From: a virus
Lineage: Duplodnaviria; Caudoviricetes
IMG/VR virus record: IMGVR_UViG_3300014204_000175
Span: 6,784 to 70,783 of that record
Length of the DNA: 64,000 nt
Reading direction: 5' to 3' (one strand)
Of the stretch, positions 1 to 64,000 are shown one piece after another. Below the pieces are notes generated by a model, which was not told the origin of the DNA, made no database searches, and worked only from the letters and a program-made list of their open reading frames with translations. A program made the translations under genes and the position numbers. Positions within the stretch are counted from its first letter, which is position 1. Each line of letters opens with the position of its first letter.

Positions 1-343
1 TCAGCGCCTTGATTTTCAGACCTTCCTGAGTTGCTCTCTGCCCAGGACCACCAGTTTTAATCAAGAATGCATCGACGTCCAGATCGCCCCCAGCGATTGC
101 CAGGGATTCAACAACCTTCTCAACTTCTCCGGTGCTTTCAGTGTATCCCTCGTTAACGCCACGGAAAGCGACTCCAGGCAGCATTTTTTCCCTATCGAAC
201 TTCAGGGCGTTACCAGTAATGTCGTCAAACGGCATATACTGCATCAGATCAGAACCTTTTGCAAACAGTTCCATAACGGTTGCCTTGAGAACTTCATCTC
301 TCCCCAACGCAATCTTGGCAGATTCTATCAGTGTTAAAGCCAT
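1..343 (-). CDS. Major capsid protein, N-terminal part (runs off the window edge)
   Basis: Not in the ORF track. Manual translation from ATG at 343 (AGGAGG RBS upstream) gives MALTLIESAK...MPFDDITGNALKFDREKMLPGVAFRGVNEGYTESTG...SLAIAGGDLDVDAF, a recognisable phage MCP pattern. It lies directly downstream of the scaffold gene. Confidence 0.85.
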   Translation of the reverse strand, partial: MALTLIESAKIALGRDEVLKATVMELFAKGSDLMQYMPFDDITGNALKFDREKMLPGVAFRGVNEGYTESTGEVEKVVESLAIAGGDLDVDAFLIKTGGPGQRATQEGLKIKAL

Positions 344-393
344 CTCTTATTACCTCCTAATTTGTTTTTTTTGTTTGTGTCCCTGTCAAAACG

Positions 394-448
394 AAAAAAG
401 TCCCGACAAGACATAATCCTCTTTCGAGTATTAAATCCCACCGGGACT
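394..448 (-). terminator. Long hairpin with GAAA tetraloop followed by a U-tract in the capsid gene leader
   Basis: Minus strand reads AGTCCCG...TAATACTC-GAAA-GAGGATTA...CGGGACT-TTTTT (inverted repeat 399-405/442-448). Confidence 0.55.
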
Positions 449-516
449 CTGTTTTTCAGCGCCGCTGTTAAACTAATTTTTTATTGTTTGGTGACCCACC
501 GGGTCTTTATTTCTCC

Positions 517-1287
517 TTACTTCTGCGCTCCTGCGCCATGAATCATTTTCAATCGTTCCTGAGGAGGCAGCGCCTTCAAGTCGTTCAATGCGCTTCCCTT
601 TGCCCCTGCCGCTCCGCCACCAGCGCCACTGCCGCTATTTGGTTCAAATAGGAATGGTGCCGAAGCAACAAGTACCTGGGCCCATTCATCAAACGTGATA
701 GGCTCCTTGCCGTCTTTGCCATATAGAATTCGATCACCTTCTTTAGGGACTGGCTTGCCATCTTCGAGTTTCCATATCCGACGACCTCTGGCCAAAATAT
801 CCTGCATGGCATCTTTGCGAACTCCGCCGACAGCCGTGACAGCCTTGGTAATCTCAGAATCAATCAATACTTCAGACAAACGATTATGAGCCTGGGTAAG
901 TGTCAATTCCTTTTCATCGACGGCTTTTTTCAGGGCAGTTAACTGGTTTTCAAAATCAGCTCGCATTCGTTCTGTTTTCTGGCTCACCAACTCATCCAGC
1001 TTGCCGGCCTCAATGAGCTTCTTGTCTTCAATCTCCTGAATACGAGCTTGCATCTTCTTGACTTCTTCAGGAGTGGTTCCGTAAGCGCCGATTTTTTTCT
1101 GAAGATCGTCCATTTCCTTCATCAACTTGATGTTATTATCTCGGAATTCCTTGAGCTTGTTCTGTTTGTCAACATCTTCATCGGTGTCCAAATGCCATTT
1201 GCCATCGCCGCTCTTGACATACGCCCCTTTAAAAGCGTCCTCAAGTTTGGCGTATGCTTCATCATCCAAAATCAAACTCAATTTCAT
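517..1287 (-). CDS. Capsid assembly scaffolding protein
   Basis: 256 aa, charged and coiled-coil, with a Gly-rich C-terminal segment (SGSGAGGG). It lies between MuF and MCP. Confidence 0.8.
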   Translation of the reverse strand: MKLSLILDDEAYAKLEDAFKGAYVKSGDGKWHLDTDEDVDKQNKLKEFRDNNIKLMKEMDDLQKKIGAYGTTPEEVKKMQARIQEIEDKKLIEAGKLDELVSQKTERMRADFENQLTALKKAVDEKELTLTQAHNRLSEVLIDSEITKAVTAVGGVRKDAMQDILARGRRIWKLEDGKPVPKEGDRILYGKDGKEPITFDEWAQVLVASAPFLFEPNSGSGAGGGAAGAKGSALNDLKALPPQERLKMIHGAGAQK

Positions 1288-1319
1288 AAATTTTTCCCTC
1301 CCGGATTTCTTTAATGATT

Positions 1320-1375
1320 ATTGTATAGATGATTTTTTGATAAGATCAAAGATATTTTTTATCAAGATCAAAGAT
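1320..1375 (-). promoter_or_regulatory. Sigma70-like promoter (TTGATC-18-TACAAT) overlapped by a 12-bp direct repeat
   Basis: -10 at 1320-1325 and -35 at 1344-1349. AAGATCAAAGAT occurs at 1342-1353 and 1364-1375 (22-bp period). Confidence 0.55.
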
Positions 1376-1695
1376 TATTCCAATTCCTGCAACGAAGGGA
1401 GGCTCTTAAGCCATGCACGCTGGTCTTTCTCGAATTTATTCCAGGTATCAATCAAGTCTTCAAAATCCAGCCCCTTTACCTCAACCGGCTTTTCCATAAA
1501 GATGGTGTATGGGTTAAACTTGCCCATGACCCCGACGAAATGGCCGTAATTCCTGTATCTGGCAATTGGGGTGCTGGTAATTTCATCAACCTCATCGGCA
1601 TCATTAACAATAAGGTTTTTGTACTGGTCGCCATCCTCAACCCAGATATCAACCTTATGCAAACCCAGCTTTTCAATAGCTAATATTTTCATCAT
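1375..1695 (-). CDS. Hypothetical protein, possible immunity partner of the MuF C-terminal domain
   Basis: 106 aa with a good RBS (AGGAGG) and its own TATAAT at 1713-1718. It sits immediately downstream of the MuF gene. Confidence 0.6.
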   Translation of the reverse strand: MMKILAIEKLGLHKVDIWVEDGDQYKNLIVNDADEVDEITSTPIARYRNYGHFVGVMGKFNPYTIFMEKPVEVKGLDFEDLIDTWNKFEKDQRAWLKSLPSLQELE

Positions 1696-1741
1696 CTTTT
1701 CCTCCTGTAATTATTATACCGCCTTTTATAAAATGCTGGGA

Positions 1742-4700
1742 TTATATTTTGCCATTCTGCAGCATTTCTTTAAATTGGGGGGCATTATAAACCTTAACCC
1801 CAATCCTATCTGCAAACTTTTGAACGAAGTCTGGTATGTTTTCAGTCCGTCGCCATACAAGGAATTGTGCGTCCCTTGTAAGTTCTGTCTTGCCGTAAAT
1901 CTGTGCTTCAATGTAATCATACCCGTTGCCGAATCCAACCTGGTTCAGTTTCTTTTTTCCATCAAGAAGCTCCTTTATGTTTTGAGGCTTGATAGAATCA
2001 ATGCTGGTAGTGGTCATTCTTTTTATCAAAGGGAAATTTGAAGCATTTGAACCATGTCGAGTGCTTTCCTGCCCCTTTAAGCCAGAAGAATTGCCCATTG
2101 TAAATGTTGATCTTAATCTGACTTCTGGTTTAAAAACAACGGTCAATTGGCCATAGTTATTTGCAGAATCAATGTTTGTTGAGTCCAGCACAAAACCATA
2201 AATTGGCCTTTCGTATGCTGCTTCAATTTGAGCTGGTGTTTCAAAATAAGCGTGATCTGCCATCTCTTTGTAAACTGGATTTTCTTGCAAGATCCCCCCC
2301 GAAAGAGTACGCTCCCAGCCATCACGACCTATTGTGGATTTATACGGCGCATGACTGCCTTGCGAAGAACCACTGCGCCCACGCACAAACTGATTCTTCA
2401 TGACCGGCTCCTTCATAAGACTTTTGTAAACGCCACTATTGGGATCATGCATTGGAATGTTACAACAAACCGTCATTTGATCCGCTATTATTTTTGAAAG
2501 TTTGACGACATCTTTGTGGCTTGCAAGTCCAGCTTCGATGTTGAGAATTGCACGCGTCTTATTTGTTGTAACTACCCCACGCTTTTTGGCAACAGCAAGG
2601 GTGTCTTTCTGCAATACTGACAATTCTGCTGGCGCTGTTGGTTTGGCAACAGCATCCACTTCAGCAAAGTAATCCTGGATGTAATTCCGCCTTGCAATAA
2701 GGCTGTTTGCAAGGTAATCCTTTTCGGTTGTTGGTCCCAACCAGTTATCATCAACAATATCTTTTATCTGCTTATCTGTCAAGCGAATGACCTTGTTTGC
2801 CTCATCACGCATTGAGACAGCTGCCCTCTCAACCTTATCCAAAATAGAATATGCAGAATCGGAATTGATTACGATTCCGGATTCCTTCAAGCTCTTTAAT
2901 GCCGCTCTTTCTGTGTAGTCCAACTTGCCCAACCCAATCGCTGCATCGTCATTGATCTTCTTGGCAGCATCTACCATAGCACGATAAGCGCGTACTGGAT
3001 CTTTGTTTTCCAAACTGGAATAAAGCTCATATGCTTTACGTTCTGCCGTCCGTTCTGCTGATGCCCAAATCTCCATCTTTGAAATCACATGGGTCTTGAC
3101 TGACTCTTCAAACATCTTGAGCCGGTCAACTTCCCTCATGGCTTCTGGATAATCAATTTTAATCCAGTTGAATTCTGATTCCAATATGGTACGCCTCACA
3201 CCAGCCACTCTATCGGCAGAAAGTTCTTTCACGCCCTTGGCAAAATCTCCATCCCCAAGCTTCATAGCTTTGTTATAAGCAATGATCAGATCATCGGCAA
3301 CCTTTTGGTCAACTGCAACATTCATCAAACCTTTAAGCTCACTTTGAGGCACAAGTTTGACAGCCTCGGATTCTGGCCCCATCATTGATGGTGACCCATC
3401 AATCCTGCGACCGATATAATATCTTGTTGTTGATGTTGTTTTTTCATAATCACCAAGATATCCCAAAATCTCACCTTGCATACCGGTCTCTTCAAACACT
3501 TCTTTGATGGCAGTACGTTGCAAATTCAGCGCCGACTCCCCTGACGCAGAGCCTTTGGCGAATGTATTCTTATATCCACCATATTCTCCTTTCGGAGAAA
3601 CAATCCACACCCTGCCATCTTGTTCAATCATAATAACGCCAGCCGATGGCCTTTTGCCTGCTGCGCTCATAAAGACAGGCTCGTCAACTGATACCTTTGT
3701 CGGCAAGTCCACTTCTTTGATGGGATTGTATAAACCAGCTGGCAGTTTTTGCCTCGGTTCAAATACAGCAATTTTGTTTGGATCGCTTAACTCCTTCAAC
3801 ATCCGCGCTTCTGCTCTGGCCACACGCTGGGCCTCAATGGTCTTTTTCGTGTCTGCGATAAGCTGAGATGGACCGCCTTCTCCATCCATAATTCTGAGCG
3901 CTTTTTTTAGCTGTTCCTCAGTAAGCCTTTCGGAAATACTGGACATCAACGCTTCTGCACTCTCGGCTTCCAGCGCCATCTGCCGTATGAGACTTTCCAA
4001 AACCGCTTCCTTTGCCGCCAGAATATCTCCCATGGTCGCCTGCAATTCTTTCAAGGTCAATGGCATACCATCATTGTTCACTAGATCAACCATATCTAAC
4101 TTGTTCGCTTGCCATAGACTCCATTTACCTTTGCCCAAAATCTCTTTCTGGATATCTTCTGATTGGAGCAATAACCAATCATTGTATGAAAGATTGCCAG
4201 GAACTGGACCATTCATCGAGGCTCTCATACCTGTAGGGATATTCGCATCCATCTCCTTAATTTGGCCACTGGTCAATGGTGAATTTGGCCCGGACAATTC
4301 CTCATAACTTTTAACAGATGGAATACTTGTACATCGACAATTATGAACAACAAATCCTCTGGCGATATAACTTTCATCCTCATCGACGCTAAAGTTGTAG
4401 AGAGTGCATGGCTTGGATACTCTCCATCTCCGGAGAACTTCCACCTCGAAATATGCAAACTCATACAATCCAGCGTGGTTTGATGCTATCCTGAAGATTT
4501 CTTGCCTGATATCTTCCAAGTTGTTGTTTATTTGGTCTCCGCAAAATCTCAAAACTTTCCAACCCTGATTTTCTATTGCCTGTTGACGACGGGCATCTTT
4601 TTCTTTGTCTTGGTGCCAGTATTCCCCGTCAACTTCTATAACTATATTCAAATCAGGCAACGCAAAATCTACATAAAACCCCAAAACCGGATGCTGTTGG

Positions 4701-6301
4701 ATATAGTCAGGGGCAAACTCGTCTAAAATCGCTTTCATTTTTAATTCAAGGCTGCTGCTAAACCCTTTTTGCGCCATTATTACATTAGGGTGTTTTTCGG
4801 GATGGTCCTTATAAAATTTCTTTAGTGACATTGTTTGTTTACTTCTTGAAACAGGATCCAGACTGGGGTTGTTGTTTGACATATATTCGACAACAGCTGC
4901 TCTCCATCGTTTAGAATTATGCGCATTGGAGGCGGCTTTCTTATGGACCTCTAAATTTTGAAACGGATGAGTCCCATCTGCTACCATTTCTCTCGTTTTT
5001 TTATTCGCATTTTTTGTTGTTTCAAATCTATCCCTCAGCCCTGATTCGTATTGGTCCAAATTGCTTTTTCTATTTTTTATGGAAACAATCTTTTTCCTAT
5101 CCTTTGTCCATTGCCCCTTGATATTTTCAAGGCTCCGGCAAGATTGAGAACAAAACTTGCTCACATGTGGAACCATTATATTACATTCTTCTCTACCGCA
5201 CTTGTGGCTTAAAAATGAAATCTTATCCCCATTTTTGATTGCTCCTGCGGGTTTCCAATCCCCATTGATCATAACCGGGTGGTCGATGGTCATAGTAACT
5301 TTGCAGGAATTGATATAGCCCTTGCCCTTAATGGAAATTCTAACCACTTCAGATACTTGTTTGGGAGTGAAAATTAAGTCTGTCACCTTTCTAAACCGCC
5401 CTTTGTGAGTCAATACCAAATCGCCAATTTGAATCTTTCTAATTGGCTTCCAACCTTTAGATGTATAAATTGGGATTTGTCCGTCTATAAAACAATTAAA
5501 ATGCACCGGCAAGCCTGGCCAACTCATCCCGGATAATGGAGTAAGATTCATATCGTATTTCTTACCATCATATGGTCTGCACCTACTACAAGTTTTCATG
5601 TCAAGAGTAGCAACAAATTCGATCCCATTTAAAACATCTGCGTTTGCCTTGTATGTTTCTTGTCGGACCGCATTGCTTACCTGCATAACCGATGTCCGTA
5701 CCAATGCTTCTGCTTCTCGTTTGGTCATAGACATAACGCCCGGAGTAGTTTTGGTTCCTCTGATTCTTGAGATCAAATCTCCGACTGATTCTCCTTGAAC
5801 CATGCCTACCTGTAGCGCTTGCGTGCCAGCGGCCATTGATGCTGCCATTTTCGCTTTAGTGCTTTCAGATTGTTTGCTCCACCACTCTCCAATCACATTG
5901 CCATCAATCAAAGTATTTTCAACTATTCCCTTGACGCCTTCTGGAGTCAAAGTAACATTGAAAATATCTGCGCCAACAGCTTTGTTGAGAGAAGAAACAA
6001 CATGATCTTTCTGAGTTCCAGCCATCTTGAGCAATTCGCCCTTATTGGTTTTGGCAATTTCTTTGTAAGTTGTATCAACTATGACAGAGATGTCTTCGTT
6101 CAATTTTTCAAGACGAGCGGCCTTCCACTTGGTCATGGTTGGTGCGGTTGGATCGTTCTTTGCGATCGCAGCAACAATTTCGCCTTGGGCATCTTTCAAA
6201 AGCTTCTGGATCTTATTATTCAACCCGACCGAATACTTATCTAGATTGATTTGGTCTTTTAAGGTTTGGTCTAGTATCTTTTCAGGAATGGTCTTATCCA
6301 T
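1742..6301 (-). CDS. MuF/SPP1 gp7-like head morphogenesis protein with intein, NUDIX domain and DUF3626-like C-terminal domain
   Basis: It follows portal. The MuF motif ATLDxKTCxxC...PxHFN-CRC is split by an intein. A Nudix box (KEVFEETG) lies at about 3350-3655. The C-terminal domain shows KNQF...S.G...RDGWE...ERPIYG...YG...RSTFTMGNS...YIEAQIYG. Confidence 0.85.
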   Translation of the reverse strand: MDKTIPEKILDQTLKDQINLDKYSVGLNNKIQKLLKDAQGEIVAAIAKNDPTAPTMTKWKAARLEKLNEDISVIVDTTYKEIAKTNKGELLKMAGTQKDHVVSSLNKAVGADIFNVTLTPEGVKGIVENTLIDGNVIGEWWSKQSESTKAKMAASMAAGTQALQVGMVQGESVGDLISRIRGTKTTPGVMSMTKREAEALVRTSVMQVSNAVRQETYKANADVLNGIEFVATLDMKTCSRCRPYDGKKYDMNLTPLSGMSWPGLPVHFNCFIDGQIPIYTSKGWKPIRKIQIGDLVLTHKGRFRKVTDLIFTPKQVSEVVRISIKGKGYINSCKVTMTIDHPVMINGDWKPAGAIKNGDKISFLSHKCGREECNIMVPHVSKFCSQSCRSLENIKGQWTKDRKKIVSIKNRKSNLDQYESGLRDRFETTKNANKKTREMVADGTHPFQNLEVHKKAASNAHNSKRWRAAVVEYMSNNNPSLDPVSRSKQTMSLKKFYKDHPEKHPNVIMAQKGFSSSLELKMKAILDEFAPDYIQQHPVLGFYVDFALPDLNIVIEVDGEYWHQDKEKDARRQQAIENQGWKVLRFCGDQINNNLEDIRQEIFRIASNHAGLYEFAYFEVEVLRRWRVSKPCTLYNFSVDEDESYIARGFVVHNCRCTSIPSVKSYEELSGPNSPLTSGQIKEMDANIPTGMRASMNGPVPGNLSYNDWLLLQSEDIQKEILGKGKWSLWQANKLDMVDLVNNDGMPLTLKELQATMGDILAAKEAVLESLIRQMALEAESAEALMSSISERLTEEQLKKALRIMDGEGGPSQLIADTKKTIEAQRVARAEARMLKELSDPNKIAVFEPRQKLPAGLYNPIKEVDLPTKVSVDEPVFMSAAGKRPSAGVIMIEQDGRVWIVSPKGEYGGYKNTFAKGSASGESALNLQRTAIKEVFEETGMQGEILGYLGDYEKTTSTTRYYIGRRIDGSPSMMGPESEAVKLVPQSELKGLMNVAVDQKVADDLIIAYNKAMKLGDGDFAKGVKELSADRVAGVRRTILESEFNWIKIDYPEAMREVDRLKMFEESVKTHVISKMEIWASAERTAERKAYELYSSLENKDPVRAYRAMVDAAKKINDDAAIGLGKLDYTERAALKSLKESGIVINSDSAYSILDKVERAAVSMRDEANKVIRLTDKQIKDIVDDNWLGPTTEKDYLANSLIARRNYIQDYFAEVDAVAKPTAPAELSVLQKDTLAVAKKRGVVTTNKTRAILNIEAGLASHKDVVKLSKIIADQMTVCCNIPMHDPNSGVYKSLMKEPVMKNQFVRGRSGSSQGSHAPYKSTIGRDGWERTLSGGILQENPVYKEMADHAYFETPAQIEAAYERPIYGFVLDSTNIDSANNYGQLTVVFKPEVRLRSTFTMGNSSGLKGQESTRHGSNASNFPLIKRMTTTSIDSIKPQNIKELLDGKKKLNQVGFGNGYDYIEAQIYGKTELTRDAQFLVWRRTENIPDFVQKFADRIGVKVYNAPQFKEMLQNGKI
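4340..5494 (-). mobile_element. Intein (385 aa) with a DUF559/Vsr-type endonuclease
   Basis: Begins CFIDGQIPIYTSKGWKPIRKIQIGDLVLTH (Cys270) and ends LYNFSVDEDESYIARGFVVHN (Asn654), followed by Cys+1. Internal motif YVDFALPDLNIVIEVDGEYWH...GWKVLRF. Confidence 0.92.
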
Positions 6302-6313
6302 GATGGATTCCTT

Positions 6314-7729
6314 CTAAAACGCATTTTGATCGCCAACGCCGGGATACTGAACGGCTTGTTGTGACGCCAGCAATTTTTCATCTTCAATCGTCCGATCTGC
6401 TGGTAATATTTCTCCTAGCTGCAACTGATACAAGAACGTGTCTTGGGAGATTTCTCCGGCCTGTCTGGCTTGCAACAAAGCGGTGATATCTTGTGCCGAG
6501 AGTTTAGACGATACGAACTCGCGATTCAACCTAACTTCTGCACTCTCTTCCACAGACAACCATTGCGCCAAATAATTCAACGCTTTGATTATTCCTTGCT
6601 CTGCACAATTTACAATCGTTGCTAGTGTCGCCGTATCGCCTGAGAAATGCATCCGAACAGTATCTGCCGCCTCTGCTGCTCGTTTCTGATCCTCAAGCAA
6701 ACGCGCCCCCATTACAGCCATTTGACGCTCCAATCTATCCAAAGCCTTCTCAATTGCGCCTAGCCCGGCACCAGTGAACTCAAGAAATCCACATTTCGCG
6801 TCAGGATTGTCCGAGACCCATGCCTTTTCTCCTCCGATATAAAATTCACCTGTACCAAATCCAGCGGCCCAAGGAGTTGGAATCGCACAAAGATGCAATC
6901 CATGATAGTAATCAACACCAACTTGCCAATGCTTAATATTCAAGTTGGCAAGATCCATCAATGGCGGATTGTCTGGGATAGGACTGTTGCTTATCGAGCC
7001 AAAAAAGACAAATGGAATTTCGGTCCAATTGGCGCCTCTGATTTTTGGGAATATGTCGTTTCCAACCTGAGACCAAACCTCCTTTTTCGAGATAACATTC
7101 TTTTCGTAAATTCTAACAACCAAAACACCGTCCTCTATCGCAAGAACGCGGACTTGATCAACAAAATTAACAACAAATGGATTCGCAGGATCAATTCGAG
7201 TCACTTGTTCCGCCAACGCCAACATCATCAATTTATTTTCGTCTCCTTGCTGCTGAAGGCGAAAATTCAGAATGGCTCCTGCTTCATACATGGCAAAATA
7301 AGGATTCGCGGTTTCTCCAACGATTGTTTGCTCTTCAGTAAGATCTGCTGTATCGACAAGTATGCCGTAATATCCATCAGAAATCACCTCTTGGACCACC
7401 ATCCTAATAACCTCTTGGATCGACTCTCCATTCAAAGTAATGAAAGGAAGCAGCGCGTCAACAATTGGCGCCACTTTTATCTGTGGTTCTTTTCTTACAA
7501 CGGCCCCGGTCAAGCCAACAACTGTACGACCAAAGGCGTTGAAAAAAGACCCTCGATTCAAATATGCCAGATATTCAGTTGGGGTCTGACCAGTCAATTT
7601 AGGAACATATAAAGTGGCCGCCGATTTCATGGCATCTTCGCCGTTCATAATGCCTTCAATTTTGGTCCATTGACCAACCCTTTGCTGATAGTATCCGCTC
7701 TTGGCGTTTGGCGTTAACTGCATTTTCAA
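6314..7729 (-). CDS. Portal protein (DUF4055 type)
   Basis: YVPKL..Q...EY..YLNR..FFNAFGRTV.GL.G pattern and IPFVFFG motif; 471 aa, upstream of MuF. Confidence 0.85.
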   Translation of the reverse strand: MKMQLTPNAKSGYYQQRVGQWTKIEGIMNGEDAMKSAATLYVPKLTGQTPTEYLAYLNRGSFFNAFGRTVVGLTGAVVRKEPQIKVAPIVDALLPFITLNGESIQEVIRMVVQEVISDGYYGILVDTADLTEEQTIVGETANPYFAMYEAGAILNFRLQQQGDENKLMMLALAEQVTRIDPANPFVVNFVDQVRVLAIEDGVLVVRIYEKNVISKKEVWSQVGNDIFPKIRGANWTEIPFVFFGSISNSPIPDNPPLMDLANLNIKHWQVGVDYYHGLHLCAIPTPWAAGFGTGEFYIGGEKAWVSDNPDAKCGFLEFTGAGLGAIEKALDRLERQMAVMGARLLEDQKRAAEAADTVRMHFSGDTATLATIVNCAEQGIIKALNYLAQWLSVEESAEVRLNREFVSSKLSAQDITALLQARQAGEISQDTFLYQLQLGEILPADRTIEDEKLLASQQAVQYPGVGDQNAF

Positions 7730-8733
7730 TTCCCTCCATTATCATTCCGGCGATTAATAAATTCTGCAGGCCCATTTAGCACCGCCAAGCGCTCTGCTAC
7801 CGATGGTTTCTTTCCGTCAAGCCTTGCTCTCGCCGCTATCTCAGCCGCTTTGAGCGAGGCGATATTTAGCTCAAATGTAACCTTATACGATAAATAATCT
7901 CCAGATAAAGCGGTATGGCCCAAATTTGGTTGTACGTGAGGGAACACAAAGATGCCAGCCAAATTCAATTCGTGAACATCAACATTGCCTGAGATATAAA
8001 TAATCTTGATGTTTGGATTGATTTCCTTGATGTGTTGTATCTTTATTAGTCCCGAAGGGCCAATCTGGGGACACTTGAGACCATACTCGGCAACAATTAT
8101 CGCATCTGCTGTCGCTAACCGCTTCTCCGAAGTGTCTGGCCACGTTTGACAGTCGATATCTGTATCCGCGAAGAAACATTCTAATTCATCTCGTACAAAC
8201 CCAGCAGAAGCCATCAAAATATATTTATCTCTCCAAACAGAAAGCCCGGATTCAAAACACGCCTTAATAATCTTCCATCCCATCGATCCTAATAAGCCGA
8301 TCTTGGCTTCATCCGTCGCAATGGGAACAATATGGGCTTTTTGTAACTCTTGAATATTAACATCTTCCAATCTGACTTGATCTGCTTTCATCATCAAAGC
8401 GACAACGGCGGTCTTTTTCATCTTACTAATGTCGTTTTGGGTAATTGGCCGAACAAACCCGGAATTGGTTATGATGTCTGCGTTGCATATAGTCTCGGCG
8501 TATCTATTGTTTGCAACTTCGATAGACGGAAAATCAGGCCGGAGGCCTCTCATCGCAAAAAGCTCCATTTGCCCATTATACATATAGACTTTTTTTGCTC
8601 CTGCCATTGCTGCTGCAATTCCGGTGTACAGATAATTTCCCGTAGCAAACTCCGTAAAAACGGTCAGTCCAGACAGGTCCAACTTGTATCTCTTGATCAA
8701 CTTTTGCAGATAAGCAATCTTATACGATTCCAT
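7726..8733 (-). CDS. Rossmann-like oxidoreductase-type protein of glycan clusters (WbmS-neighbour family)
   Basis: LDLSGLTVFTE.ATG...ADIITNSGFVRPI...VALM pattern of a family I recall next to polysaccharide deacetylases. Start moved to MESYKIAY. Confidence 0.5.
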   Translation of the reverse strand: MESYKIAYLQKLIKRYKLDLSGLTVFTEFATGNYLYTGIAAAMAGAKKVYMYNGQMELFAMRGLRPDFPSIEVANNRYAETICNADIITNSGFVRPITQNDISKMKKTAVVALMMKADQVRLEDVNIQELQKAHIVPIATDEAKIGLLGSMGWKIIKACFESGLSVWRDKYILMASAGFVRDELECFFADTDIDCQTWPDTSEKRLATADAIIVAEYGLKCPQIGPSGLIKIQHIKEINPNIKIIYISGNVDVHELNLAGIFVFPHVQPNLGHTALSGDYLSYKVTFELNIASLKAAEIAARARLDGKKPSVAERLAVLNGPAEFINRRNDNGGN

Positions 8734-9439
8734 TTGCAATCTCCGACAATGTACGATATTGCGACTGAACATTATGACTCAATAGCTTTTCAAGAAAATC
8801 GGCAACGCCAAATTCATGATCATTGACAAATAACCTGGCAAAGGTCTGCTTTATATCTTTCTGATCATGTTGCCTGAATTCCAAATAATCGCTCCATTTG
8901 GCGGTATTCAGGTAACAGTGAACCGGATGAAAACAAAGAACCTTCAATCCGTTTTCGTCCCATATCTGCCATTCCGGGCATGGCTTCGATAGCTCTGCAT
9001 CATCCGACCAGAAATAGGGCATGCGCCAAATAGATTCGCCAGACGTATATTTTGTCCTGAATGGATTGATCCCTTCCATGCCACCCAGATATACAGAACT
9101 ATCCACTTGCATGCCGTAAACGGCAAGCAGGCGCGCTACGCTGGCGGAATAAACCATGGCATGAGTACGCGCCGCCTTGGCATCCGGAACAATCCTCAAT
9201 AACCCTTTCATGACCTCTGCTGAATTCTTTCCTTGAGTGCTGCCTTGCAAAAAATTTGGATGAATACCGAGTTCAACGAATGGGCTCTTTTTAAGCTCAA
9301 GGAGAATCGGACTATCATGGGTGATGAACCATGTGCTTTTGATGTTTCTGATTGTCAGCCACTTCAAAAGGGCATCAGACATAAAATCTGGCACCCAGTC
9401 CTGATCTACTGTGATGGCTATTTCATTTAATCTATCCAT
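8720..9439 (-). CDS. Polysaccharide deacetylase, WbmS-like
   Basis: ITVDQDWVPD...TWFITH...ELGIHPNF...RTH...FHPVH NodB/CE4-type motifs. Confidence 0.8.
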   Translation of the reverse strand: MDRLNEIAITVDQDWVPDFMSDALLKWLTIRNIKSTWFITHDSPILLELKKSPFVELGIHPNFLQGSTQGKNSAEVMKGLLRIVPDAKAARTHAMVYSASVARLLAVYGMQVDSSVYLGGMEGINPFRTKYTSGESIWRMPYFWSDDAELSKPCPEWQIWDENGLKVLCFHPVHCYLNTAKWSDYLEFRQHDQKDIKQTFARLFVNDHEFGVADFLEKLLSHNVQSQYRTLSEIANGIV

Positions 9440-10338
9440 CCCGCCTCCCTCTTAAAATCAACCAATGCCGCATCATAATTATACTTCGGCACCCAGTTCA
9501 AATACTTGATCGATTTTTCAATATCAAAATTACTGCCTTTCGTCCTGACCTCCGAGATATCCGGCCTCATGATGATCTTGGAAGGATTATCAATGTGACA
9601 AAACACCCGACAGATGGCCTTGATCTCATCAAGAATCGTCAATGGCTTGCCCGATCCAATATTGTAATAACCAACCGGAGCATCTTCCGTCTCAACCGCC
9701 TTAATAAAAGCATCGCAGACATCTTTGATATAGATAAAATCTCTGGCCGTCGTTGGTGGATCGCCCCACACCTCAATCGGCTCGCCATTTCTAGCTTTGT
9801 TGATAAATTGATGGAATGGCGAATTGTATTTGGTGTCGCTGGAACCATATCCTCGAATATTGGCAAGGCGAAGAATATAGCCCTTGACTACTTTCATCCT
9901 GTTGTATGCCTCAACCATATCAGCGGCGGCAACTTTTGACTGGATGAATGGGATTGCATTATGCTCCCAGCTTGTTGTACCATACATCTGAGAACCATAC
10001 GGATAAATCTTTCCTTGGCCAATAAGGTTCGTGTCCGAATGGGTCATGGCATAAATCAATTTCGGGATCTTGTTTCTTCGACAAAACTCAAGAACATTAA
10101 GCGTTCCAAGAGTGTTGGCCTCGAAATATTCCTCCGGTGTATGGCCATTGATCATCAGCTTTGCCGCCAGATGAATAACAGCATCAAAATCAATTCCGTC
10201 AAAAGGCCTAAATCCATTCGGATGCGTAACATCAATATCGTAATGATTGGCAGCACAACAACCGATATCTTGGTCGCCCAACATTTCCGTCAAATACCTG
10301 CCAATGAATCCGTCCGCTCCTGTCACTAAAACTTTCAT
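9427..10338 (-). CDS. NAD-dependent epimerase/dehydratase
   Basis: VLVTGADGFIG, HLAA, NTLGT and RDFIYIKD extended-SDR motifs. Confidence 0.9.
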   Translation of the reverse strand: MKVLVTGADGFIGRYLTEMLGDQDIGCCAANHYDIDVTHPNGFRPFDGIDFDAVIHLAAKLMINGHTPEEYFEANTLGTLNVLEFCRRNKIPKLIYAMTHSDTNLIGQGKIYPYGSQMYGTTSWEHNAIPFIQSKVAAADMVEAYNRMKVVKGYILRLANIRGYGSSDTKYNSPFHQFINKARNGEPIEVWGDPPTTARDFIYIKDVCDAFIKAVETEDAPVGYYNIGSGKPLTILDEIKAICRVFCHIDNPSKIIMRPDISEVRTKGSNFDIEKSIKYLNWVPKYNYDAALVDFKREAGWID

Positions 10339-10350
10339 CTCCCGGCCTCC

Positions 10351-11394
10351 TTAATCCTCAATTTGTCGAAATGGAATCACATAAAAATATGGATATCCCT
10401 TTAGCAATTCCTGTTTGGTTGTCCCCTTTGGAATCTGCCTTAAAATCCTTGTATAGTATGTGTAGTTTTGACTCTCGCCGCCAAATCGCTGCTTGAAATG
10501 GAGCACCGATTCCATTCCCGGGATCGTCGTCCCTCCCCAATTCCAATACTTATACCCTGCTTTCGCCGCATCGGTCATAGCTTGATAAATCAAGCCATGC
10601 AACGGATCAAGATGACGATACTCGACCTTGATCGCCGGAGTCATGTAGTCGACTGTCTTGTTGAAATACTTTAAGAGTAGTGCTGCAACAGACTCTCCTC
10701 CGATAGTTGCGTTATAGAGCCGATAATTGTCGCCATATTTGAAAGCTTTAGATATGATATCAAATTCCATTTTTTTAACAGGAGCTTTCATTGCGAACAT
10801 ATTCACGCGATGCATTTCTGCAAGTTCTTTCATACATCCTTTATCTTCTCTACCGTTAGAAAATCTTAATGATTTGCGAATTTGGTTGCGAGTCTTTTGA
10901 TGAATCTTGGCCATCAACTGTTTATCAAAATCAGCACGATAAGCATAATCCGGCAAGGTAGTGACCGTTCCAACTCTCTTGTCAACTACATGATCATATT
11001 GATCAAAAAAGATGTCGTAAAGATCGACATCTTCAAATGGCCTTGAAATAAAGGTGGCTGTAATACATTTTGTCCATTCTGCCGCTTTCATCATAGCAGA
11101 TAAAAGATTGATTTTTACCTCGTCGTAATCTGCCAACACGCCAGGGTTTGATCCGAACCAAGGAAGAGAGTTCATAACTGGTCCAAACGGGCCATTGCAA
11201 ATAAACGACGGCAAAATACCAACTACCTGACCATATTCTTTTGCGACAAAATAATACGGGATAGATCCTTTTGGCAGCAGCCTTAACAAAAAATTCCTGA
11301 ATTGGTATGACGAATTGAACAATGATCTTTCATGGGTTCCGGCATAATCATCCCATGCTTGAAGATCGTCTTCATTCAACAACTCTACAATCAT
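10351..11394 (-). CDS. FemAB-like GNAT-fold transferase
   Basis: AWDDY...SLPWFG...KTRNQIRKS...YWNWGGT...HFKQRFGG, the double-GNAT FemABX/Acetyltransf_6 pattern. Confidence 0.75.
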   Translation of the reverse strand: MIVELLNEDDLQAWDDYAGTHERSLFNSSYQFRNFLLRLLPKGSIPYYFVAKEYGQVVGILPSFICNGPFGPVMNSLPWFGSNPGVLADYDEVKINLLSAMMKAAEWTKCITATFISRPFEDVDLYDIFFDQYDHVVDKRVGTVTTLPDYAYRADFDKQLMAKIHQKTRNQIRKSLRFSNGREDKGCMKELAEMHRVNMFAMKAPVKKMEFDIISKAFKYGDNYRLYNATIGGESVAALLLKYFNKTVDYMTPAIKVEYRHLDPLHGLIYQAMTDAAKAGYKYWNWGGTTIPGMESVLHFKQRFGGESQNYTYYTRILRQIPKGTTKQELLKGYPYFYVIPFRQIED

Positions 11395-11436
11395 TTTGAT
11401 CTCCTTGAGATATTGTATAAAGTATAATCAAAGAAT

Positions 11437-12399
11437 TTAAAAGTTATTTTTCCCTTGATCCAGATACCAACGGATCGTTTTTTGCAGCCCTTCAACCATG
11501 CCAATCTTGTGAGTGAATCCGAGTACATCTTTGGCTTTCAACCCGTTACAGAGATGGCGTCGGACATCGCCTATGCGTTCTGGCCGAACTGCTATTGCCT
11601 GCCAAGTCTCTTCTCCGGACATCTTCAGATACAAATCTCTGATCTCTTCAACCAGCCAGCCGATTTGGATATCATGGCCAGAGCCAATGTTGATAATCTC
11701 GCCTTTTAAATCTGGCCGCTGGCCCATCATAACTGCTGCTCGTGCTGTGTCCTCGACATAAATGTAATCACGGGTCTGCGTCCCTGTTCCACAAATAATT
11801 GGCGATTCGTTTTTCATCAATCTCGCAATAGTCAGAGGGATCACGCCTGCATATGATTCTGCATTTTGCTTTGGCCCGTAATTGTTAAATGGCCGCAATA
11901 TTGAGATGTCGGATCCAAACGTCCTGACATAAGACATGCAGATCAGATCGCCAGCTGCTTTACTTGCCGCATATGGTGTCGAAGCTTCGAGGGGATGATC
12001 TTCGCACATTGGGGCATACCGTGCCGACCCATATACTTCTGATGATGAAAAATGAATCAGTCGAAAAGATTTCATTTCTCGTTGCAATTCACAAAGATTT
12101 GTAATCATAGCAACGTTGCAGTCGATGTTAGCAACGGGATCTTCAAGGGAATGCGGCAATGGGAGCACGGCCAAATTGTAAATCAAATCCGGTTTTACAT
12201 CTTGTAACGTCTCTTCCATATCAAAGAAATTACAAGCATTCACTTTACGCAGATCAATCCCTTTTGGTAGGTTTTCTTCTTTGCCCAGAAACAGATTGTC
12301 AACGACTGTTACAATTGCTCTCTCTTTAATAAAGGCATCAACGAGATGCGAACCGATGAATCCAGCTCCCCCCACGACAAGAACTTTTGTGTCTTTCAT
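11437..12399 (-). CDS. NDP-sugar epimerase / 4,6-dehydratase
   Basis: GGAGFIGSHLV, SSSEVYG, PYAASK, RPFNNYGP and RDYIYVED motifs. Start moved to MKDTKVLV (RBS AGGGAG). Confidence 0.92.
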   Translation of the reverse strand: MKDTKVLVVGGAGFIGSHLVDAFIKERAIVTVVDNLFLGKEENLPKGIDLRKVNACNFFDMEETLQDVKPDLIYNLAVLPLPHSLEDPVANIDCNVAMITNLCELQREMKSFRLIHFSSSEVYGSARYAPMCEDHPLEASTPYAASKAAGDLICMSYVRTFGSDISILRPFNNYGPKQNAESYAGVIPLTIARLMKNESPIICGTGTQTRDYIYVEDTARAAVMMGQRPDLKGEIINIGSGHDIQIGWLVEEIRDLYLKMSGEETWQAIAVRPERIGDVRRHLCNGLKAKDVLGFTHKIGMVEGLQKTIRWYLDQGKNNF

Positions 12400-12677
12400 C
12401 GATACTCCCTTCCCTGTTCGTCGGCAAAATATGCAAAAGCACCTTTTCCGACTAAGACTGCATCCTCGTAAAAGCACCGATCAAGAGGATCTTCAAGAAG
12501 CGCTCCTACCGTTATCAGTTCGGTATATTCAACAATTCTCCCGTCTGTCAATCTCGCAAATGTCCGATCGCGGTTCGCATCCCGCAAATGCGACCATTGT
12601 TTTTTTGAATACCAAAGATCACCCGTTAAGGATGCCTCTGTTACTTTCTCAAGATAATCAATTGGTGCTCTGCCCAT
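12396..12677 (-). CDS. Hypothetical protein
   Basis: 93 aa, translationally coupled to both neighbours. Confidence 0.6.
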   Translation of the reverse strand: MGRAPIDYLEKVTEASLTGDLWYSKKQWSHLRDANRDRTFARLTDGRIVEYTELITVGALLEDPLDRCFYEDAVLVGKGAFAYFADEQGREYR

Positions 12678-13339
12678 TATTCTTTCTCCTCTCCTAAACT
12701 CCCAAAAATAGCCGGTATTTTATCCTTCATTTCATTCATCAGCGGAATCATGATTTCTGACATCTGCGGATGTGGCTTGCCAGTTAATCCTAACGCTCGT
12801 TGTTCGAATACCAATCTCCACTCACGGAAATTTGCTGTCATGACAATTTCAGTTTTAAGAGAATTCGGCAGGACTGTTCGAGCTTGCTGTGGGGACCAAT
12901 TTTTACCAAGAAGATCAAGGTAAGACATCTCCGCTTCTTGCATGGCTTGAAACCATCTAAAATCAGAAGTATATGGGTCGGCTATTTCGGCAGGATCACA
13001 TTCTTCCCAATCGTATTCTCCTTCCAAGATATTTACCCACGGTGGAATAATGAACGTAACACCACCACTATAATTGCAATATCTCGTTGATTCTTGGCTA
13101 TAAACAGCCATCCGATGTCTTACAAGCTCATGGGTAAACCCGCGATCAACGATAAACTTAACAGTCATGGACCCATGCTCGATGATTGTTAAATGCTTGG
13201 CTTTGATTTTACTTTTCAAGAACGCAGCAGGGGCGCCTTTCGATTCCGACTTATAGCATGTTCTTCCGGCTTTCTCCATCAACAACAAATCGGCTCCATT
13301 GATTGCTAAAATCTCATAGCTTGGCTTTATTAAGATCAT
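12677..13339 (-). CDS. thyX: FAD-dependent thymidylate synthase
   Basis: Signature HELVRHRMAVYSQESTRY, plus ARTVLPN and ANFREW...HPQM. Confidence 0.95.
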   Translation of the reverse strand: MILIKPSYEILAINGADLLLMEKAGRTCYKSESKGAPAAFLKSKIKAKHLTIIEHGSMTVKFIVDRGFTHELVRHRMAVYSQESTRYCNYSGGVTFIIPPWVNILEGEYDWEECDPAEIADPYTSDFRWFQAMQEAEMSYLDLLGKNWSPQQARTVLPNSLKTEIVMTANFREWRLVFEQRALGLTGKPHPQMSEIMIPLMNEMKDKIPAIFGSLGEEKE

Positions 13340-14421
13340 ATCTCTCCTCCTTTATCCCATTCTTTTTGCAAGTCCAACCCGTACCAGACTGGCAACGAAA
13401 TGCAATTCTCTGCTAAGTACGCAGAATTTGGCAACAACCGATTCATATAGAAAGCCGGATGAGTATGACAAGCATAAGTTCCAACGCCCGTCTCAAATCC
13501 TTTCTCTCTCATGTAATCTACAACTGCCTGTCGTTGACCAACTGCACATCTACAAACATATGCTTGGAGGATGTCTTCTTTTGCATGCCATAAAGGTGCC
13601 GTTATTCGCTCCGAGAGAAAAGAGTCGGTGGCAATAATCTTCCCCCAAATGACCGCTTGTTCTCGCCTTGCCCTTATCGTCTTTTCAATTCGAGACAACT
13701 GAACCAGACCGATGGCGGCTGCGATATCAGACATCTTGAAATTAAAACCGAATTGACTAAATTGAACCGGCCCAACCCTCCCGAAAGTTCTTTCAATGCC
13801 AAAGTTGGAAGCTCGTTTCATCCTATTTGCCAGCACCGCACTATTTGTTGCGATCAATCCTCCCTCTCCGGTCGTTATGCCTTTTCTGGCATGCAGAGAA
13901 AAGCAACCGATGCCGCCAATAGTGCCAAGCATCCGTCCTTCGTAAGAAGCCCCCAAGGCGCAAGCGGCGTCCTCAATGACTTTGAGATCATATTGTTTGG
14001 CAATCTCCATGATTTTTATCATTGGCGCCGAACGACCAAACAAATGGACAGGCACGATAGCCTTTGTACGGCTTGTAATGGCCCTCTCAATTTTATCGGC
14101 ATCGATATTATACGAATACATGTTAACGTCAACAAGCACCGGCGTAGCGCCTGATGCAAGGATTGCTAATGGAGTCGCTGGAAAAGTAAAATCTGGACAG
14201 ATCACTTCGTTCCCTGGACCAACGCCAAGAGCTTTCAAGGCCAAGAAAAGAGCAGATGTGCAATTGGTTACGCTGATGACATAGTTACAATTCAAGTATT
14301 TTGCAACGGCCTTTTCAAACGCTTCGCACATTGGCCCTTGAGCAACCCACCCAGATTGCAAAACTTTTCTGACTGCTTCAACTTCTTCTTCATCAAAATA
14401 TGGCTTATTTAATGGGATCAT
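13336..14421 (-). CDS. DegT/DnrJ/EryC1/StrS PLP-dependent sugar aminotransferase
   Basis: SGWVAQGP, PDFTFPAT, PVHLFG, IEDAACALG, FSLHARKGITTGEGG and NFKMSDIAAAIG motifs. Confidence 0.95.
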   Translation of the reverse strand: MIPLNKPYFDEEEVEAVRKVLQSGWVAQGPMCEAFEKAVAKYLNCNYVISVTNCTSALFLALKALGVGPGNEVICPDFTFPATPLAILASGATPVLVDVNMYSYNIDADKIERAITSRTKAIVPVHLFGRSAPMIKIMEIAKQYDLKVIEDAACALGASYEGRMLGTIGGIGCFSLHARKGITTGEGGLIATNSAVLANRMKRASNFGIERTFGRVGPVQFSQFGFNFKMSDIAAAIGLVQLSRIEKTIRARREQAVIWGKIIATDSFLSERITAPLWHAKEDILQAYVCRCAVGQRQAVVDYMREKGFETGVGTYACHTHPAFYMNRLLPNSAYLAENCISLPVWYGLDLQKEWDKGGEI

Positions 14422-14953
14422 ATGTCCTCGCCTCTCTTGTTATTGACAAATCACCCAACAAATCCATAGGCGGAAGTTTCAAAGATTCAACTAATGGCTG
14501 CGAGGCTGGATTGCCAATCACCACACAACCCGCATTAACATCCTTGGTAACAACTGAACCAGCACCAATCATAGCGCCTTCTCCAATTATGATGCCTGGT
14601 AAGATAATGCTGCCTGCTCCAATAACTGCACCTTTCTTTATGAGGGTTGGCGACCAATCCTTTTTGTCTCCGGGCGGATGTTTATCGTTGGTAAATGTAA
14701 CTCTTGGCCCGATGAAACAATCATCTTCTATCGTCACTCCTGATGGAATAAAACAAAAGGCGGCAATTCTGACATTGTCGCCGATAATTACTCCCGGACC
14801 AATCTCCACGAATGCTCCAATGTTACAATTCTCGCCAATCTTAAAATCCCCGTATAAATTGACAAATTCAGGGCGCCATATTATAGTGTTTTCCCCGATA
14901 TCCCATGAATCATAAACATCAAAAATCTCCTTTTTCTTTTGCCACATTTTCAA
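14405..14953 (-). CDS. Hexapeptide-repeat N-acyltransferase (WbpD/WxcM-like)
   Basis: Left-handed beta-helix repeats, FIGPRVTFTND and GAGSVVTKDV...GNPA. Confidence 0.9.
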   Translation of the reverse strand: MKMWQKKKEIFDVYDSWDIGENTIIWRPEFVNLYGDFKIGENCNIGAFVEIGPGVIIGDNVRIAAFCFIPSGVTIEDDCFIGPRVTFTNDKHPPGDKKDWSPTLIKKGAVIGAGSIILPGIIIGEGAMIGAGSVVTKDVNAGCVVIGNPASQPLVESLKLPPMDLLGDLSITREARTYDPIK

Positions 14954-14970
14954 TCCTTCTTTAAATTAAT

Positions 14971-15044
14971 AAAAAATAGCTGGTTGCCGATCGCCAGTCG
15001 GTGGTGTTCCTTTGGGACCGACCGACTAATCAGAACAACCAGCT
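14971..15044 (-). terminator. Long imperfect hairpin followed by a U-tract
   Basis: AGCTGGTTG/CAACCAGCT at 14978-14986/15036-15044 encloses AGTCGGT/ACCGACT. An A-tract at 14971-14976 gives the U-tract on the minus strand. Confidence 0.55.
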
Positions 15045-15269
15045 AAGCACTAGGCAACAAGGCCGACCGTACTCAAATCCAATAATATGATTGATTCATT
15101 ATTTCATTTTGTCCCTCCTTTTCTTTATTTGCATCTTCTTTTGGCACATATGCCGGGCGCCGAAGCTTTAAACTTTAAGCCAAAATATTCAAAGTGCATT
15201 TGAAAAAGGCTTTCCTCTGATCATTGCGTAATCACCTCCTTTTTTTGATAAATAAAACCTTTCAACTTT

Positions 15270-15298
15270 ATTATACCCCCTTTTTCAAAAATCATCAT
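15270..15298 (-). promoter_or_regulatory. Putative promoter ATGATG-17-TATAAT
   Basis: Minus strand ATGATGATTTTTGAAAAAGGGGGTATAAT. Confidence 0.5.
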
Positions 15299-16274
15299 AG
15301 ATAAATTTAGGATTTTTACAGCCATCCAGATACTCATCTCGATTCATGATGAGATCAAAGAGGTACAGATACCGTTTCAATATTGTTTTTGTTGAGAAAT
15401 TACGCCGGGCAAACGTTTTTGTTTCCTTCCCCCATCTTTGCAATTCTGCATCGCTCAGGGCGGCCAACATCTTGATCTTTTGCTTCAGGTTCTCTTTACA
15501 AATCAAAACAGTTGGATTGTCGGAGTAGTGGCTCATAATCCATGGACCCAGACAACTCATTACCACATGGCCCAACCACATCGATTCAACCCCGGATATG
15601 CCCCACGCCCCATGCAGGCTTGTGAAGGTGACTTGGCATTCCTGTTTTCGTTCCAGACATTCCTTATTTGACAACTGGCTGAGAATCTCCAATTCAACAA
15701 GGACGCCTTCGGCTTGCAACTCGCCAATAACCTGGTACAAATAATCATACCCTTTCATTGGATTGCCTGCTGATCCAGCGCAGATCTTTAGCGGCCCATT
15801 GCCGCGGCGCAACGCAACAGGAACGTCATCCATATCCCCATACTTGGTGAAATAAGACCCAAGATGATAAAAGCTATTCAAGAGATGGCCGGTAATGGAC
15901 CAATCGGTGCCAGTAATTGCCAAGATGCCGGTGTTCTCATGGAATCGCTGGAGGGTTTGCCAATTATCTCTAAGCTCCGATCCGTAATACTTAATGCAGC
16001 AGTTGTTTTTGTTGAGTAAGCCATTGCTATCCCAATCTGTTCCGGCCCAACTGAAGATTCCCCGACCAAAATGAAAAAAGTCGCATTGCTTGACCCAGTC
16101 TGTCGCCTCCTTCTCTGCCCCCGGATCTGAAAGCAAGATATCCTTGTCGTAGGCGAAGGAATCATCATATGCAATGATGCAACGTGCCTTATGTTGCGTG
16201 TATTTATTGATTGCCCTCATCAACGCTGTTGGCTGACCAGCGATATTGAAGTCCGAAATGATACTAATATTCAT
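15285..16274 (-). CDS. Glycosyltransferase (GT-B, GT4-like)
   Basis: C-terminal pattern NPMKGYD...ECLERK...WGISGVESMWLGHVV resembles the GT4 EAMAxG motif; located in a sugar cluster. Confidence 0.7.
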   Translation of the reverse strand: MNISIISDFNIAGQPTALMRAINKYTQHKARCIIAYDDSFAYDKDILLSDPGAEKEATDWVKQCDFFHFGRGIFSWAGTDWDSNGLLNKNNCCIKYYGSELRDNWQTLQRFHENTGILAITGTDWSITGHLLNSFYHLGSYFTKYGDMDDVPVALRRGNGPLKICAGSAGNPMKGYDYLYQVIGELQAEGVLVELEILSQLSNKECLERKQECQVTFTSLHGAWGISGVESMWLGHVVMSCLGPWIMSHYSDNPTVLICKENLKQKIKMLAALSDAELQRWGKETKTFARRNFSTKTILKRYLYLFDLIMNRDEYLDGCKNPKFIYDDF

Positions 16275-16468
16275 GAAGCTCCTCCTTCAACCAAAACGTT
16301 ATTTGCCGTTTTTATTTCCACCATTGCCTTCATCGGATCATCTTTCATCGGAGTAAAAACAACCAGGCCTTTGCAAGTCATAGTCCTTACTTCCTTTTGA
16401 CCACTAATACAATGGCTAAAACTGGCATGCAACCTGGCCAATTCCCAGTCGGCAGGTTCTTTTCCCAT
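16271..16468 (-). CDS. Hypothetical protein
   Basis: 65 aa ORF filling the gap between coupled genes. Confidence 0.4.
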   Translation of the reverse strand: MGKEPADWELARLHASFSHCISGQKEVRTMTCKGLVVFTPMKDDPMKAMVEIKTANNVLVEGGAS

Positions 16469-16469
16469 G

Positions 16470-17216
16470 CTATATTTCCTCCTCCATCTTTGCTAAATCG
16501 TCCTGCATCTTAATTGTCAGCTCAAAGAATGGATGCATCATTTGTTCATTGAGAATTTCCATATTTTGAAGAACGCAATGGCCACCAATCTTGCCGATAG
16601 GAGGATCCAAAACGTACCTCTGCAAATCAGGGAGGCCCATATCAAAATTCAATTTATTGTAATCCCGATCATAATCCTTGACAAATTTGTAATCAAGATC
16701 AATTGCTTTCGCCGCATGTCCAGACCATCGGGCCAATTCAACATTGACTCCATAGATCGCCAATGACCTGAGCTTGAGAAACTCTGTATGAGTCGAAGAT
16801 GAAAACCACTTGATATGCTCAATACCGCATTGCGAAAAAAAAGCGCGAGCAAGTTCATTCTCGCCACCTATATACCGAACATGCTCTTGTAGATAATCGC
16901 TCATCTTATCATGTCTCCCTTCAACTGGCGAATGAACCGTATCTTCCGATATCTGATCGCAAGTACCAATCGGAACGGTTGAAAAGACAACTATCACTTC
17001 GGGGTGAAACCTTTCTTGAAGCGCCTTTACATCTTCGACAAATGTTTTAGAGTATGGAAACGCAATTGCTAATACGTCGCAATATACATCGCAATAACAC
17101 GGATTCTCAATATCAAATCCGGCTGCCGGATCATAAAGCATCCAATCGTGATACTGCCTCCACGCTCCAAATATCCCTTTGCCAACTTCTCCATATCCGG
17201 CAAGAATTACTTTCAT
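16470..17216 (-). CDS. UDP-glucose/GDP-mannose dehydrogenase family protein (short form)
   Basis: GYGEVGK Rossmann motif, FSTVPIGT, HSPVEG and catalytic GGHCV. Start moved to MKVILAG. Confidence 0.8.
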   Translation of the reverse strand: MKVILAGYGEVGKGIFGAWRQYHDWMLYDPAAGFDIENPCYCDVYCDVLAIAFPYSKTFVEDVKALQERFHPEVIVVFSTVPIGTCDQISEDTVHSPVEGRHDKMSDYLQEHVRYIGGENELARAFFSQCGIEHIKWFSSSTHTEFLKLRSLAIYGVNVELARWSGHAAKAIDLDYKFVKDYDRDYNKLNFDMGLPDLQRYVLDPPIGKIGGHCVLQNMEILNEQMMHPFFELTIKMQDDLAKMEEEI

Positions 17217-17767
17217 TTTCCTGCCTCCGGCAAATCGGTCCATTCAACCAATTTATCGATAGCGGCCAGTTCTTGAGAATTCAAATAATCTCCGAGTGCG
17301 GACAACTTCAATTCGATCCTCTGAAAAGGAATTGAAACTTCCGCATCTTTCAATTCTTTGAATTCCTGATCAAAAGAATCTTGCGATCCTTCGCCTTGAA
17401 ATGAATATGCTTGTTGTGGGGCACCATCTTCTCCAAATACCGGGACAGGACATTGAATCGTTTGCCCAAATTCGTCTTTCTGCAGAATCATCCTGGTCCT
17501 TGTCGTCATCAACGGCTTTCCGTCTTCTCCTTTGTCGCAATAACGTTCCGCAGTCTCAATACGCGCTTTTTCATAATCCTTGACCAATTTTTTGAATTCA
17601 TCGAAGAAACGCCCAATCCAATACCTGGCAACGCCGCCCAAAGAGATCTCTCTCGGTGCCGTAATCAGCTTCTGAAATCCTTGAGATGAACTAATTTCAA
17701 TCAAATCCTCATTTGTCAATAATACGCACTTCTCTTTGATCTTAATTACATTACTCTTTGTTTTCAT
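17213..17767 (-). CDS. Hypothetical protein
   Basis: 184 aa, in operon with an RBS. Confidence 0.65.
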   Translation of the reverse strand: MKTKSNVIKIKEKCVLLTNEDLIEISSSQGFQKLITAPREISLGGVARYWIGRFFDEFKKLVKDYEKARIETAERYCDKGEDGKPLMTTRTRMILQKDEFGQTIQCPVPVFGEDGAPQQAYSFQGEGSQDSFDQEFKELKDAEVSIPFQRIELKLSALGDYLNSQELAAIDKLVEWTDLPEAGK

Positions 17768-17939
17768 CCTTTTCTCCTTTTGTTTTATTGATAATTATAT
17801 TCATGTTGCCATTATGACTTACAACTCTTACCCGATACGCCTTATCAAATAAAATATCTCCTTGTATGGATATATCTGGGCGAATACAAACATATCCCGT
17901 ATGTGCCGATACGTCTTCGCTCGTTATTTCCTTTTCCAT
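17751..17939 (-). CDS. Hypothetical protein
   Basis: 62 aa with GGAGG RBS; TATAAT at 17961-17966. Confidence 0.55.
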   Translation of the reverse strand: MEKEITSEDVSAHTGYVCIRPDISIQGDILFDKAYRVRVVSHNGNMNIIINKTKGEKDENKE

Positions 17940-17981
17940 TCTTTACCTCCCGATGCATCTATTATATACCTTGATCAATAA

Positions 17982-18302
17982 TCAATCGTAGTTAATTTTT
18001 TTGACTTCATCTCGATTAGGTGCGTCCGGCCTAAATACCAATTCCCAGCCATGTTCCCCATGTTTTACTCTTCCTTCTGGAAGCTCCAAGACCTCTCCGG
18101 TCTCACATATTAATCTCAAAGGACTATTGGGGCCAACAGTAAAAACATACCAGTGATTAACCATCACTTCTGTATGCCAACTGCCATTTGATTTAATATT
18201 CCCCGATTCGGGCCAATCTTCAGGGTGAGGACTATCAGAGGAATTGACAACACCAATTACTGCGCTACATTTCCAAAGGTCACCTGGTTGTGGAGTTGTC
18301 AT
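17982..18302 (-). CDS. Hypothetical protein
   Basis: Start moved to MTTPQPG (ATGA overlap with the upstream stop). Confidence 0.55.
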   Translation of the reverse strand: MTTPQPGDLWKCSAVIGVVNSSDSPHPEDWPESGNIKSNGSWHTEVMVNHWYVFTVGPNSPLRLICETGEVLELPEGRVKHGEHGWELVFRPDAPNRDEVKKINYD

Positions 18303-18535
18303 ATCTTCACCGCTATTGGATTTCCCGTTGGTACAAAGCCGCCCTCCCATTCAGGGGCTACCTCTGTAATAGATGCCTGGCAGGCTATTGCAGATTGGGG
18401 AGTAAAATAAATCTTATCTCCAAAATGGATAACAAACCCTTCTCCTGGAGGGAGGATTACCGCTCTGAACTCATAAATCTTCCCTATAGTCATATACGGC
18501 TCTATGGTTTTATATATATCATCAACTAGGGACAT
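18299..18535 (-). CDS. Hypothetical protein
   Basis: 78 aa with AGGAGG RBS. Confidence 0.6.
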   Translation of the reverse strand: MSLVDDIYKTIEPYMTIGKIYEFRAVILPPGEGFVIHFGDKIYFTPQSAIACQASITEVAPEWEGGFVPTGNPIAVKI

Positions 18536-18959
18536 CCTGGCCTCCTTTAAATACTAAAACTTCAGGTTCAACGAGCTTGTATTCTCCTGCACCTATGCGA
18601 GGAGATGACTTTGATTTCTTCAGATCAATAGGGGGAGCAGAGAGCTTCTCCTTAGTATCCGACATAATCGTGACATTTGATATTTCGGCCCATGCGTCTG
18701 ATTCTTTAGAAACAAATCGCAGAATCTCTATGGTGTTTCCGAAAGGTGCAGACATTATAATTCTTTCTTGAGTAGACTCTTCTGAAGGATAAAATCCCAC
18801 TTTGAATTGCTGTGTAATTGGCCAGTGTGATTTCATGCTTAACCAACTCCATTGACCGTTACCTATGCAATATATAGAATCTGTGCGCTTGCCAATTGTA
18901 AAGTCCATCCTGAGAAACATATTCTGGTTTGATTTGGCCCACGCCCCTACGTGTATCAT
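18522..18959 (-). CDS. Hypothetical protein
   Basis: 145 aa, coupled ORF. Confidence 0.6.
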   Translation of the reverse strand: MIHVGAWAKSNQNMFLRMDFTIGKRTDSIYCIGNGQWSWLSMKSHWPITQQFKVGFYPSEESTQERIIMSAPFGNTIEILRFVSKESDAWAEISNVTIMSDTKEKLSAPPIDLKKSKSSPRIGAGEYKLVEPEVLVFKGGQDVPS

Positions 18960-19192
18960 CTCTTATCTCCTGTGCTGTGCCAGTCAATAGTTTCTTCTTT
19001 TGACTTTTCTTCGATTTCTTCTGGAGTCAATATCCGATTGTGTATTTCAAAGTTCCCTTTTCCATCCACCAAAACAGTTTGTGTGTCTAATGGTAGGTTT
19101 TGTGGGTATATTGCTGCCAATTTATGATTGCTCGGAACCACAAATACCAGTTTATTACCAACCGTTAATTGTGATGAAGAATCCTTACACAT
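18956..19192 (-). CDS. Hypothetical protein
   Basis: 78 aa, coupled ORF. Confidence 0.55.
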   Translation of the reverse strand: MCKDSSSQLTVGNKLVFVVPSNHKLAAIYPQNLPLDTQTVLVDGKGNFEIHNRILTPEEIEEKSKEETIDWHSTGDKR

Positions 19193-19195
19193 TTG

Positions 19196-19474
19196 TCATC
19201 CTTTCCATTTAGTTTTAAAAAGATCCTGGCCCAACCATCTCCACTGCCAATATGTTGGTGTGCCAGTAGATGTTATTAGCCATTTAACAGGTAGGTACTT
19301 GTACCGCAACTTCTTTAATTTACCCCATAATCCTTTATTACGATCAATAATAATCGGCTTTCCGTTTTTGTCTGACCAATTATCTGGACCTGAGTAAAAA
19401 TCAAAGTTCTCTACAATATTAATAAAAGATTGACTGGAAGAAGCTTTGATTTGATTGGGGCTAATATCTTTCAT
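19196..19474 (-). CDS. Hypothetical protein
   Basis: 92 aa with RBS. Confidence 0.55.
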   Translation of the reverse strand: MKDISPNQIKASSSQSFINIVENFDFYSGPDNWSDKNGKPIIIDRNKGLWGKLKKLRYKYLPVKWLITSTGTPTYWQWRWLGQDLFKTKWKG

Positions 19475-19737
19475 TTTCGTCCCTCCTTAATCGGTGCACA
19501 TTTTACATTGTCCACTAATACTGTTTGAGAATCGCAATACGGAACAGGAATCTGGATTCGACGGTTTTTAGCAAGGGATCTTAATATAAGGGTGTATGAC
19601 ATTCTGTAGCATTTGTTGCCCTTTTTGACCATGGCGGAAACCGTATACTTGCCGTTCTTGTTCAGTTTCCATTTCTTCCAGATCCGTTTCTTTTTGCTGC
19701 GGGGAACCTTGAGATTGTAATATAAAGTTGGTGTCAT
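19471..19737 (-). CDS. Hypothetical basic protein
   Basis: 88 aa; contains the PRSKKKRIWKKW motif common in small phage proteins. Confidence 0.55.
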   Translation of the reverse strand: MTPTLYYNLKVPRSKKKRIWKKWKLNKNGKYTVSAMVKKGNKCYRMSYTLILRSLAKNRRIQIPVPYCDSQTVLVDNVKCAPIKEGRK

Positions 19738-20156
19738 TATTCAATCCCCTCTTGATGGCACAAGGCTCGAAGGATTGCCTCTGTGGAGGTTGTTCCCTTG
19801 TATGACTTCTCGTTCCAAGTTAACCCTTTATCGAGCATGATATTTACTGCCCATCCATCCTTACCGTTATTGTCGATGCTAATTAGATCGTCACACATTC
19901 CAACCAAGCTCCTATTGCTGGCCTCCGGGGAGGAGTCGCGGCTTACGGTTTCAGGGACAAGAATCATATCTCTAATGGCTGTTTTACAATCCATGTTCAC
20001 ACTATGCAATAGCCCACTGAACAAGGTGTGACATTTCTGGCAATGAGGACAATAAAAGATGTCGTTATTTTGCAATGGTCCGCACTTCTCTCGGTAAAGC
20101 CCCTGCAACTTGATGTGCATGGGGAGCAGAACTTCGGTGAAATAGTTAGCGTTCAT
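19737..20156 (-). CDS. Hypothetical protein with CxxCxxC
   Basis: 139 aa, coupled ORF. Confidence 0.6.
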   Translation of the reverse strand: MNANYFTEVLLPMHIKLQGLYREKCGPLQNNDIFYCPHCQKCHTLFSGLLHSVNMDCKTAIRDMILVPETVSRDSSPEASNRSLVGMCDDLISIDNNGKDGWAVNIMLDKGLTWNEKSYKGTTSTEAILRALCHQEGIE

Positions 20157-20572
20157 GGTCGGCTTCCTTTATTCCACGGCTTAAATTTTAACAGTTCTTT
20201 TGGGTCCGGAAATGTGCCAGTAAAAGTCATGCCCCGATCATCAATGCTTAGAAAAGCGGGAGGTTTTACGATAGGCCATTTGATCTTTAGCAACCATACA
20301 GGACAACAAATGGTTTCATCGAGAGAATATTCCTTTCCCGTTACTTGCTTCCATAACCAGTTCTGCATGGCCTCCATCCCTCCTCTTTGGTGGGACCGGG
20401 ACGAGAATATGTGTATCTCAAAATGTTTGGAGGCTTCTTTTAGAAACTCGATTGCGCCCGGCACAGGCGGATCAGGAATAATGTCAGCACCCTGCCACCC
20501 TGAGTTATAACTGTGCAGCACACCGTCGAAGTCTATACAAAGCACGGGTGTTCCTGTCGGTAGATCACTCAT
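20153..20572 (-). CDS. HAD-superfamily phosphatase / nucleotidase-like protein
   Basis: HAD motif I CIDFDGVLHSY, PPVPGAIEFL and IDDR motif IV. Confidence 0.75.
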   Translation of the reverse strand: MSDLPTGTPVLCIDFDGVLHSYNSGWQGADIIPDPPVPGAIEFLKEASKHFEIHIFSSRSHQRGGMEAMQNWLWKQVTGKEYSLDETICCPVWLLKIKWPIVKPPAFLSIDDRGMTFTGTFPDPKELLKFKPWNKGSRP

Positions 20573-20960
20573 CCCTCTCCCCTTTCTCCTTCAGCCAAAT
20601 GCGAAGGTGTATCAGTGCATCGATTGGGTTTATGTTATTAACAGGCTCTATAATAATTTTCCCATCTTGCCCCGTGTAGGTACAACCTGTTATGTCGGAC
20701 TTTCCTATCTTCCATAGTGTTAATCTATACCTTTTCTTGTTGATGTAGATGTCCCCCGGCAACTCCCTCCACATCTCAGCGAGGGACGGGCGTGAAATTA
20801 CTTTTTGGCAGCCAAGCAACGGACAGTAATCATGCCAAGTAGCTTTCTTTGACTCTCCGCGCTCTTTCCAAAGATACCACTCTTTCTCTGTCTCCATCAC
20901 AATCCCCGCCGCTTGAAGTGCTTGGCAGGCTTCGAGAGTACCGTAATTTTCAGGATTCAT
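20565..20960 (-). CDS. Hypothetical protein
   Basis: Start moved to MNPENYG (GGAGG RBS). Confidence 0.6.
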   Translation of the reverse strand: MNPENYGTLEACQALQAAGIVMETEKEWYLWKERGESKKATWHDYCPLLGCQKVISRPSLAEMWRELPGDIYINKKRYRLTLWKIGKSDITGCTYTGQDGKIIIEPVNNINPIDALIHLRIWLKEKGERDE

Positions 20961-21231
20961 AGTAACCTCCCCAATGTTCAGGCTCACATTCATGCTTTAC
21001 AAAAACAGCCTTAATAAATACCGGGGTTGTCGGAGGTCTTTCTTCAAACCTCGACCATTTATCCACAATGGCCCTATTGCTATTGCATTGAGGAGACCTT
21101 CCTTTCCCGTAAAACATTAAGCAGTTGTCTTCCGTGACTGCCCACCATCGGTCGGTAAGCAATTCGTAAAGCCCGCATTTGTCTGGAATTTTGATGGCTT
21201 CATCTATGGGTATTTTTGTAAACTCTCTCAC
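20950..21231 (-). CDS. Hypothetical protein
   Basis: GTG start overlaps the upstream TGA; GGAGGG RBS. Confidence 0.55.
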   Translation of the reverse strand: MREFTKIPIDEAIKIPDKCGLYELLTDRWWAVTEDNCLMFYGKGRSPQCNSNRAIVDKWSRFEERPPTTPVFIKAVFVKHECEPEHWGGYYES

Positions 21232-21689
21232 AAACCCTCCTTCTGCCCACCAAAGGGCTTCCACCAATTAGAAAAATATGCTACCCTTCTTTCCAGTTTC
21301 CGTACTTGCTCCTTGAGGGCTATGTTCTTATCCTCTATCTCAGTAAATCCTACTATTGATGGATGGACCGGACAGGTATCACATCGGACGCTTTCCAGTT
21401 CTTGCACCCTCTTCTTGAGTTCTGTTATCTCTAATTTGTAGTTTTCTCTTTCCTGCCTAATAACCCCCTTATATACTTCCAATCCAGATACTACCTGCTT
21501 CCCTTCTGATTTAAGGACGGCAATCTCTTTCTGGTTTTTATCAATTATTGCCTGTAAAATAGTACTACGATAAGAGAGATCATCTCTGAGAGCGGCAATC
21601 TCGGCATCTGCTTCTTCTTCGGCCAGACAGTATTTACCATCTTCCCTTTCTCGTATATCCCCATAGCTATCTTGTTGGTAGCGTTTCAT
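21228..21689 (-). CDS. Hypothetical coiled-coil protein
   Basis: 153 aa; starts MKRYQQDSYGDIREREDGKYC. Confidence 0.6.
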   Translation of the reverse strand: MKRYQQDSYGDIREREDGKYCLAEEEADAEIAALRDDLSYRSTILQAIIDKNQKEIAVLKSEGKQVVSGLEVYKGVIRQERENYKLEITELKKRVQELESVRCDTCPVHPSIVGFTEIEDKNIALKEQVRKLERRVAYFSNWWKPFGGQKEGL

Positions 21690-21866
21690 TTATTTCTCCT
21701 CGCTCAGTTCAACGTATTCATCCTCGTCTTTGCATATCCTTTTCAGGTAATCATGACCACCGTCAATAGCTACAACACCACACATACAAGTAACGAAGTC
21801 ATGTCGATGCCTAGATTCGATCTCATCTCCACAATGGACACATCGGATAGCGTTTCTGATAATCAT
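21690..21866 (-). CDS. Small zinc-ribbon protein (DUF7695-like)
   Basis: Not in the ORF track. MIIRNAIRCVHCGDEIESRHRHDFVTCMCGVVAIDGGHDYLKR (58 aa), AAGGAG RBS. Confidence 0.75.
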   Translation of the reverse strand: MIIRNAIRCVHCGDEIESRHRHDFVTCMCGVVAIDGGHDYLKRICKDEDEYVELSEEK

Positions 21867-21867
21867 T

Positions 21868-22413
21868 CTATTTCTCCTTGCTCACTAAATACTCTCCCGC
21901 AAGGCTACTCAAATTATTAAATAGAAACAGTGAAAACCACGCTTCTTCATTAAGTCGCCCCTTTTCATTCTGTTGCCTCCATGCCTTTTGGGAAAATTTG
22001 TGAAAGTCTATCCAATCCCCCTTCTCCACCAGCTTCCTTCTTAGTGCGTCCATGTCGTCAGGAGTAGTGAAGGTGCGGTCCTCAACCGTAGCACAAGTTG
22101 TCCTTACGGAATATCCACTATTGCCACAAGAGCAAGTTGACCGTCCATAACCTGAATCTCGTATTATACGGACCTCATGCCACTCTCCCAAATACTGTGT
22201 CAGCCTCTTTTTTGTCCCGTTATCCATCGTATCCTCCCTATCAATTCCCTCCCACCTGAGATTAAGTTGATCCGCTATCCTATTAGAGAATCTCCTTTTG
22301 TTTTTATTTCTCAGGTGAGGGGGAATTTTAATAAGTCGCGGGCAGGTTTGGCGTAGCATAAATGCTGAAGTTTCCTGCTTTTTTCGTACCCTCATCCTTT
22401 TGGACCGCGACAT
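21868..22413 (-). CDS. Hypothetical protein
   Basis: 181 aa; the true start may be internal (MDNGTKK). Confidence 0.5.
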   Translation of the reverse strand: MSRSKRMRVRKKQETSAFMLRQTCPRLIKIPPHLRNKNKRRFSNRIADQLNLRWEGIDREDTMDNGTKKRLTQYLGEWHEVRIIRDSGYGRSTCSCGNSGYSVRTTCATVEDRTFTTPDDMDALRRKLVEKGDWIDFHKFSQKAWRQQNEKGRLNEEAWFSLFLFNNLSSLAGEYLVSKEK

Positions 22414-22541
22414 CTATTTTAATTTCCATTGCCCTTCATGCACTCACCGCTGCGGACTGATATGAATGTGAATCTTATATTTTCAACGCCGCCAATTATC
22501 TCTTTAGAATTAGTCATACCACACATTGAGGGGCAATGGGA

Positions 22542-22742
22542 TTATTTGTTTTCTATCTCCTTTTCCACATCTGATCGTAACTTGTCCAGTACGAGAGTTG
22601 CCTGTTGGAAAGAAACATTATCAGACATTTTCTCATAAAACATTATGCCACAAAAGGATCCAATGCAAATGGCACAAATCAAGAGCACAATGATTAGGAT
22701 CACAATAATGCCCTCATGGTTACTTCGATTTTTCCATTTCAT
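22542..22742 (-). CDS. Small membrane protein
   Basis: One long hydrophobic helix (IIVILIIVLLICAICIG). Confidence 0.55.
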   Translation of the reverse strand: MKWKNRSNHEGIIVILIIVLLICAICIGSFCGIMFYEKMSDNVSFQQATLVLDKLRSDVEKEIENK

Positions 22743-22917
22743 TTTTCTTCTCCCACTTAATATACTCGCGGACAATATTCTCGGCAGCTATAAATGCCAA
22801 TATCATCAGAAGCCATGATTCAAATGGTGTCGTATTTATTTTTAAGAAAATAGCCCCTCCCTGAAAGGATGCAAAATAAACGGTTGTCATTAAGATTTGT
22901 AAGAATAGCACTCTCAT
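22720..22917 (-). CDS. Small two-TM membrane protein
   Basis: 65 aa with two hydrophobic segments. Confidence 0.55.
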   Translation of the reverse strand: MRVLFLQILMTTVYFASFQGGAIFLKINTTPFESWLLMILAFIAAENIVREYIKWEKKNEMEKSK

Positions 22918-23372
22918 GTTCGCATCTCCTTCATAACCTTCTTGTAGTATCCAGGCGCCCTACCACTGTACCTTGCCAACGCTATTCTCAATGAGGGCGA
23001 TGTCCTTTGATAGTGCTTTAGAATTTTGCACCCGGCAATTATGTTTTTTGCGGGGCACCTCAAATCCTCTTTTGAGTAGCCTACTAACCACTCTGAAGTT
23101 TTTGGTAATATTTGCATTAGCCCTATCGCACCATGACTTGAAATCGAATTCTGATTCCAATTGCTCTCCACTTGGATGATTGCTTTGACCAGTTTGGGTT
23201 GCGGATGGTTCTGTTCCACAATCTTTAATAGCTGGGCCTTGGTTGCAGGAATAAAATTTCTCGTCGAGTTTTCTAAGCTTTTCGGAATCAGTGATAGAAT
23301 TACGAAAGTTAATACCAGGAGACAATACACCCCTCTCTGACTTCGTTTGTAGTAATAGATTCCTCTTTTCAT
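22914..23372 (-). CDS. Lytic transglycosylase (SLT) with an N-terminal TM segment
   Basis: AIIQVESNWN..S.S.HGAIGLMQI, NIIAGCKIL and ALARYSG motifs. Confidence 0.9.
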   Translation of the reverse strand: MKRGIYYYKRSQRGVYCLLVLTFVILSLIPKSLENSTRNFIPATKAQLLKIVEQNHPQPKLVKAIIQVESNWNQNSISSHGAIGLMQILPKTSEWLVGYSKEDLRCPAKNIIAGCKILKHYQRTSPSLRIALARYSGRAPGYYKKVMKEMRT

Positions 23373-23517
23373 ATTCCTCCTTTATATCTTCAAAAGAATG
23401 TAAGGGAGAAAGCCACTTCCGAAGTGGATAGAATTTACCTCCACAACAAGCAGGGCATTTACCCCCAACAAATAAAGTGTCACAATTTATGCAAACCAGA
23501 GCATTGGCTATTTTCAT
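22960..23517 (-). CDS. Zinc-ribbon protein whose frame extends across the SLT gene
   Basis: N-terminal CxxC...CxxC...FYPLRKWL with AGGAGG RBS; 413 nt overlap the SLT gene in another frame. Confidence 0.55.
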   Translation of the reverse strand: MKIANALVCINCDTLFVGGKCPACCGGKFYPLRKWLSPLHSFEDIKEEYEKRNLLLQTKSERGVLSPGINFRNSITDSEKLRKLDEKFYSCNQGPAIKDCGTEPSATQTGQSNHPSGEQLESEFDFKSWCDRANANITKNFRVVSRLLKRGFEVPRKKHNCRVQNSKALSKDIALIENSVGKVQW

Positions 23518-23842
23518 TTATCTCCTCCTTTAGAATGTCATACAAATATCCAGAAGCATTAAAAATGACACCACACAAAGCATCAACAAGACAATCCTTG
23601 ATAAGAAGCCCCCGATGGCATTTCCACCAATCTATAAAGTGTCACCAACCCGATTTCATGTACACCTCTTTTGGAATCCCCTTCTGCCAATTATCAGAAT
23701 CGCGTAATTTCCCATCAGATTGTAAACGGTGCTCATGCATATACTTTGCATAACATTCCAAGACCAAAGGACTCAGAAACCCTTCATAATCTAATTTACC
23801 TTCTTCGGGGTTTCGGGTTGCCCCCGTTTCAAATTCCCTCAT
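23480..23842 (-). pseudogene. dATP/dGTP diphosphohydrolase-like (MazG-like) gene with an internal TGA
   Basis: MREFETGATR...KLDYEGFLSP...DNWQKGIP...KSGW*HFIDWWKCHRG...DALCGVIFN. The frame continues with family-like sequence after the TGA at 23642-23644. Confidence 0.75.
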
Positions 23843-23979
23843 TTCTTCTCTTCCACATCTACAATTATGGTTATGAGTTTTTTGCTCCCAGCATCAAGGA
23901 CTCGTGTTTCCGTCTGAACGGTTTCGTCCATGACTAAGTAGATCTTACCTTCATGAATATCTACATATTTTTCTGCCAT
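23839..23979 (-). CDS. Small hypothetical protein (46 aa)
   Basis: Not in the ORF track; AGGAG RBS and ATGA overlap with the next gene. Confidence 0.55.
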   Translation of the reverse strand: MAEKYVDIHEGKIYLVMDETVQTETRVLDAGSKKLITIIVDVEEKK

Positions 23980-23993
23980 TGCCTATCTCCTAA

Positions 23994-24491
23994 TTATATC
24001 GATTCTTTTATCGTAAGTGCGAGAGCTACGAAAGCTGGATCTCCCTTCTGTAAGGCCTCTAATAGCTGAGCTTTCTCCTCCAAATATACTTTAGCAAATT
24101 TGGGGTCGTATCGAACGATACTTGAAGTATTATCAATTATATCTGCTAATTTTACTGTCTGTACTTTCGGACATGCTAAGGAGAGATGAATTCTATCAAG
24201 TTCTTTTCGTAGGAGACGATTTCCGTCGGAAGGCTTACTAACGTCTGTAAGTTGACGTACGTAATCGGCTACTACGGATCCAAAAACATCGCGAATTTCA
24301 TCTAAGGTTACTTCCGTATCTTCGACAACATCATGAAGCCATGCGGCACATATCATTTCGTTAGTATGGGAAACGCTCCTAACTAACTCGACTACTGCTG
24401 CAGGATGGTCAATATAGGGTTCGTTTGTATACTTACGTAATTGGTTCGCGTGAGCTTCTCTTGCGAATTTTTCTGCAACTTTGTCCATCAC
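23994..24491 (-). CDS. HD-domain RelA/SpoT-type hydrolase (small alarmone hydrolase / Mesh1-like)
   Basis: AHANQLRKYTNEPYIDHP, AAWLHDVVEDT, V..LTD and VKLADIIDN motifs. Confidence 0.85.
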   Translation of the reverse strand: MMDKVAEKFAREAHANQLRKYTNEPYIDHPAAVVELVRSVSHTNEMICAAWLHDVVEDTEVTLDEIRDVFGSVVADYVRQLTDVSKPSDGNRLLRKELDRIHLSLACPKVQTVKLADIIDNTSSIVRYDPKFAKVYLEEKAQLLEALQKGDPAFVALALTIKESI

Positions 24492-24923
24492 TTACCTCCA
24501 CACGCCATCAAGACAATCGTCAAAACCAGATTCCGACATATTTCTGTTGTTGATATGATTCTCGCAATATATTCTTGGCATTATTGTTGGCTCATACAAA
24601 AATTCATGTTGCCTCATCTCGCCGCAAGTAGGACATTTGCAATCAACCATAAAGACTTCCGACTTTTCCTTTGTCTTGTAAAGAGGTTTATTATTTTTTC
24701 TTATTTCTCGACATTCAATACAACAATGGACCTTCTTCCACCTCGTTAATATCTTCCTGCAATCCGGGTTTTCACAATACCTTGGTGGCCCATTGGCGAT
24801 ATCAGATGCCTTTTTAACGCCTTCCAATCTACACTTATTACTACAAAATCGTTTCTGCCCATATTTAAGAGGATCGCCACAATTTTCACAATGCCTTGCT
24901 TCTGCTTCAATTGTCATGTCCAA
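24492..24923 (-). CDS. Cys-rich zinc-finger hypothetical protein
   Basis: Multiple CxxC motifs, RFCSNKC. Confidence 0.6.
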   Translation of the reverse strand: MDMTIEAEARHCENCGDPLKYGQKRFCSNKCRLEGVKKASDIANGPPRYCENPDCRKILTRWKKVHCCIECREIRKNNKPLYKTKEKSEVFMVDCKCPTCGEMRQHEFLYEPTIMPRIYCENHINNRNMSESGFDDCLDGVWR

Positions 24924-24986
24924 GAGCCTTTAACTAAGTCAATGTATTTCTCTCTCACGATATCCTTCATTGCTATATTCAAAACT

Positions 24987-25016
24987 ATTATACTACTGAA
25001 TATCGAATCCCATCAA
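24987..25016 (-). promoter_or_regulatory. Putative promoter TTGATG-18-TATAAT
   Basis: Located immediately after the TerL stop, facing the accessory block. Confidence 0.6.
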
Positions 25017-25021
25017 AATTT

Positions 25022-26506
25022 TCACGTTCCCCTAACATTTACCATTCCTGATTCAACCTTCCTGACTGGGAATTTCCTGTGAATATAATACCCAATGGAG
25101 TCGGATAAATGCGTCAACTCTGGAGTTTTCTTCTTGTCGATTTCTCCGGAGCCGCCCTCAATTAGTTGAACACCCTCAAAATCTTTCGTAGCATGCGGAG
25201 CCTTGTTTGGGTCAACCATTAACCGGATTTTGCCAGACATAGTCATCAAACGTGAGTTCACTGAATTGACCCGGTCACGTTCCGACGGGTTGGCCAAGGG
25301 AACTTCATAATGAACCCTGGCTGCGCCGAAATGAGCATTTAATACCTGCTTAACCAAATCCCAGTCCGATCCAGAAATGGCAGATGACTTTTTTGCTCCG
25401 CCTGTTGCATCGCCATAGATATATATTTCACCCCGATGATCACCAAAATCCGTTATCAACCGATTGCAAACCATTGGTGTGTTACTATTGCGAGGAATGT
25501 AAACCTCCCCGACAACCCCGCTTATGGCTTCTCCAATCAAAGGCACTTTGGTCGCCAAATCAAAAACCTGCTTTTCCTGGATAGCCGCTGCCACTCCGGG
25601 CGCTACGTTAAAGTCAAAACAAAAAATCAATGGTTGATCTGGATCATATTCAATCCGGGCACAATGAGTTCTATCCAAAAACGGATAATATGCCCGCCCT
25701 TGAAAGTTGACAAATGATGCTTCGTACTCTTGCATATATGTCAATTCGTCCAGGTCCGCTTTGGCTGCCGCTATTTCTTTTTTGTCAAGAATGTCGGCAC
25801 TGATCCACCAATAATATCCCCACTCCCCGGTATCATTTGCCTGGGCCAATTTGGCGATATCATAATAGTGATTTCTACCTTCCGGCACACCTATCAAATC
25901 GCACCATCCATTTCTATCGGACAATGCTGGACGAACGTGCTCCCCCCATGTTTGTCGTTTCATATTGCCAAATTCGTCAAGGATTCCACCGTCCCATGGC
26001 GTTCCTTCTATCCGCTCTGGCTTGTCCATCCCCAAAACTTGAACGATAGACCCATTAATTCCACATACTATCAATTCCGACTCGTTGGGGGGTTTTGATT
26101 GAAACCAGCGTGGCGTCAAACGCTTTATGTCATCCCAATAAATTCGTTTGGCTTGATCTCTGGTTGGAGCCGCTGCGAAGAATCTTGCATCGTCAAATGC
26201 GGTGCCCTTTATTGCATTCAAAACCAACTTGCGCTTTGCCAGTTCTGTTTTTCCAGACCGCCTGCCTGCAGGGTTAACATTAAACCTGGCTGGTTGCGTT
26301 TCCAACCGATGCTGCTCGGCATGATAGCGCATCAGTGTCCACCTGGACGTCAAGTATTCAAACCCTTGCTTTGGCAATGGATTTTGGTGGGTGTTTTGTG
26401 CAGATAACTTTGGCTTAACATAACCAGGTATATTCGGATCTTTTGTTTTACGCCATCTCTCCAATGATGACCGACGCATCTTCTCTCTAGTGGCTTCTGA
26501 TATCAT
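25022..26506 (-). CDS. terL: Terminase large subunit
   Basis: Walker A PAGRRSGKT, Walker B GILDEF, GVPEGRNHYY, nuclease FDFN...YGDATG...HLSDSIGY. Confidence 0.95.
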   Translation of the reverse strand: MISEATREKMRRSSLERWRKTKDPNIPGYVKPKLSAQNTHQNPLPKQGFEYLTSRWTLMRYHAEQHRLETQPARFNVNPAGRRSGKTELAKRKLVLNAIKGTAFDDARFFAAAPTRDQAKRIYWDDIKRLTPRWFQSKPPNESELIVCGINGSIVQVLGMDKPERIEGTPWDGGILDEFGNMKRQTWGEHVRPALSDRNGWCDLIGVPEGRNHYYDIAKLAQANDTGEWGYYWWISADILDKKEIAAAKADLDELTYMQEYEASFVNFQGRAYYPFLDRTHCARIEYDPDQPLIFCFDFNVAPGVAAAIQEKQVFDLATKVPLIGEAISGVVGEVYIPRNSNTPMVCNRLITDFGDHRGEIYIYGDATGGAKKSSAISGSDWDLVKQVLNAHFGAARVHYEVPLANPSERDRVNSVNSRLMTMSGKIRLMVDPNKAPHATKDFEGVQLIEGGSGEIDKKKTPELTHLSDSIGYYIHRKFPVRKVESGMVNVRGT

Positions 26507-27108
26507 TTGGATGGCTTGCCTCTGGTGGTTTCAATCTCTCTCTGTGCCGCCTTAATCTTCCTGGCCATTTCCATTGGATCAACCTCCTTATTTCCCTCCC
26601 AGAACATGCCTATATGGCGTCCTACATCGATCAAAGCGCTCTTCTTATCATACGTCTTAAATTTTATGCCAACTCCATATATTCCAGGAGTTACTTGTAT
26701 TTCTCCAATGACAGCAACTTGTTCTCTGGTCAATTGATCAAATGGTTTCAATATAAAACTATTCCCATCCCATTCTGATATGTCCTTTAGATTTTGAAAA
26801 GCGATTAATGCCAGTTCATTTAGAACTTTCTCTTGTGTTATTTCAGTTTTCTTTTCTCTCTCTTGCATTCTCTCCGCTATCATTTGTTGTACATCATGGC
26901 GTTGGAATGCTCTCATTGCTTCTGCATTATCCCTTTGGGAATTGTTTAATGTATAGCCACAACGCCTCCATGCCTTTTGGACCGACAAATCTATCATATA
27001 TTCATCGACAAATCTTTTGATTTTGAAGTATTTTTTTTGATTTACTGGATTGTCAAAGTCCTTGCGATTCGGGAGTTTAGCAGATGATTGTTTTCTTGTT
27101 ATCTTCAT
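26503..27108 (-). CDS. terS: Terminase small subunit
   Basis: FVDEYMIDL..QKA..R.GY, ITQEKVLNELALIAF and YDKKSALIDVGRHIGMF; adjacent to terL. Confidence 0.9.
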   Translation of the reverse strand: MKITRKQSSAKLPNRKDFDNPVNQKKYFKIKRFVDEYMIDLSVQKAWRRCGYTLNNSQRDNAEAMRAFQRHDVQQMIAERMQEREKKTEITQEKVLNELALIAFQNLKDISEWDGNSFILKPFDQLTREQVAVIGEIQVTPGIYGVGIKFKTYDKKSALIDVGRHIGMFWEGNKEVDPMEMARKIKAAQREIETTRGKPSK

Positions 27109-27234
27109 AAGATCTTTTCTAACCTATTTTTTGACCTTATTAAAGATATTTTAGGATTATTTCAATTTGTTTTTATTGTCTTTTGCTTTGTCTTCGTATT
27201 TACTATTAATTTTATTGAAGAATTGTAATTGGCT

Positions 27235-27759
27235 TTATATTCCCAACTCTTTTGCTTTCTGTAAAAAGAATTGCTCGACATATACAGAAGACATTGGAAT
27301 TATTTTATTTTTTAGTGGTTCTGGCAAATATATTGGCCATTCAATATTCTTTATGATAATATCTCTTTTCTCGGTAGCAAGCATAACTCGATCCGCTGCA
27401 TGAATATACGTTTGATTCATTCTTCCCAGGCCAAATCTCTCCCCTATGGCCTCCAATATCACATTCTCCATAGTTGTGAATTTTGGCAACATTGCTTTTA
27501 TTGGACTTGGAATGTCTCCCAAGTACGCTTCTGCTGCGTCATGCATTAAACGCCATCTTGAATCGCCAGGCAATTCCTTGGCATCTGACATCCTCAATGA
27601 ATGCTCCGCAACACTATAGAACTGGCCGCAATGGCCATTATAACGACAAAGCAAGGATAAGGCGTGAGCAATATCAACAATGTCAATATCCTCCGGCCTT
27701 GGGTCCATTGGGTAAAACTTCCTGCCTGTAAATGTTTGTATCCAGTTACCTCTATTCAT
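27235..27759 (-). CDS. HD-domain 5'-deoxynucleotidase (YfbR-like phosphohydrolase)
   Basis: WIQTFTG...DIDIVDIAHALSLLCRYNGH...YSVAEHS...LMHDAAEAYLGD. Confidence 0.85.
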   Translation of the reverse strand: MNRGNWIQTFTGRKFYPMDPRPEDIDIVDIAHALSLLCRYNGHCGQFYSVAEHSLRMSDAKELPGDSRWRLMHDAAEAYLGDIPSPIKAMLPKFTTMENVILEAIGERFGLGRMNQTYIHAADRVMLATEKRDIIIKNIEWPIYLPEPLKNKIIPMSSVYVEQFFLQKAKELGI

Positions 27760-27769
27760 TTTCTTCCTT

Positions 27770-28378
27770 TCAAAATGGTATGTCGTCATCATTCCGTTCC
27801 ACTGGCGGCATTGCTTCCCCAATTATCTTGTAATACAATTCCATCGCGCATTTGGCGTCATAATCAGCATTGTGCAAATTATTCTCTGAATAATTGATTC
27901 CATAATAATCGAGGACCGAGCCTTGCTTGAAATTCTTCAACGAATGACGTTTCCCGATTATATCCTGCATGGCCAAAACCATTACATCAATGGGGGGGTG
28001 CCAGAACCAGCTGCCGTAATAGTCGTCTCCGCATTTAGCAAACCATTGACGTAACACCTCTGAATCAAACTCCGCCCCGAAATTGATAAAATACAATTTG
28101 TCCGTCTTGTCATATTTGTCAACATATTTGCCTAGCAGTTTTTGAAACTCGGCCAGTACATCAATTGGATCTGGTTTACATGCAATATCCTGAAGTGTCA
28201 AGCCATGCATTTCCAGGGCCTTATCGTCAATTTGGTCCTCGCTGAATACGTCGCATTCAAAATGGAACTCTTCAACTTTCTTTTTGCCCCATTGAATAAC
28301 TCCACCGATTTGCCAAACTCCGCATTTGAATCTATTCGCACTTGTCGTTTCTGTATCCAAAAAAATCCTTTTTATCAT
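27770..28378 (-). CDS. 3'-5' exonuclease, DEDDh (DnaQ/epsilon-like)
   Basis: FLDTETT, FD (ExoII) and LHNADYD (ExoIII). Confidence 0.88.
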   Translation of the reverse strand: MIKRIFLDTETTSANRFKCGVWQIGGVIQWGKKKVEEFHFECDVFSEDQIDDKALEMHGLTLQDIACKPDPIDVLAEFQKLLGKYVDKYDKTDKLYFINFGAEFDSEVLRQWFAKCGDDYYGSWFWHPPIDVMVLAMQDIIGKRHSLKNFKQGSVLDYYGINYSENNLHNADYDAKCAMELYYKIIGEAMPPVERNDDDIPF

Positions 28379-28854
28379 ATTGATACCCTTTCTTGCGCCG
28401 TTGCAATTCCAGAACAATGACTGCATAAATGATTTTTAACATGAGGAATAACGCCACCATCCTCAAAATATATTTCTGATTCAAATGATTTGTCGCAGCG
28501 CAAACATAATACTGTCATAGTATCGGGCGCTTCTTTTTCATTTTTATTGGCTCTTTGATACTTATCATCTCCTGCTTTCCGACGACAAACAATGCAAAGC
28601 TGGGAATGTTTCAATTTAAAAAGCGTTATCGATTGCTTTTTGCCACATCCTGGGCATTCCCGTTTCCGGCCATAGTTATTAATATGCAAAACCGTTCTGC
28701 GAATTGCATTGATAATTTTATTAGAAAATCCCAATTTGGTTGCAATCTCCCAATCCATAAGCCCATCTGCCACCAGGACAGAAATATCATCGTATAATTC
28801 TTGTCTTTCTGGATCCTGTTTGCCTTGAATCTCCAATGGTGTCATGTTCAACAT
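28375..28854 (-). CDS. Hypothetical protein with HTH-like segment and zinc fingers
   Basis: DWEIATKLGFS..II and several CxxC motifs. Confidence 0.55.
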   Translation of the reverse strand: MLNMTPLEIQGKQDPERQELYDDISVLVADGLMDWEIATKLGFSNKIINAIRRTVLHINNYGRKRECPGCGKKQSITLFKLKHSQLCIVCRRKAGDDKYQRANKNEKEAPDTMTVLCLRCDKSFESEIYFEDGGVIPHVKNHLCSHCSGIATAQERVSI

Positions 28855-29467
28855 CCCCTTTAATACACTTGATGTGGGACTTAATTCCATCATGAGTTAC
28901 TTGAAAAACCCGATCTCCGATATCAATCAATTCGTCGTCATGGGTAACTATTATCAATTGCAAATTCAAACTATGAGATATTTCTCTGAGCACCTGGCCA
29001 CCGAGAGATATCAATTTTCCCATATTTTTCATTGGTTCATCAAGGATTATGACATTACGACTGCGGGGATTTTGAAGCGACCACAAAACGATTCTAAATG
29101 CAAACGATATGATATCTAAAACCCCGCCGCCCAAGTCATATTCAGGATCATCATAAATCCGATCGCCTTCGATGATGGTTGGCTTGCATTCCATTTTGTT
29201 ACGCTTCCGCTCAAATTCCAGCTTGAATTCAAATGGACGGTCAAACACCGTTTGGATTGCCATCGTCAACAGACGTTCAACCTTATCCTGAAACCGACGC
29301 TGGGTCTGCTGAGAGACTTCGGTCAATACCCACCTAGCTTTAACTTGAGCTTCATTCCTAATTTTAATGACCCCCAATTCAGCCACTTTGTTGACAAGGT
29401 TGGTCTCAAGCAGTTCCTTCTTGACCTTTACCTGGGCAAATTCTTTTACGATTAGGCTGATGTCCAT
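28787..29467 (-). CDS. Rad50/SbcC-like ATPase, C-terminal half
   Basis: Signature-like LGGG, Walker B IILDEP and H-loop IIVTHD; no Walker A. Confidence 0.85.
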   Translation of the reverse strand: MDISLIVKEFAQVKVKKELLETNLVNKVAELGVIKIRNEAQVKARWVLTEVSQQTQRRFQDKVERLLTMAIQTVFDRPFEFKLEFERKRNKMECKPTIIEGDRIYDDPEYDLGGGVLDIISFAFRIVLWSLQNPRSRNVIILDEPMKNMGKLISLGGQVLREISHSLNLQLIIVTHDDELIDIGDRVFQVTHDGIKSHIKCIKGDVEHDTIGDSRQTGSRKTRIIR

Positions 29468-29468
29468 T

Positions 29469-29717
29469 TTACCCCCGATACTGAGCCAGCTTTTCCTCAG
29501 CAATCTTCAAAAGATCGTCACGTTGCTCCCTTTTGATTTCAAGTTCTGCATTCATCTTCTCCAGCAACTCGTATGCTTCATCTGGAGTATTGACTCCAAA
29601 ATCCTTTTTGACCCGATCAAAGATAGTCTGAATGGAACCTTCATTCTGGGCCATTTCCCGTTTGATTTTCTCCAATTTATCCTTCAAATCCGTTAAAATC
29701 CTACCGTCGTCTGCCAT
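29469..29717 (-). CDS. Small coiled-coil protein
   Basis: Heptad-rich, located between sbcD and the sbcC C-terminal half. Confidence 0.6.
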   Translation of the reverse strand: MADDGRILTDLKDKLEKIKREMAQNEGSIQTIFDRVKKDFGVNTPDEAYELLEKMNAELEIKREQRDDLLKIAEEKLAQYRG

Positions 29718-29728
29718 TTCCAGCCTCC

Positions 29729-30634
29729 TCATCCCTCAATTGTTTCTGCAAGAATATCCACAACAGATTGTTCAATTCGATTCTCCTTAACAAAATCCCA
29801 AAGATTCTCAATAAATGAAACCCCAGATATTTGTTCCTCTCCTGACAATTCGCTAACAAACCCCCCAAGCATTTCCTTATTTTCCTTTTGCCTTACCAAA
29901 TGGGACCTACTCAAAACAGAATCTGCCGGAGAATGAGGGATTTCAATCCATTCAATTGACATATCGTCAGTTTCCAATACAGCAAAACCAGGCTTATGTT
30001 CAAAATTATACTCGGTTGCTTCCTGGCGCGTCATTGGCCCAGTATTCAATATTTGACAACCATTCTTCTCTGCATAAAACATGCGATGGATGTCTCCACA
30101 TAAAATCAGGTCGTACCCAGGGTTTTCCTTCATAAAATTAACGGGAGTCGAGAAGATTTGACCTGGGTACAAAGCCTCCATCGAAATTGAGGCGTGTATA
30201 ATTCCCAGCGTGACCCCTTTGCGTTGAATGCTGCCCAGTTTATGGCCGAAATTCGCCCCAAATATTTGTATGTCTGTACCTGGTATTTGAACCGGCCTTT
30301 CGTTGTCCAACAAAGTTACCAATCCTGCCTTTGCCAAAATGCCCAAATTGGTCCGATCTCTTGTCTCTTCAGAATACATATACGTGTCGTGCTGCCCCAT
30401 GACGCAATATGTTTTTACTCCATGGTGCATCAAGAATTCGACGACACGCGGCAACAAACCCCAGGAACGGGGCTTGTCAAATAAATCTCCGGATTGAAGA
30501 ATTGGAGCCCCAAGTTCTTTTGCTTTATCAAAAATAAATCCCAGTTTATCAAACTGAACTTCGACCAAATCGTCCATTCTGGCGACTGGATTTTCCCATA
30601 ACAAATGAACATCTGAAAGCAGCACGAATTTCAT
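29729..30634 (-). CDS. Mre11/SbcD-like metallophosphoesterase nuclease
   Basis: SDVH, GDLFD, GQHD, GDIH and NTG motifs. Confidence 0.88.
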   Translation of the reverse strand: MKFVLLSDVHLLWENPVARMDDLVEVQFDKLGFIFDKAKELGAPILQSGDLFDKPRSWGLLPRVVEFLMHHGVKTYCVMGQHDTYMYSEETRDRTNLGILAKAGLVTLLDNERPVQIPGTDIQIFGANFGHKLGSIQRKGVTLGIIHASISMEALYPGQIFSTPVNFMKENPGYDLILCGDIHRMFYAEKNGCQILNTGPMTRQEATEYNFEHKPGFAVLETDDMSIEWIEIPHSPADSVLSRSHLVRQKENKEMLGGFVSELSGEEQISGVSFIENLWDFVKENRIEQSVVDILAETIEG

Positions 30635-31869
30635 AAGGATTTCTCCAGAGTCTTGATTTGTTTCTCTGTCATTGGCGTTTGACAAGTCGGACAAAGCTTC
30701 ACTTTCCTTAATGTCGCCAAATATCCAGTCTTTGTGTTTTCATACAATTCCGCCAAATTCTTTTGATTGTCCGCCGATAATTTCATACTGCCCATTTGAC
30801 CCTTCAAACTCAAATAATCCGTTTCATCTATCGGCTTTATCTTACTATGTATTTCATAAAATTCGCCAAAAATCCTTTCCAAATATTCTTGCCTTGAAAT
30901 CAAACTAATCCAGCTATGGTAAAGGCCAGTTAAAATGTTAAATGATTTATCATCTACAATAATATCCTCAATCCTCCGCAAGATGTCTGAAAGTGCTTTT
31001 ATTTGAGACTTCTGCTTGCCGGCCTCAAAAGACAGCCGGGAATAATCATCCATCAAGCCTTGCAAATTATCATGAAGATCGATATCCTTTTGAAATCCAG
31101 ATGCCCGGATAAGGTATTTTTCAGACTTGGCGAATTCTTTCAGCCGTTCCAACGACCGGCATTTGTCCTCATAATCAATCAAATCTTGATCCAGCTTGGC
31201 AATCCTGACGACCAACAGGCCAATTTGATTATGGGTCGCTATGGCACTATTAATGATATCTCCTGTTTGATCAACATCAGCATACCGTTCCAGATCGTTC
31301 CTAGCCAATTCAACTTCTTTTTCCAAGGCGACAATCGCCCGATTTGAATCATTGATTTTTGACGTCAAAGTAGAAACCCATTCATCTACTTTTTCCAAAT
31401 TGGTTATTCGATTGATAGTCCTTGCGATCACTCCTCCGGAAGCGTTGACAAGAAACGGCGGGTCAAATTGCCGCTGGGCATTAAGTTCTGATAAATTTAG
31501 CAATTCTGATATCTGGTCGGGAACAGATTCTCCAACGCCAGTAAATTCAAATTTCTTCCCGTCCTTAACCATATGATAACGGGTCGCCTTGACTTCCCTG
31601 CTCCCATCCTTTTTTAAAGCAATTGATTTGACAATTTTAACGCTTCCATCCGTCAAATCAAGGGATATCTCCGTCTCTCCTTTTTTCCCTGCAAAGTTGG
31701 AGAAATACCTGGCCCCGGATGGCCGGTTGTCGGTCAAAAGGCGCAATGATCTGAGGACCGCCGTTTTCCCAACAGTGCTCAATCCTAAAATAACATTTAC
31801 AAATGGGCAAAAATCAATTTGAGAATCTTCATGACTTTGGAAATTTTTAGCTCGCCACCTTTGATACAT
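30631..31869 (-). CDS. Rad50/SbcC-like ATPase, N-terminal half with zinc hook
   Basis: NFQSH, Walker A GLSTVGKT, coiled coil and terminal CPTC. Confidence 0.85.
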   Translation of the reverse strand: MYQRWRAKNFQSHEDSQIDFCPFVNVILGLSTVGKTAVLRSLRLLTDNRPSGARYFSNFAGKKGETEISLDLTDGSVKIVKSIALKKDGSREVKATRYHMVKDGKKFEFTGVGESVPDQISELLNLSELNAQRQFDPPFLVNASGGVIARTINRITNLEKVDEWVSTLTSKINDSNRAIVALEKEVELARNDLERYADVDQTGDIINSAIATHNQIGLLVVRIAKLDQDLIDYEDKCRSLERLKEFAKSEKYLIRASGFQKDIDLHDNLQGLMDDYSRLSFEAGKQKSQIKALSDILRRIEDIIVDDKSFNILTGLYHSWISLISRQEYLERIFGEFYEIHSKIKPIDETDYLSLKGQMGSMKLSADNQKNLAELYENTKTGYLATLRKVKLCPTCQTPMTEKQIKTLEKSL

Positions 31870-31872
31870 CGG

Positions 31873-32469
31873 TCACCCCCTTACTTTAAGCGCTGCCCGC
31901 ACATCTGGGATCCATTGAAAAAACAGTCGCAGGGATAATATGCAAACCCTCTTCCCGACCTGAATGACTTCAAATTCTGGAAAGCCAAAACAATCTACCA
32001 GTTTGTTAAAATAGCCCCTAGAAAAGGCGATGCATGGCGTTCTTAAATTCCTGCGAAAAACCAAAACTGGGGTCCTATGCGATAATTCTGCATCCCGCTT
32101 GGCCTGATTCCAAAATTCATCAAACTTAGGTGTTGCCTGTGCAGAATCTAACAGGTCAAGTAAATCCCATCTATTTAATATCTTAACCTGCTTTCCATTT
32201 TTGTCTGTCAATTTCTTTGATGACTTTACAGCATACCCCGTTTTCAATTCGATGCTCCAGTTGTCTTCGAGCATTTTCCCTGCTTCATCGGTTGCAAAAA
32301 TATCGCCAAATTGGCTGGCGGCATCCTTGCCCCTCTTATTTCTGACAGTTGCCCGTGCCCCAGACCCACATGTGTGCCAGAAGATATCATCCTTGCCACC
32401 CCACCACACGGATAGTTCTTTGCTAAAAGATCGTTCAAAATCGCCTCCTTTAGCCACGAGCACCTCCAA
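31873..32469 (-). CDS. Holliday junction resolvase (PD-(D/E)XK, Hjc-like)
   Basis: KGGDFER...GSGA...GDI...IELK motif. Confidence 0.8.
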   Translation of the reverse strand: MEVLVAKGGDFERSFSKELSVWWGGKDDIFWHTCGSGARATVRNKRGKDAASQFGDIFATDEAGKMLEDNWSIELKTGYAVKSSKKLTDKNGKQVKILNRWDLLDLLDSAQATPKFDEFWNQAKRDAELSHRTPVLVFRRNLRTPCIAFSRGYFNKLVDCFGFPEFEVIQVGKRVCILSLRLFFQWIPDVRAALKVRG

Positions 32470-33319
32470 AAAAAGAATCCAACCAGCCCTTTGACCCTTC
32501 TTCTGATATCAACGACCGAAACCCATATTGCCCAAATGTCACTCGGAATTTATCTGCTGAAATTTGATCTTCTTGCAATCCGCCTATTTTGATTGCTTTC
32601 CTCCCCACAAATGGTAACCCAACCAACCGATGATTAAATGCAATCAAATCCTCTGCGCCCTCTATCGCAGCAACCTTCTTCCCGCTCTTCAATATTCCAG
32701 CCAGATATTTCGCCGCAGTTAATTCTCCGACCCCAACAACGCCAATAACATTGTCTGTGGCGCAACCAGCAATGGCCTTGACCTTGATCCAATCCTTTGG
32801 TTTCAATCCAAACCAATCCTCTGTGAACCTGGTTTCATCGTTCAACACCTTAAAGTTATACATCGCAACCGGGCAAAATTTGTTGTTGACCAACAGCTGG
32901 AATAAATCGTGATCTCCAGAAACTATTACTGTGGCATCTGGGAAGCGCATGACTATCCAAGCAATCAGATCATCGGCCTCGTAGCCGGTTTGATGAAAGA
33001 TATTTTTGAACCCCATGTACGGCAAAACCTTATCCCTTAATTCGTCAAACTGGGAGTAGGCAATCTCAAAATCCTCAATTTCTCCCTCTGACAATCCCTT
33101 TCTGCGGTTGGCCTTGTAATCTTCAGAAATCAACTTGCGATATGATTGCTTTGAATCCCAACAGAAAATAAAATCTTTTGTGCGGAACTGTTCTGACAAT
33201 TTCAATATTTGTCTCAGAAACCCAAAGATTGTCCCGACCTTTTTCTCCTCATAGGACAACCCTCCAACAGCATACATTGCCCGATAACATAAGTAATTTG
33301 AGTCAATAACCAACCTCAT
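32450..33319 (-). CDS. 5'-3' exonuclease / flap endonuclease (PolI N-terminal-like)
   Basis: IDSNYL, CWDS, YKANR, YEADDLI, SGDHDLFQL and GCATDNVIGVVGVG. Confidence 0.92.
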   Translation of the reverse strand: MRLVIDSNYLCYRAMYAVGGLSYEEKKVGTIFGFLRQILKLSEQFRTKDFIFCWDSKQSYRKLISEDYKANRRKGLSEGEIEDFEIAYSQFDELRDKVLPYMGFKNIFHQTGYEADDLIAWIVMRFPDATVIVSGDHDLFQLLVNNKFCPVAMYNFKVLNDETRFTEDWFGLKPKDWIKVKAIAGCATDNVIGVVGVGELTAAKYLAGILKSGKKVAAIEGAEDLIAFNHRLVGLPFVGRKAIKIGGLQEDQISADKFRVTFGQYGFRSLISEEGSKGWLDSFFGGARG

Positions 33320-34389
33320 TAAAACTTCTCCTTGCGATCTGGCTTCAAGGCATCCTCGATAGAATTCCATTTCTCGACAACCATTTCGGACAATTTGCTT
33401 TCCAACCCGTTCTGCTCAATATGAACAATCAAATTTGGTCTGGAATATTCAATTCCATCAAATGACAAAATTCTCACCTTTGGGCCATATAACCAGGCCA
33501 AAGACGTCGATAAATCATCAAGACCATAATCAAACAATATGGTCAACTCTGCCTCCCGGAATGGCTTGGCAACCTTATTTCGTTTGAATCTTGCCAAAAC
33601 GCGGATGCCATAAACCCGGTCCTCTCCCATGACCGTCCGTTTCAATTTCTCCATTTCGGACAGCCAACAGACCTGATGGGTGTAAAAATCCAAGGACTTT
33701 CCTCCTGCTCGCATATACTTCTCGCCAAATGTTACCCCAATCTTCTGGCGGATTTGAGAAATGACGACAACGGTTACGTCCTTCCCGTCCATCATTCCGC
33801 ACAAATGTCCGAAAAAGGATGACAAGTATTTTGCCTTCTCGGTTCCATAAGACCCATCCTCTTCTTTATTGCTCTTAACCGCATCCTCAAAACGCTTTTT
33901 GGCGGCCTTTGACGTCAAGGCGTCCAGAGAATCAACGACATATAACAAGAATTGCCCTGACTTTCCTTCCTTGATTGTCCGACCAATATCGTTGCCCATA
34001 TCTTCAACGGTATCAATGTCATTTACCCATTCAACGCCATCTTCAAACTGTTTACCATACATCTGGGCAATCGGGAAGTCCATCACCTTCTCGGCATTGA
34101 TATACCTTATTCTTACAGATTTGACAGGAGGGTAAATATTACTGATGGTCTGCTTAACCTTGTAAAAACATCTTGCGGCCAGTTCTAAGGCCAGCAATGT
34201 TTTGCCACTTGACCCGTCTCCAACAAGGTTGATTATCCTTCCCCTTGCCCAGCCACCATTCTGGCCCTTATTTGACCCAGCCAAATTTAAACAAACTGAA
34301 CCTGAATGCAAAAATTCCACAGGGGAGCCATCCCCACAAATTGTCCGTTCTCCTTCAACAACAACGCCTTCCCTTGCAATTTTCATCAT
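33319..34389 (-). CDS. recA: RecA/UvsX-like recombinase
   Basis: SGSVCLNLA...GGWARGRI, Walker A GDGSSGKT, VVDSL, SQIRQKIG and GGKSLDFY. Confidence 0.9.
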   Translation of the reverse strand: MMKIAREGVVVEGERTICGDGSPVEFLHSGSVCLNLAGSNKGQNGGWARGRIINLVGDGSSGKTLLALELAARCFYKVKQTISNIYPPVKSVRIRYINAEKVMDFPIAQMYGKQFEDGVEWVNDIDTVEDMGNDIGRTIKEGKSGQFLLYVVDSLDALTSKAAKKRFEDAVKSNKEEDGSYGTEKAKYLSSFFGHLCGMMDGKDVTVVVISQIRQKIGVTFGEKYMRAGGKSLDFYTHQVCWLSEMEKLKRTVMGEDRVYGIRVLARFKRNKVAKPFREAELTILFDYGLDDLSTSLAWLYGPKVRILSFDGIEYSRPNLIVHIEQNGLESKLSEMVVEKWNSIEDALKPDRKEKF

Positions 34390-34397
34390 CGATCCTC

Positions 34398-34468
34398 AAA
34401 AAAAGAGGGGAGTCGCTTCAGGACTGGCACTCACCGGACGGGCCATCAACAGTTGGCACACTCCCCTC
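34398..34468 (-). terminator. Terminator-like stem with a long loop followed by a U-tract
   Basis: GAGGGGAGT/ACTCCCCTC at 34405-34413/34460-34468; 7-nt A-tract at 34398-34404. Confidence 0.55.
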
Positions 34469-34475
34469 ATCATTA

Positions 34476-35648
34476 CTACCCGGCCCTTTCGAGACGATCG
34501 TTTTCCTTTGCGCACTCTGTCCAAACTGCGCATTTGTCGCACTCCGGCAGATCGTCAATGTCTTTTCCGAAAACTCCAGAAGCAGGACACGACTTATCGC
34601 CCCCTTTGCCGGACGACTCTGGCTTCGCCTTTTCCTTTTCCTTTTCCTTTTCCTTGACTGGCTCAACCTTATTGGGAGGAGCAGACTTTTTGCCGGCTGT
34701 GGCTTTGGCTTTAGCTGCTGCCAACTTTGCCTCCAACTCCTTCATTTCTTTTTCTTCAGGAGTCTCTTCGAGAATTTCCGGGTCTGGAACATCTTTAACC
34801 GGATCTTCATATTTGGGAGAACGGGATTGATGGTTATCGGTAGCAATTTCTTTGATCTTCTCCATGCCAGCAGGAGCTCCAGACAAGGGCACTCCCCAAA
34901 ATGCTTCATGAGCAGAAGCTACTGTGGGCCAATCGACAATTTCGTCCAAAGACTTGCAGGCATCTGCAATAGCATCCGGAACAGGTGAGCGACGATCTTC
35001 AAACTTGATCCCAATGAATTTCGTTTTTTCATCGGTCCCATTGCGATCAAATGACACAGACCGACCGTCTTCAATGTCCATGTACGGAATATAATTTTCA
35101 ATGCCTTGAGACTCGCCAGGGAGAACAGACATCTTGGAAATCACATCTAAATACTGCTGGAACAAATAAGCCGAAGTTTCCCAAATCTGAACACCGGCAC
35201 CAGGATCTCGTCTATCGTAAATATTATAAATGGTTCTGGGCCACGCAGAGTAACGCAACTGTTTTAGCTCTTCCTTATTGGCGCCCTTGGCAGCCTGATT
35301 GCGATACTCCCGGCAAACCGGACAAAATGCCCCCGCCCCAAACAACTCTTCCCGTCGTTTTTTATCCTTGAATGTCTGCTCGATGCAGATGATGTTGCTC
35401 CCGTCCTGTGCCGCCTTGGAATGAACAAAGACCCGCAAGACGTATGCAAACGAATTGGCCTCTATTGGATCAAAACTTCCGGCGTCGTATGATAAGACGT
35501 CAATCAAATTTTGTCCTTCCTTGCATTTGAAATATTTGATCCCCTGAACATCCCCCCGGAACAGACTCCCAACCCTCTTGTAGTGCTGAGTCTCCTTATC
35601 CATCCGTTTCTGCATCTCCTCTTTGGCAGAGCGCCTACTTTCCCTCAT
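34476..35648 (-). CDS. Single-stranded DNA-binding protein (gp32-like) with a Cys-rich tail
   Basis: VFVH...CPVC...TIYNI.D..D...GVQIW pattern, position in the replication module, Lys/Glu linker and C-terminal CP..G.FG...C..C...C. Confidence 0.7.
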   Translation of the reverse strand: MRESRRSAKEEMQKRMDKETQHYKRVGSLFRGDVQGIKYFKCKEGQNLIDVLSYDAGSFDPIEANSFAYVLRVFVHSKAAQDGSNIICIEQTFKDKKRREELFGAGAFCPVCREYRNQAAKGANKEELKQLRYSAWPRTIYNIYDRRDPGAGVQIWETSAYLFQQYLDVISKMSVLPGESQGIENYIPYMDIEDGRSVSFDRNGTDEKTKFIGIKFEDRRSPVPDAIADACKSLDEIVDWPTVASAHEAFWGVPLSGAPAGMEKIKEIATDNHQSRSPKYEDPVKDVPDPEILEETPEEKEMKELEAKLAAAKAKATAGKKSAPPNKVEPVKEKEKEKEKAKPESSGKGGDKSCPASGVFGKDIDDLPECDKCAVWTECAKENDRLERAG

Positions 35649-35790
35649 TTTGATCCTCCTTGTGTTTTATTATGCTTTTAGTGAACCACAACTTTGCTTG
35701 AAAATAGCTCCTGGCCGCACCATACGTTGCCAGACGCCAAATTATATATGCCGCTAGAAGGGCAAAGGGAGCAAACACTAAATATTCCAT
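35635..35790 (-). CDS. Small membrane protein (51 aa)
   Basis: Not in the ORF track. MEYLVFAPFALLAAYIIWRLATYGAARSYFQAK... Confidence 0.55.
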   Translation of the reverse strand: MEYLVFAPFALLAAYIIWRLATYGAARSYFQAKLWFTKSIIKHKEDQNEGK

Positions 35791-35791
35791 G

Positions 35792-36289
35792 TCAACCCCT
35801 GCTTATCCGCCATCTGTTGGCCTTATCGATTTCCTCCGACTCCTGATTCTTGCGTTCGATGGCATCGTCCCGTCTGGTCGGAGAAGAATGGCCATCTGGC
35901 ATAGATCTCTCCCGGTCACGGGCATCTGAAAGCCTGTCCAAAGATTTTTTCTTCTGCTCAAATGCCCATTTGACGCCATCAAGAATATTAACATCCTCTT
36001 CCAAGGCAATCAGTCGTTCAGAAACTTCCCTGTAGTCGGGATGGGCATGAACCTCAACCTCACACCGCGTATCGGATGGAAGCTTGCCATTCTCGGTCAA
36101 GGCAATCTTGGCCTCTTTGAAAAGTCTTGCCTTTGTGGTCTTCTTTTCAAGCCAAACCAAATCCTTTTCTTTCAGTTTGTTTGCCCATTTTTCTACCCAG
36201 TGGGCAAACAGACCGGCCTGTTTTATCCACTCTCCATCTAGGTCATTCTCCTTGATTTCCAAATCTGGTTTGTAATTAAATTTATCCAT
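35792..36289 (-). CDS. Recombination mediator UvsY-like protein
   Basis: Helical protein, DLEI..NDLD.EW..Q..LF..W pattern; lies near SSB and RecA. Confidence 0.55.
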   Translation of the reverse strand: MDKFNYKPDLEIKENDLDGEWIKQAGLFAHWVEKWANKLKEKDLVWLEKKTTKARLFKEAKIALTENGKLPSDTRCEVEVHAHPDYREVSERLIALEEDVNILDGVKWAFEQKKKSLDRLSDARDRERSMPDGHSSPTRRDDAIERKNQESEEIDKANRWRISRG

Positions 36290-36346
36290 ATCCCCTCCCC
36301 TTTCTTAACCTAATTATACTCCGCTTTACTTTATTTCCGTTGTAAA

Positions 36347-37282
36347 TTATGAGGCAACAGTATAGAAACAATCCTTTGATAATGCCGCCTTGCCTGAATA
36401 CATATAAGACTGCTCAAAATTCTTTATGATCGCTGCCGGCAATTCGCCATCCTTCTGAGATTTCTTGTTCAAAAGAACTGAGTTCATATACCCCAAAATG
36501 GCACGCCGAATACTCTCCGGTTCATCTTTAAGTTCTTTGAGGATAATAGCAATTTCACCCCAGGGCTTCTGTGCCAATAATGCCCGGCACAACTCAATCA
36601 CTTCGTGGTGAACGTTTGCATGAATTAAGGTTCTTGCTTCGTTTTCATCCTCGACATTTCTAACCAGATCCAAGGCAACCAGAATCTCTCTAGGAATACA
36701 GAAATCGTGTTCCTCTTGGAAGCTGTCAATAATGGCCTGGCGAATTGCCGGCGATATCCGAAACCCTTCCTTCTTGCAAATATATTTGATAAAATCCCCT
36801 GCCTGGGCATCCGTAAATGGTTTTACCTCATAGCATTTGGACCGGCTTTTTATTGTTGTTGGGACCTTATTCAAGGCTGTTGTGGCAAATACAAAATAAC
36901 AGTGGTCTGGCGGAGCCTCCAGTGTCTTTAGCAACGAATCACTTGCCTGGCCGGAAAGCCGATGGCATTCATCTATAATATAAATTTTATATTTGCCTCC
37001 CAGAGGAGAGAATTGCGCCGCTTCTTTAATCGCCCTGGCGTTATCAACCCCGGTCGCATCTGCGGCATCGATCTCACTAACATCAATATCGGAAATTCCC
37101 AACTGGGCAGCGATTAACCTGGCCAGCGTTGTTTTTCCACAACCTCTTGGCCCATAAAACAAGAATGTTCTGGTTCTATCCAAAACGTCCAATACCGATT
37201 TTTTCAAAGCCTCATTCCCAAACAACTCATCGAATGTTTTTGGCCGATATTTGAGATGAAGTTCCACCCGATCTGCTTTCAT
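36347..37282 (-). CDS. dnaX: DNA polymerase III gamma/tau-like clamp loader subunit
   Basis: KYRPKTFDEL.G, GPRGCGKTT, EIDAA, IIDECH and LLKTLEAPP. Confidence 0.92.
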   Translation of the reverse strand: MKADRVELHLKYRPKTFDELFGNEALKKSVLDVLDRTRTFLFYGPRGCGKTTLARLIAAQLGISDIDVSEIDAADATGVDNARAIKEAAQFSPLGGKYKIYIIDECHRLSGQASDSLLKTLEAPPDHCYFVFATTALNKVPTTIKSRSKCYEVKPFTDAQAGDFIKYICKKEGFRISPAIRQAIIDSFQEEHDFCIPREILVALDLVRNVEDENEARTLIHANVHHEVIELCRALLAQKPWGEIAIILKELKDEPESIRRAILGYMNSVLLNKKSQKDGELPAAIIKNFEQSYMYSGKAALSKDCFYTVAS

Positions 37283-40200
37283 TTAAAGCCTCCCATAGAT
37301 TGTATTTTATTTGCAAAATTCCTTATCCCCTCTTCAAACATCCTTTTGTTTTCTGCTGGATTTCTCAGAACCGATGACGGATGAACACACCACAAAACAT
37401 AAATGCCCTTGCTCTCAACCCACTCCAAGGTTCCACTAAGTTTTGTTATTCCTCCATCTTCCCCTTTAAAATATTTTAGCGCGGTATTTCCTAATCCTAA
37501 GCACAATCTGGCGCCTGTCATTTTTATCTCTTTGTCCAACCATGTAGAACAGGACTCAATATGATCTGCCTTTGGCGTCTTAACTGGCCCCGGAAAACAT
37601 TTGCAAACATTTGTGACATGAAACCACCGTCTCGTCAACGAGTATTTAAACAGTTCTGCCCACAACAGTTTGCCAGCCTTTCCATAAAATCCCTTCCCCT
37701 CAGCATCTTCGTCGAAGCCTGGGGCTTCCCCGACAATCATAACGTTATATATCCCAAAAGATGGCAGAACCGGCTGGCGAGCATGATCTCTCAAGGCACA
37801 TCCCTTGCAACACAATAGCTCCGGATCTCGCCAGTGCTTTTTGATTGCATAGCAATCTGGCAATCTTGACTCAATTGGATTCAATATTCCAGATATGTCA
37901 AACCCAAAATATTTGGCCAAATCTCCTTTTGGATTATTCCCATCTGCGCCAATCTCTTCAATCAATTTCCCCATCTTCCCAGATGGCTGCCTTTCTGCCA
38001 GACAAAAAAAACCATCCCCGGTTGGTGGTTTATAACGAGCAATATCATCTGCCAACTTTGGCCCAACTCCTTTCACTTCAATAAACGGGACATAGATATT
38101 GCCATCCTTGACTACCCATTTATGTGCGTCAGATATTCCAAGCCTTGGCAAAACAACCTTCAGCCCAATACGTCGGGCCTCCTTAACCAACTCTTCTTTT
38201 TTCCCGTCAGATCCATATGTCAAATTTGCACAAATAAATTCGGCTGGGAAATACAACTTCAAAAATGCGCACCAGTATGAAATCATGGCGTACTCGACGG
38301 AGTGAGACTTGTTGAAACTGTATCTTGCATGGTTCTGAAGCGCCTCCCAAAACTCTTTTGCCTCCGCCACGGACAACGTGCCTTCCTTTTGACAACCCTC
38401 AACGAACATTTGTTCGTATTGGGCAAACTGTTTGGCATCCCGCTTTTTTGCAACAATCTTCCTTATTTTATCCGCCACCGTGTACGGTAGCCCCGCAACG
38501 AGATTTATTACCTGCATAACCTGCTCTTGGTACACAATAATGCCAAACGTATCTTTCGTTATCCTCTCATAAATACGATGCTTCTTGACCCATTTGGACC
38601 CATGTTTCCGTTTGGTAAAATCTGCTGTCATTCCGCTATCTGCGGGACCAGGTCTAACAAGAGCAACAACAGCCGACATCATGCCAAAATCTTCAACCCC
38701 AATTTCCTTGACCAACTTGGTTGTAGCCCAAGTATTGAATTGAAAAACGCCTACTGTTTCCCCTCTCGATAACATTTCAAAAACCTGATTGTTATCAAGC
38801 GCTATCTTATCAAAAACAATGTCGTGACCATGGTTCTGTTTGATTAATCGTTTTGCTTCTCCCAACACAGATAACGTACTGAGCCCAAGGGCGTCAAGTT
38901 TCATCAATCCGACATACTCTGCATCGTCCTTGTGCCAATTTACAACTTCCTGCTCTGACCGTACCGCCAAATTGCCCCTGGTGCCTTGAGTCAAATCCTC
39001 TGCGGAAACGATAAGTGCCGCTGCGTGCTGAGAAGTGCCCCGAATCTGCCCTTCCAACCGGATGGCATAATCAACAGCTTTGGGATATTTTTCTGTGAAT
39101 CTCAGCCCCTCTGGGGTGTCCTTTGCTGCCTGTTCCACTGAGTTATTATCATTTTCCTCGTCGAATATCGCCTTGGCAAATTCATCGACATCCTTGTATG
39201 GGATATCAAAAACCCTGGAAACATCACGAATAACCGCCCTGCCTTTCATTTTCATGAAAGTGGAAACCGACGCGATATGATTTTTTCCATACAATTCTTC
39301 AAGATGTTGACGAACCAATGGCCGTTTTGCATCTTCAAAGTCCATGTCTATGTCCGGATAATCTATGCGATTCTCATCAATAAACCTTGAAAACAAAAGA
39401 TCATACTTGATGGGGTCAACCGCAGTAATGCCAATCAAATAGGCTATCAAACTGCCGCCAACGCTGCCTCTTCCTGGCCCAACAAGGATGTCATTTGATT
39501 TGCACCACAAGACAAGCTCATGCACCAAAAGGAAATATCTGACAAACTTCTTCATTTCAATCAGTGCAAACTCCTCGCAGAACCTGTCCCAATAGGACTG
39601 ATCCCAATTACCTTCCCCAAACAAATTCCGATATCCTTCAAGACACAGTGTCTTCAAAAACAGACTTTCATCTACCTCTTGGACACCATATATTTCTGGT
39701 AGCCAGATATCCTTCTTTTTTATCTCAAATCCGGAGCACTTTTCGGCAACCAACATTGTATTGCGGCAAGCTGTCAGATATTGAGACTTCGACAAAATGC
39801 CTTGTTCGACAAAGGCCTCCTTCATTTCTCGTTCTGATCTCAAAAAAACCGTATCGATACCAAACTTGAAACGATTCTCGTCGTTCCATTTGGCCTTTGT
39901 TTGAATAGCAAGAACTACTTGGTGAAGATCGCTATCGTGACCATTAACATAATGGCAATCGTTTGTTGCAACAAGTCGGATTCCAACATTTTGAGAAATA
40001 TCTACGCACATCCGATTAATCTGGGATTGACTATCCAAAACATGAGGCATCACCTCAAGATAAAAATCCTCTCCCATCTTGGAAGCCAATGCCATCAAAA
40101 AATCCATTCCTACTGGCGAACGCAATGGAGACTGAGTACAACCAGACAGAAAGACCAGTCCTTCATGATGACTCAAAATGGTTTCAAAATCATTCCTTGG

Positions 40201-40533
40201 CTTGCGATAAAATCCTTGCAAATTGGCCATCGTCAACATCTTGCATAGATTTTGAAACCCGGTTTCATTTTTCACTAGTGCCGTCATATGAAATCGGACA
40301 GAAGATTTCCGATCCTTCATATCCGGAACAACATATAATTCACAGCCAAATATCGGCACGATGCCAGCCTTTTTCGCTTCGGTCTGAAATGTTATCAGTC
40401 CATCGATGTTGGCGTGATTTGTAAGCGCCAAGTGGGTCTGGCCCAACTCCTTGGCACGTTTCAAATAATCCTTGGCTTTGCCCAACCCATCTAAAATACT
40501 GTATTCATTATGCGTGTGGAGGTGACAAAACAT
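37279..40533 (-). CDS. dnaE: DNA polymerase III alpha with C-terminal family-4 uracil-DNA glycosylase domain
   Basis: PHP HLHTHNEYSILDG, GRGSVGGSL, PDIDMDF, KLDALGL and YSFNKSH; then CKGC.L...MIVGEAPG..ED..G..F.GKAG...TNVCKC...HPS (about 37282-37830). Confidence 0.95.
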   Translation of the reverse strand: MFCHLHTHNEYSILDGLGKAKDYLKRAKELGQTHLALTNHANIDGLITFQTEAKKAGIVPIFGCELYVVPDMKDRKSSVRFHMTALVKNETGFQNLCKMLTMANLQGFYRKPRNDFETILSHHEGLVFLSGCTQSPLRSPVGMDFLMALASKMGEDFYLEVMPHVLDSQSQINRMCVDISQNVGIRLVATNDCHYVNGHDSDLHQVVLAIQTKAKWNDENRFKFGIDTVFLRSEREMKEAFVEQGILSKSQYLTACRNTMLVAEKCSGFEIKKKDIWLPEIYGVQEVDESLFLKTLCLEGYRNLFGEGNWDQSYWDRFCEEFALIEMKKFVRYFLLVHELVLWCKSNDILVGPGRGSVGGSLIAYLIGITAVDPIKYDLLFSRFIDENRIDYPDIDMDFEDAKRPLVRQHLEELYGKNHIASVSTFMKMKGRAVIRDVSRVFDIPYKDVDEFAKAIFDEENDNNSVEQAAKDTPEGLRFTEKYPKAVDYAIRLEGQIRGTSQHAAALIVSAEDLTQGTRGNLAVRSEQEVVNWHKDDAEYVGLMKLDALGLSTLSVLGEAKRLIKQNHGHDIVFDKIALDNNQVFEMLSRGETVGVFQFNTWATTKLVKEIGVEDFGMMSAVVALVRPGPADSGMTADFTKRKHGSKWVKKHRIYERITKDTFGIIVYQEQVMQVINLVAGLPYTVADKIRKIVAKKRDAKQFAQYEQMFVEGCQKEGTLSVAEAKEFWEALQNHARYSFNKSHSVEYAMISYWCAFLKLYFPAEFICANLTYGSDGKKEELVKEARRIGLKVVLPRLGISDAHKWVVKDGNIYVPFIEVKGVGPKLADDIARYKPPTGDGFFCLAERQPSGKMGKLIEEIGADGNNPKGDLAKYFGFDISGILNPIESRLPDCYAIKKHWRDPELLCCKGCALRDHARQPVLPSFGIYNVMIVGEAPGFDEDAEGKGFYGKAGKLLWAELFKYSLTRRWFHVTNVCKCFPGPVKTPKADHIESCSTWLDKEIKMTGARLCLGLGNTALKYFKGEDGGITKLSGTLEWVESKGIYVLWCVHPSSVLRNPAENKRMFEEGIRNFANKIQSMGGFK

Positions 40534-40536
40534 ACA

Positions 40537-41592
40537 TCAATCCTTTGTCGCAATAATCAAAGCGAGTATGCATTCAAACGTGGCGCTTTTCATCAATATG
40601 TATTTGTTGTCCTTCAAGTAAAACTGATTCCCCAGTGCCAACAATGCGGCAAAATGTGCCGGTTGAACCTTTAATGTTACATCTTCTGGAAATGACCATT
40701 TGGCGTCCTTGACGATCTTGTCTTTGAGTTCTCCGTATTGTTTGGCGCCAGAAACAATCATATTTCCCTTGGCGTCAAGAGAAAGTTCAACATATTCAGA
40801 GCCTTCTTGTGTGGCAAAAGACATGACGCTTGCCCGTTCGATGGATTCCAATAATCCTGACGGGAAAACATATTGTTTCTCGTCTGTCTCGTCGAAATTC
40901 AGAAAATTCTTAATGGCGTCCCTGGGAAAATCGGCATTCAATTTACGAACACTAAACTGAAGCCCCGATTTTGCCTTGAAATGAACCCAAGATTCGCCAA
41001 CTGAAAATTCCTCAAGGTCTACAAATTTGATCAGCTCTTTCACAGATCCAATGGGCAAAACCAAATCTCCTTTGAGGGATCTGAATTCAAGCGGATAAAA
41101 CCCCGCCTTCATCCGGTCGCTGGCCGCCAAGCCATCCCTCGCAATAGATACCCCGCAAAGTGGCGTCATAGCCGTATTGGTGGTTGCGAACCCGCTGACA
41201 ATGGAAAGCGCGGACACGAAGTCTTTTGGCAATTTGTGCCATTTGACATCACCTAGCGCCAGATTGTCGACGAGCGACAAAATGGAAGAACTGTCTGACG
41301 ACACCATCTTCAAAACGGTTTTGCCTCCAGACATTTGAACCTTTCCATCATCCAACAAAATCATCTTAATTTCATCAGAATTGATTCGGGACAATACCCG
41401 GAAAAACTCCTGCGCTTTCACCAAACATTTGATGCCTGACTTGAAAGGATAAGAAACAGAAATCTCGTCATTAAAGGTTTTTATCCATTCGTCGTCGAAC
41501 ATAAATGAATTCGCCCCTTCCAACAACGTGTTCTTGTCTTCAACGCCAGACATAACCTTCTTTAAAACTCCCATCAACTCAGCTCTATTCAT
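40537..41592 (-). CDS. dnaN: DNA polymerase III beta-like sliding clamp
   Basis: 351 aa, adjacent to dnaE; N-terminal KTFNDEISV and ASDRMK (ATDGxR-like) motif; three-domain size. Confidence 0.75.
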   Translation of the reverse strand: MNRAELMGVLKKVMSGVEDKNTLLEGANSFMFDDEWIKTFNDEISVSYPFKSGIKCLVKAQEFFRVLSRINSDEIKMILLDDGKVQMSGGKTVLKMVSSDSSSILSLVDNLALGDVKWHKLPKDFVSALSIVSGFATTNTAMTPLCGVSIARDGLAASDRMKAGFYPLEFRSLKGDLVLPIGSVKELIKFVDLEEFSVGESWVHFKAKSGLQFSVRKLNADFPRDAIKNFLNFDETDEKQYVFPSGLLESIERASVMSFATQEGSEYVELSLDAKGNMIVSGAKQYGELKDKIVKDAKWSFPEDVTLKVQPAHFAALLALGNQFYLKDNKYILMKSATFECILALIIATKD

Positions 41593-41611
41593 TTGCTCCT
41601 CCTTGTTTATA

Positions 41612-43066
41612 TTATACTACCTCTCCGAGAAATTTGTGCGAATAATCCAAATCCCAAGACCTGTATTCATAAACCACATCTTCGTTCTGGTCAACGCCAA
41701 CAGGATGCATAACCCCGGCAAAATAAATGAACGGACTCCGTGGGTGATACGGATTGTTCCATTTGTTGCGCATGGCATCTCCGAACGTAAAATACTTTCT
41801 GACCCGCTTTGCGTGCCAGCCACCGCAATTATACATCTCAACTGCCCGTACATTATGAGCCCACTCAGGAGCCCAATCCGCGTATGTAACTCTTCGTCGT
41901 ATTCCCTTATCAAAATCCTTCTTCATTTCATGAACAACATTTGTCAACTGCCGACGACTCCAGTTGCCGAATATCGGGTCGTTGGGCAATATGCCGCAAC
42001 AACAGCCTGTGTCATTAAACTCCTTGAAGTGAGGATCGCTACAAGCGAAAACCATCCCCAGTTTATGGGCGTAGTCGCGTACCTTTGCCGTCATATCAAA
42101 CTTGTAGTCCCGGCTACCACGCCTGCAAGCTTCAACCGACCGGCTCATGGCATTCCATTTATCCCCAAACTTAACGTCGCCCATCGCCTTGAACATATTA
42201 TGATACATGATCTTCTGGCGAGTGGTTGGAGCACTCTCAAGGAAAATGAATTCAAAACTGACAGCCTTTGCCCCAGCATCTGCAGACTTGTCAAGCAAAC
42301 GCTGCCAGCCGTTATTGTGGTCAGACAGCCCCGGCAAGAATGGCCTGAAGCGCACACTGACCGGATGGCCAGCCTGAGCATATGCCTTCATCGCTGCAAA
42401 ACGTTCCGTTGCGTTTGGAGCCGCAACATCAACAGCCGTTAAAAGGTCATCATCGGCTGATATGATGCTGAACGCAAACCAGAAATGCTCTGGCGTCTTG
42501 TGAAAGGCGTCCCGGTATTCCTTCAACATCATTGTCTTTGCGCCTTTTGTACCAATACGCACCGGCTGCTTAAACCGCTGGAAAATAGGGATGGCCTTCA
42601 GCAGCCAGCCACTATGTTTTTCTATCTCGTCAAGCGGATCGCCAAGCGCACCAAGCTGGACAGGGCAACCCTGATTCAAAAGCGGATACATCGCTTTGGC
42701 AACGCCGCCCAATTCCCGGTTCAAGAATTTCTCCAGCCCGGAAATCTTCCATTCAGAATACAGCGTTCCTTTTTCAAAAAGCTTGCGGATTTTGTCCGGA
42801 TTGCGGTCTGGCGCCCTCATCAAATTATTGGCAAAGCAGTATTGGCAACCATAAGAACAGCCGCTGTGTGAGTCTAAAGATATTGGCAGGGCGCAATCCA
42901 TTGCATCACTGGTGAATCTTACCCCATTGTAATCTTGGGGCATAGGCACACTTAGGATCTCCTCACGCCGCTCATCAGAAACGTACGGGAGGCAAACGCC
43001 ATCTTTGCATAAATCAGCCATCCTTGATGGACAGCCCTTACAAACAAGGTGAAGATTCTCTCTCAT
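41612..43066 (-). CDS. Radical SAM enzyme 1 (SPL-like)
   Basis: DCALPISLDSHSGCSYGCQYCF (CxxxCxxC), DP, TK and RFRP motifs, late GCCCG. Confidence 0.9.
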   Translation of the reverse strand: MRENLHLVCKGCPSRMADLCKDGVCLPYVSDERREEILSVPMPQDYNGVRFTSDAMDCALPISLDSHSGCSYGCQYCFANNLMRAPDRNPDKIRKLFEKGTLYSEWKISGLEKFLNRELGGVAKAMYPLLNQGCPVQLGALGDPLDEIEKHSGWLLKAIPIFQRFKQPVRIGTKGAKTMMLKEYRDAFHKTPEHFWFAFSIISADDDLLTAVDVAAPNATERFAAMKAYAQAGHPVSVRFRPFLPGLSDHNNGWQRLLDKSADAGAKAVSFEFIFLESAPTTRQKIMYHNMFKAMGDVKFGDKWNAMSRSVEACRRGSRDYKFDMTAKVRDYAHKLGMVFACSDPHFKEFNDTGCCCGILPNDPIFGNWSRRQLTNVVHEMKKDFDKGIRRRVTYADWAPEWAHNVRAVEMYNCGGWHAKRVRKYFTFGDAMRNKWNNPYHPRSPFIYFAGVMHPVGVDQNEDVVYEYRSWDLDYSHKFLGEVV

Positions 43067-43320
43067 TTTCCCGCCTTCCTGACCAATTCGGCCAGCGCCA
43101 CCGCATTCATATCCGGATGGGATTTGACGTGAATATTGTTCCGGGCCAACTTGGACAAGACGAGGTTGTAGTCGTCATCATTGTCAAAATAGAATATGAG
43201 AAATTTCCTCAGCCCATGATCCGTTTTACCGTTGATGCTCTCTGGGAAAAAGAACAGACCGTCCTTGCTTTTCAACTCCTTGTCCGTATCATCAATACGG
43301 GAGTAATCGCCCTTTGCCAT
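43063..43320 (-). CDS. Hypothetical protein
   Basis: 85 aa with AGGAGG RBS. Confidence 0.6.
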   Translation of the reverse strand: MAKGDYSRIDDTDKELKSKDGLFFFPESINGKTDHGLRKFLIFYFDNDDDYNLVLSKLARNNIHVKSHPDMNAVALAELVRKAGK

Positions 43321-43328
43321 ACAACCTC

Positions 43329-44075
43329 CTATTTGTAAGAATAAATATCGTTAACCTTAATTGGGTTGAGCTTTGTCTTGAAACGATAAAGTTCTTGGTT
43401 ATCCAAACATCCACCGTCGTTTACAAGCTTGTTGATCAATGGGTCAGTGTAAAACAGCAGCCGCATGTATTCACTCAGGTGCTGCCCCGGCTTGCAAAAG
43501 CAATACCTGAAATTGATGTACATATAATTTTCATCCCAGATATTGACACCATACACTTCGCCATTGTCGTCAGTTAGAATCTTGACGTTTTGCCCTGACT
43601 CCATGTATTTTATCATTGTCTCATCATCGACAATGACCCGTTCCTTTTCGCTTAACCATTCAACAAGAACCTCTGATAAATCGTCGTCTGGTTGAACCGG
43701 CCTGTATTGTAGCCGTAGGTCAGGATTGCGATTGACAAACTTGCGGGAGTTTTTTCTGAATGTTTGCCAGTCGCCGCCAGCAAGATCAAAAAACCGTTTC
43801 GGGTCATATATAAAATTGTAATCCAAAAATTGAAGAGCAAATTGAGTTCCCCCAAGCGTTCCCAACGTAGCCCAAACGCTGGCATTCCCCAAATACACCT
43901 CTCCGCCAGTAGTGTCTATCGGCGGCAACATAACTACATCTTCATCAAAGACATAGATTGCATCACCGTCCCAACAAACCTGCCAACCGGCCTTTTGAAA
44001 ATATTCCTCTGAGCACCAGAAATTCGGTTCAATCCCAAACATTTTCAGCGCTTCAAGGTAATCATTTGTTGCCAT
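43329..44075 (-). CDS. DUF2156 / MprF C-terminal-like GNAT-fold transferase
   Basis: DYNFIYD...DLAGGDWQTFRKNSRKF and VNDGGCLDNQELYRFKTKLNP match the DUF2156 pattern (Y.Y...L..L.G......R...N.F ... N...D.G..GL...K....P). Confidence 0.7.
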   Translation of the reverse strand: MATNDYLEALKMFGIEPNFWCSEEYFQKAGWQVCWDGDAIYVFDEDVVMLPPIDTTGGEVYLGNASVWATLGTLGGTQFALQFLDYNFIYDPKRFFDLAGGDWQTFRKNSRKFVNRNPDLRLQYRPVQPDDDLSEVLVEWLSEKERVIVDDETMIKYMESGQNVKILTDDNGEVYGVNIWDENYMYINFRYCFCKPGQHLSEYMRLLFYTDPLINKLVNDGGCLDNQELYRFKTKLNPIKVNDIYSYK

Positions 44076-44199
44076 CTAAATCCAATCCTTGCGTCTTTTC
44101 CGATTCTTTTTTTGCAAGATTTTTTACAACCTTGCCGCTTTTTATCCTATCAATCAGCTTCTTGGATATCTGCCCACTTTTACGACTTTTGCCCCCCAT
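44062..44199 (-). CDS. Small basic protein (45 aa)
   Basis: Not in the ORF track. MGGKSRKSGQISKKLIDRIKSGKVVK..., GGAGG RBS. Confidence 0.5.
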   Translation of the reverse strand: MGGKSRKSGQISKKLIDRIKSGKVVKNLAKKESEKTQGLDLDGNK

Positions 44200-44200
44200 T

Positions 44201-44911
44201 TCACCCTCCCACAACTCCCAACGATCCGAGTTCATCAAAAAGACACCATGACAAAATGCCTTTCATACCGCTTGTTTTGGCTTCAACAATAAAATAATTC
44301 AGCCCCGGCGCAAATGCAAATGAAAGCTCCTTGTCTTCAATAAACAGAGCCTCCAAATCCGATAAGCGCAACCCCATTGGCTCAAACGGTTCAACATTAT
44401 CTGTTTCAAAAAATAGCCCAGAACGATCTTTTTCTATTTCTATTATAGTCCCAGAAAAGATATCTCTCTGAATTATTTTAACACCATTGTCGTAATGAAT
44501 TTCCACATGACTCAAATCATCTTGCAGAAAAGCAAGAATAGCCTTATTCAAGGAAAAATGAGAAGCGGCCTTTTTCCGACTGAGTTTGTAATACAATTTT
44601 GATATGGTTTCAAAATCCAGTTGCTTGTTCGTTCCACATTTCTTTTTCTTGATATAGCCGTCCGCAGCTGTCTCAAAGATCAATGCCCCATCTTTTGTGT
44701 AGAAGTTTGACGACTCATAGTCGTTGACATCAAAAACGATACGCTCCTTGAATTCAGCACTGGTCTTTTTCAAGACAAAGCTCAACAATATCGTCCTGTC
44801 AAAGTTGATGATGAACACTTCCCTTTCAGAACAAAGGATGGTGTTTTTCATCTTCCCCGACTGATCCAGTGCCGCAGCATATTTAAATATGTCTTCCCTA
44901 TCTTTTTCCAC
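44201..44911 (-). CDS. Hypothetical protein (beta-rich, possibly clamp-like fold)
   Basis: 236 aa, no recognised motif. Confidence 0.6.
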   Translation of the reverse strand: MEKDREDIFKYAAALDQSGKMKNTILCSEREVFIINFDRTILLSFVLKKTSAEFKERIVFDVNDYESSNFYTKDGALIFETAADGYIKKKKCGTNKQLDFETISKLYYKLSRKKAASHFSLNKAILAFLQDDLSHVEIHYDNGVKIIQRDIFSGTIIEIEKDRSGLFFETDNVEPFEPMGLRLSDLEALFIEDKELSFAFAPGLNYFIVEAKTSGMKGILSWCLFDELGSLGVVGG

Positions 44912-45143
44912 TTAATCCCTCCTCAGTTTTCTTTTTCCAACCACCAAACCGCTCGTTGTAGCATTCTCTGCAAAGACCACGACCTTCTGTGTCATTTGGG
45001 TCATTGCTCACAGCATAAAATTCAGAAAGTTCCTTGTTCATCCCGCATGATCCTGGGCCTTGACAACGCTTTGTTGCTATACCATCTTCAAACAAAAGGA
45101 AATCCAATGGCGCTGGTTGAACCATCCTTCTTGGCGCAATCAT
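44898..45143 (-). CDS. Small Cys-containing hypothetical protein
   Basis: 81 aa; CxxxxxC...LCxxC. Confidence 0.55.
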   Translation of the reverse strand: MIAPRRMVQPAPLDFLLFEDGIATKRCQGPGSCGMNKELSEFYAVSNDPNDTEGRGLCRECYNERFGGWKKKTEEGLSGKR

Positions 45144-46567
45144 ATCACCCTCCTTAACATTTCCTCCCGGAAATCATGATCCTTGTCGAATGCCCAAACC
45201 AATCCATCCTGATCCTGACCAACGGGCAAAAGACCTGCCGCATGGTCAAGGGAAAAAGAAGTGTCTCCACAAATGTTCCACAACTGCTTCACTTCATTCT
45301 TAAATACAGATGAAAGGAAGCCGTTTTTCCCTTCAACGCGACTTGCGAAGTCCCCCCAACTTGTCTTCTGTTTGCCCCGGCCAACGATGAAACGAATGGC
45401 GCTTGTTGTATTTCCAAGGCAGAACCGATCCAGCCCAAATAGGTCGCTAACAGAACAGCAAACAGGATCATCATTGAATGGTACATTCCCTGCATCAAAT
45501 GTGGAACACTGAAGACCAGCCTTCCGAAAATAATCCATATATTTACTCAATAGTAAAGATCCAAGCCACTGTGCCCGCGACATGATCTCATACATACGCT
45601 CAAAGTCGTGGCCCAAGCGCGCAAAATTATTTTTGATCCCTGTGCCCGCAGCCGAATAACTATATGTGTCAAACGTCATGTGCGTTATTCCAGCATCCAA
45701 TATTTGCCGGATATAGTCATCAGTCATGCCCTTATCGTCATTCAGAAAAACCATGAATGGTTCTATCCGGGCAACAACCCGCACCCCGGCATCGCAGAGA
45801 TTCTTGGCGCCCCGGATGCGTTCCTTAAACTTTGGTGCTCCCGGCTCAATGCCTTTCAGAAAAACCTCGTTTGATGAAATCATTGTGATGTGGACTGCCG
45901 ACCCAGCTTTGTTTGACGCAAATGCCTTGACGTATTCATCGTCTCCCACCAGATCAGACTTGGTATTGACCATCATTGGATATTCATTCTCTGCCAAATA
46001 ATCCAGCATGTCAAGGGCAATGCGGTGCTTTGTTTCTATCGGTCTGACGAAATCCTCAAAACGGATGCCAAGCCTCATTGGCATTTCCATAGAAATTGCT
46101 TTGGCGACATCATTTAAACCATCTTTCTTTGATCCCCGATTTTTGAAAAGGATGTCGAGTTCCTTGCGGAAAAAGGCTGGACTGCAAACCCTCATCCCCA
46201 TGCCTTTTGTATTGTCAAAAAAAGAACTGTAAAGTGACGCTCTGGCATAATCAGCAAAACAATACGAGCAATGGTACGGGCAGAGCTTTGAATCATATAT
46301 GTCCAAATTTAGAGACATTGGGCAAGCTTGAGAGCGCAAACTGACTTCGATGAACGATTGCATTTCTTCCAGATTCAAATTGCGCTCTTTTTTCGCCATT
46401 TCTCCCTTCTCAATATTGAACTGAAAATAATTTGATTTACGACCCTTTTCCTTGACCAAACTTTGTTTATCCTTTTGGGCAAGGAATACGCCCATCCTCG
46501 GCACCAACTTTGCTACTTGTTGTCTTAATTCCCAATAATCGGCCACTATCACGCTCCTATATTCCAA
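45140..46567 (-). CDS. Radical SAM enzyme 2 (SPL-like)
   Basis: ACPMSLNLDIYDSKLCPYHCSYCF, NTKS, IEPGAP, RIEPF and late VCCS. Exact start uncertain. Confidence 0.9.
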   Translation of the reverse strand: MEYRSVIVADYWELRQQVAKLVPRMGVFLAQKDKQSLVKEKGRKSNYFQFNIEKGEMAKKERNLNLEEMQSFIEVSLRSQACPMSLNLDIYDSKLCPYHCSYCFADYARASLYSSFFDNTKGMGMRVCSPAFFRKELDILFKNRGSKKDGLNDVAKAISMEMPMRLGIRFEDFVRPIETKHRIALDMLDYLAENEYPMMVNTKSDLVGDDEYVKAFASNKAGSAVHITMISSNEVFLKGIEPGAPKFKERIRGAKNLCDAGVRVVARIEPFMVFLNDDKGMTDDYIRQILDAGITHMTFDTYSYSAAGTGIKNNFARLGHDFERMYEIMSRAQWLGSLLLSKYMDYFRKAGLQCSTFDAGNVPFNDDPVCCSVSDLFGLDRFCLGNTTSAIRFIVGRGKQKTSWGDFASRVEGKNGFLSSVFKNEVKQLWNICGDTSFSLDHAAGLLPVGQDQDGLVWAFDKDHDFREEMLRRVI

Positions 46568-46596
46568 AACAGTATTGGTTCTTTAAACTCAATATT

Positions 46597-46625
46597 ACTA
46601 TACCCCGTTTTTCTAAAATCTCTGA
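46597..46625 (-). promoter_or_regulatory. Putative internal promoter (GATTTTAGAAAAACGGGG-TATAGT)
   Basis: Resembles the other intergenic motifs in this window. Confidence 0.4.
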
Positions 46626-46640
46626 CAAATCTACAAGTAA

Positions 46641-47645
46641 TTATTCCTGCGGCATTGGATAGTGCTCATCCAACTCATCAATATCTTCCTGCGACAAAAT
46701 CAACTTTGCTGCCTCCATATTGATTCTTAGGTGGTCAAGATCATTTGTCCTTGGTATCGGGACAACGCCTGGCATCCGTAAAATCCAAGCCAAAGCGACT
46801 TGCGATGTCGTGGCATCATGTCGTTTTGCTATTTCAGTTAAAACTGGCTTATTCATTTTTTTAAAATCCTGCCCAAGCGGACTGTATGCAATAACTATAA
46901 TACCACGGGCCTGACAATATGGAAGCAAACACGATTCGATTCTCCTGTCGAGCAAAGAATAACTAACCTGCACGGACTGTATAACATCCCCAGAATAATC
47001 GGATAAAAAACGCTGCATACTCTCAATCATATCGACAGAACAATTTCCCAACCCAAAAGAAGAAATTTTTCCAGACCTCCGCAGATCAACCAAAATCTTT
47101 CCCAATGTTTCATTAGAGTACGATTCATTGGGGAAATGTATTTGTAAATGAGGAGAAATGCCAAGCTTCCCGATTGAACGATCAACAGCCGACCTGAAGG
47201 CCAATTGACTCATGTGATCCCGTCTAATTTTCGTAGATACAACAACAGGATTTTCCAATTTGCAAATTGTTTTCCCCAGCTCTGTCTCAACTCTGCCGTA
47301 ACCATAACCCTCAGCTGTATCAATCAATGACACACCAAGATCCGCTGCCATTTCAATTATTCGATAATCATACTTCCACCCATAGGTTCCCAACCCTACT
47401 GAAAAACTAGGAAGTGGCCGTGGACGACAGCCAATATCAGATAAATCCAAAAGGCTTTTGACCCGGCAAATTGAATAATCAATCATTCTCTGCCGATCTT
47501 TTTTCAAGCAATCATTTACTGTAGTGTAGCGATAGTTCAAGCCCCACATAGATCCGTGAAGGGTATCTGCGGTAAATGGTCCTGACAACACAGACTTACC
47601 TTCTTTCAATGCTTCCAATTCTTTCAGAACTTCTTCCCAGATCAT
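46641..47645 (-). CDS. Aldo/keto reductase
   Basis: VGLGT, IDTAEGYG.G..E..LG, STK, GKI..FGL.N, Q..YSLLDR, IAYSPLG and SQVALAW...PIP. Confidence 0.92.
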   Translation of the reverse strand: MIWEEVLKELEALKEGKSVLSGPFTADTLHGSMWGLNYRYTTVNDCLKKDRQRMIDYSICRVKSLLDLSDIGCRPRPLPSFSVGLGTYGWKYDYRIIEMAADLGVSLIDTAEGYGYGRVETELGKTICKLENPVVVSTKIRRDHMSQLAFRSAVDRSIGKLGISPHLQIHFPNESYSNETLGKILVDLRRSGKISSFGLGNCSVDMIESMQRFLSDYSGDVIQSVQVSYSLLDRRIESCLLPYCQARGIIVIAYSPLGQDFKKMNKPVLTEIAKRHDATTSQVALAWILRMPGVVPIPRTNDLDHLRINMEAAKLILSQEDIDELDEHYPMPQE

Positions 47646-48367
47646 AGATCAAGAAATCCTTCCAGCTTCACAAAAGCAGAATCTTTGTATGGCTTGATCC
47701 CTCTACACAATGACAATTTTGATGGGGGGACATATTCAATTTCTTTCCCATCTGCAAATCCATACAAGACAATTGCTGAATTGCTAAATGAAGAAACGGC
47801 CAAAACTCTCTTCCCTCCTAAAACCGATCTCATCTCCTTGTCCAACAGCTCATAATACTCGTGTTCTGTTTTTATTCCATAATGCTTGATATTTCCAAAC
47901 TTGAACCCAAAACAAGCGCTATCCGCAATCATAAGAAACCTGGTTGTTGGCGCAATGCGTTCCAAGGGGCCTATGTGTTGGTGCAATTTCCGAAGCGTAA
48001 AAGCATCAAAGTCAAGAAAAAAGACATCTGATTCAGGAGGTTCCCAAAGATTTATATCATTTGCTTGGATGTTTTGATTCTGGAAATTCTTTTTCAAAAT
48101 ATCAAAACAAGCAGTATCAGATTCGTTCATTATAAGATTGCAATCAGGCCAATGATTGAGGAAAACTGCCCCCCAAAACCCTGATCTTGATATCCCATCA
48201 ATCACCCGCAACCCATTCTTGATAGGAATTTTGGCAATGACAGCATCAAGATTTCTGCATGTTTCTGCACAATCCCTCCAAGAAACTACTTGGTGCGGCG
48301 TCCAGCCAACCTTCCTGCCTCCGCCATCGGGAATATTCAACCTATAGCTGCCAATAGTATAAATCAT
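47642..48367 (-). CDS. Putative SAM-dependent methyltransferase-like Rossmann protein
   Basis: VIDGISRSG (motif I-like), IMNESD, ANDI and VFFLDFD (motif IV-like, lacking DPPY). Confidence 0.45.
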   Translation of the reverse strand: MIYTIGSYRLNIPDGGGRKVGWTPHQVVSWRDCAETCRNLDAVIAKIPIKNGLRVIDGISRSGFWGAVFLNHWPDCNLIMNESDTACFDILKKNFQNQNIQANDINLWEPPESDVFFLDFDAFTLRKLHQHIGPLERIAPTTRFLMIADSACFGFKFGNIKHYGIKTEHEYYELLDKEMRSVLGGKRVLAVSSFSNSAIVLYGFADGKEIEYVPPSKLSLCRGIKPYKDSAFVKLEGFLDL

Positions 48368-49419
48368 AATTCAACGTCCCCCATTGTATAAAAATCATTC
48401 GACTTTCCCAACATAATCAACCTTGCCATTTCTTTGTCTTGTTCTGCACCAATCCCCTCCCAGGAACTGGCCAATATTTCCTCCTGGCTCATGAGCCCAT
48501 TCTGTAAACAGATCTTCCATTGATGGGTATTGAAAGTAAATGCTCCAGGAACATCAACTCCACAACATGTATTTGTTCTCGATCGCCAACCTTTCGGGGT
48601 ATTAACAAAATCAGGGCAACCCAAAATTATCCCCTCTTCGTCTGCAATTCGGCACAAATCTCTTTGAATTGGTCTCCAGAACTCATCCTGGTTGTAATGC
48701 CAAATCTTCTCAATGTCCATTCCGGCATCATGCAAACGGCGCATTGTGTAGGCGTTAACGTGTAAATTATATGTATTATAGGACTTAAATCCAAATGATT
48801 TGACCCGACGGATGGTATTGCGAAATTGAGCAAGTGTATGATAACCAGGGATGAATGGTTCTCCCCTTACACCAACAGCCACACCCTTACGCATCCATTT
48901 AGACGCTATCTCAAGCCGGTCTGAGACACAAGGAGTCCGCCTCCGCTCAAATATTTCCCAATCACTTTCCATTCCTGGAGTAATTTCTACCAAAAAAGTC
49001 AAAAGATTTTTGGCCTTAATAAAAAGAGATTCGTCACGATCGGCATTAGGAATATAACGAGAACAAATGATAAATTGTTGTTTGAAATGTATGAATGTAT
49101 GAATGTATGATCTTGTTATCTCCAATTCCATCTCTATTGGTTGATATGGATCGGATTTCCGGCCAACCCAAATAGCTTTTTTTAATTTTAGCGCAACAGA
49201 CAATGGAGACTTGCCATTGTTTTTGCTTGCCGATATGAATTTCTGTCTTACTTTTTCAGGATCGGCAATTCTTTGTTCCTCTCCCCATATTCGATTAAGA
49301 TTGCGCCCCATACAATGCAAACAATCGGCTTCACAATTCCAATAGGCTTCCAAAGTCAAAGGAAGGGGACAATTTAAATGGGTATTCCGGATGCAAAAGG
49401 GGTTTTTGTATTCTATCAT
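48364..49419 (-). CDS. Radical SAM enzyme 3 (SPL-like)
   Basis: NCPLPLTLEAYWNCEADCLHC, GRKSDPYQP, RGEPFIP and late TCCG. Confidence 0.88.
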   Translation of the reverse strand: MIEYKNPFCIRNTHLNCPLPLTLEAYWNCEADCLHCMGRNLNRIWGEEQRIADPEKVRQKFISASKNNGKSPLSVALKLKKAIWVGRKSDPYQPIEMELEITRSYIHTFIHFKQQFIICSRYIPNADRDESLFIKAKNLLTFLVEITPGMESDWEIFERRRTPCVSDRLEIASKWMRKGVAVGVRGEPFIPGYHTLAQFRNTIRRVKSFGFKSYNTYNLHVNAYTMRRLHDAGMDIEKIWHYNQDEFWRPIQRDLCRIADEEGIILGCPDFVNTPKGWRSRTNTCCGVDVPGAFTFNTHQWKICLQNGLMSQEEILASSWEGIGAEQDKEMARLIMLGKSNDFYTMGDVEL

Positions 49420-49435
49420 TCTGGTATCATCTATA

Positions 49436-49471
49436 TTTTTGAGGGAGTGTTTTTATGCACTCCCTCAAAAA
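49436..49471. terminator. Rho-independent terminator, bidirectional-type
   Basis: TTTTT-GAGGGAGTG-loop-CACTCCCTC-AAAAA. Confidence 0.8.
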
Positions 49472-49495
49472 TTTGATCTGGTTGCAAAAAAACAT

Positions 49496-50041
49496 TTAAG
49501 CAGGAAGGATGTTATTGCCATCAACCCTTACTTTCCCGAATCTGATGGCGACGGGCATCATAACACTAATCAGATGCTTTGTCTGCTTTGCATTATCCTT
49601 TCCTCCCGATGCCATATAATCATTGTTTGTTGCAATGACAAGCTCATCAATGGTACAAGCCCCCTTCAACTGATTAATAGAATCGCAGAAAGACTCGACT
49701 CTGGTTTTTCCTCTCAGGGGTTTCTCTTTCTTGACCTTCGGTTCTTTGGGTGCTTTTGGTTCCTTTTTTGCTTTCTCTGCCTTGGGAGGCTTTTCTGCCA
49801 CTTCCTCGGCAATCGTAATTGCCTGATAATAAACCGCTGCCGCTTCCGGACCGGTCCAATTCCCCTCATCATCATCCGGGATGGCCTGGACATTTTCCAA
49901 GAAGGATTTGATCAAGTCGTCTTTGGACTTGCCAACCGTGATGATTTTGTTTTCCAGTTTCCCGCTGTCATTGAGTTCCTTGATGGCCTTTGCCAACTCT
50001 TTGAATTTGATCTTTTCTACTTCGATTGTTTTGACTGGCAT
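49496..50041 (-). CDS. Hypothetical Lys/Glu/Pro-rich protein
   Basis: Start moved to MPVKTIEV (AAGGAG RBS); KAPKEPK linker suggests DNA binding. Confidence 0.6.
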   Translation of the reverse strand: MPVKTIEVEKIKFKELAKAIKELNDSGKLENKIITVGKSKDDLIKSFLENVQAIPDDDEGNWTGPEAAAVYYQAITIAEEVAEKPPKAEKAKKEPKAPKEPKVKKEKPLRGKTRVESFCDSINQLKGACTIDELVIATNNDYMASGGKDNAKQTKHLISVMMPVAIRFGKVRVDGNNILPA

Positions 50042-50076
50042 TGTTTCGCTCTCCTTTTTGTATTTTTGCAATATGG

Positions 50077-50256
50077 TTATTTGTTCTTGGCCACAGTTAC
50101 CGACACGCGGACTGCCTGGGCATCCGCCTTCAAATCCTGCATTGCATTCCTTACCCTGGTACCAGCAGATTTATTCCCTGCATCAAACTTCTCGGCATCC
50201 TTGAGCGCTTCCTCCAATTTCTCGCTCATTTCACTTACCAAACTTGCCACGCTCAT
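50077..50256 (-). CDS. Histone H1-like protein, Hc1 family (59 aa)
   Basis: Not in the ORF track. DAEKFDAGNKSAGTRVRNAMQDLKADAQAVR matches the KF..GNK.AGTR.R Hc1 motif; AAGGAG RBS. Confidence 0.8.
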   Translation of the reverse strand: MSVASLVSEMSEKLEEALKDAEKFDAGNKSAGTRVRNAMQDLKADAQAVRVSVTVAKNK

Positions 50257-50297
50257 TTTCAGTCTCCTTTTTAATGTTATTTTCTTTTCTTGAACTT

Positions 50298-50327
50298 ATT
50301 ATACTCTAATTTTCAAAAAATCATAAA
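50298..50327 (-). promoter_or_regulatory. Putative promoter TTTATG-18-TATAAT
   Basis: Intergenic, upstream of the Hc1 gene. Confidence 0.55.
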
Positions 50328-50343
50328 TTTATTTTGATAAGTT

Positions 50344-51873
50344 TTAATTTATTTTGACGTACTCGTCGTCCAGGAACGGCTGACCCAATGCAAATGACTG
50401 TAATACCATCGCTTCTCCAGAAAAAGAAAACTCTTCGTGACGGTGAGCAATAACACTAATCCTTGAAACACCCTGTTCCTTTTCTTCTGGTTTTTGATTA
50501 ATCGCCAGCAATAAATCCACGTGGGCACCCTTTCTAATGTCCTCTGCAGTATCTTCCTGCTCCAAATTCTTTTTGCTAATAGATTTTCTATTGCTTTGAA
50601 GAACGGTAGCCACTAAACAATGGCGCTTGGATGCCTGACCCTTTCCCCTCTTCCAAACATAATCAGAAACTCCACGTTCAGAAAGTCCACCAACGCCTCC
50701 TCCAGGATTAGAAATATCAAAATAATCGTAGGCAATAACATCTGGAATAAACCCACCCTGAGACTCCAACTCATCAAGATCCCTTTCAGCGTCATCAAAA
50801 GATGCCGAAAAAGCTGGATATGCCATCACCCGCAAATTGTTGCCGTACAGCATCCTGAAATCTTTTACCTTCCTCGCGACAGTTCTGGAATCAAATTCCT
50901 TTACTTGCCGCTGAACCGACCACCAGGTGGCAACCTCATATTGACCGTTTTTTGTTCCTCTGCAAGCCGTACATGGTTTGTAACCATCGAACTTTTTGAA
51001 TTCTGGGGTGGGAGCTGCCGGCGCTTTAATCGCGACATCACAGACCCGTCCTTGTCGTTTGCACGTCCCATCCTGATTCCGTTGACAATCAAATATGGGG
51101 AACTTGTGATCGCCGGTTTTTGATGCCAATGCAGAAAGTCGTTTGTATAATCGTTTTGATACGGCATTGCGGTTCATTTCAAATGAAAAATAAGCCACCT
51201 TCAAACCATTCATCAATGCGTGAATTGCCAATTCCTGTAACCACCAAGACTTTCCCCTCTTAAGGGGAGCCATAAATGCAACCAACCAATCGCGTTCCAG
51301 ATCACCAACCATTTCTCCAAGTGCTCCGGAAAAACGGAAAAGCTTATTCGACTCGTCGTCTTGAAAAACCGTATCAACAGCAGATACCTCAAGCGGATTG
51401 AACCAATTGCTAATATCCTTTGATATTCTATTAAAATTCCTAATCTCCGCTTCGGCCTGGTCAACCCGGCCCTTGGCAACTTCTCCGCTTATTTTCTCAG
51501 CCAACAAAACCAGCGCCCTTTGCCGGAAATAATCACGCGATTGGTCAACAAGTAACGCATAGTTGGCCTTTTTCTCTGCTTCATATTGATCCGACAAATT
51601 GGACAGAAAAACCTTAATCAATTCCGCATCAGCTGAATTCAAGCCATCTTTTTCAACCGCGAATATATTTTGGATTTCTTTGCCTGGAGCTTTTTTGTAG
51701 AGTTTGAAATAATCAGCACACCAGAGAAAAACTTGACGTGAAAAATCACCCTTGAAATATTGCTTCTTTGCCATTTTTGTTAACTGGCTACAATAATTGT
51801 CGTCTGTTATGAGTCCTGTTATAATCCTTTTTTCTATTTCCGCATTGATGATATTCCTACGAATCGAAACCAA
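50344..51873 (-). CDS. Replicative DNA helicase, DnaB-like
   Basis: Walker A APLKRGKS, FSFEM, DVIAYDY, QSNR and AEDIRK...D motifs. Confidence 0.88.
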   Translation of the reverse strand: MVSIRRNIINAEIEKRIITGLITDDNYCSQLTKMAKKQYFKGDFSRQVFLWCADYFKLYKKAPGKEIQNIFAVEKDGLNSADAELIKVFLSNLSDQYEAEKKANYALLVDQSRDYFRQRALVLLAEKISGEVAKGRVDQAEAEIRNFNRISKDISNWFNPLEVSAVDTVFQDDESNKLFRFSGALGEMVGDLERDWLVAFMAPLKRGKSWWLQELAIHALMNGLKVAYFSFEMNRNAVSKRLYKRLSALASKTGDHKFPIFDCQRNQDGTCKRQGRVCDVAIKAPAAPTPEFKKFDGYKPCTACRGTKNGQYEVATWWSVQRQVKEFDSRTVARKVKDFRMLYGNNLRVMAYPAFSASFDDAERDLDELESQGGFIPDVIAYDYFDISNPGGGVGGLSERGVSDYVWKRGKGQASKRHCLVATVLQSNRKSISKKNLEQEDTAEDIRKGAHVDLLLAINQKPEEKEQGVSRISVIAHRHEEFSFSGEAMVLQSFALGQPFLDDEYVKIN

Positions 51874-51888
51874 ACCCCACCTCCCGGA

Positions 51889-53310
51889 TTAAATAAAATC
51901 TGCATCTGTTAACGATTCCATACCAGATTCTTCCTTTTTTGCCTTCTCGTATTCAGAGCCCATAACCATCCGTTCATATGTTGCTGCGCTTGCTCTGGCG
52001 CAACCTGGAACAATATAACCAATCTCCCTCAAATACAAATCCAAATCAATCTTGAAAAAATCCTCTGATTGCGCCCAATATGGAACGACTCCAAAATCAT
52101 AATTCTTTTTTTCTGATAACATCCTCCATATCAATTTGGCGCAAGTCGCCGGATATCCATGACGATGAATTGTATCATCGCGGAAATCCTTAACATTGAT
52201 AAAATAATCATACGACCTTTCTGCTATTTTCCGCAAAATGTTTTCTTCCCGGATTGTGAATACCTTCCGTTCACCCGGCCATTCATATTTCAAGGAGGCG
52301 GTAATATCTGGTTGCTTATCCTTTTGGACAAAACCATATTTGGCCTCAAGATCATCCCATTTCATCAAACATTCTTCAAACCACGACTTGATATCTATTT
52401 TGATCTTTTTCAATTGATCCTTTAAATATGGCGACGGTCGCATAAAATCTCCCAAGCTGACAATCATCCCATTGTAAGAAAATGACGTTTTGGGGTTTTC
52501 CAAATTTATCAAACTACGGTATTGTTTCATCGCCAGTTTTATCTGATCTGGTTTATAACCCTGATTCAAACGATAATCAAGGTTTTCCAAACCATTCTTG
52601 AAAACTTTTTTCTTTATATCCAACAAATGACGTGGTATAGGTTTCCCCAAAGTGTTCCAATATACAAATAGTTCTTTTGCTTCTATGGTATACCCCGGTA
52701 ATAAAAGGAACTGGCCTTCAGTTAACAAAGTTGATTGCTTCTGACCACCATCTCTATTTATTTTCATTTTAAGTTTTGGTTGTTTGGTATCTAACAAAGT
52801 TTGGCGTGCATGTTTTTCATTTATTGTGGGCAATGCGAAGCCATTGCCTTCACCTTTAGGTGAAGCTACTTTTAAATCCTTATTATTAATAGTAGGTGTT
52901 TCGCCAGTATGTGGGATTCCCTTAGAGTGGGAATTATCATTTTGGTACAGATTCCAATCCGTTTTTTTTAATTCTTCAGCGGCTTGTTGGTTGGTTTTTG
53001 GTAGCTCAGTTATATAATAACCCCAGCATTCCATTTGTTGCTTCGTGTTCCTTTTATATGTTCTGAATAAGTATCCGCACTTTTGCAATTCCTTCATGCC
53101 TGTTTGAATTGATTCCCAACCATCTGTAAATTTATTTATGAGATCTGTTTTGTTCAAATCCCAACCGTCTGGTTTTGACATGATGTAAAAGTATAATCCC
53201 TTCGCCTTTAAACTCAATCTGTCGTCGTTTATGCACGTCAGGTCAAGGGTCTTGTAATTTTCTTTGTGTTCCGTTCTGGATGCTACCAAATTTGGATGGA
53301 TGCTGCTCAT
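51889..53310 (-). CDS. Replication initiator / replisome organiser with N-terminal winged HTH
   Basis: NYKTLD...DDRLSLKAKGLY.YIMSKPDGW...L...F.DG..SI..GMKEL...GYL. Confidence 0.75.
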   Translation of the reverse strand: MSSIHPNLVASRTEHKENYKTLDLTCINDDRLSLKAKGLYFYIMSKPDGWDLNKTDLINKFTDGWESIQTGMKELQKCGYLFRTYKRNTKQQMECWGYYITELPKTNQQAAEELKKTDWNLYQNDNSHSKGIPHTGETPTINNKDLKVASPKGEGNGFALPTINEKHARQTLLDTKQPKLKMKINRDGGQKQSTLLTEGQFLLLPGYTIEAKELFVYWNTLGKPIPRHLLDIKKKVFKNGLENLDYRLNQGYKPDQIKLAMKQYRSLINLENPKTSFSYNGMIVSLGDFMRPSPYLKDQLKKIKIDIKSWFEECLMKWDDLEAKYGFVQKDKQPDITASLKYEWPGERKVFTIREENILRKIAERSYDYFINVKDFRDDTIHRHGYPATCAKLIWRMLSEKKNYDFGVVPYWAQSEDFFKIDLDLYLREIGYIVPGCARASAATYERMVMGSEYEKAKKEESGMESLTDADFI

Positions 53311-53330
53311 GACGGCCTCCTGCAGTTTAC

Positions 53331-53600
53331 TTATGAGAAATTCTCCGGGGATACATTATATTTTTTACAATATGCAGCCCTCTTCTTGATATTTTGCTCT
53401 TTGATTGATTCTTCGGTGTTGCTTTGCAAAAAATCATTGCAATATTTGACAATTTCTTTGACATCGTCTCTGGTAGGAAGTTCTATGTGAAGCAGGAAAC
53501 TGATGTCAACAACTTTGCCCTCCTTTCTCCAAATTCCAAATGCAACTTCTGTTCTGGATTGCAACCCGCTGTCTTTGATGATTCTTTCTTTTGTTGGCAT
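53331..53600 (-). CDS. Hypothetical protein
   Basis: 89 aa with AAGGAGG RBS. Confidence 0.6.
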   Translation of the reverse strand: MPTKERIIKDSGLQSRTEVAFGIWRKEGKVVDISFLLHIELPTRDDVKEIVKYCNDFLQSNTEESIKEQNIKKRAAYCKKYNVSPENFS

Positions 53601-53614
53601 CCCGGCCTCCTTAT

Positions 53615-54310
53615 TTAATTTTCCTTCAATTTATCGTGAAATTTTCCGTGACAAAATTCGCACAATACTATTAAATCATTTTTTATGTTATACCCGTCCA
53701 ATTCTTGGCCTCTGCGTTCATAAGTTTTGTGATGAACATTTAAAATGTCCTTATTAGAATTGCAAACGCCGCAACGGTATCCAGATAATTTCAATGCCCT
53801 CCTTCTAACTCCTTTCCAATGATTTGTTTCAAGATATTGGGAATAAGGCATACTTTTCAAAATCAATATTTGTTCTTCCTGCAGTAATTGCGCCCTCTTT
53901 CTTTCCTTCGCTGCGGACTCTCTCAATCTGCTCGTTTCCCTTTTGCACTCAGCACAAGAAAAATAATGATTTCCCGTCTCTTTTTGTTTTAACAACTTTT
54001 TATATTCTGTAATCGACTTGTATTCCACCCGTATTGGGGATTTGCATGCAAAGCAGTCAAAACTCATTGCCCTGTCTGACGATATAATAGATTTCATTTC
54101 TTTGTAAGATAAATTGCAACAATTGATAAAAAACGAAAGAGGAAAATACTTTCCCCAATAAAGTTCTTTGACAAATTCATAATCATTTGGAAATTCGTTT
54201 AGGTGGCAAGCGGCCAAATCCTCTGCTACAGATTTGAGCCGTTCTATTCTGTCTTGAAGTCTGCTTATTTTAATGAAGCAATCATAAATATTTTCTCTTT
54301 CGTTTGCCAA
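53615..54310 (-). CDS. HNH endonuclease domain protein
   Basis: C-terminal YLETNHWK..RR......RCGVC...NVHHKTY...LCEFCH. Probable TTG start downstream of GGAGG. Confidence 0.8.
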   Translation of the reverse strand: MANERENIYDCFIKISRLQDRIERLKSVAEDLAACHLNEFPNDYEFVKELYWGKYFPLSFFINCCNLSYKEMKSIISSDRAMSFDCFACKSPIRVEYKSITEYKKLLKQKETGNHYFSCAECKRETSRLRESAAKERKRAQLLQEEQILILKSMPYSQYLETNHWKGVRRRALKLSGYRCGVCNSNKDILNVHHKTYERRGQELDGYNIKNDLIVLCEFCHGKFHDKLKEN

Positions 54311-54330
54311 AGCTATTTTATCGCCTCCAT

Positions 54331-54453
54331 AAAATAAAAAACCCTTTACGGCTGGACTCAAGATCATCGTAAACAGACAGACATACGACGAACTTGATTT
54401 TCCGGACCAAGATCGTCAGAAACCAACGACCTTGAGTCCATGCGTAAAGGGTT
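54331..54453 (-). promoter_or_regulatory. Large structured leader / attenuator
   Basis: Nested inverted repeats AACCCTTTACG/CGTAAAGGGTT (54340-54350/54443-54453) and TGGACTCAAG/CTTGAGTCCA (54353-54362/54431-54440), followed by a U-tract and then an RBS. Confidence 0.6.
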
Positions 54454-54544
54454 TGTCTTTGTCTATCTGTTTGCCTTCTTTAACATACCAAGGAGGGTTG
54501 CCGGAAACTTCCCCTTGACTTAATTATACCTATTTTTCTAAGTT

Positions 54545-55486
54545 TTAAAAGATATTTTTTCGGAAAATAAGCTCACGGATTTCTTGAGCTTCTTGTAAAG
54601 ATAGGTCTGCAGGGTCACCTTTTTCTAACTCCAACACTTCCACATAAGGGAACAGCTGGCACAAATTATCAGCCAGCTCATTTGCCTGTTGAGTGGCATC
54701 TGAGTCATACATAACAAAAACCCGCTTTGGCCGCTTCCGCACCAGTAGTTCCATTTGTTCCTTTGTCATGTGTTTTCTGAATGTCGCTATAAACCCATCT
54801 CCCATACGCCAAACATCCGTCACGCCTTCCACTATGACGGCAACATCATTCACGGAGTCCATATTGTACAAGCAGTGGCTTATTGGCAGAATGGATTCTT
54901 CTTCTGTGCAATTTATGTATTTGACAACACCTTCATGCCGTAATGTTGCAGCACCTAAAAATGCAACCATCTTCCCGTTGAGAAATATGGGCACAATAAT
55001 CCTGAATTTATACTTTTGTTCGCCAATATTGTAGACAGCCTGCAATTTATATTTTTTGAGTAAATAATCCGGGTCAAAACCCCGGCTGATTAAATAATTG
55101 CGGTGGGGCTGCGGCAGATTTGTCAATATCCCTTTCGGCAACATTAAAAATCGCTTGTTAGGCTGTTCAGGTTGGCGCAGGTTGGGCGTCATACCCTCCA
55201 ACTGGGTAAGGGTCCCATCCTGGATATATGGCTGTATGATTTTGCCTATATTCTTACCCTGGAAAACTTCCATCTCACGGAGTAGCTTTGTGATGAAACC
55301 TTTTTCACCGCAAACCCAACACTGCCAAATCGGTTTGTAGATATTAACACAGCAATGGAAGGCGGCATTCCCACAGAATGGGCAAACCTCAAGGTTGAGG
55401 TCGCCCCGCGCTACATTCTTGCCCTTTGCCCTGTAACTGATGTCATAGGCATCCATCAGTCCCTTGATGTCAAGGCTGTCGATCAT
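54545..55486 (-). CDS. DNA primase (zinc finger + TOPRIM)
   Basis: CPFC...C..C zinc domain, VIVEGVTD and MYDSD. Start moved to MIDSLD (ATGA overlap). Confidence 0.9.
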   Translation of the reverse strand: MIDSLDIKGLMDAYDISYRAKGKNVARGDLNLEVCPFCGNAAFHCCVNIYKPIWQCWVCGEKGFITKLLREMEVFQGKNIGKIIQPYIQDGTLTQLEGMTPNLRQPEQPNKRFLMLPKGILTNLPQPHRNYLISRGFDPDYLLKKYKLQAVYNIGEQKYKFRIIVPIFLNGKMVAFLGAATLRHEGVVKYINCTEEESILPISHCLYNMDSVNDVAVIVEGVTDVWRMGDGFIATFRKHMTKEQMELLVRKRPKRVFVMYDSDATQQANELADNLCQLFPYVEVLELEKGDPADLSLQEAQEIRELIFRKNIF

Positions 55487-55704
55487 TTGGCTGTCGCAAA
55501 CCATTCGCGCAAATCGTGAAGAATCACCGAAGCTCGCATATTGTCCGAAACCTCTCGTTCCAGTTCGCGCACCCGTTTTGCAAGTTTGAATGGGTTGTGG
55601 CAGCACTCTTGAATTGTTACTGGAACCATCACGCCAAACTTCTTCTGGGGTGGGCACCATGGGCAAAGGATGCCCTGATTTTTATCGTGTTTCATTTCTT
55701 CCAT
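55483..55704 (-). CDS. Hypothetical protein
   Basis: 73 aa with AAGGAGG RBS. Confidence 0.6.
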   Translation of the reverse strand: MEEMKHDKNQGILCPWCPPQKKFGVMVPVTIQECCHNPFKLAKRVRELEREVSDNMRASVILHDLREWFATAK

Positions 55705-55722
55705 GTTGGCCTCCTTGCAACT

Positions 55723-55752
55723 ATTATATTCCCACTTTCAAAAATCCATCAA
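55723..55752 (-). promoter_or_regulatory. Putative promoter TTGATG-18-TATAAT
   Basis: Same -35 and spacing as 24987-25016. Confidence 0.6.
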
Positions 55753-55774
55753 CTTTTTATGGCAAGCGAGTCTT

Positions 55775-55969
55775 TCATAAAATCCCCTCTGAGAAATTGA
55801 ATATCTTTCTTTTCAAAGATCGAAGATCATTTAATTCATGCTCCCAAATAACAAGGGTCTCAAATCCAAATGGTTTAAATATATCAATTCGATCTTGCGG
55901 ATTATCGCCTTTGTGATAGTAATCGCCAAAAAATTCGATGATCTTCTTTTGACCATTTATTACGAAATC
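55775..55969 (-). pseudogene. 5'-truncated Vsr/DUF559-type endonuclease remnant
   Basis: Manual translation DFVINGQKKIIEFFGDYYHKGDNPQDRIDIFKPFGFETLVIWEHELND...; no in-frame start codon before the upstream stop. Confidence 0.7.
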
Positions 55970-57360
55970 CAGCCGTTTTTTGCGTATATTGAAATTCTTT
56001 GTATGGTATGTTGGGCCAAATAGTCATAAGGATCCAAAAAGTCCACGACCGTCAAATCTGTCTTCCCTTCCGTAGTTCTTAACCCCCTGCCAATGGCTTG
56101 CAGAGTCACGATTTCGCTCTTTCCCCCGCACGCATTGATAACGCAATCCAACGACTTGATATTGATTCCCTCGCGCCATACTACGGTTGCAATAACTGCC
56201 AGTGATTCTTTCCGTTCTAATCTACCTTTTATCCCCTCCCTCAAATCGCTCTGGGTGGCCCCCTTGACGATTTCAGTCTTAATCCCATAAACTTCCTTGG
56301 CGATTGTGGCAATCTGCTCTGCATGGCCATTTACAACATCCACAACCATCACCAGAACTGATTTGCCCTGTTTGTTTTGATCGTTGATCTCCTTGGCAAT
56401 TAGCCGGTTGCGCTGCTTGTTGTTTATAATGCCTTCTGAGTAAACATCTCGATATTTTCTCATCCCGGATATTTTTGGATTTATGGGCACAGGAATCAGC
56501 TTGACATGAGGCTTGGCAATGATGCCCTTTTCAATGCCTTCGTCAATGGTAAACTCGCCAATGATTGGGCCCAGCAATCCTTCGCAGACCAACCCTTTCT
56601 GGGATTTGGGATCCAGCGGTGTTGCCGTCAAGCCAATGCGAACTGGCGCCAGACAATGCTTTAAGAGCATTGCATATTGGCCATCTGCTTCTCCAGCGTG
56701 GTGGACTTCGTCACAAATAACAACATCGCAGTCGGCAAGCAAATCCATAAATGCTGGCGTTTCTGGCCGCTTGCTATCCTTTTTCAATAGCGACCTGGCT
56801 GTCTGAGCCATGACAACATTAATCCTGGAAATCTTAAATTCCTCATCCCCGATTATGCCAACAGGCCCAAACCACAATTCAAACTCCTGAATGGTTTGAC
56901 GGAACAAGGATGCAGTATGAACAACGAAAACGGCCTTGGATTTGGGGAGCATTGAAATGACGGCTCCTGCCAAAACGGTTTTCCCAGATCCAGTCGGAGA
57001 TTTGACAATGCCCCTTATATACTTGCGAATAAGTGTCAATAGATCATACTGGTCGTCACGAAAAACTATTCCAGGCAAGGACGGCTTCGTCATTTTAACT
57101 AGCTCAAAGAATGACGGAGCAAGAGCAATATCCACTCCCGCTCGTTGGCAAAATTCCAGCACCCTTGGGATAAAGCCAGTCATAAATGTGCCGTGTTCCC
57201 GGCGCTTGTCCTGATTGCAAAGATAAGACGGTGTGTCTTTTTTACTGCGGCAATATGGCCCTTGTTTCCAGTAAGTGCTTGTATATTTCAGGCATTCTTT
57301 AACCTGATGAATATTGGAGCACTCGCTTAGAAATGGATCCAAAACTTTAATTGTTATCAT
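55960..57360 (-). CDS. Superfamily 2 DEAD/DEAH-box helicase (UvsW / T5 D10-like)
   Basis: SPTGSGKT, DEVHH, GLTATP and QAIGRGLR. Confidence 0.92.
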   Translation of the reverse strand: MITIKVLDPFLSECSNIHQVKECLKYTSTYWKQGPYCRSKKDTPSYLCNQDKRREHGTFMTGFIPRVLEFCQRAGVDIALAPSFFELVKMTKPSLPGIVFRDDQYDLLTLIRKYIRGIVKSPTGSGKTVLAGAVISMLPKSKAVFVVHTASLFRQTIQEFELWFGPVGIIGDEEFKISRINVVMAQTARSLLKKDSKRPETPAFMDLLADCDVVICDEVHHAGEADGQYAMLLKHCLAPVRIGLTATPLDPKSQKGLVCEGLLGPIIGEFTIDEGIEKGIIAKPHVKLIPVPINPKISGMRKYRDVYSEGIINNKQRNRLIAKEINDQNKQGKSVLVMVVDVVNGHAEQIATIAKEVYGIKTEIVKGATQSDLREGIKGRLERKESLAVIATVVWREGINIKSLDCVINACGGKSEIVTLQAIGRGLRTTEGKTDLTVVDFLDPYDYLAQHTIQRISIYAKNGWIS

Positions 57361-57378
57361 TTTGGCCTCTTGATTAAA

Positions 57379-57439
57379 TGGCAGGATGGCAGGAATTGAA
57401 CCTGCTGAATCTTGGCCCCTACCAATAGCCTACACCCGA
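57379..57439 (-). ncRNA. tRNA-like element lacking an anticodon arm (pseudo-tRNA, minihelix or att core)
   Basis: Minus strand TCGGGTG-TA-GGCTATTGGTAGGGGCCAAGATTCA-GCAGG-TTCAATT-CCTGC-CATCCTG-CCA: intact T-arm, pairable acceptor stem, CCA end, only 61 nt. Confidence 0.6.
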
Positions 57440-57447
57440 ATAATATG

Positions 57448-57831
57448 TCACTCAAATGATTGAACGTATTCCTGGATCTCTGCCACGACTTTCTTGGCAT
57501 AACGAACATCCTTCCATTGATGGGCCAATTTGGATATCAACCGTTGCTGTATATTGGCGCCTTTGGCCAACCTCCCTTTTGGGGTGAATAGTATGGAAGC
57601 CATTTCTTGCGGAGCATTCAGAATGATGTCAATAATCTGCCTGGCCTCATCACTCATGCTGGAATATATTGATTCTTTTTCTTGATACCGCTCTTTTTCC
57701 ACCAAAAAATCCTCTGGCGTACTGGTAGAAATCAATTCAGTTCCCAATGCCGGGTCGTCAAATGGAATATAACTGTTAATATCTGCTGCTGCTATTGCCG
57801 CCTGCAACCTGACCTGATTAATCCCGGACAT
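57448..57831 (-). CDS. Hypothetical protein (resembles the C-terminal part of phage sigma-like factors)
   Basis: SDEARQIIDIILNAP...W......EI pattern; weak. Confidence 0.45.
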   Translation of the reverse strand: MSGINQVRLQAAIAAADINSYIPFDDPALGTELISTSTPEDFLVEKERYQEKESIYSSMSDEARQIIDIILNAPQEMASILFTPKGRLAKGANIQQRLISKLAHQWKDVRYAKKVVAEIQEYVQSFE

Positions 57832-57833
57832 CT

Positions 57834-58139
57834 TTATGCCTCCTTATTTCTTAATGATACAAATCCATATAGCATTTCGCCCTGGCCGCATTTATGGCAC
57901 CCTTCTTTTTGCTTATTCTGCCTGGCAATACAAACGACCAAATCCATCTGGCAACTGTCTGAATCGCAATAGAAACGCGGATGCATCTCAAATTGTTCGC
58001 AAGACTTATCGTCTCGATTGACAACTTTTTTTGTAGCCGGACAAAAATGCCCTTCGTCTCCAAATCGGTCCTTGGAGATTACGAATAGTTCGCAATATCT
58101 ACACCTCATCTTTGGTGTTGTCTCCCTTGTTATTTTCAT
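57834..58139 (-). CDS. Cys-rich hypothetical protein
   Basis: Eight Cys residues including two CxxC pairs. Confidence 0.6.
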   Translation of the reverse strand: MKITRETTPKMRCRYCELFVISKDRFGDEGHFCPATKKVVNRDDKSCEQFEMHPRFYCDSDSCQMDLVVCIARQNKQKEGCHKCGQGEMLYGFVSLRNKEA

Positions 58140-58296
58140 CCCGGGTCTCCCTTGCAGTTATGCGTTTGGCCGCTTTCTCAAGAATCTCAGAAACCAAACG
58201 GGTTGTTTTTATCCCTTTTTTCTTTGCTTCCTCGACCAGCGTTTGTTGGGCATTTGGGTCTATGTATGACCCCTGAACAATTTTCCTTTCCTTCAT
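58099..58296 (-). CDS. Small DNA-binding protein, ribbon-helix-helix-like
   Basis: Beta-alpha-alpha pattern (IVQGSYID...LVEEAKKKG...LVSEILE); strong RBS. Confidence 0.5.
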   Translation of the reverse strand: MKERKIVQGSYIDPNAQQTLVEEAKKKGIKTTRLVSEILEKAAKRITARETRDENNKGDNTKDEV

Positions 58297-58359
58297 TTTA
58301 TCCCTCCCTTTCTTGAAAATTACTTTTAAATATTTTTTTTAAAAAAGTAAAGGATTTTT

Positions 58360-59142
58360 TTAAAAAATAAATGCTCTTCTCATAGCACCTTCAATCGCCG
58401 CTCGTTTTAAGTGACTATTGACGCTATGGGTAACGTACTGACAAACGATATTGAAAAACATCCAGACGGACAATGTTTTGAGTTTCATGGCATCCATTGT
58501 TATCCCGGATGAAATTTCCACTTCCTTCCCAATGGCCTCGACATCCTTGTTGGATAGCGGCAAGGCGGAAATAACTTTGTCGTATTGATCGGGCATGGTT
58601 ATTTTATTGACCCAACTTTCCCAAATTCGTTGTTGGTCCGAGAAGCGTTCCATTGCCATGATTAACGTATCTTTTACATCTTCCTGTCTGAAGGATGTGT
58701 CATGGCGAGTACGATAAGAAAATGCCCTTTCTCCTATTGTGAGGCCATTAGTGCAAACCAGTCGATATGCTCCAAAGAAAATCTTTCGGGACCAGCCACT
58801 GTCATAACTATTAAACACTTCTATCTGGGGGTGAAGGACGTCGTGCTGGTTTACCTTTGCGACGACATCTTTGAAAATATAAGTGGCCCTCATCTTTGAC
58901 CCGTCATCGTACAATTTTATTTCTTCTGTTGGCTCCCCGAACTCTGGCATGCCTTTGATAACATCTTGGATGGTTTCAATCATTTGTTCATGTGGGGTCA
59001 AAACGTAGTCGGCGCTGACAACCCCAAATACCTTACCAGTTCCCGGGTTCACAATGGCTTTGTGTCCATCTATTATTGAGTCTGGCCTATTCAATCTGGT
59101 CAAATAAATCGGCTGCTGTTTAACTGGCGGAAAATTTATCAT
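58360..59142 (-). CDS. DUF932 domain protein
   Basis: FGVVSADY.L..H, NSYDSG...GAYRLVCTNGL..G and RTRH. Confidence 0.88.
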   Translation of the reverse strand: MINFPPVKQQPIYLTRLNRPDSIIDGHKAIVNPGTGKVFGVVSADYVLTPHEQMIETIQDVIKGMPEFGEPTEEIKLYDDGSKMRATYIFKDVVAKVNQHDVLHPQIEVFNSYDSGWSRKIFFGAYRLVCTNGLTIGERAFSYRTRHDTSFRQEDVKDTLIMAMERFSDQQRIWESWVNKITMPDQYDKVISALPLSNKDVEAIGKEVEISSGITMDAMKLKTLSVWMFFNIVCQYVTHSVNSHLKRAAIEGAMRRAFIF

Positions 59143-59145
59143 GGT

Positions 59146-59265
59146 TCATTCCTCCTTCATCTTTTGATATTCTTTGTAAAAACCAATGCCGGTTACGACT
59201 CCGATAGCATAGACAGCCATCAATATTATCGCAAACAAGAAACACTCTGCTCCATTCATCTTCAT
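59146..59265 (-). CDS. Single-TM peptide (39 aa)
   Basis: Not in the ORF track. MKMNGAECFLFAIILMAVYAIGVVTGIGFYKEYQKMKEE; ATGA overlap. Confidence 0.55.
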   Translation of the reverse strand: MKMNGAECFLFAIILMAVYAIGVVTGIGFYKEYQKMKEE

Positions 59266-59720
59266 GCTCCTTTCACAATTTGCTTGATTTTTTCTATTGC
59301 CGAGCCGTATCCTTGCGCCCAGGCAAATGCTTCGGCATTATCGTACTCGGTCGGAGCGTCATCAAAATTCGGCATTTCGCCATTTAGTTTTGCATTAAGC
59401 GTCGCAAAGATTGCCTCTTTTGTCTTCAACTTGCTTTTGCACTCTGAAATAGCATCGATCAAATCTACTAGCAAATTATCAATCGGACAGGATTTGACCG
59501 GGTTCATTTCGATGACTTGAGCCGGAACACGATTCTTGGCGACCGTCTTTTCTTTTGGGTGAACCTTACAAAATGACTGGCAAATGGTTTTATCTGATGC
59601 TCTCGAATCCGGAAATACCAGTCTGAAACCAGATAGCATTTTTGCCTTAAACATCGGGTCCCATTTCCATCCTCTTAAACCAACTGTTGGGTACGCTTTC
59701 AAAAAATCTTCTTGTTTCAT
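59262..59720 (-). CDS. Hypothetical early protein
   Basis: Start moved to MKQEDFL (AAGGAG RBS). Confidence 0.6.
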   Translation of the reverse strand: MKQEDFLKAYPTVGLRGWKWDPMFKAKMLSGFRLVFPDSRASDKTICQSFCKVHPKEKTVAKNRVPAQVIEMNPVKSCPIDNLLVDLIDAISECKSKLKTKEAIFATLNAKLNGEMPNFDDAPTEYDNAEAFAWAQGYGSAIEKIKQIVKGA

Positions 59721-59745
59721 GAACGATTCTCCTTTTTTTGATTCG

Positions 59746-60036
59746 TTAGCAGTGAGGATACATTCCGTTAACATGCATCCACCGAGGCGAGGTTCTGGCC
59801 TCGCATTCCTTGAAAAATTCCTTGATATTCAAACCGGTAATTGCCTTGATATGGCGCCTAACCCTCCTCCAGCTACACAAGTAGGACCGAGTAATCAAAC
59901 TATGGCATTCCGAAGGAGCGTACATTGCGTCTACTTCGTAATGGGCCTCTGCAACAGTTTCGTTGTAGCGCATCACCAATCCCAGCGCTTTTCCTATGTT
60001 GTTGCCACGGAAGCTTCTTCGTTGTAAATTTTTCAT
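59746..60036 (-). CDS. Hypothetical early protein
   Basis: Start moved to MKNLQRR (AGGAGG RBS). Confidence 0.6.
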   Translation of the reverse strand: MKNLQRRSFRGNNIGKALGLVMRYNETVAEAHYEVDAMYAPSECHSLITRSYLCSWRRVRRHIKAITGLNIKEFFKECEARTSPRWMHVNGMYPHC

Positions 60037-60061
60037 GGTAGTCCTCCTGAATCTCTGTTGG

Positions 60062-60343
60062 TTAGTACATTCTCGGGAATTCAACACTTTCGAGAGACGA
60101 AATCGCATTCTCGAGAGCATCGACGACTTCCTGTAGCGAATCTTTTAACTCTTCGACTGTCTCTTCTTCGACGAAAGAGAAGAAAATGTTACTTAACTCG
60201 TCAGATCCGCTTTCGAGATTATGAACGGCCTCCTCTAGCTGGTTGTATTTATCGCTACTTTCGAGGTTAGTGCCTTCGAGGCCGTTTTTCCAATTCTCGA
60301 TCTCTTCCTTCAGAGAGTCGATCTCCGAATAATCAATCTCCAT
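60062..60343 (-). CDS. Acidic helical hypothetical protein
   Basis: 93 aa, very Glu/Asp-rich. Confidence 0.6.
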   Translation of the reverse strand: MEIDYSEIDSLKEEIENWKNGLEGTNLESSDKYNQLEEAVHNLESGSDELSNIFFSFVEEETVEELKDSLQEVVDALENAISSLESVEFPRMY

Positions 60344-60428
60344 AGTCAGATTCGCCGCTATTGAGAAAAGCTCTTTTTTGTTCTCCTTGTCTTCGTCCGT
60401 CCACTCTTTCTCTTCCTCCTTGACTACA

Positions 60429-60475
60429 ATTATACTACTTTTTTTTATAAGGTAAAGTATTTTTTTTAAAAACTT
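60429..60475 (-). promoter_or_regulatory. Strong early promoter (TTTACC-16-TATAAT) with an A/T-tract UP element
   Basis: First promoter after the late-operon terminator; followed by AAGGAGG. Confidence 0.6.
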
Positions 60476-60612
60476 TTTAAAAACTTTATTCGTGTAACAA
60501 AAACAACGACTTATGAGGATAACTTTTTTAAGATTTTTTAAAAACTTTTTAAAGAAAGTGAGGAAAAACGAGGGAGGCTACCAAGATGCTGTATTAGATG
60601 GGTTTATAGAAT

Positions 60613-60652
60613 AAAAAACCTTCTGAGAGAAAAGGAGTAAACTCTCAGAAGG
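60613..60652 (-). terminator. Rho-independent terminator ending the late operon
   Basis: CCTTCTGAGAG/CTCTCAGAAGG stem with a 6-nt U-tract on the minus strand. Confidence 0.8.
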
Positions 60653-60693
60653 CCAGAAACCAGGTACGGCCAAATACCTGGGGAATTGCACTA

Positions 60694-61380
60694 TTACGAA
60701 GGTTGTTGGCAATAATTCACGGTCACTCTTCCTTTATCAACTCCGCCAGCCAATGTAGTGGCGGTATTGCCGATAGATAGGTGGGCAGATGTCTCTGCGA
60801 TAGCGACATCGTTGCCTGCTGTCTCATTGTCGTCTGCCCAAATAATGATCCTTGTTGCGGATATTGTCGATGCCGACGCGTCGGCATTTGCTGTGGCACA
60901 ATTATAGTCCGTAGTCGCATTGGTCGTATGATTAATTGCTGCGCCAAGATGAATCAAGCTGGTTGCTGCTGATGCGCCAATAATCACATCTCCTGATGAA
61001 GCAAGGCTTGCCGTCCTAAATTTGTATATGACCGAGCCGACCGTTACTGTATCTCCAGACGCAAGGTTGACACCATCGGATATAAACGATCCCGTTGCCC
61101 TTGTCCCTGAATTGTAGGTTGTGATATTGGCTCTGACCATTTCAACTAATTTATCATTACCTCGAATGATTTTGCCTCCAGCAGTAAAATCTGCCGTCAC
61201 AAAATCTCGGGTGGCCAGAGTTTCCCAAATAATGCCAGATATACTCCCTTCCAACGAAATGGATAATGTGGCATATGTTCCTGCTGCAACAACTTCCAAG
61301 GTATGATTTGATTTTGGCGCCTCCAACTTTATCGCCGCCCCTGCTCCTGCTGCAATTACTGCATCCAACAACGTCTTCAT
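60694..61380 (-). CDS. Probable virion structural / decoration protein
   Basis: Ala/Gly/Thr-rich beta protein with GDTVTVG..IYKF...DVIIG..AA.S..HL.AAIN pattern. Confidence 0.55.
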   Translation of the reverse strand: MKTLLDAVIAAGAGAAIKLEAPKSNHTLEVVAAGTYATLSISLEGSISGIIWETLATRDFVTADFTAGGKIIRGNDKLVEMVRANITTYNSGTRATGSFISDGVNLASGDTVTVGSVIYKFRTASLASSGDVIIGASAATSLIHLGAAINHTTNATTDYNCATANADASASTISATRIIIWADDNETAGNDVAIAETSAHLSIGNTATTLAGGVDKGRVTVNYCQQPS

Positions 61381-61649
61381 TTTTGATCCTCCTTAATTTT
61401 ATTGCCCGGTTTCAATCCATCCTTAAAGCACTCGACAGTTGCTTCCAGCTCCTTACTATATTCGATGATCAAATTCAGATTTTTGAAAAATACCTTCCGA
61501 TCATATTCCTTTGCCGCCTGGAGCTCAGGCCTGTCGGGAGCTTTGCAATCTATATGGGTAGGAGGAGTAATGATTACACTTTCTTTTGAGCAACCACTAC
61601 TTGCCAGAATTCCAATTCCCAACAAGATCATTATGCAAATCTGTCTCAT
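61377..61649 (-). CDS. Outer-membrane spanin (Rz1-like lipoprotein)
   Basis: Signal peptide with lipobox LASSGC and Pro-rich segment; overlaps the Rz-like gene. Confidence 0.75.
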   Translation of the reverse strand: MRQICIMILLGIGILASSGCSKESVIITPPTHIDCKAPDRPELQAAKEYDRKVFFKNLNLIIEYSKELEATVECFKDGLKPGNKIKEDQK

Positions 61650-61959
61650 CCTTTGGCCCTCCCATCTTATCTATTTTTTCATTGATCTTGGCTGTCTCTT
61701 TTTTGATGGAAAATAGCTTGCCAATATAGGTATTGCAGGCTTCATTGGCGCTTTGCAATTGATCTCGTTGAGCGGTCAAATTCTTATTGTTGATCGTCAA
61801 GGTTGCATTTTCAACCTTCATTGCGCTTATCTGCTGGTCCTTATCTGCCGCCTGCCATTTCTGCCCCACGGCATATGATCCTATGATGATTAATAGGAGC
61901 AATAACCCGGCAATAATCCAATTCTTATAGTCACTCAGGAACCACGTCATCATCTTCAT
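61597..61959 (-). CDS. Inner-membrane spanin (Rz-like)
   Basis: N-terminal TM segment followed by a coiled coil. Confidence 0.75.
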   Translation of the reverse strand: MKMMTWFLSDYKNWIIAGLLLLLIIIGSYAVGQKWQAADKDQQISAMKVENATLTINNKNLTAQRDQLQSANEACNTYIGKLFSIKKETAKINEKIDKMGGPKDETDLHNDLVGNWNSGK

Positions 61960-62012
61960 CCTCCTTTTCTACTCCGTTACATGATGTTTCAAAATGAAGC
62001 TTCTTTTCTATC

Positions 62013-62243
62013 TCATCCCACCATTCGTAATTGTCTTGGTTCTCCATAACTTTTCATCCTTAATTGAGGAAAAATTAATGTAGCTTTCCAAAGTACGTTC
62101 CAGCAATACATCTGGGCAATCGGAATTGCCATCAAATGAGCGCATATCCGAATACAAGTATAAGCGCCATGGACAATAAACTCAGGTTGCCCTGATCCAG
62201 ACAACTTAGGATTTAGAGAGGTAACGTAGCCAAGTCGCATCAA
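62013..62243 (-). CDS. Hypothetical protein
   Basis: 76 aa with ATGA overlap; coding status uncertain. Confidence 0.35.
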   Translation of the reverse strand: MMRLGYVTSLNPKLSGSGQPEFIVHGAYTCIRICAHLMAIPIAQMYCWNVLWKATLIFPQLRMKSYGEPRQLRMVG

Positions 62244-62515
62244 TCCACCTCGCGATCTTTTAAGGCGTCCTCAGCAGAAGTGCTTAAGCGATCTTCTCTC
62301 CTTCCCAGGGCATATACTGTTCCAGCCACTCCATTTGCAATGCCAAGAGCCATGCCTACCCCTGCCGGAATATCGACGATTGTCCCGGTCTTAATGCAAA
62401 CAGCTAACCAAGTTGGCCAGACAATCAGATTTGACAACATGGCGGTAAAGAACAGCTGAAACCTGGACAGTGACCATTCTTTATTGGCTGTAAGCAGCTT
62501 TTGTATGAAGCTCAT
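62240..62515 (-). CDS. Holin-like two-TM protein
   Basis: SLSRF motif, two hydrophobic helices and a charged C-terminus; follows the endolysin. Confidence 0.65.
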   Translation of the reverse strand: MSFIQKLLTANKEWSLSRFQLFFTAMLSNLIVWPTWLAVCIKTGTIVDIPAGVGMALGIANGVAGTVYALGRREDRLSTSAEDALKDREVD

Positions 62516-62961
62516 CGTATCATCTGGACATGGGGGATGTCCTGCTTTTCCCAACTGCCGCCCCATTCTAAGCCGCATTCTTCAGCGATCTTCCCGAATT
62601 CATCCCAGTCTGGAATGTCATCATCGTCATAATCAACCTTAGTATCATTGATGTATTGGCCATTCTTTTCTACGTAGTAGTCAACGGCGTCTCTACTGGT
62701 GTGTTTAGAGGTGTGTGTCCAGGTAACTGGGCGTTTGTTTTCACCAGCTTTAATTGGATATAATCCTGCATTTAATCTTGCCGCGTTGACTTTGTATAAT
62801 TCCTCTCTGCCCTGCATATACACACAGTCTTGCTCTACCTGTGAACGATACGTGCAACACCGTTTGAAATTGATCAATCCCTCTTCTTTAAGGCATTCTT
62901 CAAAATGCCGGATAACCGGCTGAACATCTGGGTTCAGATCCTCTATTTTTCTACTTGGCAT
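62512..62961 (-). CDS. Endolysin, M15 L-Ala-D-Glu peptidase
   Basis: SRKIEDLNP, YRSQVEQ..Y.QGR, SKH...AVD and GLEWGG.W...D.PHVQ. Confidence 0.92.
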   Translation of the reverse strand: MPSRKIEDLNPDVQPVIRHFEECLKEEGLINFKRCCTYRSQVEQDCVYMQGREELYKVNAARLNAGLYPIKAGENKRPVTWTHTSKHTSRDAVDYYVEKNGQYINDTKVDYDDDDIPDWDEFGKIAEECGLEWGGSWEKQDIPHVQMIR

Positions 62962-62973
62962 AATATTACCTCC

Positions 62974-63414
62974 TCACTTAGTTATGCACTTTAACAAAAC
63001 ATCCATAAACTTATTACTGGCTGAATGTAAGATCATCAACGCCCCTATGGATATTGCCAATATTCCTGCCAGTGTCCAAAACACATTATCCCGCACCCAG
63101 GTGACCCTTTTACGAAACCACGAAAACTCATCGATCTCGTCTACCCTGGCTTTTACGGCCTCTAGGCGTAAATTGTTTTCCTTGCTAACCTCGCTGGCTT
63201 CTAATATCCTTGCTGCATTCTCTCTCTCAAAAGTATCCAATTGAAAGGAAATCTTTCGGATACATGCCTTTATGTCCCCTAATGTGCCTGTATGCTCCGC
63301 AAGAATATCAAAAATTTTACTGCTTTCTTTTTCCAACTGCATGATCTTTGCTCCATGTTCTGCAACTGTTTTTATCTGCTCTTCATGGTGCTCACAATGT
63401 TCCAGATCCCCCAT
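62974..63414 (-). CDS. Coiled-coil protein with C-terminal TM (XhlA/holin-associated type)
   Basis: Start moved to MGDLEHC; located directly upstream of the endolysin. Confidence 0.55.
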   Translation of the reverse strand: MGDLEHCEHHEEQIKTVAEHGAKIMQLEKESSKIFDILAEHTGTLGDIKACIRKISFQLDTFERENAARILEASEVSKENNLRLEAVKARVDEIDEFSWFRKRVTWVRDNVFWTLAGILAISIGALMILHSASNKFMDVLLKCITK

Positions 63415-63442
63415 CTGCCACTCCCCTTCCTCAATTGTAGTA

Positions 63443-63913
63443 TTATGTGAGCCTGATGAAAGCCTCTTCCTTTGTGATGATGTCCTGAAGGCCATAGCCT
63501 TCTGGCTCTGGTGCCGAAAGCCACGTTGCATAGAGTTCTTTATGTCTGGCATAGTCTGCCTCCGGGGAATAGGATAGTTGGATATTGTAAGCCCTTACCT
63601 CGCTCCACAGCCGGTATCGCTTGCAGAGCCTATAGAATAAAGGTTGAACCACTATGCTCAAAGATGGAAGCACACAAAACTGAACCGGGAATCCGTAAAG
63701 CTGTGTGACATAGGCTATGACGGATAGAATCAGCATTGAGATAATGGAGATAATCCACCACTCCTTTACGTGGCCCTCAACTTCATGGAAAAGAAGTCCA
63801 ATGTCATTCTTGTACCCCTTCCGTATCCTCACGAAGCAGGCGTTGGCGGCTCCTGCTGATCCATCAGGTGGGGCGATGGGTAGTTTGATGTAGATCAATG
63901 TGTATTCCTCCAC
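63443..63913 (-). CDS. Putative zincin-like metallopeptidase domain protein
   Basis: LLFHEVEGHVKEWW...RLWSEVRAY.IQ (HExxH-like motif plus downstream E). Start uncertain. Confidence 0.5.
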   Translation of the reverse strand: MEEYTLIYIKLPIAPPDGSAGAANACFVRIRKGYKNDIGLLFHEVEGHVKEWWIISIISMLILSVIAYVTQLYGFPVQFCVLPSLSIVVQPLFYRLCKRYRLWSEVRAYNIQLSYSPEADYARHKELYATWLSAPEPEGYGLQDIITKEEAFIRLT

Positions 63914-64000
63914 CTTGCTTTTGGAACGATAGTCTCAATTGTGCTCTGCTCTGGTTCCTGGCCTTGTACTGGATCATCAACCTCAGAGATGTCAGCGTTG
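63895..64000 (-). CDS. C-terminal end of a gene entering from the window edge
   Basis: Open frame NADISEVDDPVQGQEPEQSTIETIVPKARWRNTH*. Confidence 0.4.
   Translation of the reverse strand, partial: NADISEVDDPVQGQEPEQSTIETIVPKARWRNTH

Follow-up and report, generated by a model that had tools for sequence, protein, structure and literature searches.

Results

It is fairly probable that the uncultured phage described here encodes a self-contained system by which its virion proteins become O-glycosylated in the cytoplasm of the host, with the island of sugar genes between terminase and portal as its variable sugar-supply half. Gene identities at the level of family or fold, synteny, co-divergence with the phage backbone and bacterial gene contexts were directly established. 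The window (the whole stretch of 64 000 nucleotides that was analysed) belongs to a contig that is ~77% complete. Head genes run past the window start, and positions prefixed L073 in Table 1 refer to contig 1-7300. PHROG matches in the head module were to phrog_206 (6e-35), phrog_212 (1.8e-78), phrog_13126 (8e-30) and phrog_477 (4.5e-37).

Table 1. Features of the sugar island and of the packaging and head genes around it.
Feature	Position	Strand	Basis or remark
Terminase small subunit	26503-27108	-	PF03592 2.1e-22
Terminase large subunit	25022-26506	-	PF03237 1.4e-05; with small subunit, upstream boundary of island interval
Truncated UDP-sugar 6-dehydrogenase-like (UGDH-like) protein, Rossmann, 257 aa	16470-17243	-	Atlas; profile against PDB
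GT-B (GT4-like) glycosyltransferase, 329 aa	15285-16274	-	AF2 model and Foldseek
Hexapeptide (left-handed beta-helix) N-acyltransferase	14405-14953	-	PF00132 2.4e-31
PLP-dependent NDP-keto-sugar aminotransferase, DegT family	13336-14421	-	PF01041 2.9e-100
ThyX flavin-dependent thymidylate synthase	12677-13339	-	PF02511 7.4e-38; RHRX7SXR signature in sequence
Conserved 93-aa protein (orf93)	12396-12677	-	Travels with island
Extended SDR, 346 aa (SDR346; likely 320 aa from Met27)	11437-12477	-	PF01370 9e-57; PF16363 4e-52
FemAB/GNAT-like transferase	10351-11394	-	PF13480 6e-07; PF02388 3.4e-06 (26.6 bits, cut-off 24)
Second extended SDR, 303 aa (SDR303)	9427-10338	-	PF01370 3.5e-36; best PDB match 3m2p, 7e-18
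WbmS-like putative sugar de-N-acetylase	8720-9439	-	PF22537 2.8e-46; PDB 3hft (WbmS) 6.4e-26
348-aa protein, 2-hydroxyacid-dehydrogenase-like fold, accessory WbmS partner	7726-8772	-	Atlas TM 0.58
Portal	6314-7729	-	PF13264 7e-36; tblastn to annotated portals
MuF-like minor head protein with intein, Nudix and DUF3626 domains	1742-6301	-	Context, after portal
Head scaffolding protein	517-1287	-	Head-module context
Major capsid protein (MCP)	L073:6191-7126	-	
155-aa protein beside MCP	L073:5677-6144	-	
SunS-like GT2+TPR protein	L073:4437-5663	-	PF00535 9e-19; weak TPR matches
Head-tail adaptor	L073:3638-4162	-	

Layout and gene content of the island

Every island gene among the ORFs of the window is intact, tightly packed and on the minus strand. 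The island lies within the terminase-to-portal interval of this phage, shares its strand with the head genes and joins them gaplessly, its last gene (348-aa protein) overlapping the start of portal. Its GC content resembles that of the remaining contig. A sequence-only reading had named nine enzymes in this block, all of which are intact minus-strand genes leading into portal and MuF; ThyX and the 93-aa gene had been overlooked, and what it called a dehydrogenase is UGDH-like but truncated. The picture that it drew, of a phage with its own soluble enzymes for making a decorated amino sugar, a glycosyltransferase and no export machinery, is supported, and the layout bears out its description of the island as abutting the head genes in the same orientation. 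No transmembrane-like segment was detected in any cluster protein and no multi-pass membrane protein across the contig; no flippase or polymerase was found, all cluster proteins being soluble. The island contains no nucleotidyltransferase, so the pathway must begin with a host NDP-sugar.

Sugar-making enzymes

The UGDH-like protein, with a likely start at Met10 (position 17216), retains the NAD-binding domain as well as a central domain bearing an invariant GGHC motif and has no C-terminal UDP-binding domain. It gave no Pfam match at threshold; its nearest Atlas clusters are 220-273-aa viral proteins with PF00984, and the family profile matched UDP-Glc and UDP-ManNAc dehydrogenases in the PDB (E 0.009-0.02), Cys223 falling on the catalytic Cys. 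The gene is kept in 13 relatives, always immediately upstream of the GT-B gene. The hexapeptide protein matched TIGR03570 (NeuD/PglB/VioB family) at 2.7e-22, under the cut-off of that family. Among NCBIfam models, the DegT protein matched PseC, ArnB and LegC best, each under its equivalog cut-off; against the PDB it matched perosamine synthase (4e-59) and ArnB (1e-56), with WbpE at only 3.5e-42. By these scores it appears most like the C4 aminotransferases (perosamine synthase, ArnB, PseC). The WbpA/E/D-type route suggested earlier was not upheld: there is no WbpB-type 3-dehydrogenase, the aminotransferase scores best against C4 enzymes and the dehydrogenase is truncated.

In SDR346 the SSSE-VYG and YxxxK motifs are invariant, and at the position of the motif Glu the five epimerases of known structure that match best have Ala or Ser. 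Scores for dehydratases and UXS lie at 108-124 bits. We propose that SDR346 forms a 4-keto sugar, as a 4,6-dehydratase or a UDP-GlcA decarboxylase. How the sugar is processed is uncertain: overall, SDR346 resembles 4-epimerases most closely, the UGDH-like protein has no substrate-binding domain and SDR303 has no catalytic Tyr. The latter is replaced by an invariant Phe, F131xxxK135 and THSD being invariant in nine relatives. The FemAB-like protein matched TIGR03019 over its full length (9.3e-16) and, weakly, PDB entry 9wqw (an aminoacyl-tRNA-dependent peptide synthase; E 0.01); aminoacyl-tRNA-dependent aminoacylation of the sugar amino group is its proposed role.

The WbmS-like gene is accessory, present in only a subset of the relatives, where the 348-aa gene mostly comes immediately after it; exceptions are L020, in which a weak WbmS-like match (28%) lacks the 348-aa partner, and L022, in which the 348-aa gene occurs and WbmS does not. 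The 348-aa protein had no match in Pfam, PHROG or NCBIfam. Atlas places it among uncharacterized bacterial families, and a homologue (29%) lies within the Desulfobacteraceae sugar locus L081.

Conservation in relatives

The core of the island (UGDH-like, GT-B, hexapeptide, DegT, orf93, SDR, FemAB-like, SDR) is kept between terminase and portal in ~20 uncultured IMG/VR relatives at 35-67% identity, with TerL at 61-76%. Island identity follows portal identity (Spearman rho 0.83 for GT-B, 0.78 for DegT and 0.72 for SDR346). Because the core is shared by these relatives and its divergence parallels that of portal, the sequences indicate that the island is old in this lineage and not a recent, decaying host capture of the kind that would have spoken against the first reading; the frames are intact. 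Its remark that the scale of the block is unusual is not sustained, as such a block is the norm within this phage lineage.

In more distant relatives (portal identity 43-48%), the place immediately upstream of portal is taken by different sugar genes: GT11, GT2-FkbM, radical SAM and SDR genes in L033; GFO/IDH/MocA, hexapeptide, GT2 and UDP-GlcNAc 2-epimerase genes in L030; PIG-L and an ATP-grasp enzyme in L034. The 93-aa protein, which matched no family, is found at 43-58% identity in 11 relatives. Its gene also occurs in L030, the island of which is otherwise different, and is relocated in L013, L014 and L017. ThyX was found only in this contig and L004/L025 and is absent from relatives G001-G004; by this distribution it is an accessory insertion inside the block, outside the conserved sugar core.

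The two glycosyltransferases

The GT-B protein has no Pfam match. Its AF2 model (pLDDT 91.3) gave PimA (2gej, 7.6e-10) as the top Foldseek hit, followed by BshA and PglA; the enzyme is proposed to add the phage-made sugar. Its 87 homologues come mainly from phage-sized contigs, and some carry an N-terminal TPR fusion of ~198 aa.

The second transferase, encoded between the capsid and adaptor genes, has an invariant D-A-D-E motif. Its AF2 model (pLDDT 86) matches SunS/ThuS over ~385 columns (E 5e-19 to 2e-17), the next fold following at 8.6e-9, ten orders of magnitude worse. The gene is present, always between capsid and adaptor, in five of five large relatives, one of which has a different island. 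By tblastn it matched SP-beta yolJ, which we take to be sunS. It also matched a Listeria ORF of 637 aa that lies in a mot-...-flagellin locus; in size and gene neighbourhood this ORF agrees with GmaR, which combines GT and TPR domains and transfers O-GlcNAc to flagellin (PMC9638930).

Bacterial homologues of the GT-B enzyme lie next to flagellin or are joined to a SunS-like GT (the latter in L083). On one strand of metagenome contig L076, a TPR-fused GT-B homologue, SDR, DegT, SDR and a SunS-like GT are followed by flagellin (confirmed by tblastn), FliS-like and FliD-like genes. In a MAG of the Desulfobacteraceae, flagellin is preceded, at a distance of 288 bp, by a tandem SunS-like GT. In Desulfamplus magnetovallimortis a single 1419-aa protein holds a SunS-like GT (residues 7-322; 38% identity, E 3e-60) and a C-terminal GT-B (50%), and SDR and DegT genes then follow. 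Except for GmaR, the flagellin role of these homologues is suggested by adjacency. The genomic context and the bacterial fusions likewise suggest that the island and the capsid-side transferase act in one pathway.

Discussion

The target of the sugar

The first reading had named capsid proteins or DNA as the target. The capsid alternative gains from a SunS/GmaR-type GT near the capsid gene, with bacterial homologues by flagellin or fused, and the DNA alternative is weakened. The GT-B fold says nothing about the target, because the DNA arabinosyltransferases of RB69 and DLP3 share its top PDB matches, 2gej (PimA) and 3mbo (BshA) (PMC13326640).

Modification of a host target, which would exclude competing phages or prevent progeny from sticking to debris, is unlikely. 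Conceivable targets are an O-antigen or capsule unit that is undecaprenyl-linked and then exported by host Wzx/Wzy, or else host flagellin, pilin or an S-layer protein. A missing flippase does not exclude this, because GT4 enzymes (PimA, PglA) commonly use acceptors that are lipid-linked and lie on the inner side of the membrane; the flagellin-linked homologues would fit host flagellin as a target too, and DegT/SDR auxiliary genes occur in many phages. However, the island is embedded in the head-assembly block in every relative, the SunS-like GT has its place between capsid and adaptor genes throughout the examined relatives, no membrane-anchoring segment was found and no integrase was noticed among the scanned ORFs (part of those of the contig). 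Late co-expression, if real, would come too late for surface remodelling before lysis.

That the GT-B enzyme places a phage-made amino sugar on a modified DNA base, blocking host nucleases, is quite unlikely. It would resemble what T4, RB69 and DLP3 do, in which glucose or arabinose is placed on DNA. Besides the shared top PDB entries, the glycosyltransferase of HY126, one of the phages with arabinosylated 5hodC (PMC13326640), ranks 18th and T4 AGT 31st among the structural matches of the GT-B model. This copy of the island includes ThyX, a radical-SAM/DUF2156 module (Pfam) is encoded on the contig, and some GT clusters are near terminase and structural genes (Pyle et al.). Yet ThyX occurs nowhere beyond this contig and L004/L025, no ThyA-family match exceeded the cut-off in G000 or four island-bearing relatives (three 100% complete, one 94%), and the radical-SAM module is missing from two complete island-bearing relatives; these absences weaken the DNA alternative. 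A Tet_JBP search gave no match, its control being likewise silent. The island also sits in the packaging/head block and not with replication and nucleotide genes, its head-module partner is a peptide/protein-type GT, the bacterial homologues of both transferases adjoin flagellin and the GT-B family has TPR fusions.

It is very improbable that the island makes a glycocin-like small-molecule or peptide glycoconjugate or diverts host sugar metabolism, with the capsid-side GT2+TPR protein separate: SunS and ThuS, the best structural matches, do glycosylate secreted antimicrobial peptides, yolJ lies on the SP-beta prophage and several island proteins have no assignable chemistry, but no precursor peptide, transporter-peptidase, immunity gene or large membrane protein was seen in the contig, the bacterial fusion and co-clustering of both transferases argue for one pathway, and the fixed head-module position is hard to account for.

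Proposed virion glycosylation pathway

For O-glycosylation of virion proteins, the order of steps, the sugar and the acceptor are given here as we infer them. A host UDP-hexose would serve as the precursor sugar and possibly be oxidized at C6 by the truncated UGDH-like enzyme. SDR346 would produce a 4-keto sugar, via 4,6-dehydration or decarboxylation of the uronic acid, and the DegT enzyme would aminate C4. The amino group may then receive an N-acyl group from the hexapeptide acetyltransferase, an aminoacyl group from the FemAB-like transferase, or both, with further tailoring in some relatives by the WbmS-like enzyme, the 348-aa protein and the odd second SDR. The SunS/GmaR-type GT2+TPR enzyme most likely primes Ser/Thr on a structural protein, and the GT-B enzyme would transfer the finished sugar.

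Capsid and tail-tube subunits of mycobacteriophages bear glycans (Freeman 2023, as cited in PMC12619734). The best acceptor candidate in the present phage is a Ser/Thr-dense surface loop of the MCP, followed by the neighbouring 155-aa protein and the tail tube. The densest Ser/Thr 15-mer among the contig ORFs (10/15) is this variable MCP loop, and the second densest among real coding sequence is in the 155-aa protein. To our knowledge, virion-protein glycosylation by phages has been demonstrated only in mycobacteriophages, and we know of no phage that makes the virion-coating sugar itself. If the proposal is correct, this phage would coat its own capsid or tail proteins with a self-made, rare N-acylated amino sugar.

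Gene content and layout

The window represents 64 kb of a single virus contig of 70,783 bp (about 77% complete according to CheckV). Every gene of the region lies on the minus strand, and the features discussed here are listed in the table. The gene list given in the sequence-only reading was correct for all of the genes that it named; the ThyX gene and the small ORFs had been left out.

Features of the terminase–portal interval and of the head module. Coordinates refer to the window, except for those prefixed L073, a locus that covers positions 1–7300 of the contig and reaches beyond the window start.
Feature	Position	Strand	Profile match
TerS	26503-27108	-	
TerL	25022-26506	-	
About 20 small ORFs	between TerL and the 257-aa gene, in order of transcription	-	
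257-aa Rossmann protein, UGDH-like	16470-17243	-	
329-aa GT-B protein	15285-16274	-	
Hexapeptide acyltransferase	14405-14953	-	
DegT	13336-14421	-	
ThyX	12677-13339	-	
93-aa ORF (orf93)	12396-12677	-	
Extended SDR (SDR346)	11437-12477	-	
FemAB/GNAT-like protein	10351-11394	-	
Second SDR (SDR303)	9427-10338	-	
WbmS-like protein	8720-9439	-	
348-aa protein	7726-8772	-	
Portal	6314-7729	-	
MuF fusion protein	1742-6301	-	
Major capsid protein (MCP)	L073:6191-7126	-	phrog_212, 1.8e-78
408-aa GT2+TPR protein	L073:4437-5663	-	PF00535, 9.2e-19

No membrane segment was found in any protein of the sugar gene block. PDB sequence searches with the three proteins that have no Pfam match returned chance-level matches only, and Rfam and tRNA scans of the window gave no matches. 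A promoter scan of positions 6000–25500 identified 51 promoter-like sites compared with 43 ± 7 in shuffled sequences, i.e. not above the shuffles, and no clear coding-strand terminator was found inside the island in a scan of the same interval. The GT-B and hexapeptide genes are separated by 331 bp (14954–15284) with no ORF of at least 60 aa and no match to an RNA family; this spacing ranges from 5 to about 585 bp among relatives. The terminase genes are flanked by an HD-domain protein and a weak, below-cut-off match to a YfbR-like 5'-deoxynucleotidase (23994–24491 and 27235–27822).

Conservation of the island among relatives

Related phages were collected from IMG/VR by a GT-B family search (17 loci) and a portal search (21 loci), and the loci found in these two ways belong to one phage lineage with portals that are 43–70% identical. 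Among members whose portals are at least 49% identical, a core consisting of the UGDH-like, GT-B, hexapeptide, DegT, orf93, SDR346, FemAB-like and SDR303 genes lies between TerL and portal wherever enough upstream DNA is available; SDR303 is absent from one such member (L022). The identity of the core proteins tracks that of the portal (rho of 0.83 for GT-B, 0.78 for DegT, 0.72 for SDR346 and 0.64 for both the FemAB-like protein and SDR303), and the GC content of the island is unremarkable. A recent capture of a host LPS locus with degraded frames, which the sequence-only reading had set against its own proposal, was not seen; recent capture was rejected in view of the intact frames, the normal composition and the co-divergence with the portal.

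The genes for the WbmS-like and 348-aa proteins are accessory. They are present in a subset of relatives and are usually adjacent (the exceptions are L020 and L022). Three more distant relatives carry other sugar genes immediately upstream of the portal gene: an SDR, a radical-SAM enzyme, a GT11 and a GT2–FkbM methyltransferase fusion in L033; a GFO/IDH/MocA oxidoreductase, a hexapeptide transferase, a GT2 and a UDP-GlcNAc 2-epimerase in L030; and a PIG-L deacetylase and an ATP-grasp enzyme in L034. The site upstream of portal is a hot spot for sugar genes. ThyX, a standard-looking enzyme with the RHRX7SXR signature, lies in the middle of the island and was rejected as a core component as it is missing from most relatives; its restriction to this contig and one other (L004/L025), with absence from four large relatives, suggests that a nucleotide-metabolism gene was inserted at the hot spot.

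The phage collection contained no nucleotide match to the 9.5-kb block and no tblastn match to the GT-B protein, and no cultured relative of this uncultured phage was identified. GT-B-bearing contigs L077–L080 and L082 are binned as Omnitrophota, Eubacteriales, Paceibacterota, Sulfuricurvum and Colwellbacteria MAGs (GT-B was checked for L078, which is an identical stretch to the IMG/VR locus L004); these contigs look mis-binned, so that the MAG names are uninformative on the host. MuF genes in relatives encode about 2,300–2,700 aa (L019:11477–19324, L025:11684–19741 and L028:10806–17777), and the C-terminal cargo region of MuF appears to be highly expandable in this lineage.

Predicted sugar chemistry

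The 257-aa protein belongs with short (220–273 aa), mostly viral relatives of UDP-glucose and GDP-mannose dehydrogenases, which form several Atlas clusters. A profile of 14 homologues gave weak PDB matches to UDP-Glc and UDP-ManNAc dehydrogenases (E of 0.009–0.02), in which an invariant GGHC was aligned onto the catalytic cysteine, and the C-terminal UDP-binding domain is missing. The short UGDH-like form, in which the catalytic Cys is retained and the UDP-binding domain is lost, is a widespread, unstudied viral enzyme form. The best NCBIfam matches of DegT are the C4 aminotransferases PseC, ArnB and LegC, all below equivalog cut-offs, and its best PDB matches are perosamine synthase and ArnB, which score higher than WbpE.

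The analogy with WbpA/E/D-type acetamido-uronic acid synthesis drawn in the sequence-only reading, compared here with the WbpA/B/E/D/I-type 2,3-diacetamido-uronic acid pathway, is not supported. The island has no GFO/IDH/MocA oxidoreductase (the WbpB-type 3-dehydrogenase), such a set occurring in L030; DegT resembles the C4 enzymes more than a WbpE-type C3 aminotransferase; and the 257-aa protein, with its remote matches and missing domain, is not a full-length UDP-sugar 6-dehydrogenase of the WbpA type. A pseudaminic or legionaminic acid pathway was also rejected: no NeuB/PseI-type synthase or CMP-transferase appeared in the Pfam and NCBIfam results for the island, and neither a nonulosonic-acid synthase nor a nucleotidyltransferase is present in the block.

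SDR346 has an invariant Ser-Ser-Ser-Glu ahead of VYG, together with YxxxK. The Glu is replaced by Ala or Ser in the five closest solved epimerases, whereas a Glu occupies that position in dTDP-glucose and GDP-mannose 4,6-dehydratases and in UXS/ArnA decarboxylases; SDR346 is therefore the likely source of a 4-keto substrate. Since the names of its homologues are generic and contradictory (epimerase versus GDP-mannose dehydratase) and its nearest cellular relatives are methanogen proteins (about 50% identity), the invariant Glu is the single feature from which this role is read. If the UGDH-like protein takes part, a 4-aminopentose could be reached by an Arn-like route; without it, the product would be a 4-amino-4,6-dideoxyhexose. 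The amine would then be acylated by the hexapeptide and FemAB-like enzymes.

The FemAB-like protein has a Fem/GNAT-like fold (PF02388, 26.6 bits with a cut-off of 24; PF13480, 30.2 bits with a cut-off of 22). It is not an equivalog of TIGR03019 (57.8 bits; cut-off 260), and a weak PDB match is to an aminoacyl-tRNA-dependent peptide synthase (E of 0.01); aminoacyl-tRNA is proposed as its donor. In SDR303 the catalytic Tyr of YxxxK is replaced by Phe and a THSD motif is present, both invariant in nine homologues, which would fit either a non-redox SDR or an unusual mechanism. The 348-aa protein has a 2-hydroxyacid-dehydrogenase-like fold (TM of 0.58) and falls within uncharacterised bacterial families.

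As in the ArnA/ArnB (UDP-4-amino-4-deoxy-L-arabinose) and perosamine/viosamine pathways, a 4-keto intermediate would be transaminated at C4 and then N-acylated, and the UGDH-like protein and Ser-Glu-motif SDR of the island would fit the Arn route. The island departs from these pathways in that none of its matches reaches an equivalog cut-off, the UGDH-like protein is a truncated form, a formyltransferase is missing, and the FemAB-like transferase and the atypical SDR come in addition.

The two glycosyltransferases

The 329-aa protein was modelled as a GT-B fold with two Rossmann-like domains (AF2 pLDDT of 91.3). The model gave 477 PDB matches at E ≤ 0.001, with GT4 enzymes on top; the closest solved structures are PimA (7.6e-10) followed by BshA and PglA. 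Membership of Glycos_transf_1 was sought, and no Pfam, NCBIfam or PHROG match was obtained. In the GT4 EX7E motif the second Glu alone is evident (E230, invariant, within WGISGVE). A BFVD fold search returned uncharacterised phage and giant-virus GTs only. The family is found mainly on phage-sized contigs, and some homologues are extended at the N-terminus by a TPR region of about 198 aa. The predicted GT-B fold by itself cannot decide the target.

A second transferase is encoded in the head module, a short way beyond the window start. After MuF, the contig carries the genes for the scaffold (517–1287), MCP, a 155-aa protein, the 408-aa protein and an 83-aa protein, beyond which lie the head–tail adaptor, head closure, neck, tail terminator and tail tube genes. 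The 408-aa protein has an N-terminal GT-A (GT2) domain with a DxD motif (D85-A-D87-E88, invariant in seven homologues) and a helical, TPR-like C-terminal half. Its AF2 model (pLDDT of 85.8) matches the glycocin S-glycosyltransferases SunS and ThuS in Foldseek over almost its whole length, with E values of 5e-19 to 2e-17 (7msn/7msk, 1e-18 to 2e-17 over 385–391 columns), the next fold class starting at 8.6e-9. In sequence it matches SP-beta yolJ, which we take to be the sunS gene. The likeness to SunS/ThuS, glycocin S-/O-glycosyltransferases (7msn, 7msp, 7msk; PMC6405829), covers the full-length fold, GT-A plus a helical TPR-like part, the DxD motif and a predicted peptide/protein acceptor class. 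The phage enzyme differs in being 18–23% identical to them and in sitting in a capsid module, and glycocin precursor, transporter and immunity genes are absent.

The 408-aa protein also matches (33%) a 637-aa ORF in a Listeria DNA fragment, with a flagellin ORF about 1.2 kb downstream. We read the neighbouring ORFs, by their order and length, as motA, motB and cheV; on this reading, the 637-aa ORF corresponds to GmaR in length and gene order. In GmaR, the N-terminal domain puts GlcNAc on flagellin, and holding the substrate is the proposed role of the TPR domain (PMC9638930). The records with this GmaR-like ORF and flagellin are labelled 'Listeria phage' (L085, OR847070.1; also OR848573.1 and OR848533.1). 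Their ORF order and lengths resemble chromosomal motA-motB-gmaR-cheV-flaA, so that they are probably host DNA, not phage. Each of the five large relatives searched has the GT2+TPR gene, even the one whose island differs, and it always lies behind the capsid genes. From the context of homologues that lie directly upstream of flagellin (L076 and L084), the enzyme is proposed to transfer a sugar to Ser, Thr or Cys of a peptide or protein. Of the relatives represented by L029:9402–11806 and L030:15710–16763, one has a tandem pair of these genes and the other has two tandem copies of the gene for the 155-aa protein that precedes the transferase.

Bacterial homologues in flagellin loci

On a metagenome contig (L076), one strand encodes a TPR-GT-B protein followed by an SDR, DegT, an SDR, three further enzymes and a 582-aa SunS-like GT that is 37% identical to the phage enzyme. 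Downstream of the latter are flagellin (confirmed by tblastn against annotated flagellins), FliS-like and FliD-like genes. A Desulfobacteraceae MAG (L084) encodes a tandem double GT of 869 aa, both domains SunS-like, which ends 288 bp before a flagellin gene; the same genome has a GT-B homologue followed by SDR346-like and DegT genes, with a hexapeptide-like domain upstream and a homologue of the 348-aa protein downstream. In Desulfamplus magnetovallimortis (NZ_LT828564.1, L083:6728–10987), a single 1419-aa protein joins a SunS-like GT2+TPR (residues 7–322; 38%, E of 3e-60) to a C-terminal GT-B (50%), and SDR and DegT genes come after it. The fusion may be a two-step protein glycosyltransferase. 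These contexts appear to tie the two TRANSFERASES to each other and to a protein substrate. Of the evidence gathered here, this fusion and the repeated co-clustering speak most strongly for the two phage transferases acting in one pathway on a protein. L084:1466–5781 and L076:963–12464 are themselves uncharacterised flagellin-locus glycosylation islands, in which SunS-like GTs lie directly upstream of Ser/Thr-rich flagellins.

In GmaR of Listeria (GT2+TPR; PMC9638930) and FlmG of Caulobacter (TPR plus a GT domain; PMC7591256), as proposed for the phage, the subunit of a self-assembling structure is O-glycosylated in the cytoplasm. Holding the protein substrate is a proposed role of the TPR modules, dedicated genes for rare sugars lie in a cluster with the transferase, and homologues of both phage transferases occur in flagellin loci (L076 and L084). 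Since flagellin is absent from the phage, some other protein must serve as the substrate; a nonulosonic-acid synthase and a CMP-transferase are also missing.

Proposed target of glycosylation

The proposal of the sequence-only reading that the phage makes its own rare sugar for a cytoplasmic target is supported. A virion protein is probably the target. The densest Ser/Thr 15-mer among the ORFs of the contig (10 of 15) is internal to MCP (residues 148–162), in a loop that is variable in sequence and remains Ser/Thr/Ala-rich in relatives. This loop is a candidate acceptor, as a lead only. The 155-aa neighbour of MCP ranks second in Ser/Thr density among real coding sequence, and a complex prediction for it with the SunS-like GT scored 0.00, which gives no verdict either way. 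MCP C-termini frequently, although not universally, end in V-T-A or V-S-A.

A host structure is an unlikely target. Still less probable is DNA. The GT-B enzymes of the DNA-arabinosylating phages, RB69 gp3 and DLP3 gp76/77, have best PDB matches identical to those of the island GT-B (PMC13326640), and T4 AGT/BGT, RB69/DLP3 arabinosyl-5hoC (PMC13326640) and the systems of Pyle et al. likewise combine a GT-B with phage-encoded sugar-nucleotide supply genes. However, known DNA glycosylation needs a ThyA homologue or 5mYOX for the acceptor, usually clustered with the GT (bioRxiv 10.1101/2023.12.21.572611) and accompanied in those systems by kinases and a dCTPase. With a positive control, no ThyA (PF00303) was found over cut-off in this contig or in four island-carrying relatives (three 100% complete and one 94%), and ThyX occurs in this contig only among the five. 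A search for Tet_JBP (PF12851) gave no match, but its control was silent too. Pfam scans of 30 further ORFs identified replication and recombination genes and no base-hydroxylating enzyme, and a radical-SAM module at 41.6–49.4 kb is absent from two complete island-carrying relatives. The island also lies between terminase and portal in all relatives, not with nucleotide-metabolism or replication genes.

For glycosylation of the virion, a precedent is provided by the mycobacteriophages Che8, Corndog and Myrna (Freeman et al. 2023, as cited in PMC12619734), the capsid and tail-tube subunits of which reportedly receive in the cytoplasm a glycan that shields the particle. The GTs of these phages are soluble and are encoded with or near the structural genes. 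In this phage, one GT lies between the MCP and adaptor genes and the other in the TerL–portal interval. The mycobacteriophages studied by Freeman et al. in 2023 reportedly encode transferases and use host sugar nucleotides, whereas here a block of 8–11 genes would make and tailor a rare amino sugar. The transferase families also differ (SunS/GmaR-like GT2+TPR and GT4-like GT-B), and in place of glycans on C-terminal residues the proposed acceptor is an internal Ser/Thr loop. Giant viruses (Mimivirus, Megavirus and chlorovirus) encode a dehydratase, an aminotransferase and an N-acetyltransferase with which they make a rare 4-amino sugar for their own particle; they differ in having eukaryotic hosts and unrelated capsids. 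No tailed phage with a self-made virion amino sugar was found in the literature searched.

A more speculative possibility, which we consider less likely than not, is a serotype-like particle locus. A fixed, flagellin-type priming transferase beside the capsid gene would be combined with a hypervariable TerL–portal island that swaps whole pathways, here for an aminoacylated 4-amino sugar, the making of which would involve a tRNA-dependent enzyme of the FemAB-like kind and a UGDH that lacks a domain. If so, capsid glycan diversity would be under the kind of diversifying selection that acts on O-antigens and flagellar glycans.

Implications

To our knowledge, the demonstrated cases of virion glycosylation are confined to a few mycobacteriophages and to giant viruses, which make the sugars themselves. 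This lineage of 70–100 kb phages from groundwater-type metagenomes would extend it in three ways: the phage builds the rare sugar itself, protein glycosyltransferases of the flagellin type are used, and whole sugar pathways are exchanged at one site. Three uncharacterised families would gain a first function: the GT-B family, the short UGDH-like family common in viruses and the flagellin-locus transferases of Desulfobacteraceae. If true, particle glycans would be a general and evolvable trait of phages that bears on adsorption, stability, predation and immune recognition.

Follow-up and report, generated by a model that had tools for sequence, protein, structure and literature searches.

The locus treated here raises the question of what three radical SAM (rSAM) enzymes, together with a transferase, a reductase and a methyltransferase-like protein, are doing in the middle of the replication genes of a phage. 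The window analysed is a stretch of 64,000 nucleotides of the IMG/VR record IMGVR_UViG_3300014204_000175 (70.8 kb, estimated to be 77% complete), and the block occupies positions 41612-49419 with every gene on the minus strand. A reading made from the sequence alone had postulated an undescribed multi-step pathway for hypermodification of DNA bases. The core of this reading fits the comparative evidence, i.e., the co-occurrence of the genes, the homology to gp53 of phage M6, a gp52 homolog in sister phages, the neighbours of the rSAM1 family and the missing entry enzymes; the step order and DNA as the acceptor, which it also assumed, are proposals. We consider it probable that two modules carry out post-replicative DNA base hypermodification, in which rSAMs of the spore photoproduct lyase (SPL)/gp53 type replace the known entry enzymes. 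These are dUMP hydroxymethylase or TET/JBP, 5-hmdU DNA kinase and amino acid:DNA transferase (AADT). No published description of this system was found in the literature. The observations are on gene content, folds, homologies, co-occurrence and the lack of the known entry enzymes.

The block, its two modules and their conservation

The gene content was described correctly by the sequence-only reading: three SPL-like rSAMs which are distant paralogues, an aldo-keto reductase (AKR), a protein with methyltransferase (MTase) fold and a DUF2156-fold transferase, placed between DnaB and clamp-DnaE (Table 1). The upstream flank consists of a DnaB-like helicase and a Lys/Pro/Ala-rich 191-aa protein which has no Pfam or PHROG match and whose gene precedes rSAM3 in some members of the lineage (13/59 loci); downstream the clamp (phrog_947) is followed by DnaE. 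Recombination and repair genes surround the module, and no tRNA genes were found in the window. The terminator earlier placed at 49436-49471 is indeed a strong hairpin (dG -23.6 kcal/mol, z -6.0), but there is no U-tract 3' of the stem and the hairpin is absent from the list of a terminator scan. A canonical intrinsic terminator was therefore rejected; the hairpin may be a transcript boundary or a processing element.

Table 1. Features of the block and its flanks, in the direction of transcription
Feature	Position	Strand	Basis or remark
191-aa protein, Lys/Pro/Ala-rich linker, flank	49496..50071	minus	histone H1/Hc1-like composition
Hairpin, 15-bp perfect	49436..49473 (approx.)	minus	between 191-aa protein gene and rSAM3
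rSAM3, 351 aa, SPL-like radical SAM	48364..49419	minus	NCBIfam PA0069 7.6e-10; phrog_13321 6e-8
MTase-like protein, 241 aa, class I methyltransferase fold	47642..48367	minus	ESM Atlas structure neighbours
AKR, 334 aa, N-terminal extension of ~80 aa	46641..47645	minus	Pfam PF00248 1.2e-41
rSAM2, 475 aa, SPL-like radical SAM	45140..46567	minus	NCBIfam Rv2578c 4.7e-12; Pfam Radical_SAM 28.6 bits
81-aa protein, CX5C...CX2C pattern, lineage-restricted	44898..45143	minus	sequence
Two-domain sliding-clamp (PCNA/9-1-1-like) protein, 236 aa	44201..44911	minus	predicted structure, AF2 pLDDT 81
45-aa Lys/Gly-rich peptide	44062..44199	minus	N-terminus MGGKSRKxGxxSxxL
DUF2156/MprF-C/FemX-fold tandem-GNAT transferase, soluble, 248 aa	43329..44075	minus	predicted structure, AF2 pLDDT 94
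85-aa protein (s85), rSAM1 partner	43063..43320	minus	gene directly upstream of rSAM1
rSAM1, 484 aa, SPL-like radical SAM, N-terminal 4-Cys segment	41612..43066	minus	NCBIfam PA0069 1.2e-17
Replicative beta-clamp-like processivity factor, flank outside module	40537..41592	minus	phrog_947 6e-24

The block consists of two separable modules. Module 1 comprises rSAM2, the clamp-fold protein, the peptide and the DUF2156-like transferase, to which rSAM3 and a variable slot are usually added, and is present in 80 IMG/VR loci, throughout between DnaB and the clamp/polymerase genes. Architecture was counted in the 59 loci that have a DUF2156-like gene and sufficient flank: rSAM2, the clamp-fold gene, and the replicative clamp directly downstream of the module are each found in 56, and rSAM3 in 41; the slot holds a PLP enzyme in 24, MTase-like protein plus AKR in 6, and mixed contents in the rest. 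Co-occurrence of the block genes, which the sequence-only reading had expected in related phages, is seen in about 100 related phage loci; these are not phylogenetically independent and were picked via the query genes, and the co-occurrence counts thus overstate the independent support. Most module-1 loci are without rSAM1 and most rSAM1 loci without module 1. Since the modules mostly occur apart, joint action in the window is not required, and the single pathway earlier read into the block is not a necessity.

Module 2 consists of s85 and rSAM1. The s85 gene is immediately upstream of rSAM1 in 10 loci, the window included, and rSAM1 has 127 homologs and more than 344 family relatives in IMG/VR. 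Among 84 loci of the rSAM1 family a ParB_N-like gene (~210 aa) lies directly upstream in 59, and the neighbours include a TET-associated glycosyltransferase (TAGT) in 28 and AADT in 11; 5-hmdU kinase, P-loop kinase 3, gp52-like PLP enzyme, SAM synthetase and Mom are found as well. A recognised hypermodification gene is at most six genes away in 44 of the 84, and these neighbours point to DNA modification. The ParB-like protein encoded next to distant rSAM1 homologs resembles s85 weakly in its C-terminal part (hhalign 76%, E 2e-5), and a kinship of the two would be a lead only.

That hydroxymethylase and 5hmU kinase are missing, as stated in the earlier reading, is borne out: hydroxymethylase, kinase, AADT and TET/JBP were all looked for and not found in the 70.8-kb record, and likewise not in a complete 91.7-kb sister genome. 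In the lineage of the window, TS-like, HMUDK, ADDT, TET/JBP and P-loop kinase 3 genes are missing from both G000 and its complete sister G001. A thymidylate-synthase homolog was found in one of 29 rSAM1-family records (12 complete), which include four complete genomes encoding AADT or a hypermodification kinase. The positive controls worked, these being M6 and Synechococcus phage S-CBWM1; in the latter TET/JBP adjoins a TAGT homolog.

Radical SAM enzymes, core partners and the variable slot

The 5-(2-aminoethyl)-deoxyuridine pathway of Pseudomonas phage M6 (Yuavirus) employs the amino acid:DNA transferase gp51, the PLP decarboxylase gp52 whose substrate is an amino acid-thymine conjugate in DNA, the radical SAM isomerase gp53, the 5-hmdU DNA kinase gp54 and a dUMP hydroxymethylase, and apart from gp53 no radical SAM enzyme is known to make a hypermodification of DNA (Lee et al. 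2021, PMC8989533). The paralogy suggested for the three rSAMs of the window holds, both in BLASTP (rSAM1/2 5e-16 with full-length alignment, 1/3 8e-9, 2/3 3e-4) and in comparisons of subfamily profiles (E 1e-30, 7e-25 and 6e-17). So does the unusual cysteine architecture: a single Cys is found 12-14 residues before CxxxCxxC (C58, C82 and C17 in rSAM1, rSAM2 and rSAM3) and a CC doublet late in the protein (C356-357, C370-371 and C285-286), preceded in rSAM2 and rSAM3 by an extra Cys 16-17 residues ahead, and the pattern is conserved inside each subfamily. Members of the M6 gp53 clade have the upstream Cys as well. Aligned to this clade with hhalign, all three give a probability of 96.7-98.5% and E values from 3e-10 to 2e-15 (rSAM1 1.9e-15, rSAM3 3.7e-11; A1 versus gp53 in a profile comparison 91%), and phrog_13321 is matched by M6 gp53 and the window rSAMs alike. 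Judged by these profiles, M6 gp53 is a remote homolog of all three. The scores of rSAM1 and rSAM2 are just below the Pfam Radical_SAM gathering score, rSAM3 has no Pfam match, and Pfam and NCBIfam searches of the three gave neither SPASM nor RRE. The rSAM that is invariant in the core of module 1 is rSAM2; in some relatives it is interrupted by inteins or other insertions. rSAM3 co-varies with the tailoring slot, tailoring genes being accompanied by it in 29/30 cases, and may serve as gp53-like isomerase or as tailoring enzyme.

Two of the proteins earlier listed as small unknowns belong to the conserved core. For the 236-aa protein the top Foldseek matches in PDB are all clamps (E 1e-9), and VIA, with 200-211 residues aligned, gives Z of 14.9 for Rad9, 14.0 for PCNA and 13.2 for beta clamp; its predicted structure marks it as a second, module-dedicated clamp. 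A core member with PCNA/9-1-1 fold argues for a DNA polymer as substrate. The other, a 58-aa ORF at 44062-44238, was re-read as a 45-aa peptide starting MGGKSRK, which begins 2 nt past the stop codon of the clamp-fold gene and whose ORF overlaps the start of the transferase. In 68/78 loci this peptide immediately precedes the DUF2156-like gene, and positions 1-7, 9 and 15 are invariant across the 50 distinct sequences. The lineage-restricted 81-aa protein, with homologs in only two other contigs (L004/L101, which is one contig, and L103), is possibly a zinc ribbon to judge from its cysteines.

The DUF2156-like call is upheld by the fold. The tandem-GNAT fold extends across the whole phage transferase (VIA Z 20.7 to the DUF2156 structure 2hqy, 14.9 to the aminoacyl-phosphatidylglycerol synthase domain of MprF, 12.5 to the aminoacyl-tRNA-dependent peptide synthase Sbb17 and 12.2 to FemX), and its profile matches PDB 2hqy at 7.6e-4, while the sequence score stays below the Pfam cut-off (20.6 vs 27.5 bits). 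It differs from MprF, FemX and Sbb17 in being a soluble protein of only 248 aa without membrane domain, and its gene neighbours that of a clamp-fold protein within a replisome operon. At least 144 homologs were found, mostly from phage-sized contigs. On the strength of the modelled fold, which is that of aminoacyl-tRNA-dependent transferases, the protein probably moves an amino acid from aminoacyl-tRNA.

For the MTase-like protein the support is at the level of fold (ESM Atlas neighbours are tRNA(Ade37-N6)- and Trm1-type class I amino-methyltransferases, TM 0.6-0.7), whereas the NCBIfam match is weak (0.0019). All its IMG/VR homologs (n=12) are within the same module type, and the AKR is paired with it in 10/12 of these loci, the remaining two ending at a contig edge. 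The AKR assignment is secured by Pfam, and the motifs of the D-Y-K-H tetrad are seen (IDTAEGYG, STK, IHFP). These two proteins were earlier taken as steps of the pathway; they form a swappable accessory tailoring cassette found in a minority of loci. In L004, where rSAM1 is 88% identical, and in many other loci a homolog of M6 gp52 is located between rSAM3 and rSAM2, with 37% identity along its whole length (E 1e-45); the two fall in the same phrog_7093.

A possible pathway and its alternatives

The window resembles M6 in its gp53-homologous SPL-like rSAMs, in the true gp52 homolog found in the same operon of sister phages, in the amino-acid-derived chemistry which is implied, and in a gene cluster with swappable tailoring enzymes. 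It differs in being without dUMP hydroxymethylase, TET/JBP, 5-hmdU kinase and AADT, in having MTase-like protein and AKR where relatives carry the PLP enzyme, and in adding the DUF2156-fold transferase, the dedicated PCNA-like clamp, the invariant peptide and a third rSAM; its rSAMs are not gp53 orthologs, and true orthologs (39-43% identity) are found in L049, L059 and L065. The ParB-dependent thymine dioxygenases (5mYOX/TET-JBP clade C1) have ParB, P-loop kinases and AADT as neighbours (O'Toole et al. 2026, PMC13229309), and the rSAM1 family shares this neighbourhood of ParB_N-like, P-loop kinase, AADT and glycosyltransferase genes. However, the rSAM1 family consists of radical SAM and not Fe(II)/2-oxoglutarate enzymes, TET/JBP is absent from 29/29 of its records tested, and in the lineage of the window the upstream partner is s85 instead of a full ParB-like protein.

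We infer that DNA is the substrate, and likewise the target base, aminoacyl-tRNA as donor, what the peptide does, the sequence of the steps and the compound formed. In module 1 the dedicated clamp would keep the enzymes on freshly replicated DNA, where one rSAM would activate a base C-H, most plausibly the C5-methyl of thymine. SPL chemistry takes place at the thymine methyl, in duplex DNA, and the activation would be the last step of this enzyme run backwards. The tandem-GNAT transferase would deliver an amino acid taken from aminoacyl-tRNA, and rSAM3 and the slot enzymes would afterwards tailor the appended group. The slot is filled by a gp52-type PLP decarboxylase in most relatives, but by the MTase-fold protein plus AKR in the window, and the variant made by its phage would thus be reduced and/or methylated. 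Module 2, found in the genomic niche of the ParB-dependent thymine dioxygenases, would probably form 5-hydroxymethyl-pyrimidine on DNA, or a base activated to the same effect, by a route that needs no oxygen. Against this pathway count the low family scores of the rSAMs, the mostly separate occurrence of the modules, the lack of independence among the loci and the incomplete record, and two points besides. An aminoacyl group from tRNA links through its carboxyl group, which leaves no obvious free-carboxylate substrate for a gp52-type decarboxylase; and, with an N-terminus that is invariant, the co-translated peptide and not DNA could be the acceptor of the transferase.

The latter point leads to a RiPP-like or peptide-scaffold chemistry, in which the N-terminal Gly left after Met removal is the acceptor, the radical SAM, PLP, AKR and MTase enzymes remodel the appended residue, and what results is not a modified base but a modified peptide or a small molecule set free, e.g., an anti-defence factor or a DNA-binding peptide. 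Besides the conservation of the peptide and its translational coupling to the transferase, the tandem-GNAT relatives FemX, Sbb17 and N-myristoyltransferase (NMT) acylate peptide amines, NMT complexes with GGKS-type peptides are among the structural neighbours (Z about 9), and one divergent variant, in which the MGGKSRK peptide was not found, has a PP-binding carrier-like protein inserted between the clamp-fold and transferase genes. We nevertheless hold this chemistry to be unlikely: the rSAMs are of the SPL/gp53 type with SPASM or RRE undetected, no protease or exporter is seen in the module, the PCNA-fold protein is an invariant member, the slot enzyme is homologous to the DNA-acting gp52, the module is always located within the replisome operon, and a peptide rich in Lys/Arg might just as well act as an adaptor that binds DNA or the clamp.

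DNA repair or damage tolerance, with SPL-like rSAMs reversing photoproducts or other lesions, an extra 9-1-1/PCNA-like clamp recruiting them and the remaining proteins as passengers, is a very unlikely account. The rSAMs belong to the same radical SAM TIM-barrel clade as SplB and the uncharacterised COG1533-type proteins PA0069 and Rv2578c; these 'DNA repair photolyase' families are the nearest curated matches (SPL 0.0088), JGI gives homologs that label, the clamp-fold protein is matched best by Rad9, from the 9-1-1 checkpoint clamp, and recombination and repair genes are nearby. The scores, however, are far under the cut-offs of every named family (e.g., SPL 15 vs 437 bits). Conserved cysteines and C-terminal regions not shared with these families are found in the phage proteins, and their gene context is biosynthetic: the strict company of an aminoacyl-transferase fold, a gp52-type PLP decarboxylase and AKR or MTase would be unexpected in repair, the rSAM1 family adjoins AADT, 5-hmdU kinase, TAGT and Mom genes, and three paralogs per operon suggest sequential chemistry. 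We find it highly improbable that the substrate is instead a monomer, i.e., the dNMP/dNTP pools before replication, or RNA, with tRNA as substrate and not donor of the aminoacyl-tRNA-type fold and the clamp-fold protein as a second replisome part. The nearest neighbours of the MTase-like fold are tRNA enzymes, DUF2156-type enzymes bind tRNA and monomer-level synthesis is common for phage modifications; but nucleotide kinase, dNTP pyrophosphatase and hydroxymethylase were not found with the module, the window has no tRNA gene, and the only characterised relatives (gp53, gp52 and SPL) work on DNA polymers.

If post-replicative base hypermodification by SPL/gp53-type rSAMs is true, the two modules would represent a new and kinase-free entry route into phage DNA hypermodification.

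Gene content of the block and its modular composition

The 70.8-kb IMG/VR record, of which the window is bases 6784-70783, has an estimated completeness of 77%. All genes are on the minus strand, and eleven ORFs lie between the DnaB-like helicase side and the clamp/DnaE side. The most likely product of the 58-aa ORF is a 45-aa peptide, which starts 2 bases past the stop of the clamp-fold gene and overlaps the start of the transferase gene. A terminator had been proposed from the sequence as the upstream boundary of the block; a 15-bp hairpin (z -6) is present, but it has no U-tract and is not listed by the terminator scan. Neither tRNA genes nor Rfam families were found in the window, so that a tRNA donor encoded by the phage is lacking here.

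Positions in the window of the block genes, the replication genes on either side and other nearby genes
Feature	Position	Strand	Remark
DnaE	37279-40533	(-)	flank, beside replicative clamp; UDG-like fusion
Replicative clamp	40537-41592	(-)	flank, with DnaE
rSAM1	41612-43066	(-)	radical SAM protein
s85	43063-43320	(-)	85-aa ORF
DUF2156-like transferase	43329-44075	(-)	248 aa
Peptide	44062-44199	(-)	45 aa
Clamp-fold protein	44201-44911	(-)	236 aa
rSAM2	45140-46567	(-)	radical SAM protein
AKR	46641-47645	(-)	aldo-keto reductase
MTase-like protein	47642-48367	(-)
rSAM3	48364-49419	(-)	radical SAM protein
Lys-rich protein	49496-50071	(-)	191 aa
DnaB-like helicase	50344-51873	(-)	flank, with Lys-rich protein
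HNH endonuclease	53615-54367	(-)

A search of IMG/VR with a transferase profile gave 108 relatives, and 80 loci were retained; gene counts use the 59 loci which have at least 6.5 kb upstream. rSAM2 and the clamp-fold gene are each present in 56/59, and in 56/59 the replicative clamp lies directly downstream. rSAM3 was found in 41, a PLP enzyme in 26, an MTase-like gene in nine and an AKR in seven of the 59. In 29 of the 30 DnaB-bracketed loci rSAM3 is accompanied by tailoring genes, and all MTase-like homologs (12/12) are inside the transferase module, without rSAM1. The rSAM1 family has more than 344 IMG/VR relatives; among those with at least 42% identity s85 is directly upstream in the nine related loci carrying it, and the remainder of the block is usually missing.

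The sequence-only reading treated the block as one multi-step pathway. The genes do recur together, but the 59-locus counts divide them into a core module (rSAM2, clamp-fold protein, peptide and transferase), a tailoring extension (in the window rSAM3, the MTase-like protein and the AKR) and an independent second module of s85 and rSAM1. The window combines these separable modules, since s85 and rSAM1 occur together in only 3/59 transferase loci and rSAM1 relatives are usually without the rest of the block. All three together, as in the window, is a rare combination.

Some neighbouring features should be mentioned. The 191-aa protein has a KAPKEPK-type Lys/Pro/Ala-rich linker joining two small globular ends; it is without Pfam or PHROG match, and part of the lineage conserves it as the gene immediately upstream of rSAM3. 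The HNH gene, between the replication-initiator and primase genes, probably encodes a homing endonuclease. In this phage lineage a UDG-like domain is fused to the replicative polymerase, as DnaE-UDG or PolA-UDG (precomputed Pfam PF03167 with PF07733 or PF00476; also L005 13534-16089 and L006 17032-19362 in related loci), and the fusion is kept in relatives that change polymerase type.

The predicted proteins

The [4Fe-4S]-binding motif CxxxCxxC is invariant within each radical SAM subfamily (C70/C74/C77, C96/C100/C103 and C29/C33/C36 in rSAM1, rSAM2 and rSAM3). Radical SAM homology is supported by NCBIfam and profile comparisons and not by the Pfam threshold: for PF04055 rSAM1 and rSAM2 score 28.2 and 28.6 bits, just under the gathering threshold of 29.5, and rSAM3 has no match. 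The closest curated families of all three are the COG1533-type PA0069 (NF033668; 63.9, 44.1 and 38.3 bits for rSAM1, rSAM2 and rSAM3, cut-off 360) and Rv2578c (NF038135; 56.6, 45.6 and 16.8 bits, cut-off 430), so that none comes near a cut-off. Spore photoproduct lyase (SPL; TIGR03886) is matched by rSAM1 only, with 15.3 bits (E 0.0088) against a curated cut-off of 437 bits. The proposal that the three are paralogs holds, at a distance: BLASTP gives 5e-16 (rSAM1/rSAM2), 8e-9 (rSAM1/rSAM3) and 3e-4 (rSAM2/rSAM3), profile-profile E-values between subfamilies are 1e-30, 7e-25 and 6e-17, and all three match phrog_13321. The unusual cysteine pattern noticed earlier is likewise conserved per subfamily, with one Cys 12-14 residues ahead of CxxxCxxC and a late CC doublet, to which rSAM2 and rSAM3 add a Cys 16-17 residues ahead of the doublet. 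These extra cysteines would be ligands enough for a second metal site. PDB sequence searches yielded no helpful match for the radical SAM proteins; 8VPO, a RiPP cyclopropyl synthase, was rejected as the match spans the cluster motif only.

Mobile insertions are frequent in the radical SAM genes. rSAM2 of the divergent locus L112 (883-2730) carries a HINT/intein, and the module there has further insertions in the form of GIY-YIG homing endonuclease genes; rSAM2 of L095-L098 is broken by a 1.4-kb interruption (L095 9770-12579), and Intein_splicing domains occur in two rSAM1 homologs (P0039 and P0084).

The 236-aa ORF is modelled (pLDDT 81) as a sliding clamp with the two clamp domains per chain of the PCNA / 9-1-1 / beta-clamp fold. 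VIA Z values are 14.9 for Rad9, 14.0 for PCNA and 13.2 for the beta clamp, with 200-211 of 236 residues aligned; 532 of 990 chains reach a Z of at least 8, and among the 50 matches listed all are clamps. The 248-aa ORF had been called a DUF2156-like GNAT. The fold part of this stands, the model (pLDDT 94) being a tandem GNAT of the DUF2156/MprF/FemX/Sbb17 type with VIA Z 20.7 to 2hqy (244 residues, rmsd 3.1) and 14.9 to MprF, but its PF09924 score (20.6 bits, E 2.7e-4) is below the gathering value of 27.5; several homologs do have the PF09924 (DUF2156 / LPG_synthase_C) assignment. A relationship to Mom was ruled out (hhalign probability 0.2%). The N-terminus of the peptide, MGGKSRKxGxxSxxL, is invariant over 50 distinct sequences from 68 of 78 loci. 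L112 is without this peptide; a ~3-kb inserted stretch separating its clamp-fold and transferase genes codes for a 159-aa protein (7422-7901) that combines a PP-binding (carrier protein) domain with a zinc-finger-like segment.

Identification of the AKR was correct, with PF00248 at 143 bits against a cut-off of 24 (1e-41) and the catalytic D-Y-K-H tetrad motifs visible. For the MTase-like protein a Pfam search gave no match and NCBIfam a weak one (0.0019). Judged by the ESM Atlas model alone (pLDDT 0.71; TM 0.6-0.7 to MTases) it has a predicted class I MTase fold, nearest to nucleic-acid amino-methyltransferases.

Comparison with known thymine hypermodification

To our knowledge all described pathways adding amino acids or sugars to thymine begin with 5-hmdU. 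Either a hydroxymethylase or an oxygen-dependent dioxygenase supplies this base, and a kinase activates it afterwards. No radical SAM enzyme is known to install a DNA modification except gp53 of Pseudomonas phage M6, an SPL-like enzyme which isomerises N-alpha-glycinylthymine in DNA (PMC8989533). With the gp53 sequence recovered from the M6 genome, its clade was found to be a remote homolog of the three window subfamilies (profile probability about 97-98.5%); BLASTP values of 0.44 for rSAM2 and 2e-4 for rSAM3 are short of orthology-level similarity. The window proteins match phrog_13321 only and not phrog_9252, the glycinyl-thymine isomerase family of gp53, of which no solved relative was found by PDB sequence search. 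True gp53 orthologs (39-43% identity) are present in three related loci (L049, L059 and L065), adjoining gp52-like PLP and amino acid:DNA transferase (AADT) genes, and these loci additionally carry an rSAM1-family gene. The gp52-type PLP decarboxylase is absent from the window; it fills the same variable slot in L004, the 88%-related sister phage, in L011 and in 26/59 loci, and in L004 and L011 the gene has 37% full-length identity to M6 gp52 (E 1e-45) and belongs to the same PHROG.

The M6 pathway has a source of 5-hmdU, a dUMP hydroxymethylase, as well as a 5-hmdU DNA kinase and an AADT. This is at variance with the window phage, in which PF18748, PF18751 and PF18724 were not found, and with the window's record (G000) and the complete 91.7-kb sister genome G001, which are both without PF00303 and PF12851. 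The absence of hydroxymethylase and 5hmU kinase stated in the sequence-only reading therefore extends to the whole record and to G001, with positive controls. Profile searches found no thymidylate-synthase-type hydroxymethylase, 5-hmdU kinase or ADDT in G000-G003 and no TET/JBP or P-loop kinase 3 in G000, G001, G004 and G005, each set being the window's record, the sister genome and two further records that carry the module; ADDT was found in M6 and three loci, and the hydroxymethylase in M6. The TET/JBP control was found in Synechococcus phage S-CBWM1 (L181, MG450654.1), in gp8 (3729-6061, E 3e-20), annotated as a "putative SNF2 DNA repair protein". It lies beside sugar-nucleotide genes and directly upstream of gp9, annotated hypothetical, which is the sole cultured-phage homolog of the TET-associated glycosyltransferase (TAGT); in the gp8-gp9 region this cultured cyanophage probably carries a cluster for DNA glycosylation. 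Among 29 rSAM1-family records (12 complete) TET/JBP was found in none and a TS homolog in one; AADT or hypermodification kinases, enzymes that depend on 5-hmdU, are encoded by several of these records, four complete genomes among them.

Over 84 rSAM1-family loci the neighbours include ParB_N-like genes (59), TAGT (28) and AADT (11), and also rSAM-SPASM, 5-hmdU kinase, P-loop kinase 3, Asn-synthase-like and SAM synthetase genes, and Mom once. A subclass of phage thymine dioxygenases requires a ParB-like activator and is associated with P-loop kinases and AADTs (2026 paper, PMC13229309); the rSAM1 family occupies the same neighbourhood. The hhalign probability of s85 being a ParB C-terminal domain is 76% only, a lead.

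In L006, a contig from a Desulfobacterales MAG that looks phage-like, the Mom-family gene (11928-12677; PF25680, 9e-29) lies two genes downstream of s85-rSAM1 and adjoins N6/N4 MTase, Asn-synthase-like and PAPS-reductase-like genes. An Asn_synthase (PF00733) domain is fused to some rSAM1 homologs of about 800 aa (P0104, P0120), and stand-alone Asn-synthase-like genes adjoin rSAM1 in four loci (e.g., L006 14425-15255, L023 9073-9891), so that some rSAM1 variants may include an ATP-dependent amidation step. L076 (11256-12110) and three other loci have a SAM synthetase-like gene immediately downstream of their rSAM1-family gene, in agreement with a high demand for SAM.

A putative oxygen-independent route and its alternatives

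We consider it reasonably probable that the block encodes a system for post-replicative hypermodification of DNA bases. In it, a radical SAM enzyme of the SPL type would take hydrogen from a base, most plausibly from the C5-methyl of thymine, and the extra Cys site may accept the electron, which would let water or another nucleophile add. The tandem-GNAT enzyme would deliver an amino acid from charged tRNA, while the private clamp would tether the enzymes to DNA. Finishing of the adduct would fall to rSAM3 and the slot enzymes, in the window by reduction and methylation and not by decarboxylation. rSAM1 with s85 may be an oxygen-independent counterpart of the ParB-dependent thymine dioxygenases.

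A more specific version, which we put forward tentatively and hold to be rather doubtful as a whole, joins an oxygen-independent radical-SAM entry to amino-acid attachment. The rSAM1 family and its partner (ParB-like or s85) would produce 5-hydroxymethyluracil on duplex DNA, or else a thymine-methyl intermediate that is trapped directly; rSAM2 and rSAM3 on the dedicated PCNA-like clamp, with the aminoacyl-tRNA-dependent transferase, would join the amino acid to DNA. Under this version, charged tRNA and a private sliding clamp would each be used in DNA modification for the first time. A weak point of the preferred reading is that an amino acid linked via its carboxyl group is not obviously a substrate for a decarboxylase. 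The invariant peptide could instead be the true acceptor, serving as a scaffold for the modification, which we think unlikely. The radical SAM enzymes could also act in DNA repair, or the block could modify monomers or RNA; since the partners of the radical SAM enzymes are biosynthetic, we find repair improbable and a monomer or RNA substrate slightly more so.

Hypermodified DNA lets phages defeat restriction and CRISPR systems, and enzymes for DNA chemistry are obtained from this source. In the literature searched we found no paper that connects phage DNA hypermodification with DUF2156, aminoacyl-tRNA or a sliding clamp, or 5-hmU formation with radical SAM enzymes. Lee et al. anchored their metagenome survey on 5-hmdU kinases (PMC8989533), so that it could not have recovered a kinase-free module. 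The module lacks all of the known starting enzymes (hydroxymethylase, oxygen-dependent dioxygenase, kinase). It is widespread, with 80 core-module loci and more than 344 rSAM1-family relatives in IMG/VR alone, and yet 50,697 GenBank phage records gave no match by blastn with the block or by tblastn with rSAM1, rSAM2 and a distant rSAM1-family member. If the preferred reading is true, hypermodification by this module would be a new oxygen-independent route to functionalised DNA bases, it would put aminoacyl-tRNA to a new use and it would be carried out by a clamp-tethered machine, and it would assign a function to many "DNA repair photolyase" annotations in viromes.

Follow-up and report, generated by a model that had tools for sequence, protein, structure and literature searches.

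A virus-specific DUF2156-type transferase in a phage gene module with ties to DNA hypermodification

Results

A gene module flanked by DnaB and beta-clamp genes

The window analysed here is a stretch of 64,000 nucleotides from a virus of the Caudoviricetes (positions 6,784 to 70,783 of the IMG/VR record IMGVR_UViG_3300014204_000175). One run of its genes (Table 1) includes the gene of a putative transferase, P0001, which an earlier note on this DNA had described as flanked by radical-SAM (rSAM) genes. That description is right at one remove: downstream, the 484-aa rSAM follows beyond the 85-aa ORF, and upstream, the 475-aa rSAM lies beyond the 45-aa, 236-aa and 81-aa ORFs. In 45 of 47 non-redundant transferase loci the module is placed between DnaB and the beta clamp, and in most relatives the beta clamp comes directly after the transferase and forms the downstream border of the module.

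Table 1. Genes of the module and at its borders, in window coordinates
Feature	Position	Strand	Annotation or remark
Beta-type sliding clamp, 351 aa	40537-41592	-	phrog_947, E 6e-24
Third radical-SAM paralogue, 484 aa	41612-43066	-	Lineage-specific, nearest relatives only
85-aa ORF paired with the third rSAM	43063-43320	-	Lineage-specific
Putative transferase P0001, DUF2156-type double-GNAT	43329-44075	-	248 aa, ATG start
45-aa micro-gene P0244, unannotated	44062-44199	-	Starts MGGKSRKSGQISKKLIDRIKSG, ends QGLDLDGNK
Two-domain protein of sliding-clamp (PCNA / 9-1-1 / gp45) fold, 236 aa	44201-44911	-	AF2 pLDDT 88.4
81-aa Cys-rich ORF, N terminus with LDFLLF	44898-45143	-	Lineage-specific
Core radical-SAM, 475 aa, CP...CxxxCxxC...CC, SPL / 'DNA repair photolyase'-like	45140-46567	-	Pfam Radical_SAM, E 1.9e-6
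Aldo-keto reductase (AKR), 334 aa, variable slot	46641-47645	-	Pfam Aldo_ket_red, E 1.2e-41
Class I methyltransferase-fold protein, 241 aa, C terminus EGFLDL, variable slot	47642-48367	-	NCBIfam Tam, weak, E 0.0019
Second radical-SAM, 351 aa, paralogue of the 475-aa one	48364-49419	-	phrog_13321; NCBIfam PA0069 family
Lys-rich 191-aa protein between DnaB and module	49496-50071	-	Recurs in 29/46 loci

Several of these genes come and go among relatives. The AKR, present in 8 of 46 representative loci and always adjoining either the methyltransferase-fold protein or a FAD oxidase-like protein, is a swappable-slot gene and no core part of the module. The methyltransferase-fold protein, whose Atlas structure matches tRNA m6A37 and Trm1-type methyltransferases (TM 0.6-0.7), was found in 12 of the 46 loci. 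Because the 81-aa and 85-aa ORFs are confined to the nearest relatives, we do not count them as core, and we dropped a reading of the pair as a RiPP-like peptide natural product on the same distribution. Contigs from landfill (2018) and groundwater (2022) were identical over the compared parts and so offered no variation for a test of selection; a promoter and terminator scan of positions 40400-50400 gave no more sites than shuffled sequence.

The 475-aa rSAM matched the NCBIfam families Rv2578c and PA0069, and its family alignment matched that of the 351-aa rSAM at 98.5% in hhalign. Profiles of both families retrieved nothing meaningful from PDB sequences.

The 236-aa protein is additional to the phage's own beta clamp. 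All of the 39 best structural matches to its model were clamps (Z 10-15), and Foldseek matched it to PCNA with an E-value of 2e-8. By sequence it had no match in Pfam, PHROG or the PDB, from which its family profile drew nothing meaningful. Residues K90, H135, E137, Q148, D185 and C223 are invariant in the family.

Wedged between this gene and the transferase is the micro-gene P0244, which begins 2 nt past the stop codon for the 236-aa protein and shares 14 nt with the start of the transferase gene. Of 53 non-redundant loci, 41 have it immediately ahead of the transferase. It carries the signature of a coding gene: third codon positions are the least conserved (0.50 vs 0.73 and 0.81), AGY and TCN serine codons replace one another, and the gene is preceded by a Shine-Dalgarno sequence. 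The N terminus of the peptide is basic and nearly invariant; its C terminus is variable and ends in a short hydrophobic-acidic motif, which resembles clamp-binding peptides and which is found again at the C termini of several module enzymes.

P0001 is a double-GNAT protein with a basic inter-domain helix

P0001 belongs to the DUF2156 / MprF-C / Fem double-GNAT superfamily, within which it is free-standing and virus-specific. Its AlphaFold2 model (pLDDT 94.2, pTM 0.90) has the tandem GNAT fold by which the DUF2156 superfamily is recognized: GNAT I takes up residues ~1-95 and GNAT II residues ~120-248, and between the two halves runs a basic alpha(+) helix at residues 101-116 (GDWQTFRKNSRKFVNR). 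Compared by VIA-align, the model matched 2hqy with a Z-score of 20.8 and an rmsd of 3.0 over 244 of its 248 residues. L-PGS (4v36) and MprF (6lv0) followed, each with a Z-score of 14.9, then FemX (6snr) with 12.1 and the aa-tRNA peptide synthase Sbb17 with 11.8, and the best acyl-CoA tandem GNAT reached 10.6. Foldseek ranked the matches in the same order (E-values 5e-10 to 1e-8), and as modelled, the fold is unambiguously that of the DUF2156/MprF-C/FemX double-GNAT proteins. The closest match, 2hqy, a free-standing Bacteroides DUF2156 protein, is soluble, as is P0001.

In DUF2156 proteins, aa-tRNA is bound by an alpha(+) helix of positive charge that lies between GNAT I and GNAT II (PMC7334510). 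The model and the family alignment place such a helix in P0001, where R107, K108 and N109 are invariant and K112 is conserved in at least 90%; the net charge of the helix has a median of +6 (45 members), and the same stretch aligns to 2hqy. Further invariants are N188 and R190 on beta4, N219, D220 and G221 on beta5, and K233. As a whole P0001 is acidic (pI 4.5; family median 5.6), which is unexpected for a protein that binds tRNA and DNA, unless its partners provide the DNA contact.

Sequence kinship is more remote. PF09924 (LPG_synthase_C) was the sole Pfam family to match P0001, through the central part of the profile (positions 96-197), with an E-value of 2.7e-4 and a score of 20.6 bits that did not reach the curated cut-off of 27.5 bits. 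Of 45 transferase family members, 21 matched it (E <=0.01), the best with an E-value of 1.3e-6, and the family profile retrieved only 2hqy from PDB sequences (E 0.001). Because the score is under the cut-off and the homology remote, we file P0001 as a distant, separate subfamily and not as a canonical DUF2156 member; the low score also counts against the proposal developed below. The window contains a FemAB-like gene as well (10351-11394), but an hhalign probability of 0.1% indicates that the two are not recent paralogues.

These results largely bear out what the earlier note had said of the protein itself. Its picture of a soluble 248-aa protein with DUF2156 likeness and no membrane domain agrees with the ORF, the fold and a maximum 19-residue Kyte-Doolittle hydropathy of 0.87, and we saw no membrane or amphipathic anchor. 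The DUF2156- or FemX-like fold that it expected was found (Z 20.8 to 2hqy, 12.1 to FemX), and the basic, tRNA-binding patch that it had suggested seeking by structure prediction would correspond to helix 101-116 with its invariant R107, K108 and N109. The HMM comparison with DUF2156/LPG_synthase_C that it had called for gave a remote match, with a bit score under the cut-off. The best 150 relatives, from a search without length limits, all measured 151-307 aa, and a search for fused or longer forms of the transferase found none, which is weak evidence.

Acyl-CoA-dependent GNATs carry a Q/R-x-x-G-x-G/A pyrophosphate-binding motif after beta4. The consensus of the transferase family at that place is CxPxPFLSEYMRxLFY, without the motif, which argues against P0001 being an acyl-CoA-dependent tandem GNAT, that is, an N-acetyl or N-acyl transferase that makes no use of tRNA. 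We consider such an enzyme quite improbable. MshD, VipF and a glucosamine N-acetyltransferase do appear in the fold lists (Z 9-10.6), and the PF09924 match under threshold would suit it, but the top matches, at Z 12-21, are all aa-tRNA-dependent enzymes or DUF2156 proteins, and the basic inter-domain helix is present and conserved. That the Z-scores to folds of the aa-tRNA type and DUF2156 (~12-20.8) lie above those to acyl-CoA tandem GNATs (<=10.6) favours the aminoacyl-tRNA donor that we propose.

P0001 shares its double-GNAT fold and basic alpha(+) helix with the DUF2156/MprF synthase domain (4v36, 6lv0, 4v34) and with 2hqy. It is not an MprF, lacking the N-terminal multi-pass flippase domain; it is also shorter (248 vs ~300 aa), has a reduced GNAT I, and belongs to a virus-only family with a replication context. 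The MprF synthase domain is nevertheless the closest characterised family and acts on phosphatidylglycerol, as would an MprF-like enzyme that aminoacylates lipids and remodels the host membrane in infection. We give this reading very little credence, and a lipid acceptor is unlikely: the protein has no anchor, its gene always lies amid replication genes and is linked to the clamp-fold protein and to DNA-type rSAMs, the family is confined to viruses, and the best structural match is to the soluble 2hqy type and not to MprF. An aminoacyl-tRNA-dependent enzyme acting on DNA is the reading that we prefer.

rSAM and clamp-fold genes are found only with the transferase

The transferase family comprises ~294 sequence clusters, from viruses only. 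Searches of 50,697 GenBank phage records (DNA, tblastn) gave no match to the module, the transferase, the 475-aa rSAM or the clamp-fold protein, and in a set of one genome per species (185,579 species) the single match to the transferase family was a viral contig binned into a MAG.

An SPL-like 475-aa rSAM and a clamp-fold gene lie upstream of the transferase in 45 of 47 non-redundant loci. Approached from the other side, all 69 loci retrieved via the 475-aa rSAM carry the transferase and the clamp-fold protein, and all 39 retrieved via the clamp-fold protein carry the transferase (the reverse-dependence figures of the module being 69/69, 39/39 and 38/38). In the remaining 2 of the 47 clusters the transferase stands without the rSAM and the clamp-fold gene, and one of these two is a genome of 100% completeness. 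Neither the rSAM nor the clamp-fold protein turned up without the transferase, whereas the transferase sometimes occurs without them. This asymmetry fits an upstream step and is consistent with the transferase being the 'entry enzyme' of a pathway.

The same asymmetry bears on a variant of the pathway in which the transferase acts late, aminoacylating an amine or hydroxyl put on the base beforehand by the rSAM and tailoring enzymes. One would not expect a capping enzyme to be kept once the steps that supply its substrate are lost, so a transferase that persists without any rSAM, when no rSAM was found without a transferase, argues against capping, as do finishing genes that differ among loci while the transferase is constant. 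There is precedent for a late step: the GNAT acetyltransferase gp48 of phage PaMx11 reportedly acetylates 5-aminomethyl-dU. Capping would also accord with the behaviour of structural relatives such as FemX and Sbb17/Sba18, which acylate amines on a pre-made scaffold, and with the chemistry, in that carboxyl-linked acyl transfer is easier to square with a terminal amide or ester than with a substrate that is decarboxylated afterwards. In known thymidine pathways, moreover, the GNAT step comes last (PMC8989533). On balance we regard late capping as rather unlikely and keep to delivery of the amino acid at an early step.

A tRNA gene lies near only 3 of 53 module loci (Leu, Gln and Gly), which gives no clue to the amino acid, and ARAGORN found no tRNA in the whole window. 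A tRNA-like RNA at 57379-57439 was rejected as a dedicated carrier, as it had no Rfam match, a fold z-score of -0.27 and a resemblance to a tRNA 3' fragment. That the module is without a dedicated tRNA counts against the proposal.

Sister loci carry homologues of DNA-hypermodification enzymes

Homology to gp52 and gp53 of Pseudomonas phage M6, the PCNA-fold protein and a glycosyltransferase of one relative support a tie between this neighbourhood and DNA hypermodification. M6 gp52 is a PLP decarboxylase whose substrate is C-alpha-glycinyl-thymidine in DNA; the adjacent gp53, an SPL-like rSAM, works on DNA as an isomerase (PMC8989533). The PLP enzyme of one sister locus is 37% identical to gp52 over its full length (E 8e-50), and gp52 homologues occur in 35 related loci with up to 47% identity. 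They adjoin an rSAM of ~470 aa, in the order and sizes of gp52-gp53. Tested against gp53 itself with hhalign, the 351-aa rSAM family matched at 96% (E 5e-9) and the 475-aa family at 84%, both remote homologies. A relative without rSAM carries a TET-associated DNA glycosyltransferase (TAGT) in the same slot (E 5e-40). Within the window itself, tblastn found no gp52-type fold-II PLP decarboxylase, so that the link to DNA is drawn from sister loci and from the remote homology of the rSAMs.

The enzymes that open the M6 pathway were sought in vain, with no tblastn match to gp51, gp54 or gp58 in the window or any locus examined and no member of the ThyA family in the record (77% complete) or in a 94%-complete relative. 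A search of five records for Tet_JBP (PF12851) gave no match, as did its control.

Carboxyl-linked acyl transfer alone yields no free alpha-amino acid, which a gp52-type decarboxylase needs. This observation weighs against the proposal, in which the order of the chemical steps is tentative.

A further one concerns P0244, since a nearly invariant peptide encoded just ahead of the transferase could be the real acceptor. Fem transferases, L/F-transferase and ATE1 are parallels for transfer to peptides or proteins, and PEARL enzymes build amino-acid-derived products on scaffold peptides. We nonetheless think it improbable that the acceptor is a peptide or protein (P0244, the clamp-fold protein or a nucleoid protein) and not DNA. 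Four points would favour it: translational coupling ties the 45-aa gene to that of the transferase, the first ~16 residues of the peptide (Lys, Ser, Gly-rich) are conserved above the enzymes themselves, ATE1 and the Fem transferases have the same fold as P0001, and the transferase is acidic where the peptide is basic. The peptide is absent, however, from 12 of 53 loci, including those with a lone transferase, and the neighbours are homologous to enzymes that act on DNA-borne amino acids. The rSAMs, for their part, are SPL-like and matched none of the peptide-modifying rSAM families in NCBIfam or Pfam, and a C-terminal motif that recurs on module enzymes suits a docking tail better than a substrate. 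DNA remains the acceptor that we favour.

Discussion

The most likely function of the module is to decorate the phage's own DNA bases by an undescribed route. Within it, P0001 may be the enzyme that delivers the amino acid in a DNA hypermodification pathway not described before, with a host aa-tRNA as donor and phage DNA as acceptor, a proposal to which we give an even chance. The DNA-modification reading in the earlier note is thus supported in part, by the fold, the basic helix and the missing membrane domain, and by ties of the neighbourhood to hypermodification that go beyond the evidence of the note. The AKR, which the note has process the product, is no core part of the module (8 of 46 loci).

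As we picture it, P0001 would move an amino acid from a host aminoacyl-tRNA to a nucleophile in the phage's own DNA, either a base or a group already on the base. Helix 101-116 would hold the tRNA, catalysis would take place in the beta4/beta5 cleft of GNAT II, and the modification would be post-replicative. The PCNA-fold protein would keep the machinery on DNA, with the 45-aa peptide as adaptor, while two SPL-like rSAM enzymes would remodel the group so attached. Finishing would then fall to a swappable cassette: here the methyltransferase-fold protein and the AKR, and in sister phages an M6 gp52-like PLP decarboxylase or a FAD oxidase with an AKR. In this picture we infer that the donor is aa-tRNA and the acceptor DNA, as well as the order of the steps, the tethering to the clamp and the identities of amino acid and base. 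A bolder version, which we offer only tentatively, is that P0001 represents a second class of tRNA-dependent enzymes that modify DNA, evolved independently. It would load an amino acid from host aminoacyl-tRNA directly onto an unmodified base of phage DNA after replication; it and the other enzymes of the pathway would dock by short C-terminal tails on a dedicated PCNA-like clamp, P0001 with the 45-aa peptide as adaptor, and the SPL-like rSAMs would forge the final linkage, with no hydroxymethylase or kinase.

Known amino-acid-derived thymidine hypermodifications of phages, to our knowledge, always start from pre-replicative 5-hydroxymethyl-dU and proceed through a DNA kinase and a pyrophosphorylase-type transferase, and we know of no tRNA-fed DNA modification on record other than that by Mom. 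A search of a literature library combining DUF2156, phage and radical SAM found no paper, and related topics gave papers on Mom and the thymidine pathways only. If the module acts on DNA, there would be a second way into DNA hypermodification, and DUF2156 chemistry, so far one of lipids, sterols and antibiotics, would reach nucleic acids as well; a concrete set of ~5 genes would also be at hand for expression and assay. Modifications of this kind are relevant to restriction evasion and to native-DNA sequencing of metagenomic DNA, and serve as tools for making modified DNA.

The marks of the Mom family are a single GNAT core with a Mom-specific insertion and the catalytic residues R111 and S124. 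Mom, of phage Mu, transfers glycine from Gly-tRNA to adenine (N6) in dsDNA (PMC13219725), and the earlier note was correct on this use of glycyl-tRNA (see also bioRxiv 10.1101/2023.03.24.534169). Like P0001, Mom is phage-encoded and belongs to the GNAT superfamily, and its modification is post-replicative. Mom, however, consists of one GNAT domain, has an insertion of its own and acts by itself, whereas P0001 is a DUF2156-type double GNAT whose module comprises several enzymes, rSAMs among them, and a clamp-fold protein. Mom did not come up as a match to P0001, by sequence or by fold, in the database searches and fold lists.

FemX/FemABX and Sbb17/Sba18 take an amino acid from tRNA and join it to an amine of an acceptor, small or polymeric, that has been made beforehand. 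They resemble P0001 in being soluble and in their double-GNAT architecture, but the match is at the level of the fold (Z 11-12, ~10% identity), and their acceptors, a peptidoglycan precursor and streptothrisamine, differ from the one proposed for P0001.

The M6 pathway opens with a ThyA homologue as dUMP hydroxymethylase, a 5-hmdU DNA kinase and an aGPT-Pplase as amino acid:DNA transferase. In that phage, 5-NedU is made with gp51 as amino acid:DNA transferase, gp54 as 5-hmdU DNA kinase and gp58 as dUMP hydroxymethylase (PMC8989533). In place of homologues of these three proteins, the present module has P0001, the 236-aa clamp-fold protein and P0244; it has two or three rSAM paralogues where M6 has one, and, in the window, the methyltransferase-fold protein and the AKR where a gp52 homologue is absent. 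The likenesses are that its rSAMs are remote homologues of gp53 and that its finishing enzymes are swappable, just as they differ between M6 and PaMx11.

A soluble DUF2156-type protein with a basic helix between its GNAT halves

The transferase gene opens with ATG and encodes 248 amino acids. A hydropathy scan found no hydrophobic segment in the product and searches of its relatives found no longer, fused forms, which bears out the earlier note's description of a soluble protein without a transmembrane region. The likeness to DUF2156 proposed there is only just visible in the sequence: PF09924 was matched at residues 82–180, in the middle of the profile, with an E-value of 2.7e-4 and 20.6 bits; the expected family was the only one found, at a score below the 27.5-bit cut-off. 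The same family, and no other, was matched by 21 of 45 relatives, and the sole PDB match of the family profile was 2hqy, a free-standing Bacteroides DUF2156 protein.

At the level of predicted structure (AlphaFold2, pLDDT 94.2) the likeness is clear, and the fold is the DUF2156/FemX type that the earlier note had anticipated. VIA-align placed 2hqy first (Z 20.8, rmsd 3.0 over 244 residues), followed by the synthase domains of L-PGS and MprF (Z 14.9), FemX (Z 12.1), the aminoacyl-tRNA peptide synthase Sbb17 (Z 11.8), FemA (Z 10.7) and acyl-CoA tandem GNATs (Z 10.6 or less); Foldseek ranked the matches in the same order. DUF2156 proteins consist of two GNAT halves, an acceptor side and a transferase side, with a positively charged helix between them that binds aminoacyl-tRNA (PMC7334510). 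In our model, helix 101–116 (GDWQTFRKNSRKFVNR) lies exactly between the halves, and in the alignment the family invariants R107, K108 and N109 sit on this helix, whose net charge has a family median of +6; the tRNA-binding basic patch for which a structural check had been proposed is thus predicted here. Further invariant polar residues are N188 and R190 on beta4 and N219, D220 and G221 on beta5 and its loop, where, judging from secondary structure rather than from 3D measurement, the GNAT topology would open the active-site cleft.

Because of the fold and the basic helix, aminoacyl-tRNA-dependent aminoacyl transfer is the most likely chemistry, and on this model a highly probable one. The rival donor, acyl-CoA, would be that of the tandem GNATs at the foot of the ranking, and the Q/RxxGxG/A acyl-CoA motif after beta4 is not present in the family alignment. 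A lipid as the rival acceptor has the MprF and L-PGS matches on its side and the lack of a hydrophobic segment against it.

The window encodes a second Fem-type protein (Acetyltransf_6 / FemAB, E 6e-7 and 3e-6), whose gene lies in a nucleotide-sugar cluster that also encodes two SDR epimerase/dehydratases, a DegT aminotransferase, a hexapeptide acyltransferase and a WbmS-like deacetylase. An hhalign comparison with the transferase gave a probability of 0.1%, and we rejected paralogy between the two.

Features of the window and of one related locus
Feature	Position	Strand
Second Fem-type protein	10351-11394	minus
ThyX	12677-13339	minus
DnaE-type polymerase with UDG domain	37279-40533	minus
Third rSAM	41612-43066	
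Transferase	43329-44075	minus
45-aa gene	44062-44199	minus
236-aa clamp-fold protein	44201-44911	minus
475-aa rSAM	45140-46567	minus
Gene for a tail-bearing product	47642-48367	minus
351-aa rSAM	48364-49419	minus
191-aa protein with H1-like linker	49496-50071	minus
HNH endonuclease	53615-54367	minus
tRNA-like sequence	57379-57439	minus
TET-associated glycosyltransferase	L040:4710-5852	plus

A conserved module inside the replication block

The source record, a virus contig from IMG/VR, is 70,783 bases long and an estimated 77% complete, and all sizeable genes in the window lie on the minus strand. The region is a phage replication block, comprising an SF2 helicase and primase, an HNH gene, a replication initiator and DnaB, the island with the transferase, a beta-type sliding clamp, a DnaE-type polymerase fused to a UDG domain, a clamp loader, RecA-like genes and a 5'-3' exonuclease.

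Gene order was compared across 83 loci, with ORFs assigned by BLAST and profiles. The order is nearly fixed: DnaB, a Lys-rich protein of ~200 aa, a radical-SAM enzyme (rSAM) of ~350 aa, a variable slot, an rSAM of ~470 aa, the 236-aa-type protein, a small ORF, the transferase, the beta clamp, the polymerase and the clamp loader. In 47 clusters (90% identity) whose upstream sequence reaches 6 kb or more, the 236-aa-type protein and the 470-aa rSAM are each present 45 times. All 69 loci with an orthologue of that rSAM carry the transferase and the 236-aa-type protein, and loci found via the 236-aa-type protein have the transferase (39/39) and the rSAM (38/38). The exceptions are L040 and L053, in which the transferase lies between DnaB and the clamp without rSAM or 236-aa-type protein; the L053 record, which carries direct terminal repeats and a completeness rating of 100%, was matched nowhere by the rSAM and 236-aa-type profiles. 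The variable slot holds, according to the locus, a fold-II PLP enzyme (~278 aa), a methyltransferase-fold protein with an AKR (the case in the window), an FAD oxidase-like protein with an AKR, or a methyltransferase-fold protein with that PLP enzyme. The third rSAM and ORFs of 81 and 85 aa are restricted to the window phage's nearest relatives.

Several neighbouring features were recorded besides. Between DnaB and the module lies the gene for a 191-aa protein with a Lys/Pro/Glu-rich linker of the histone H1 kind, found in 29 of 46 loci. The polymerase has PHP, alpha and finger domains and a C-terminal UDG-superfamily domain (E 1.7e-26); relatives have UDG fused to PolA, or split polymerases. 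The HNH gene, between primase and replication initiator, was found by BLAST in none of the related loci and is therefore probably a mobile insertion. One sequence resembles the 3' portion of a tRNA, with a T-arm, the 3' strand of the acceptor stem and CCA; neither ARAGORN nor Rfam gave a match there, and it folds no better than shuffles (z -0.27).

An additional clamp-fold protein, a small gene and shared tails

The 236-aa protein has no sequence match in Pfam, PHROG or PDB sequences. Its model (pLDDT 88) is a two-domain sliding-clamp protomer whose best 39 structural matches are all clamps (Z 10–15; Foldseek likewise matched PCNA, at E 2e-8), among them PCNA, 9-1-1, T4 gp45, beta-clamp domains and herpesvirus processivity factors. 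Since the phage also encodes an ordinary beta clamp, we regard this predicted structure as that of an additional clamp-fold protein. Its invariants, K90, H135, E137, Q148, D185 and C223, are unusually strict for a clamp.

The 125-nt 'gap' between this gene and the transferase holds an unannotated 45-aa gene (MGGKSRKSGQISKKLI...GLDLDGNK), which starts 2 nt past the stop codon of its upstream neighbour, the 236-aa gene, and shares 14 nt with the beginning of the transferase gene; in 41 of 53 non-redundant loci the transferase is likewise preceded by this small ORF. Its conservation is lowest at third codon positions (0.50 versus 0.73 and 0.81), its serine codons alternate between AGY and TCN, and GGAGG lies upstream, so that the sequence marks it as protein-coding. 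The N terminus of the peptide is almost invariant, MGGKSRK(S/T)GG(V/I)SKKLI, and the variable C terminus closes with a short motif, for example GLDL, PLFD, LLDE or GLGF. As a lead only, these motifs resemble the peptides at the C termini of polymerases and of T4 gp33/gp55 that bind clamps.

Defined as G[LF][LFGW] within the last 8 residues, usually following K or R, such a tail occurs in 9 of 36 homologues of the 351-aa rSAM, 4 of 11 short rSAM paralogues, 3 of 9 methyltransferase-fold proteins, no replication protein and 10 of 437 other ORFs, several of which sit within the module (loci with tails include L009, L010, L012, L026, L039, L045, L055, L003, L024, L028, L046 and others). The enrichment in module proteins has an odds ratio of 17 (p 2e-10), a figure that is indicative only, as the motif was picked post hoc. 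In the window, one product has a C terminus resembling the end of the 45-aa peptide; the transferase itself has no tail. The enrichment suggests that the common tail may be a clamp-docking tail, by which the pathway enzymes would dock on a clamp, and the 45-aa peptide would then be an adaptor for the tail-less transferase.

Half of a known DNA-modification pathway

The 475-aa and 351-aa rSAMs are paralogues (hhalign 98.5%) with two features in common, a Cys-Pro ahead of CxxxCxxC and a late Cys-Cys; their matches are to families of the 'DNA repair photolyase' type, PA0069 and Rv2578c. In L001, the nearest relative, the PLP enzyme shares 37% identity with Pseudomonas phage M6 gp52 along its entire length (E 8e-50), and gp52 homologues occur in 35 loci, with identity up to 47%. 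M6 gp52 decarboxylates C-alpha-glycinyl-thymidine in DNA, and the adjoining gp53, an SPL-like rSAM of 480 aa, isomerises the glycine–thymidine conjugate (PMC8989533). The PLP–rSAM pair of the module loci has the same sizes and order as gp52–gp53, and the module rSAM profiles match gp53 with 96% and 84% probability. In contrast, nothing in the window or in any locus matched gp51 (amino acid:DNA transferase), gp54 (5-hmdU DNA kinase) or gp58 (hydroxymethylase), and ThyA-type genes are found neither in the window record nor in a 94%-complete relative. The sculpting half of the known pathway is therefore present without its starting half, in place of which the transferase, the clamp-fold protein and the small peptide stand as constants. 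In L040, the gene found between DnaB and the transferase encodes a glycosyltransferase of the TET-associated kind (PF20691, E 5e-40), a DNA-base-modifying family; a Tet_JBP search gave no match, yet its control also gave no signal.

The neighbours, the gp52/gp53 homology, the clamp-fold partner, the glycosyltransferase-bearing relative and the location within the replisome operon all point to DNA hypermodification as the likeliest pathway, and a probable one. Mom is a precedent for tRNA-fed DNA modification (PMC13219725). The entry step, which the earlier note had proposed for the transferase, fits, because the transferase is constant and is the sole module element able to stand alone. Three points count against an entry step on DNA: the transferase is acidic (pI 4.5), an amino acid linked by its carboxyl group would not obviously feed a decarboxylase, and the window lacks the PLP enzyme. 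The second of these favours a less likely placement as a late capping step, as do the FemX and Sbb17 matches, and the constancy of the transferase speaks against it; the acidity favours a peptide or protein as an unlikely rival acceptor, for which the Fem-type fold also speaks, with the gp52/gp53 homology on the side of DNA.

Amid the genes of the sugar cluster, the window record has one for ThyX, the flavin-dependent thymidylate synthase, which two relatives searched do not have; in the relative L015, ThyX comes directly after the DUF2156 gene.

Distribution of the family

Among all proteins of the representative library, the transferase family comprises 294 clusters at an E-value of 0.001 or better, the best 150 of which span 151–307 aa, and relatives are encoded on 104 IMG/VR contigs. 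None occurs among 50,697 GenBank phage records, and the one match among 185,579 prokaryote species (one genome each) comes from a Melioribacteraceae MAG into which a viral contig had been binned; the family is therefore virus-only and, as far as could be seen, known from metagenomes alone. A literature search found no publication describing it. Metagenome contigs from landfill (2018) and from groundwater (2022) carry the same genotype, with zero differences over the compared parts.
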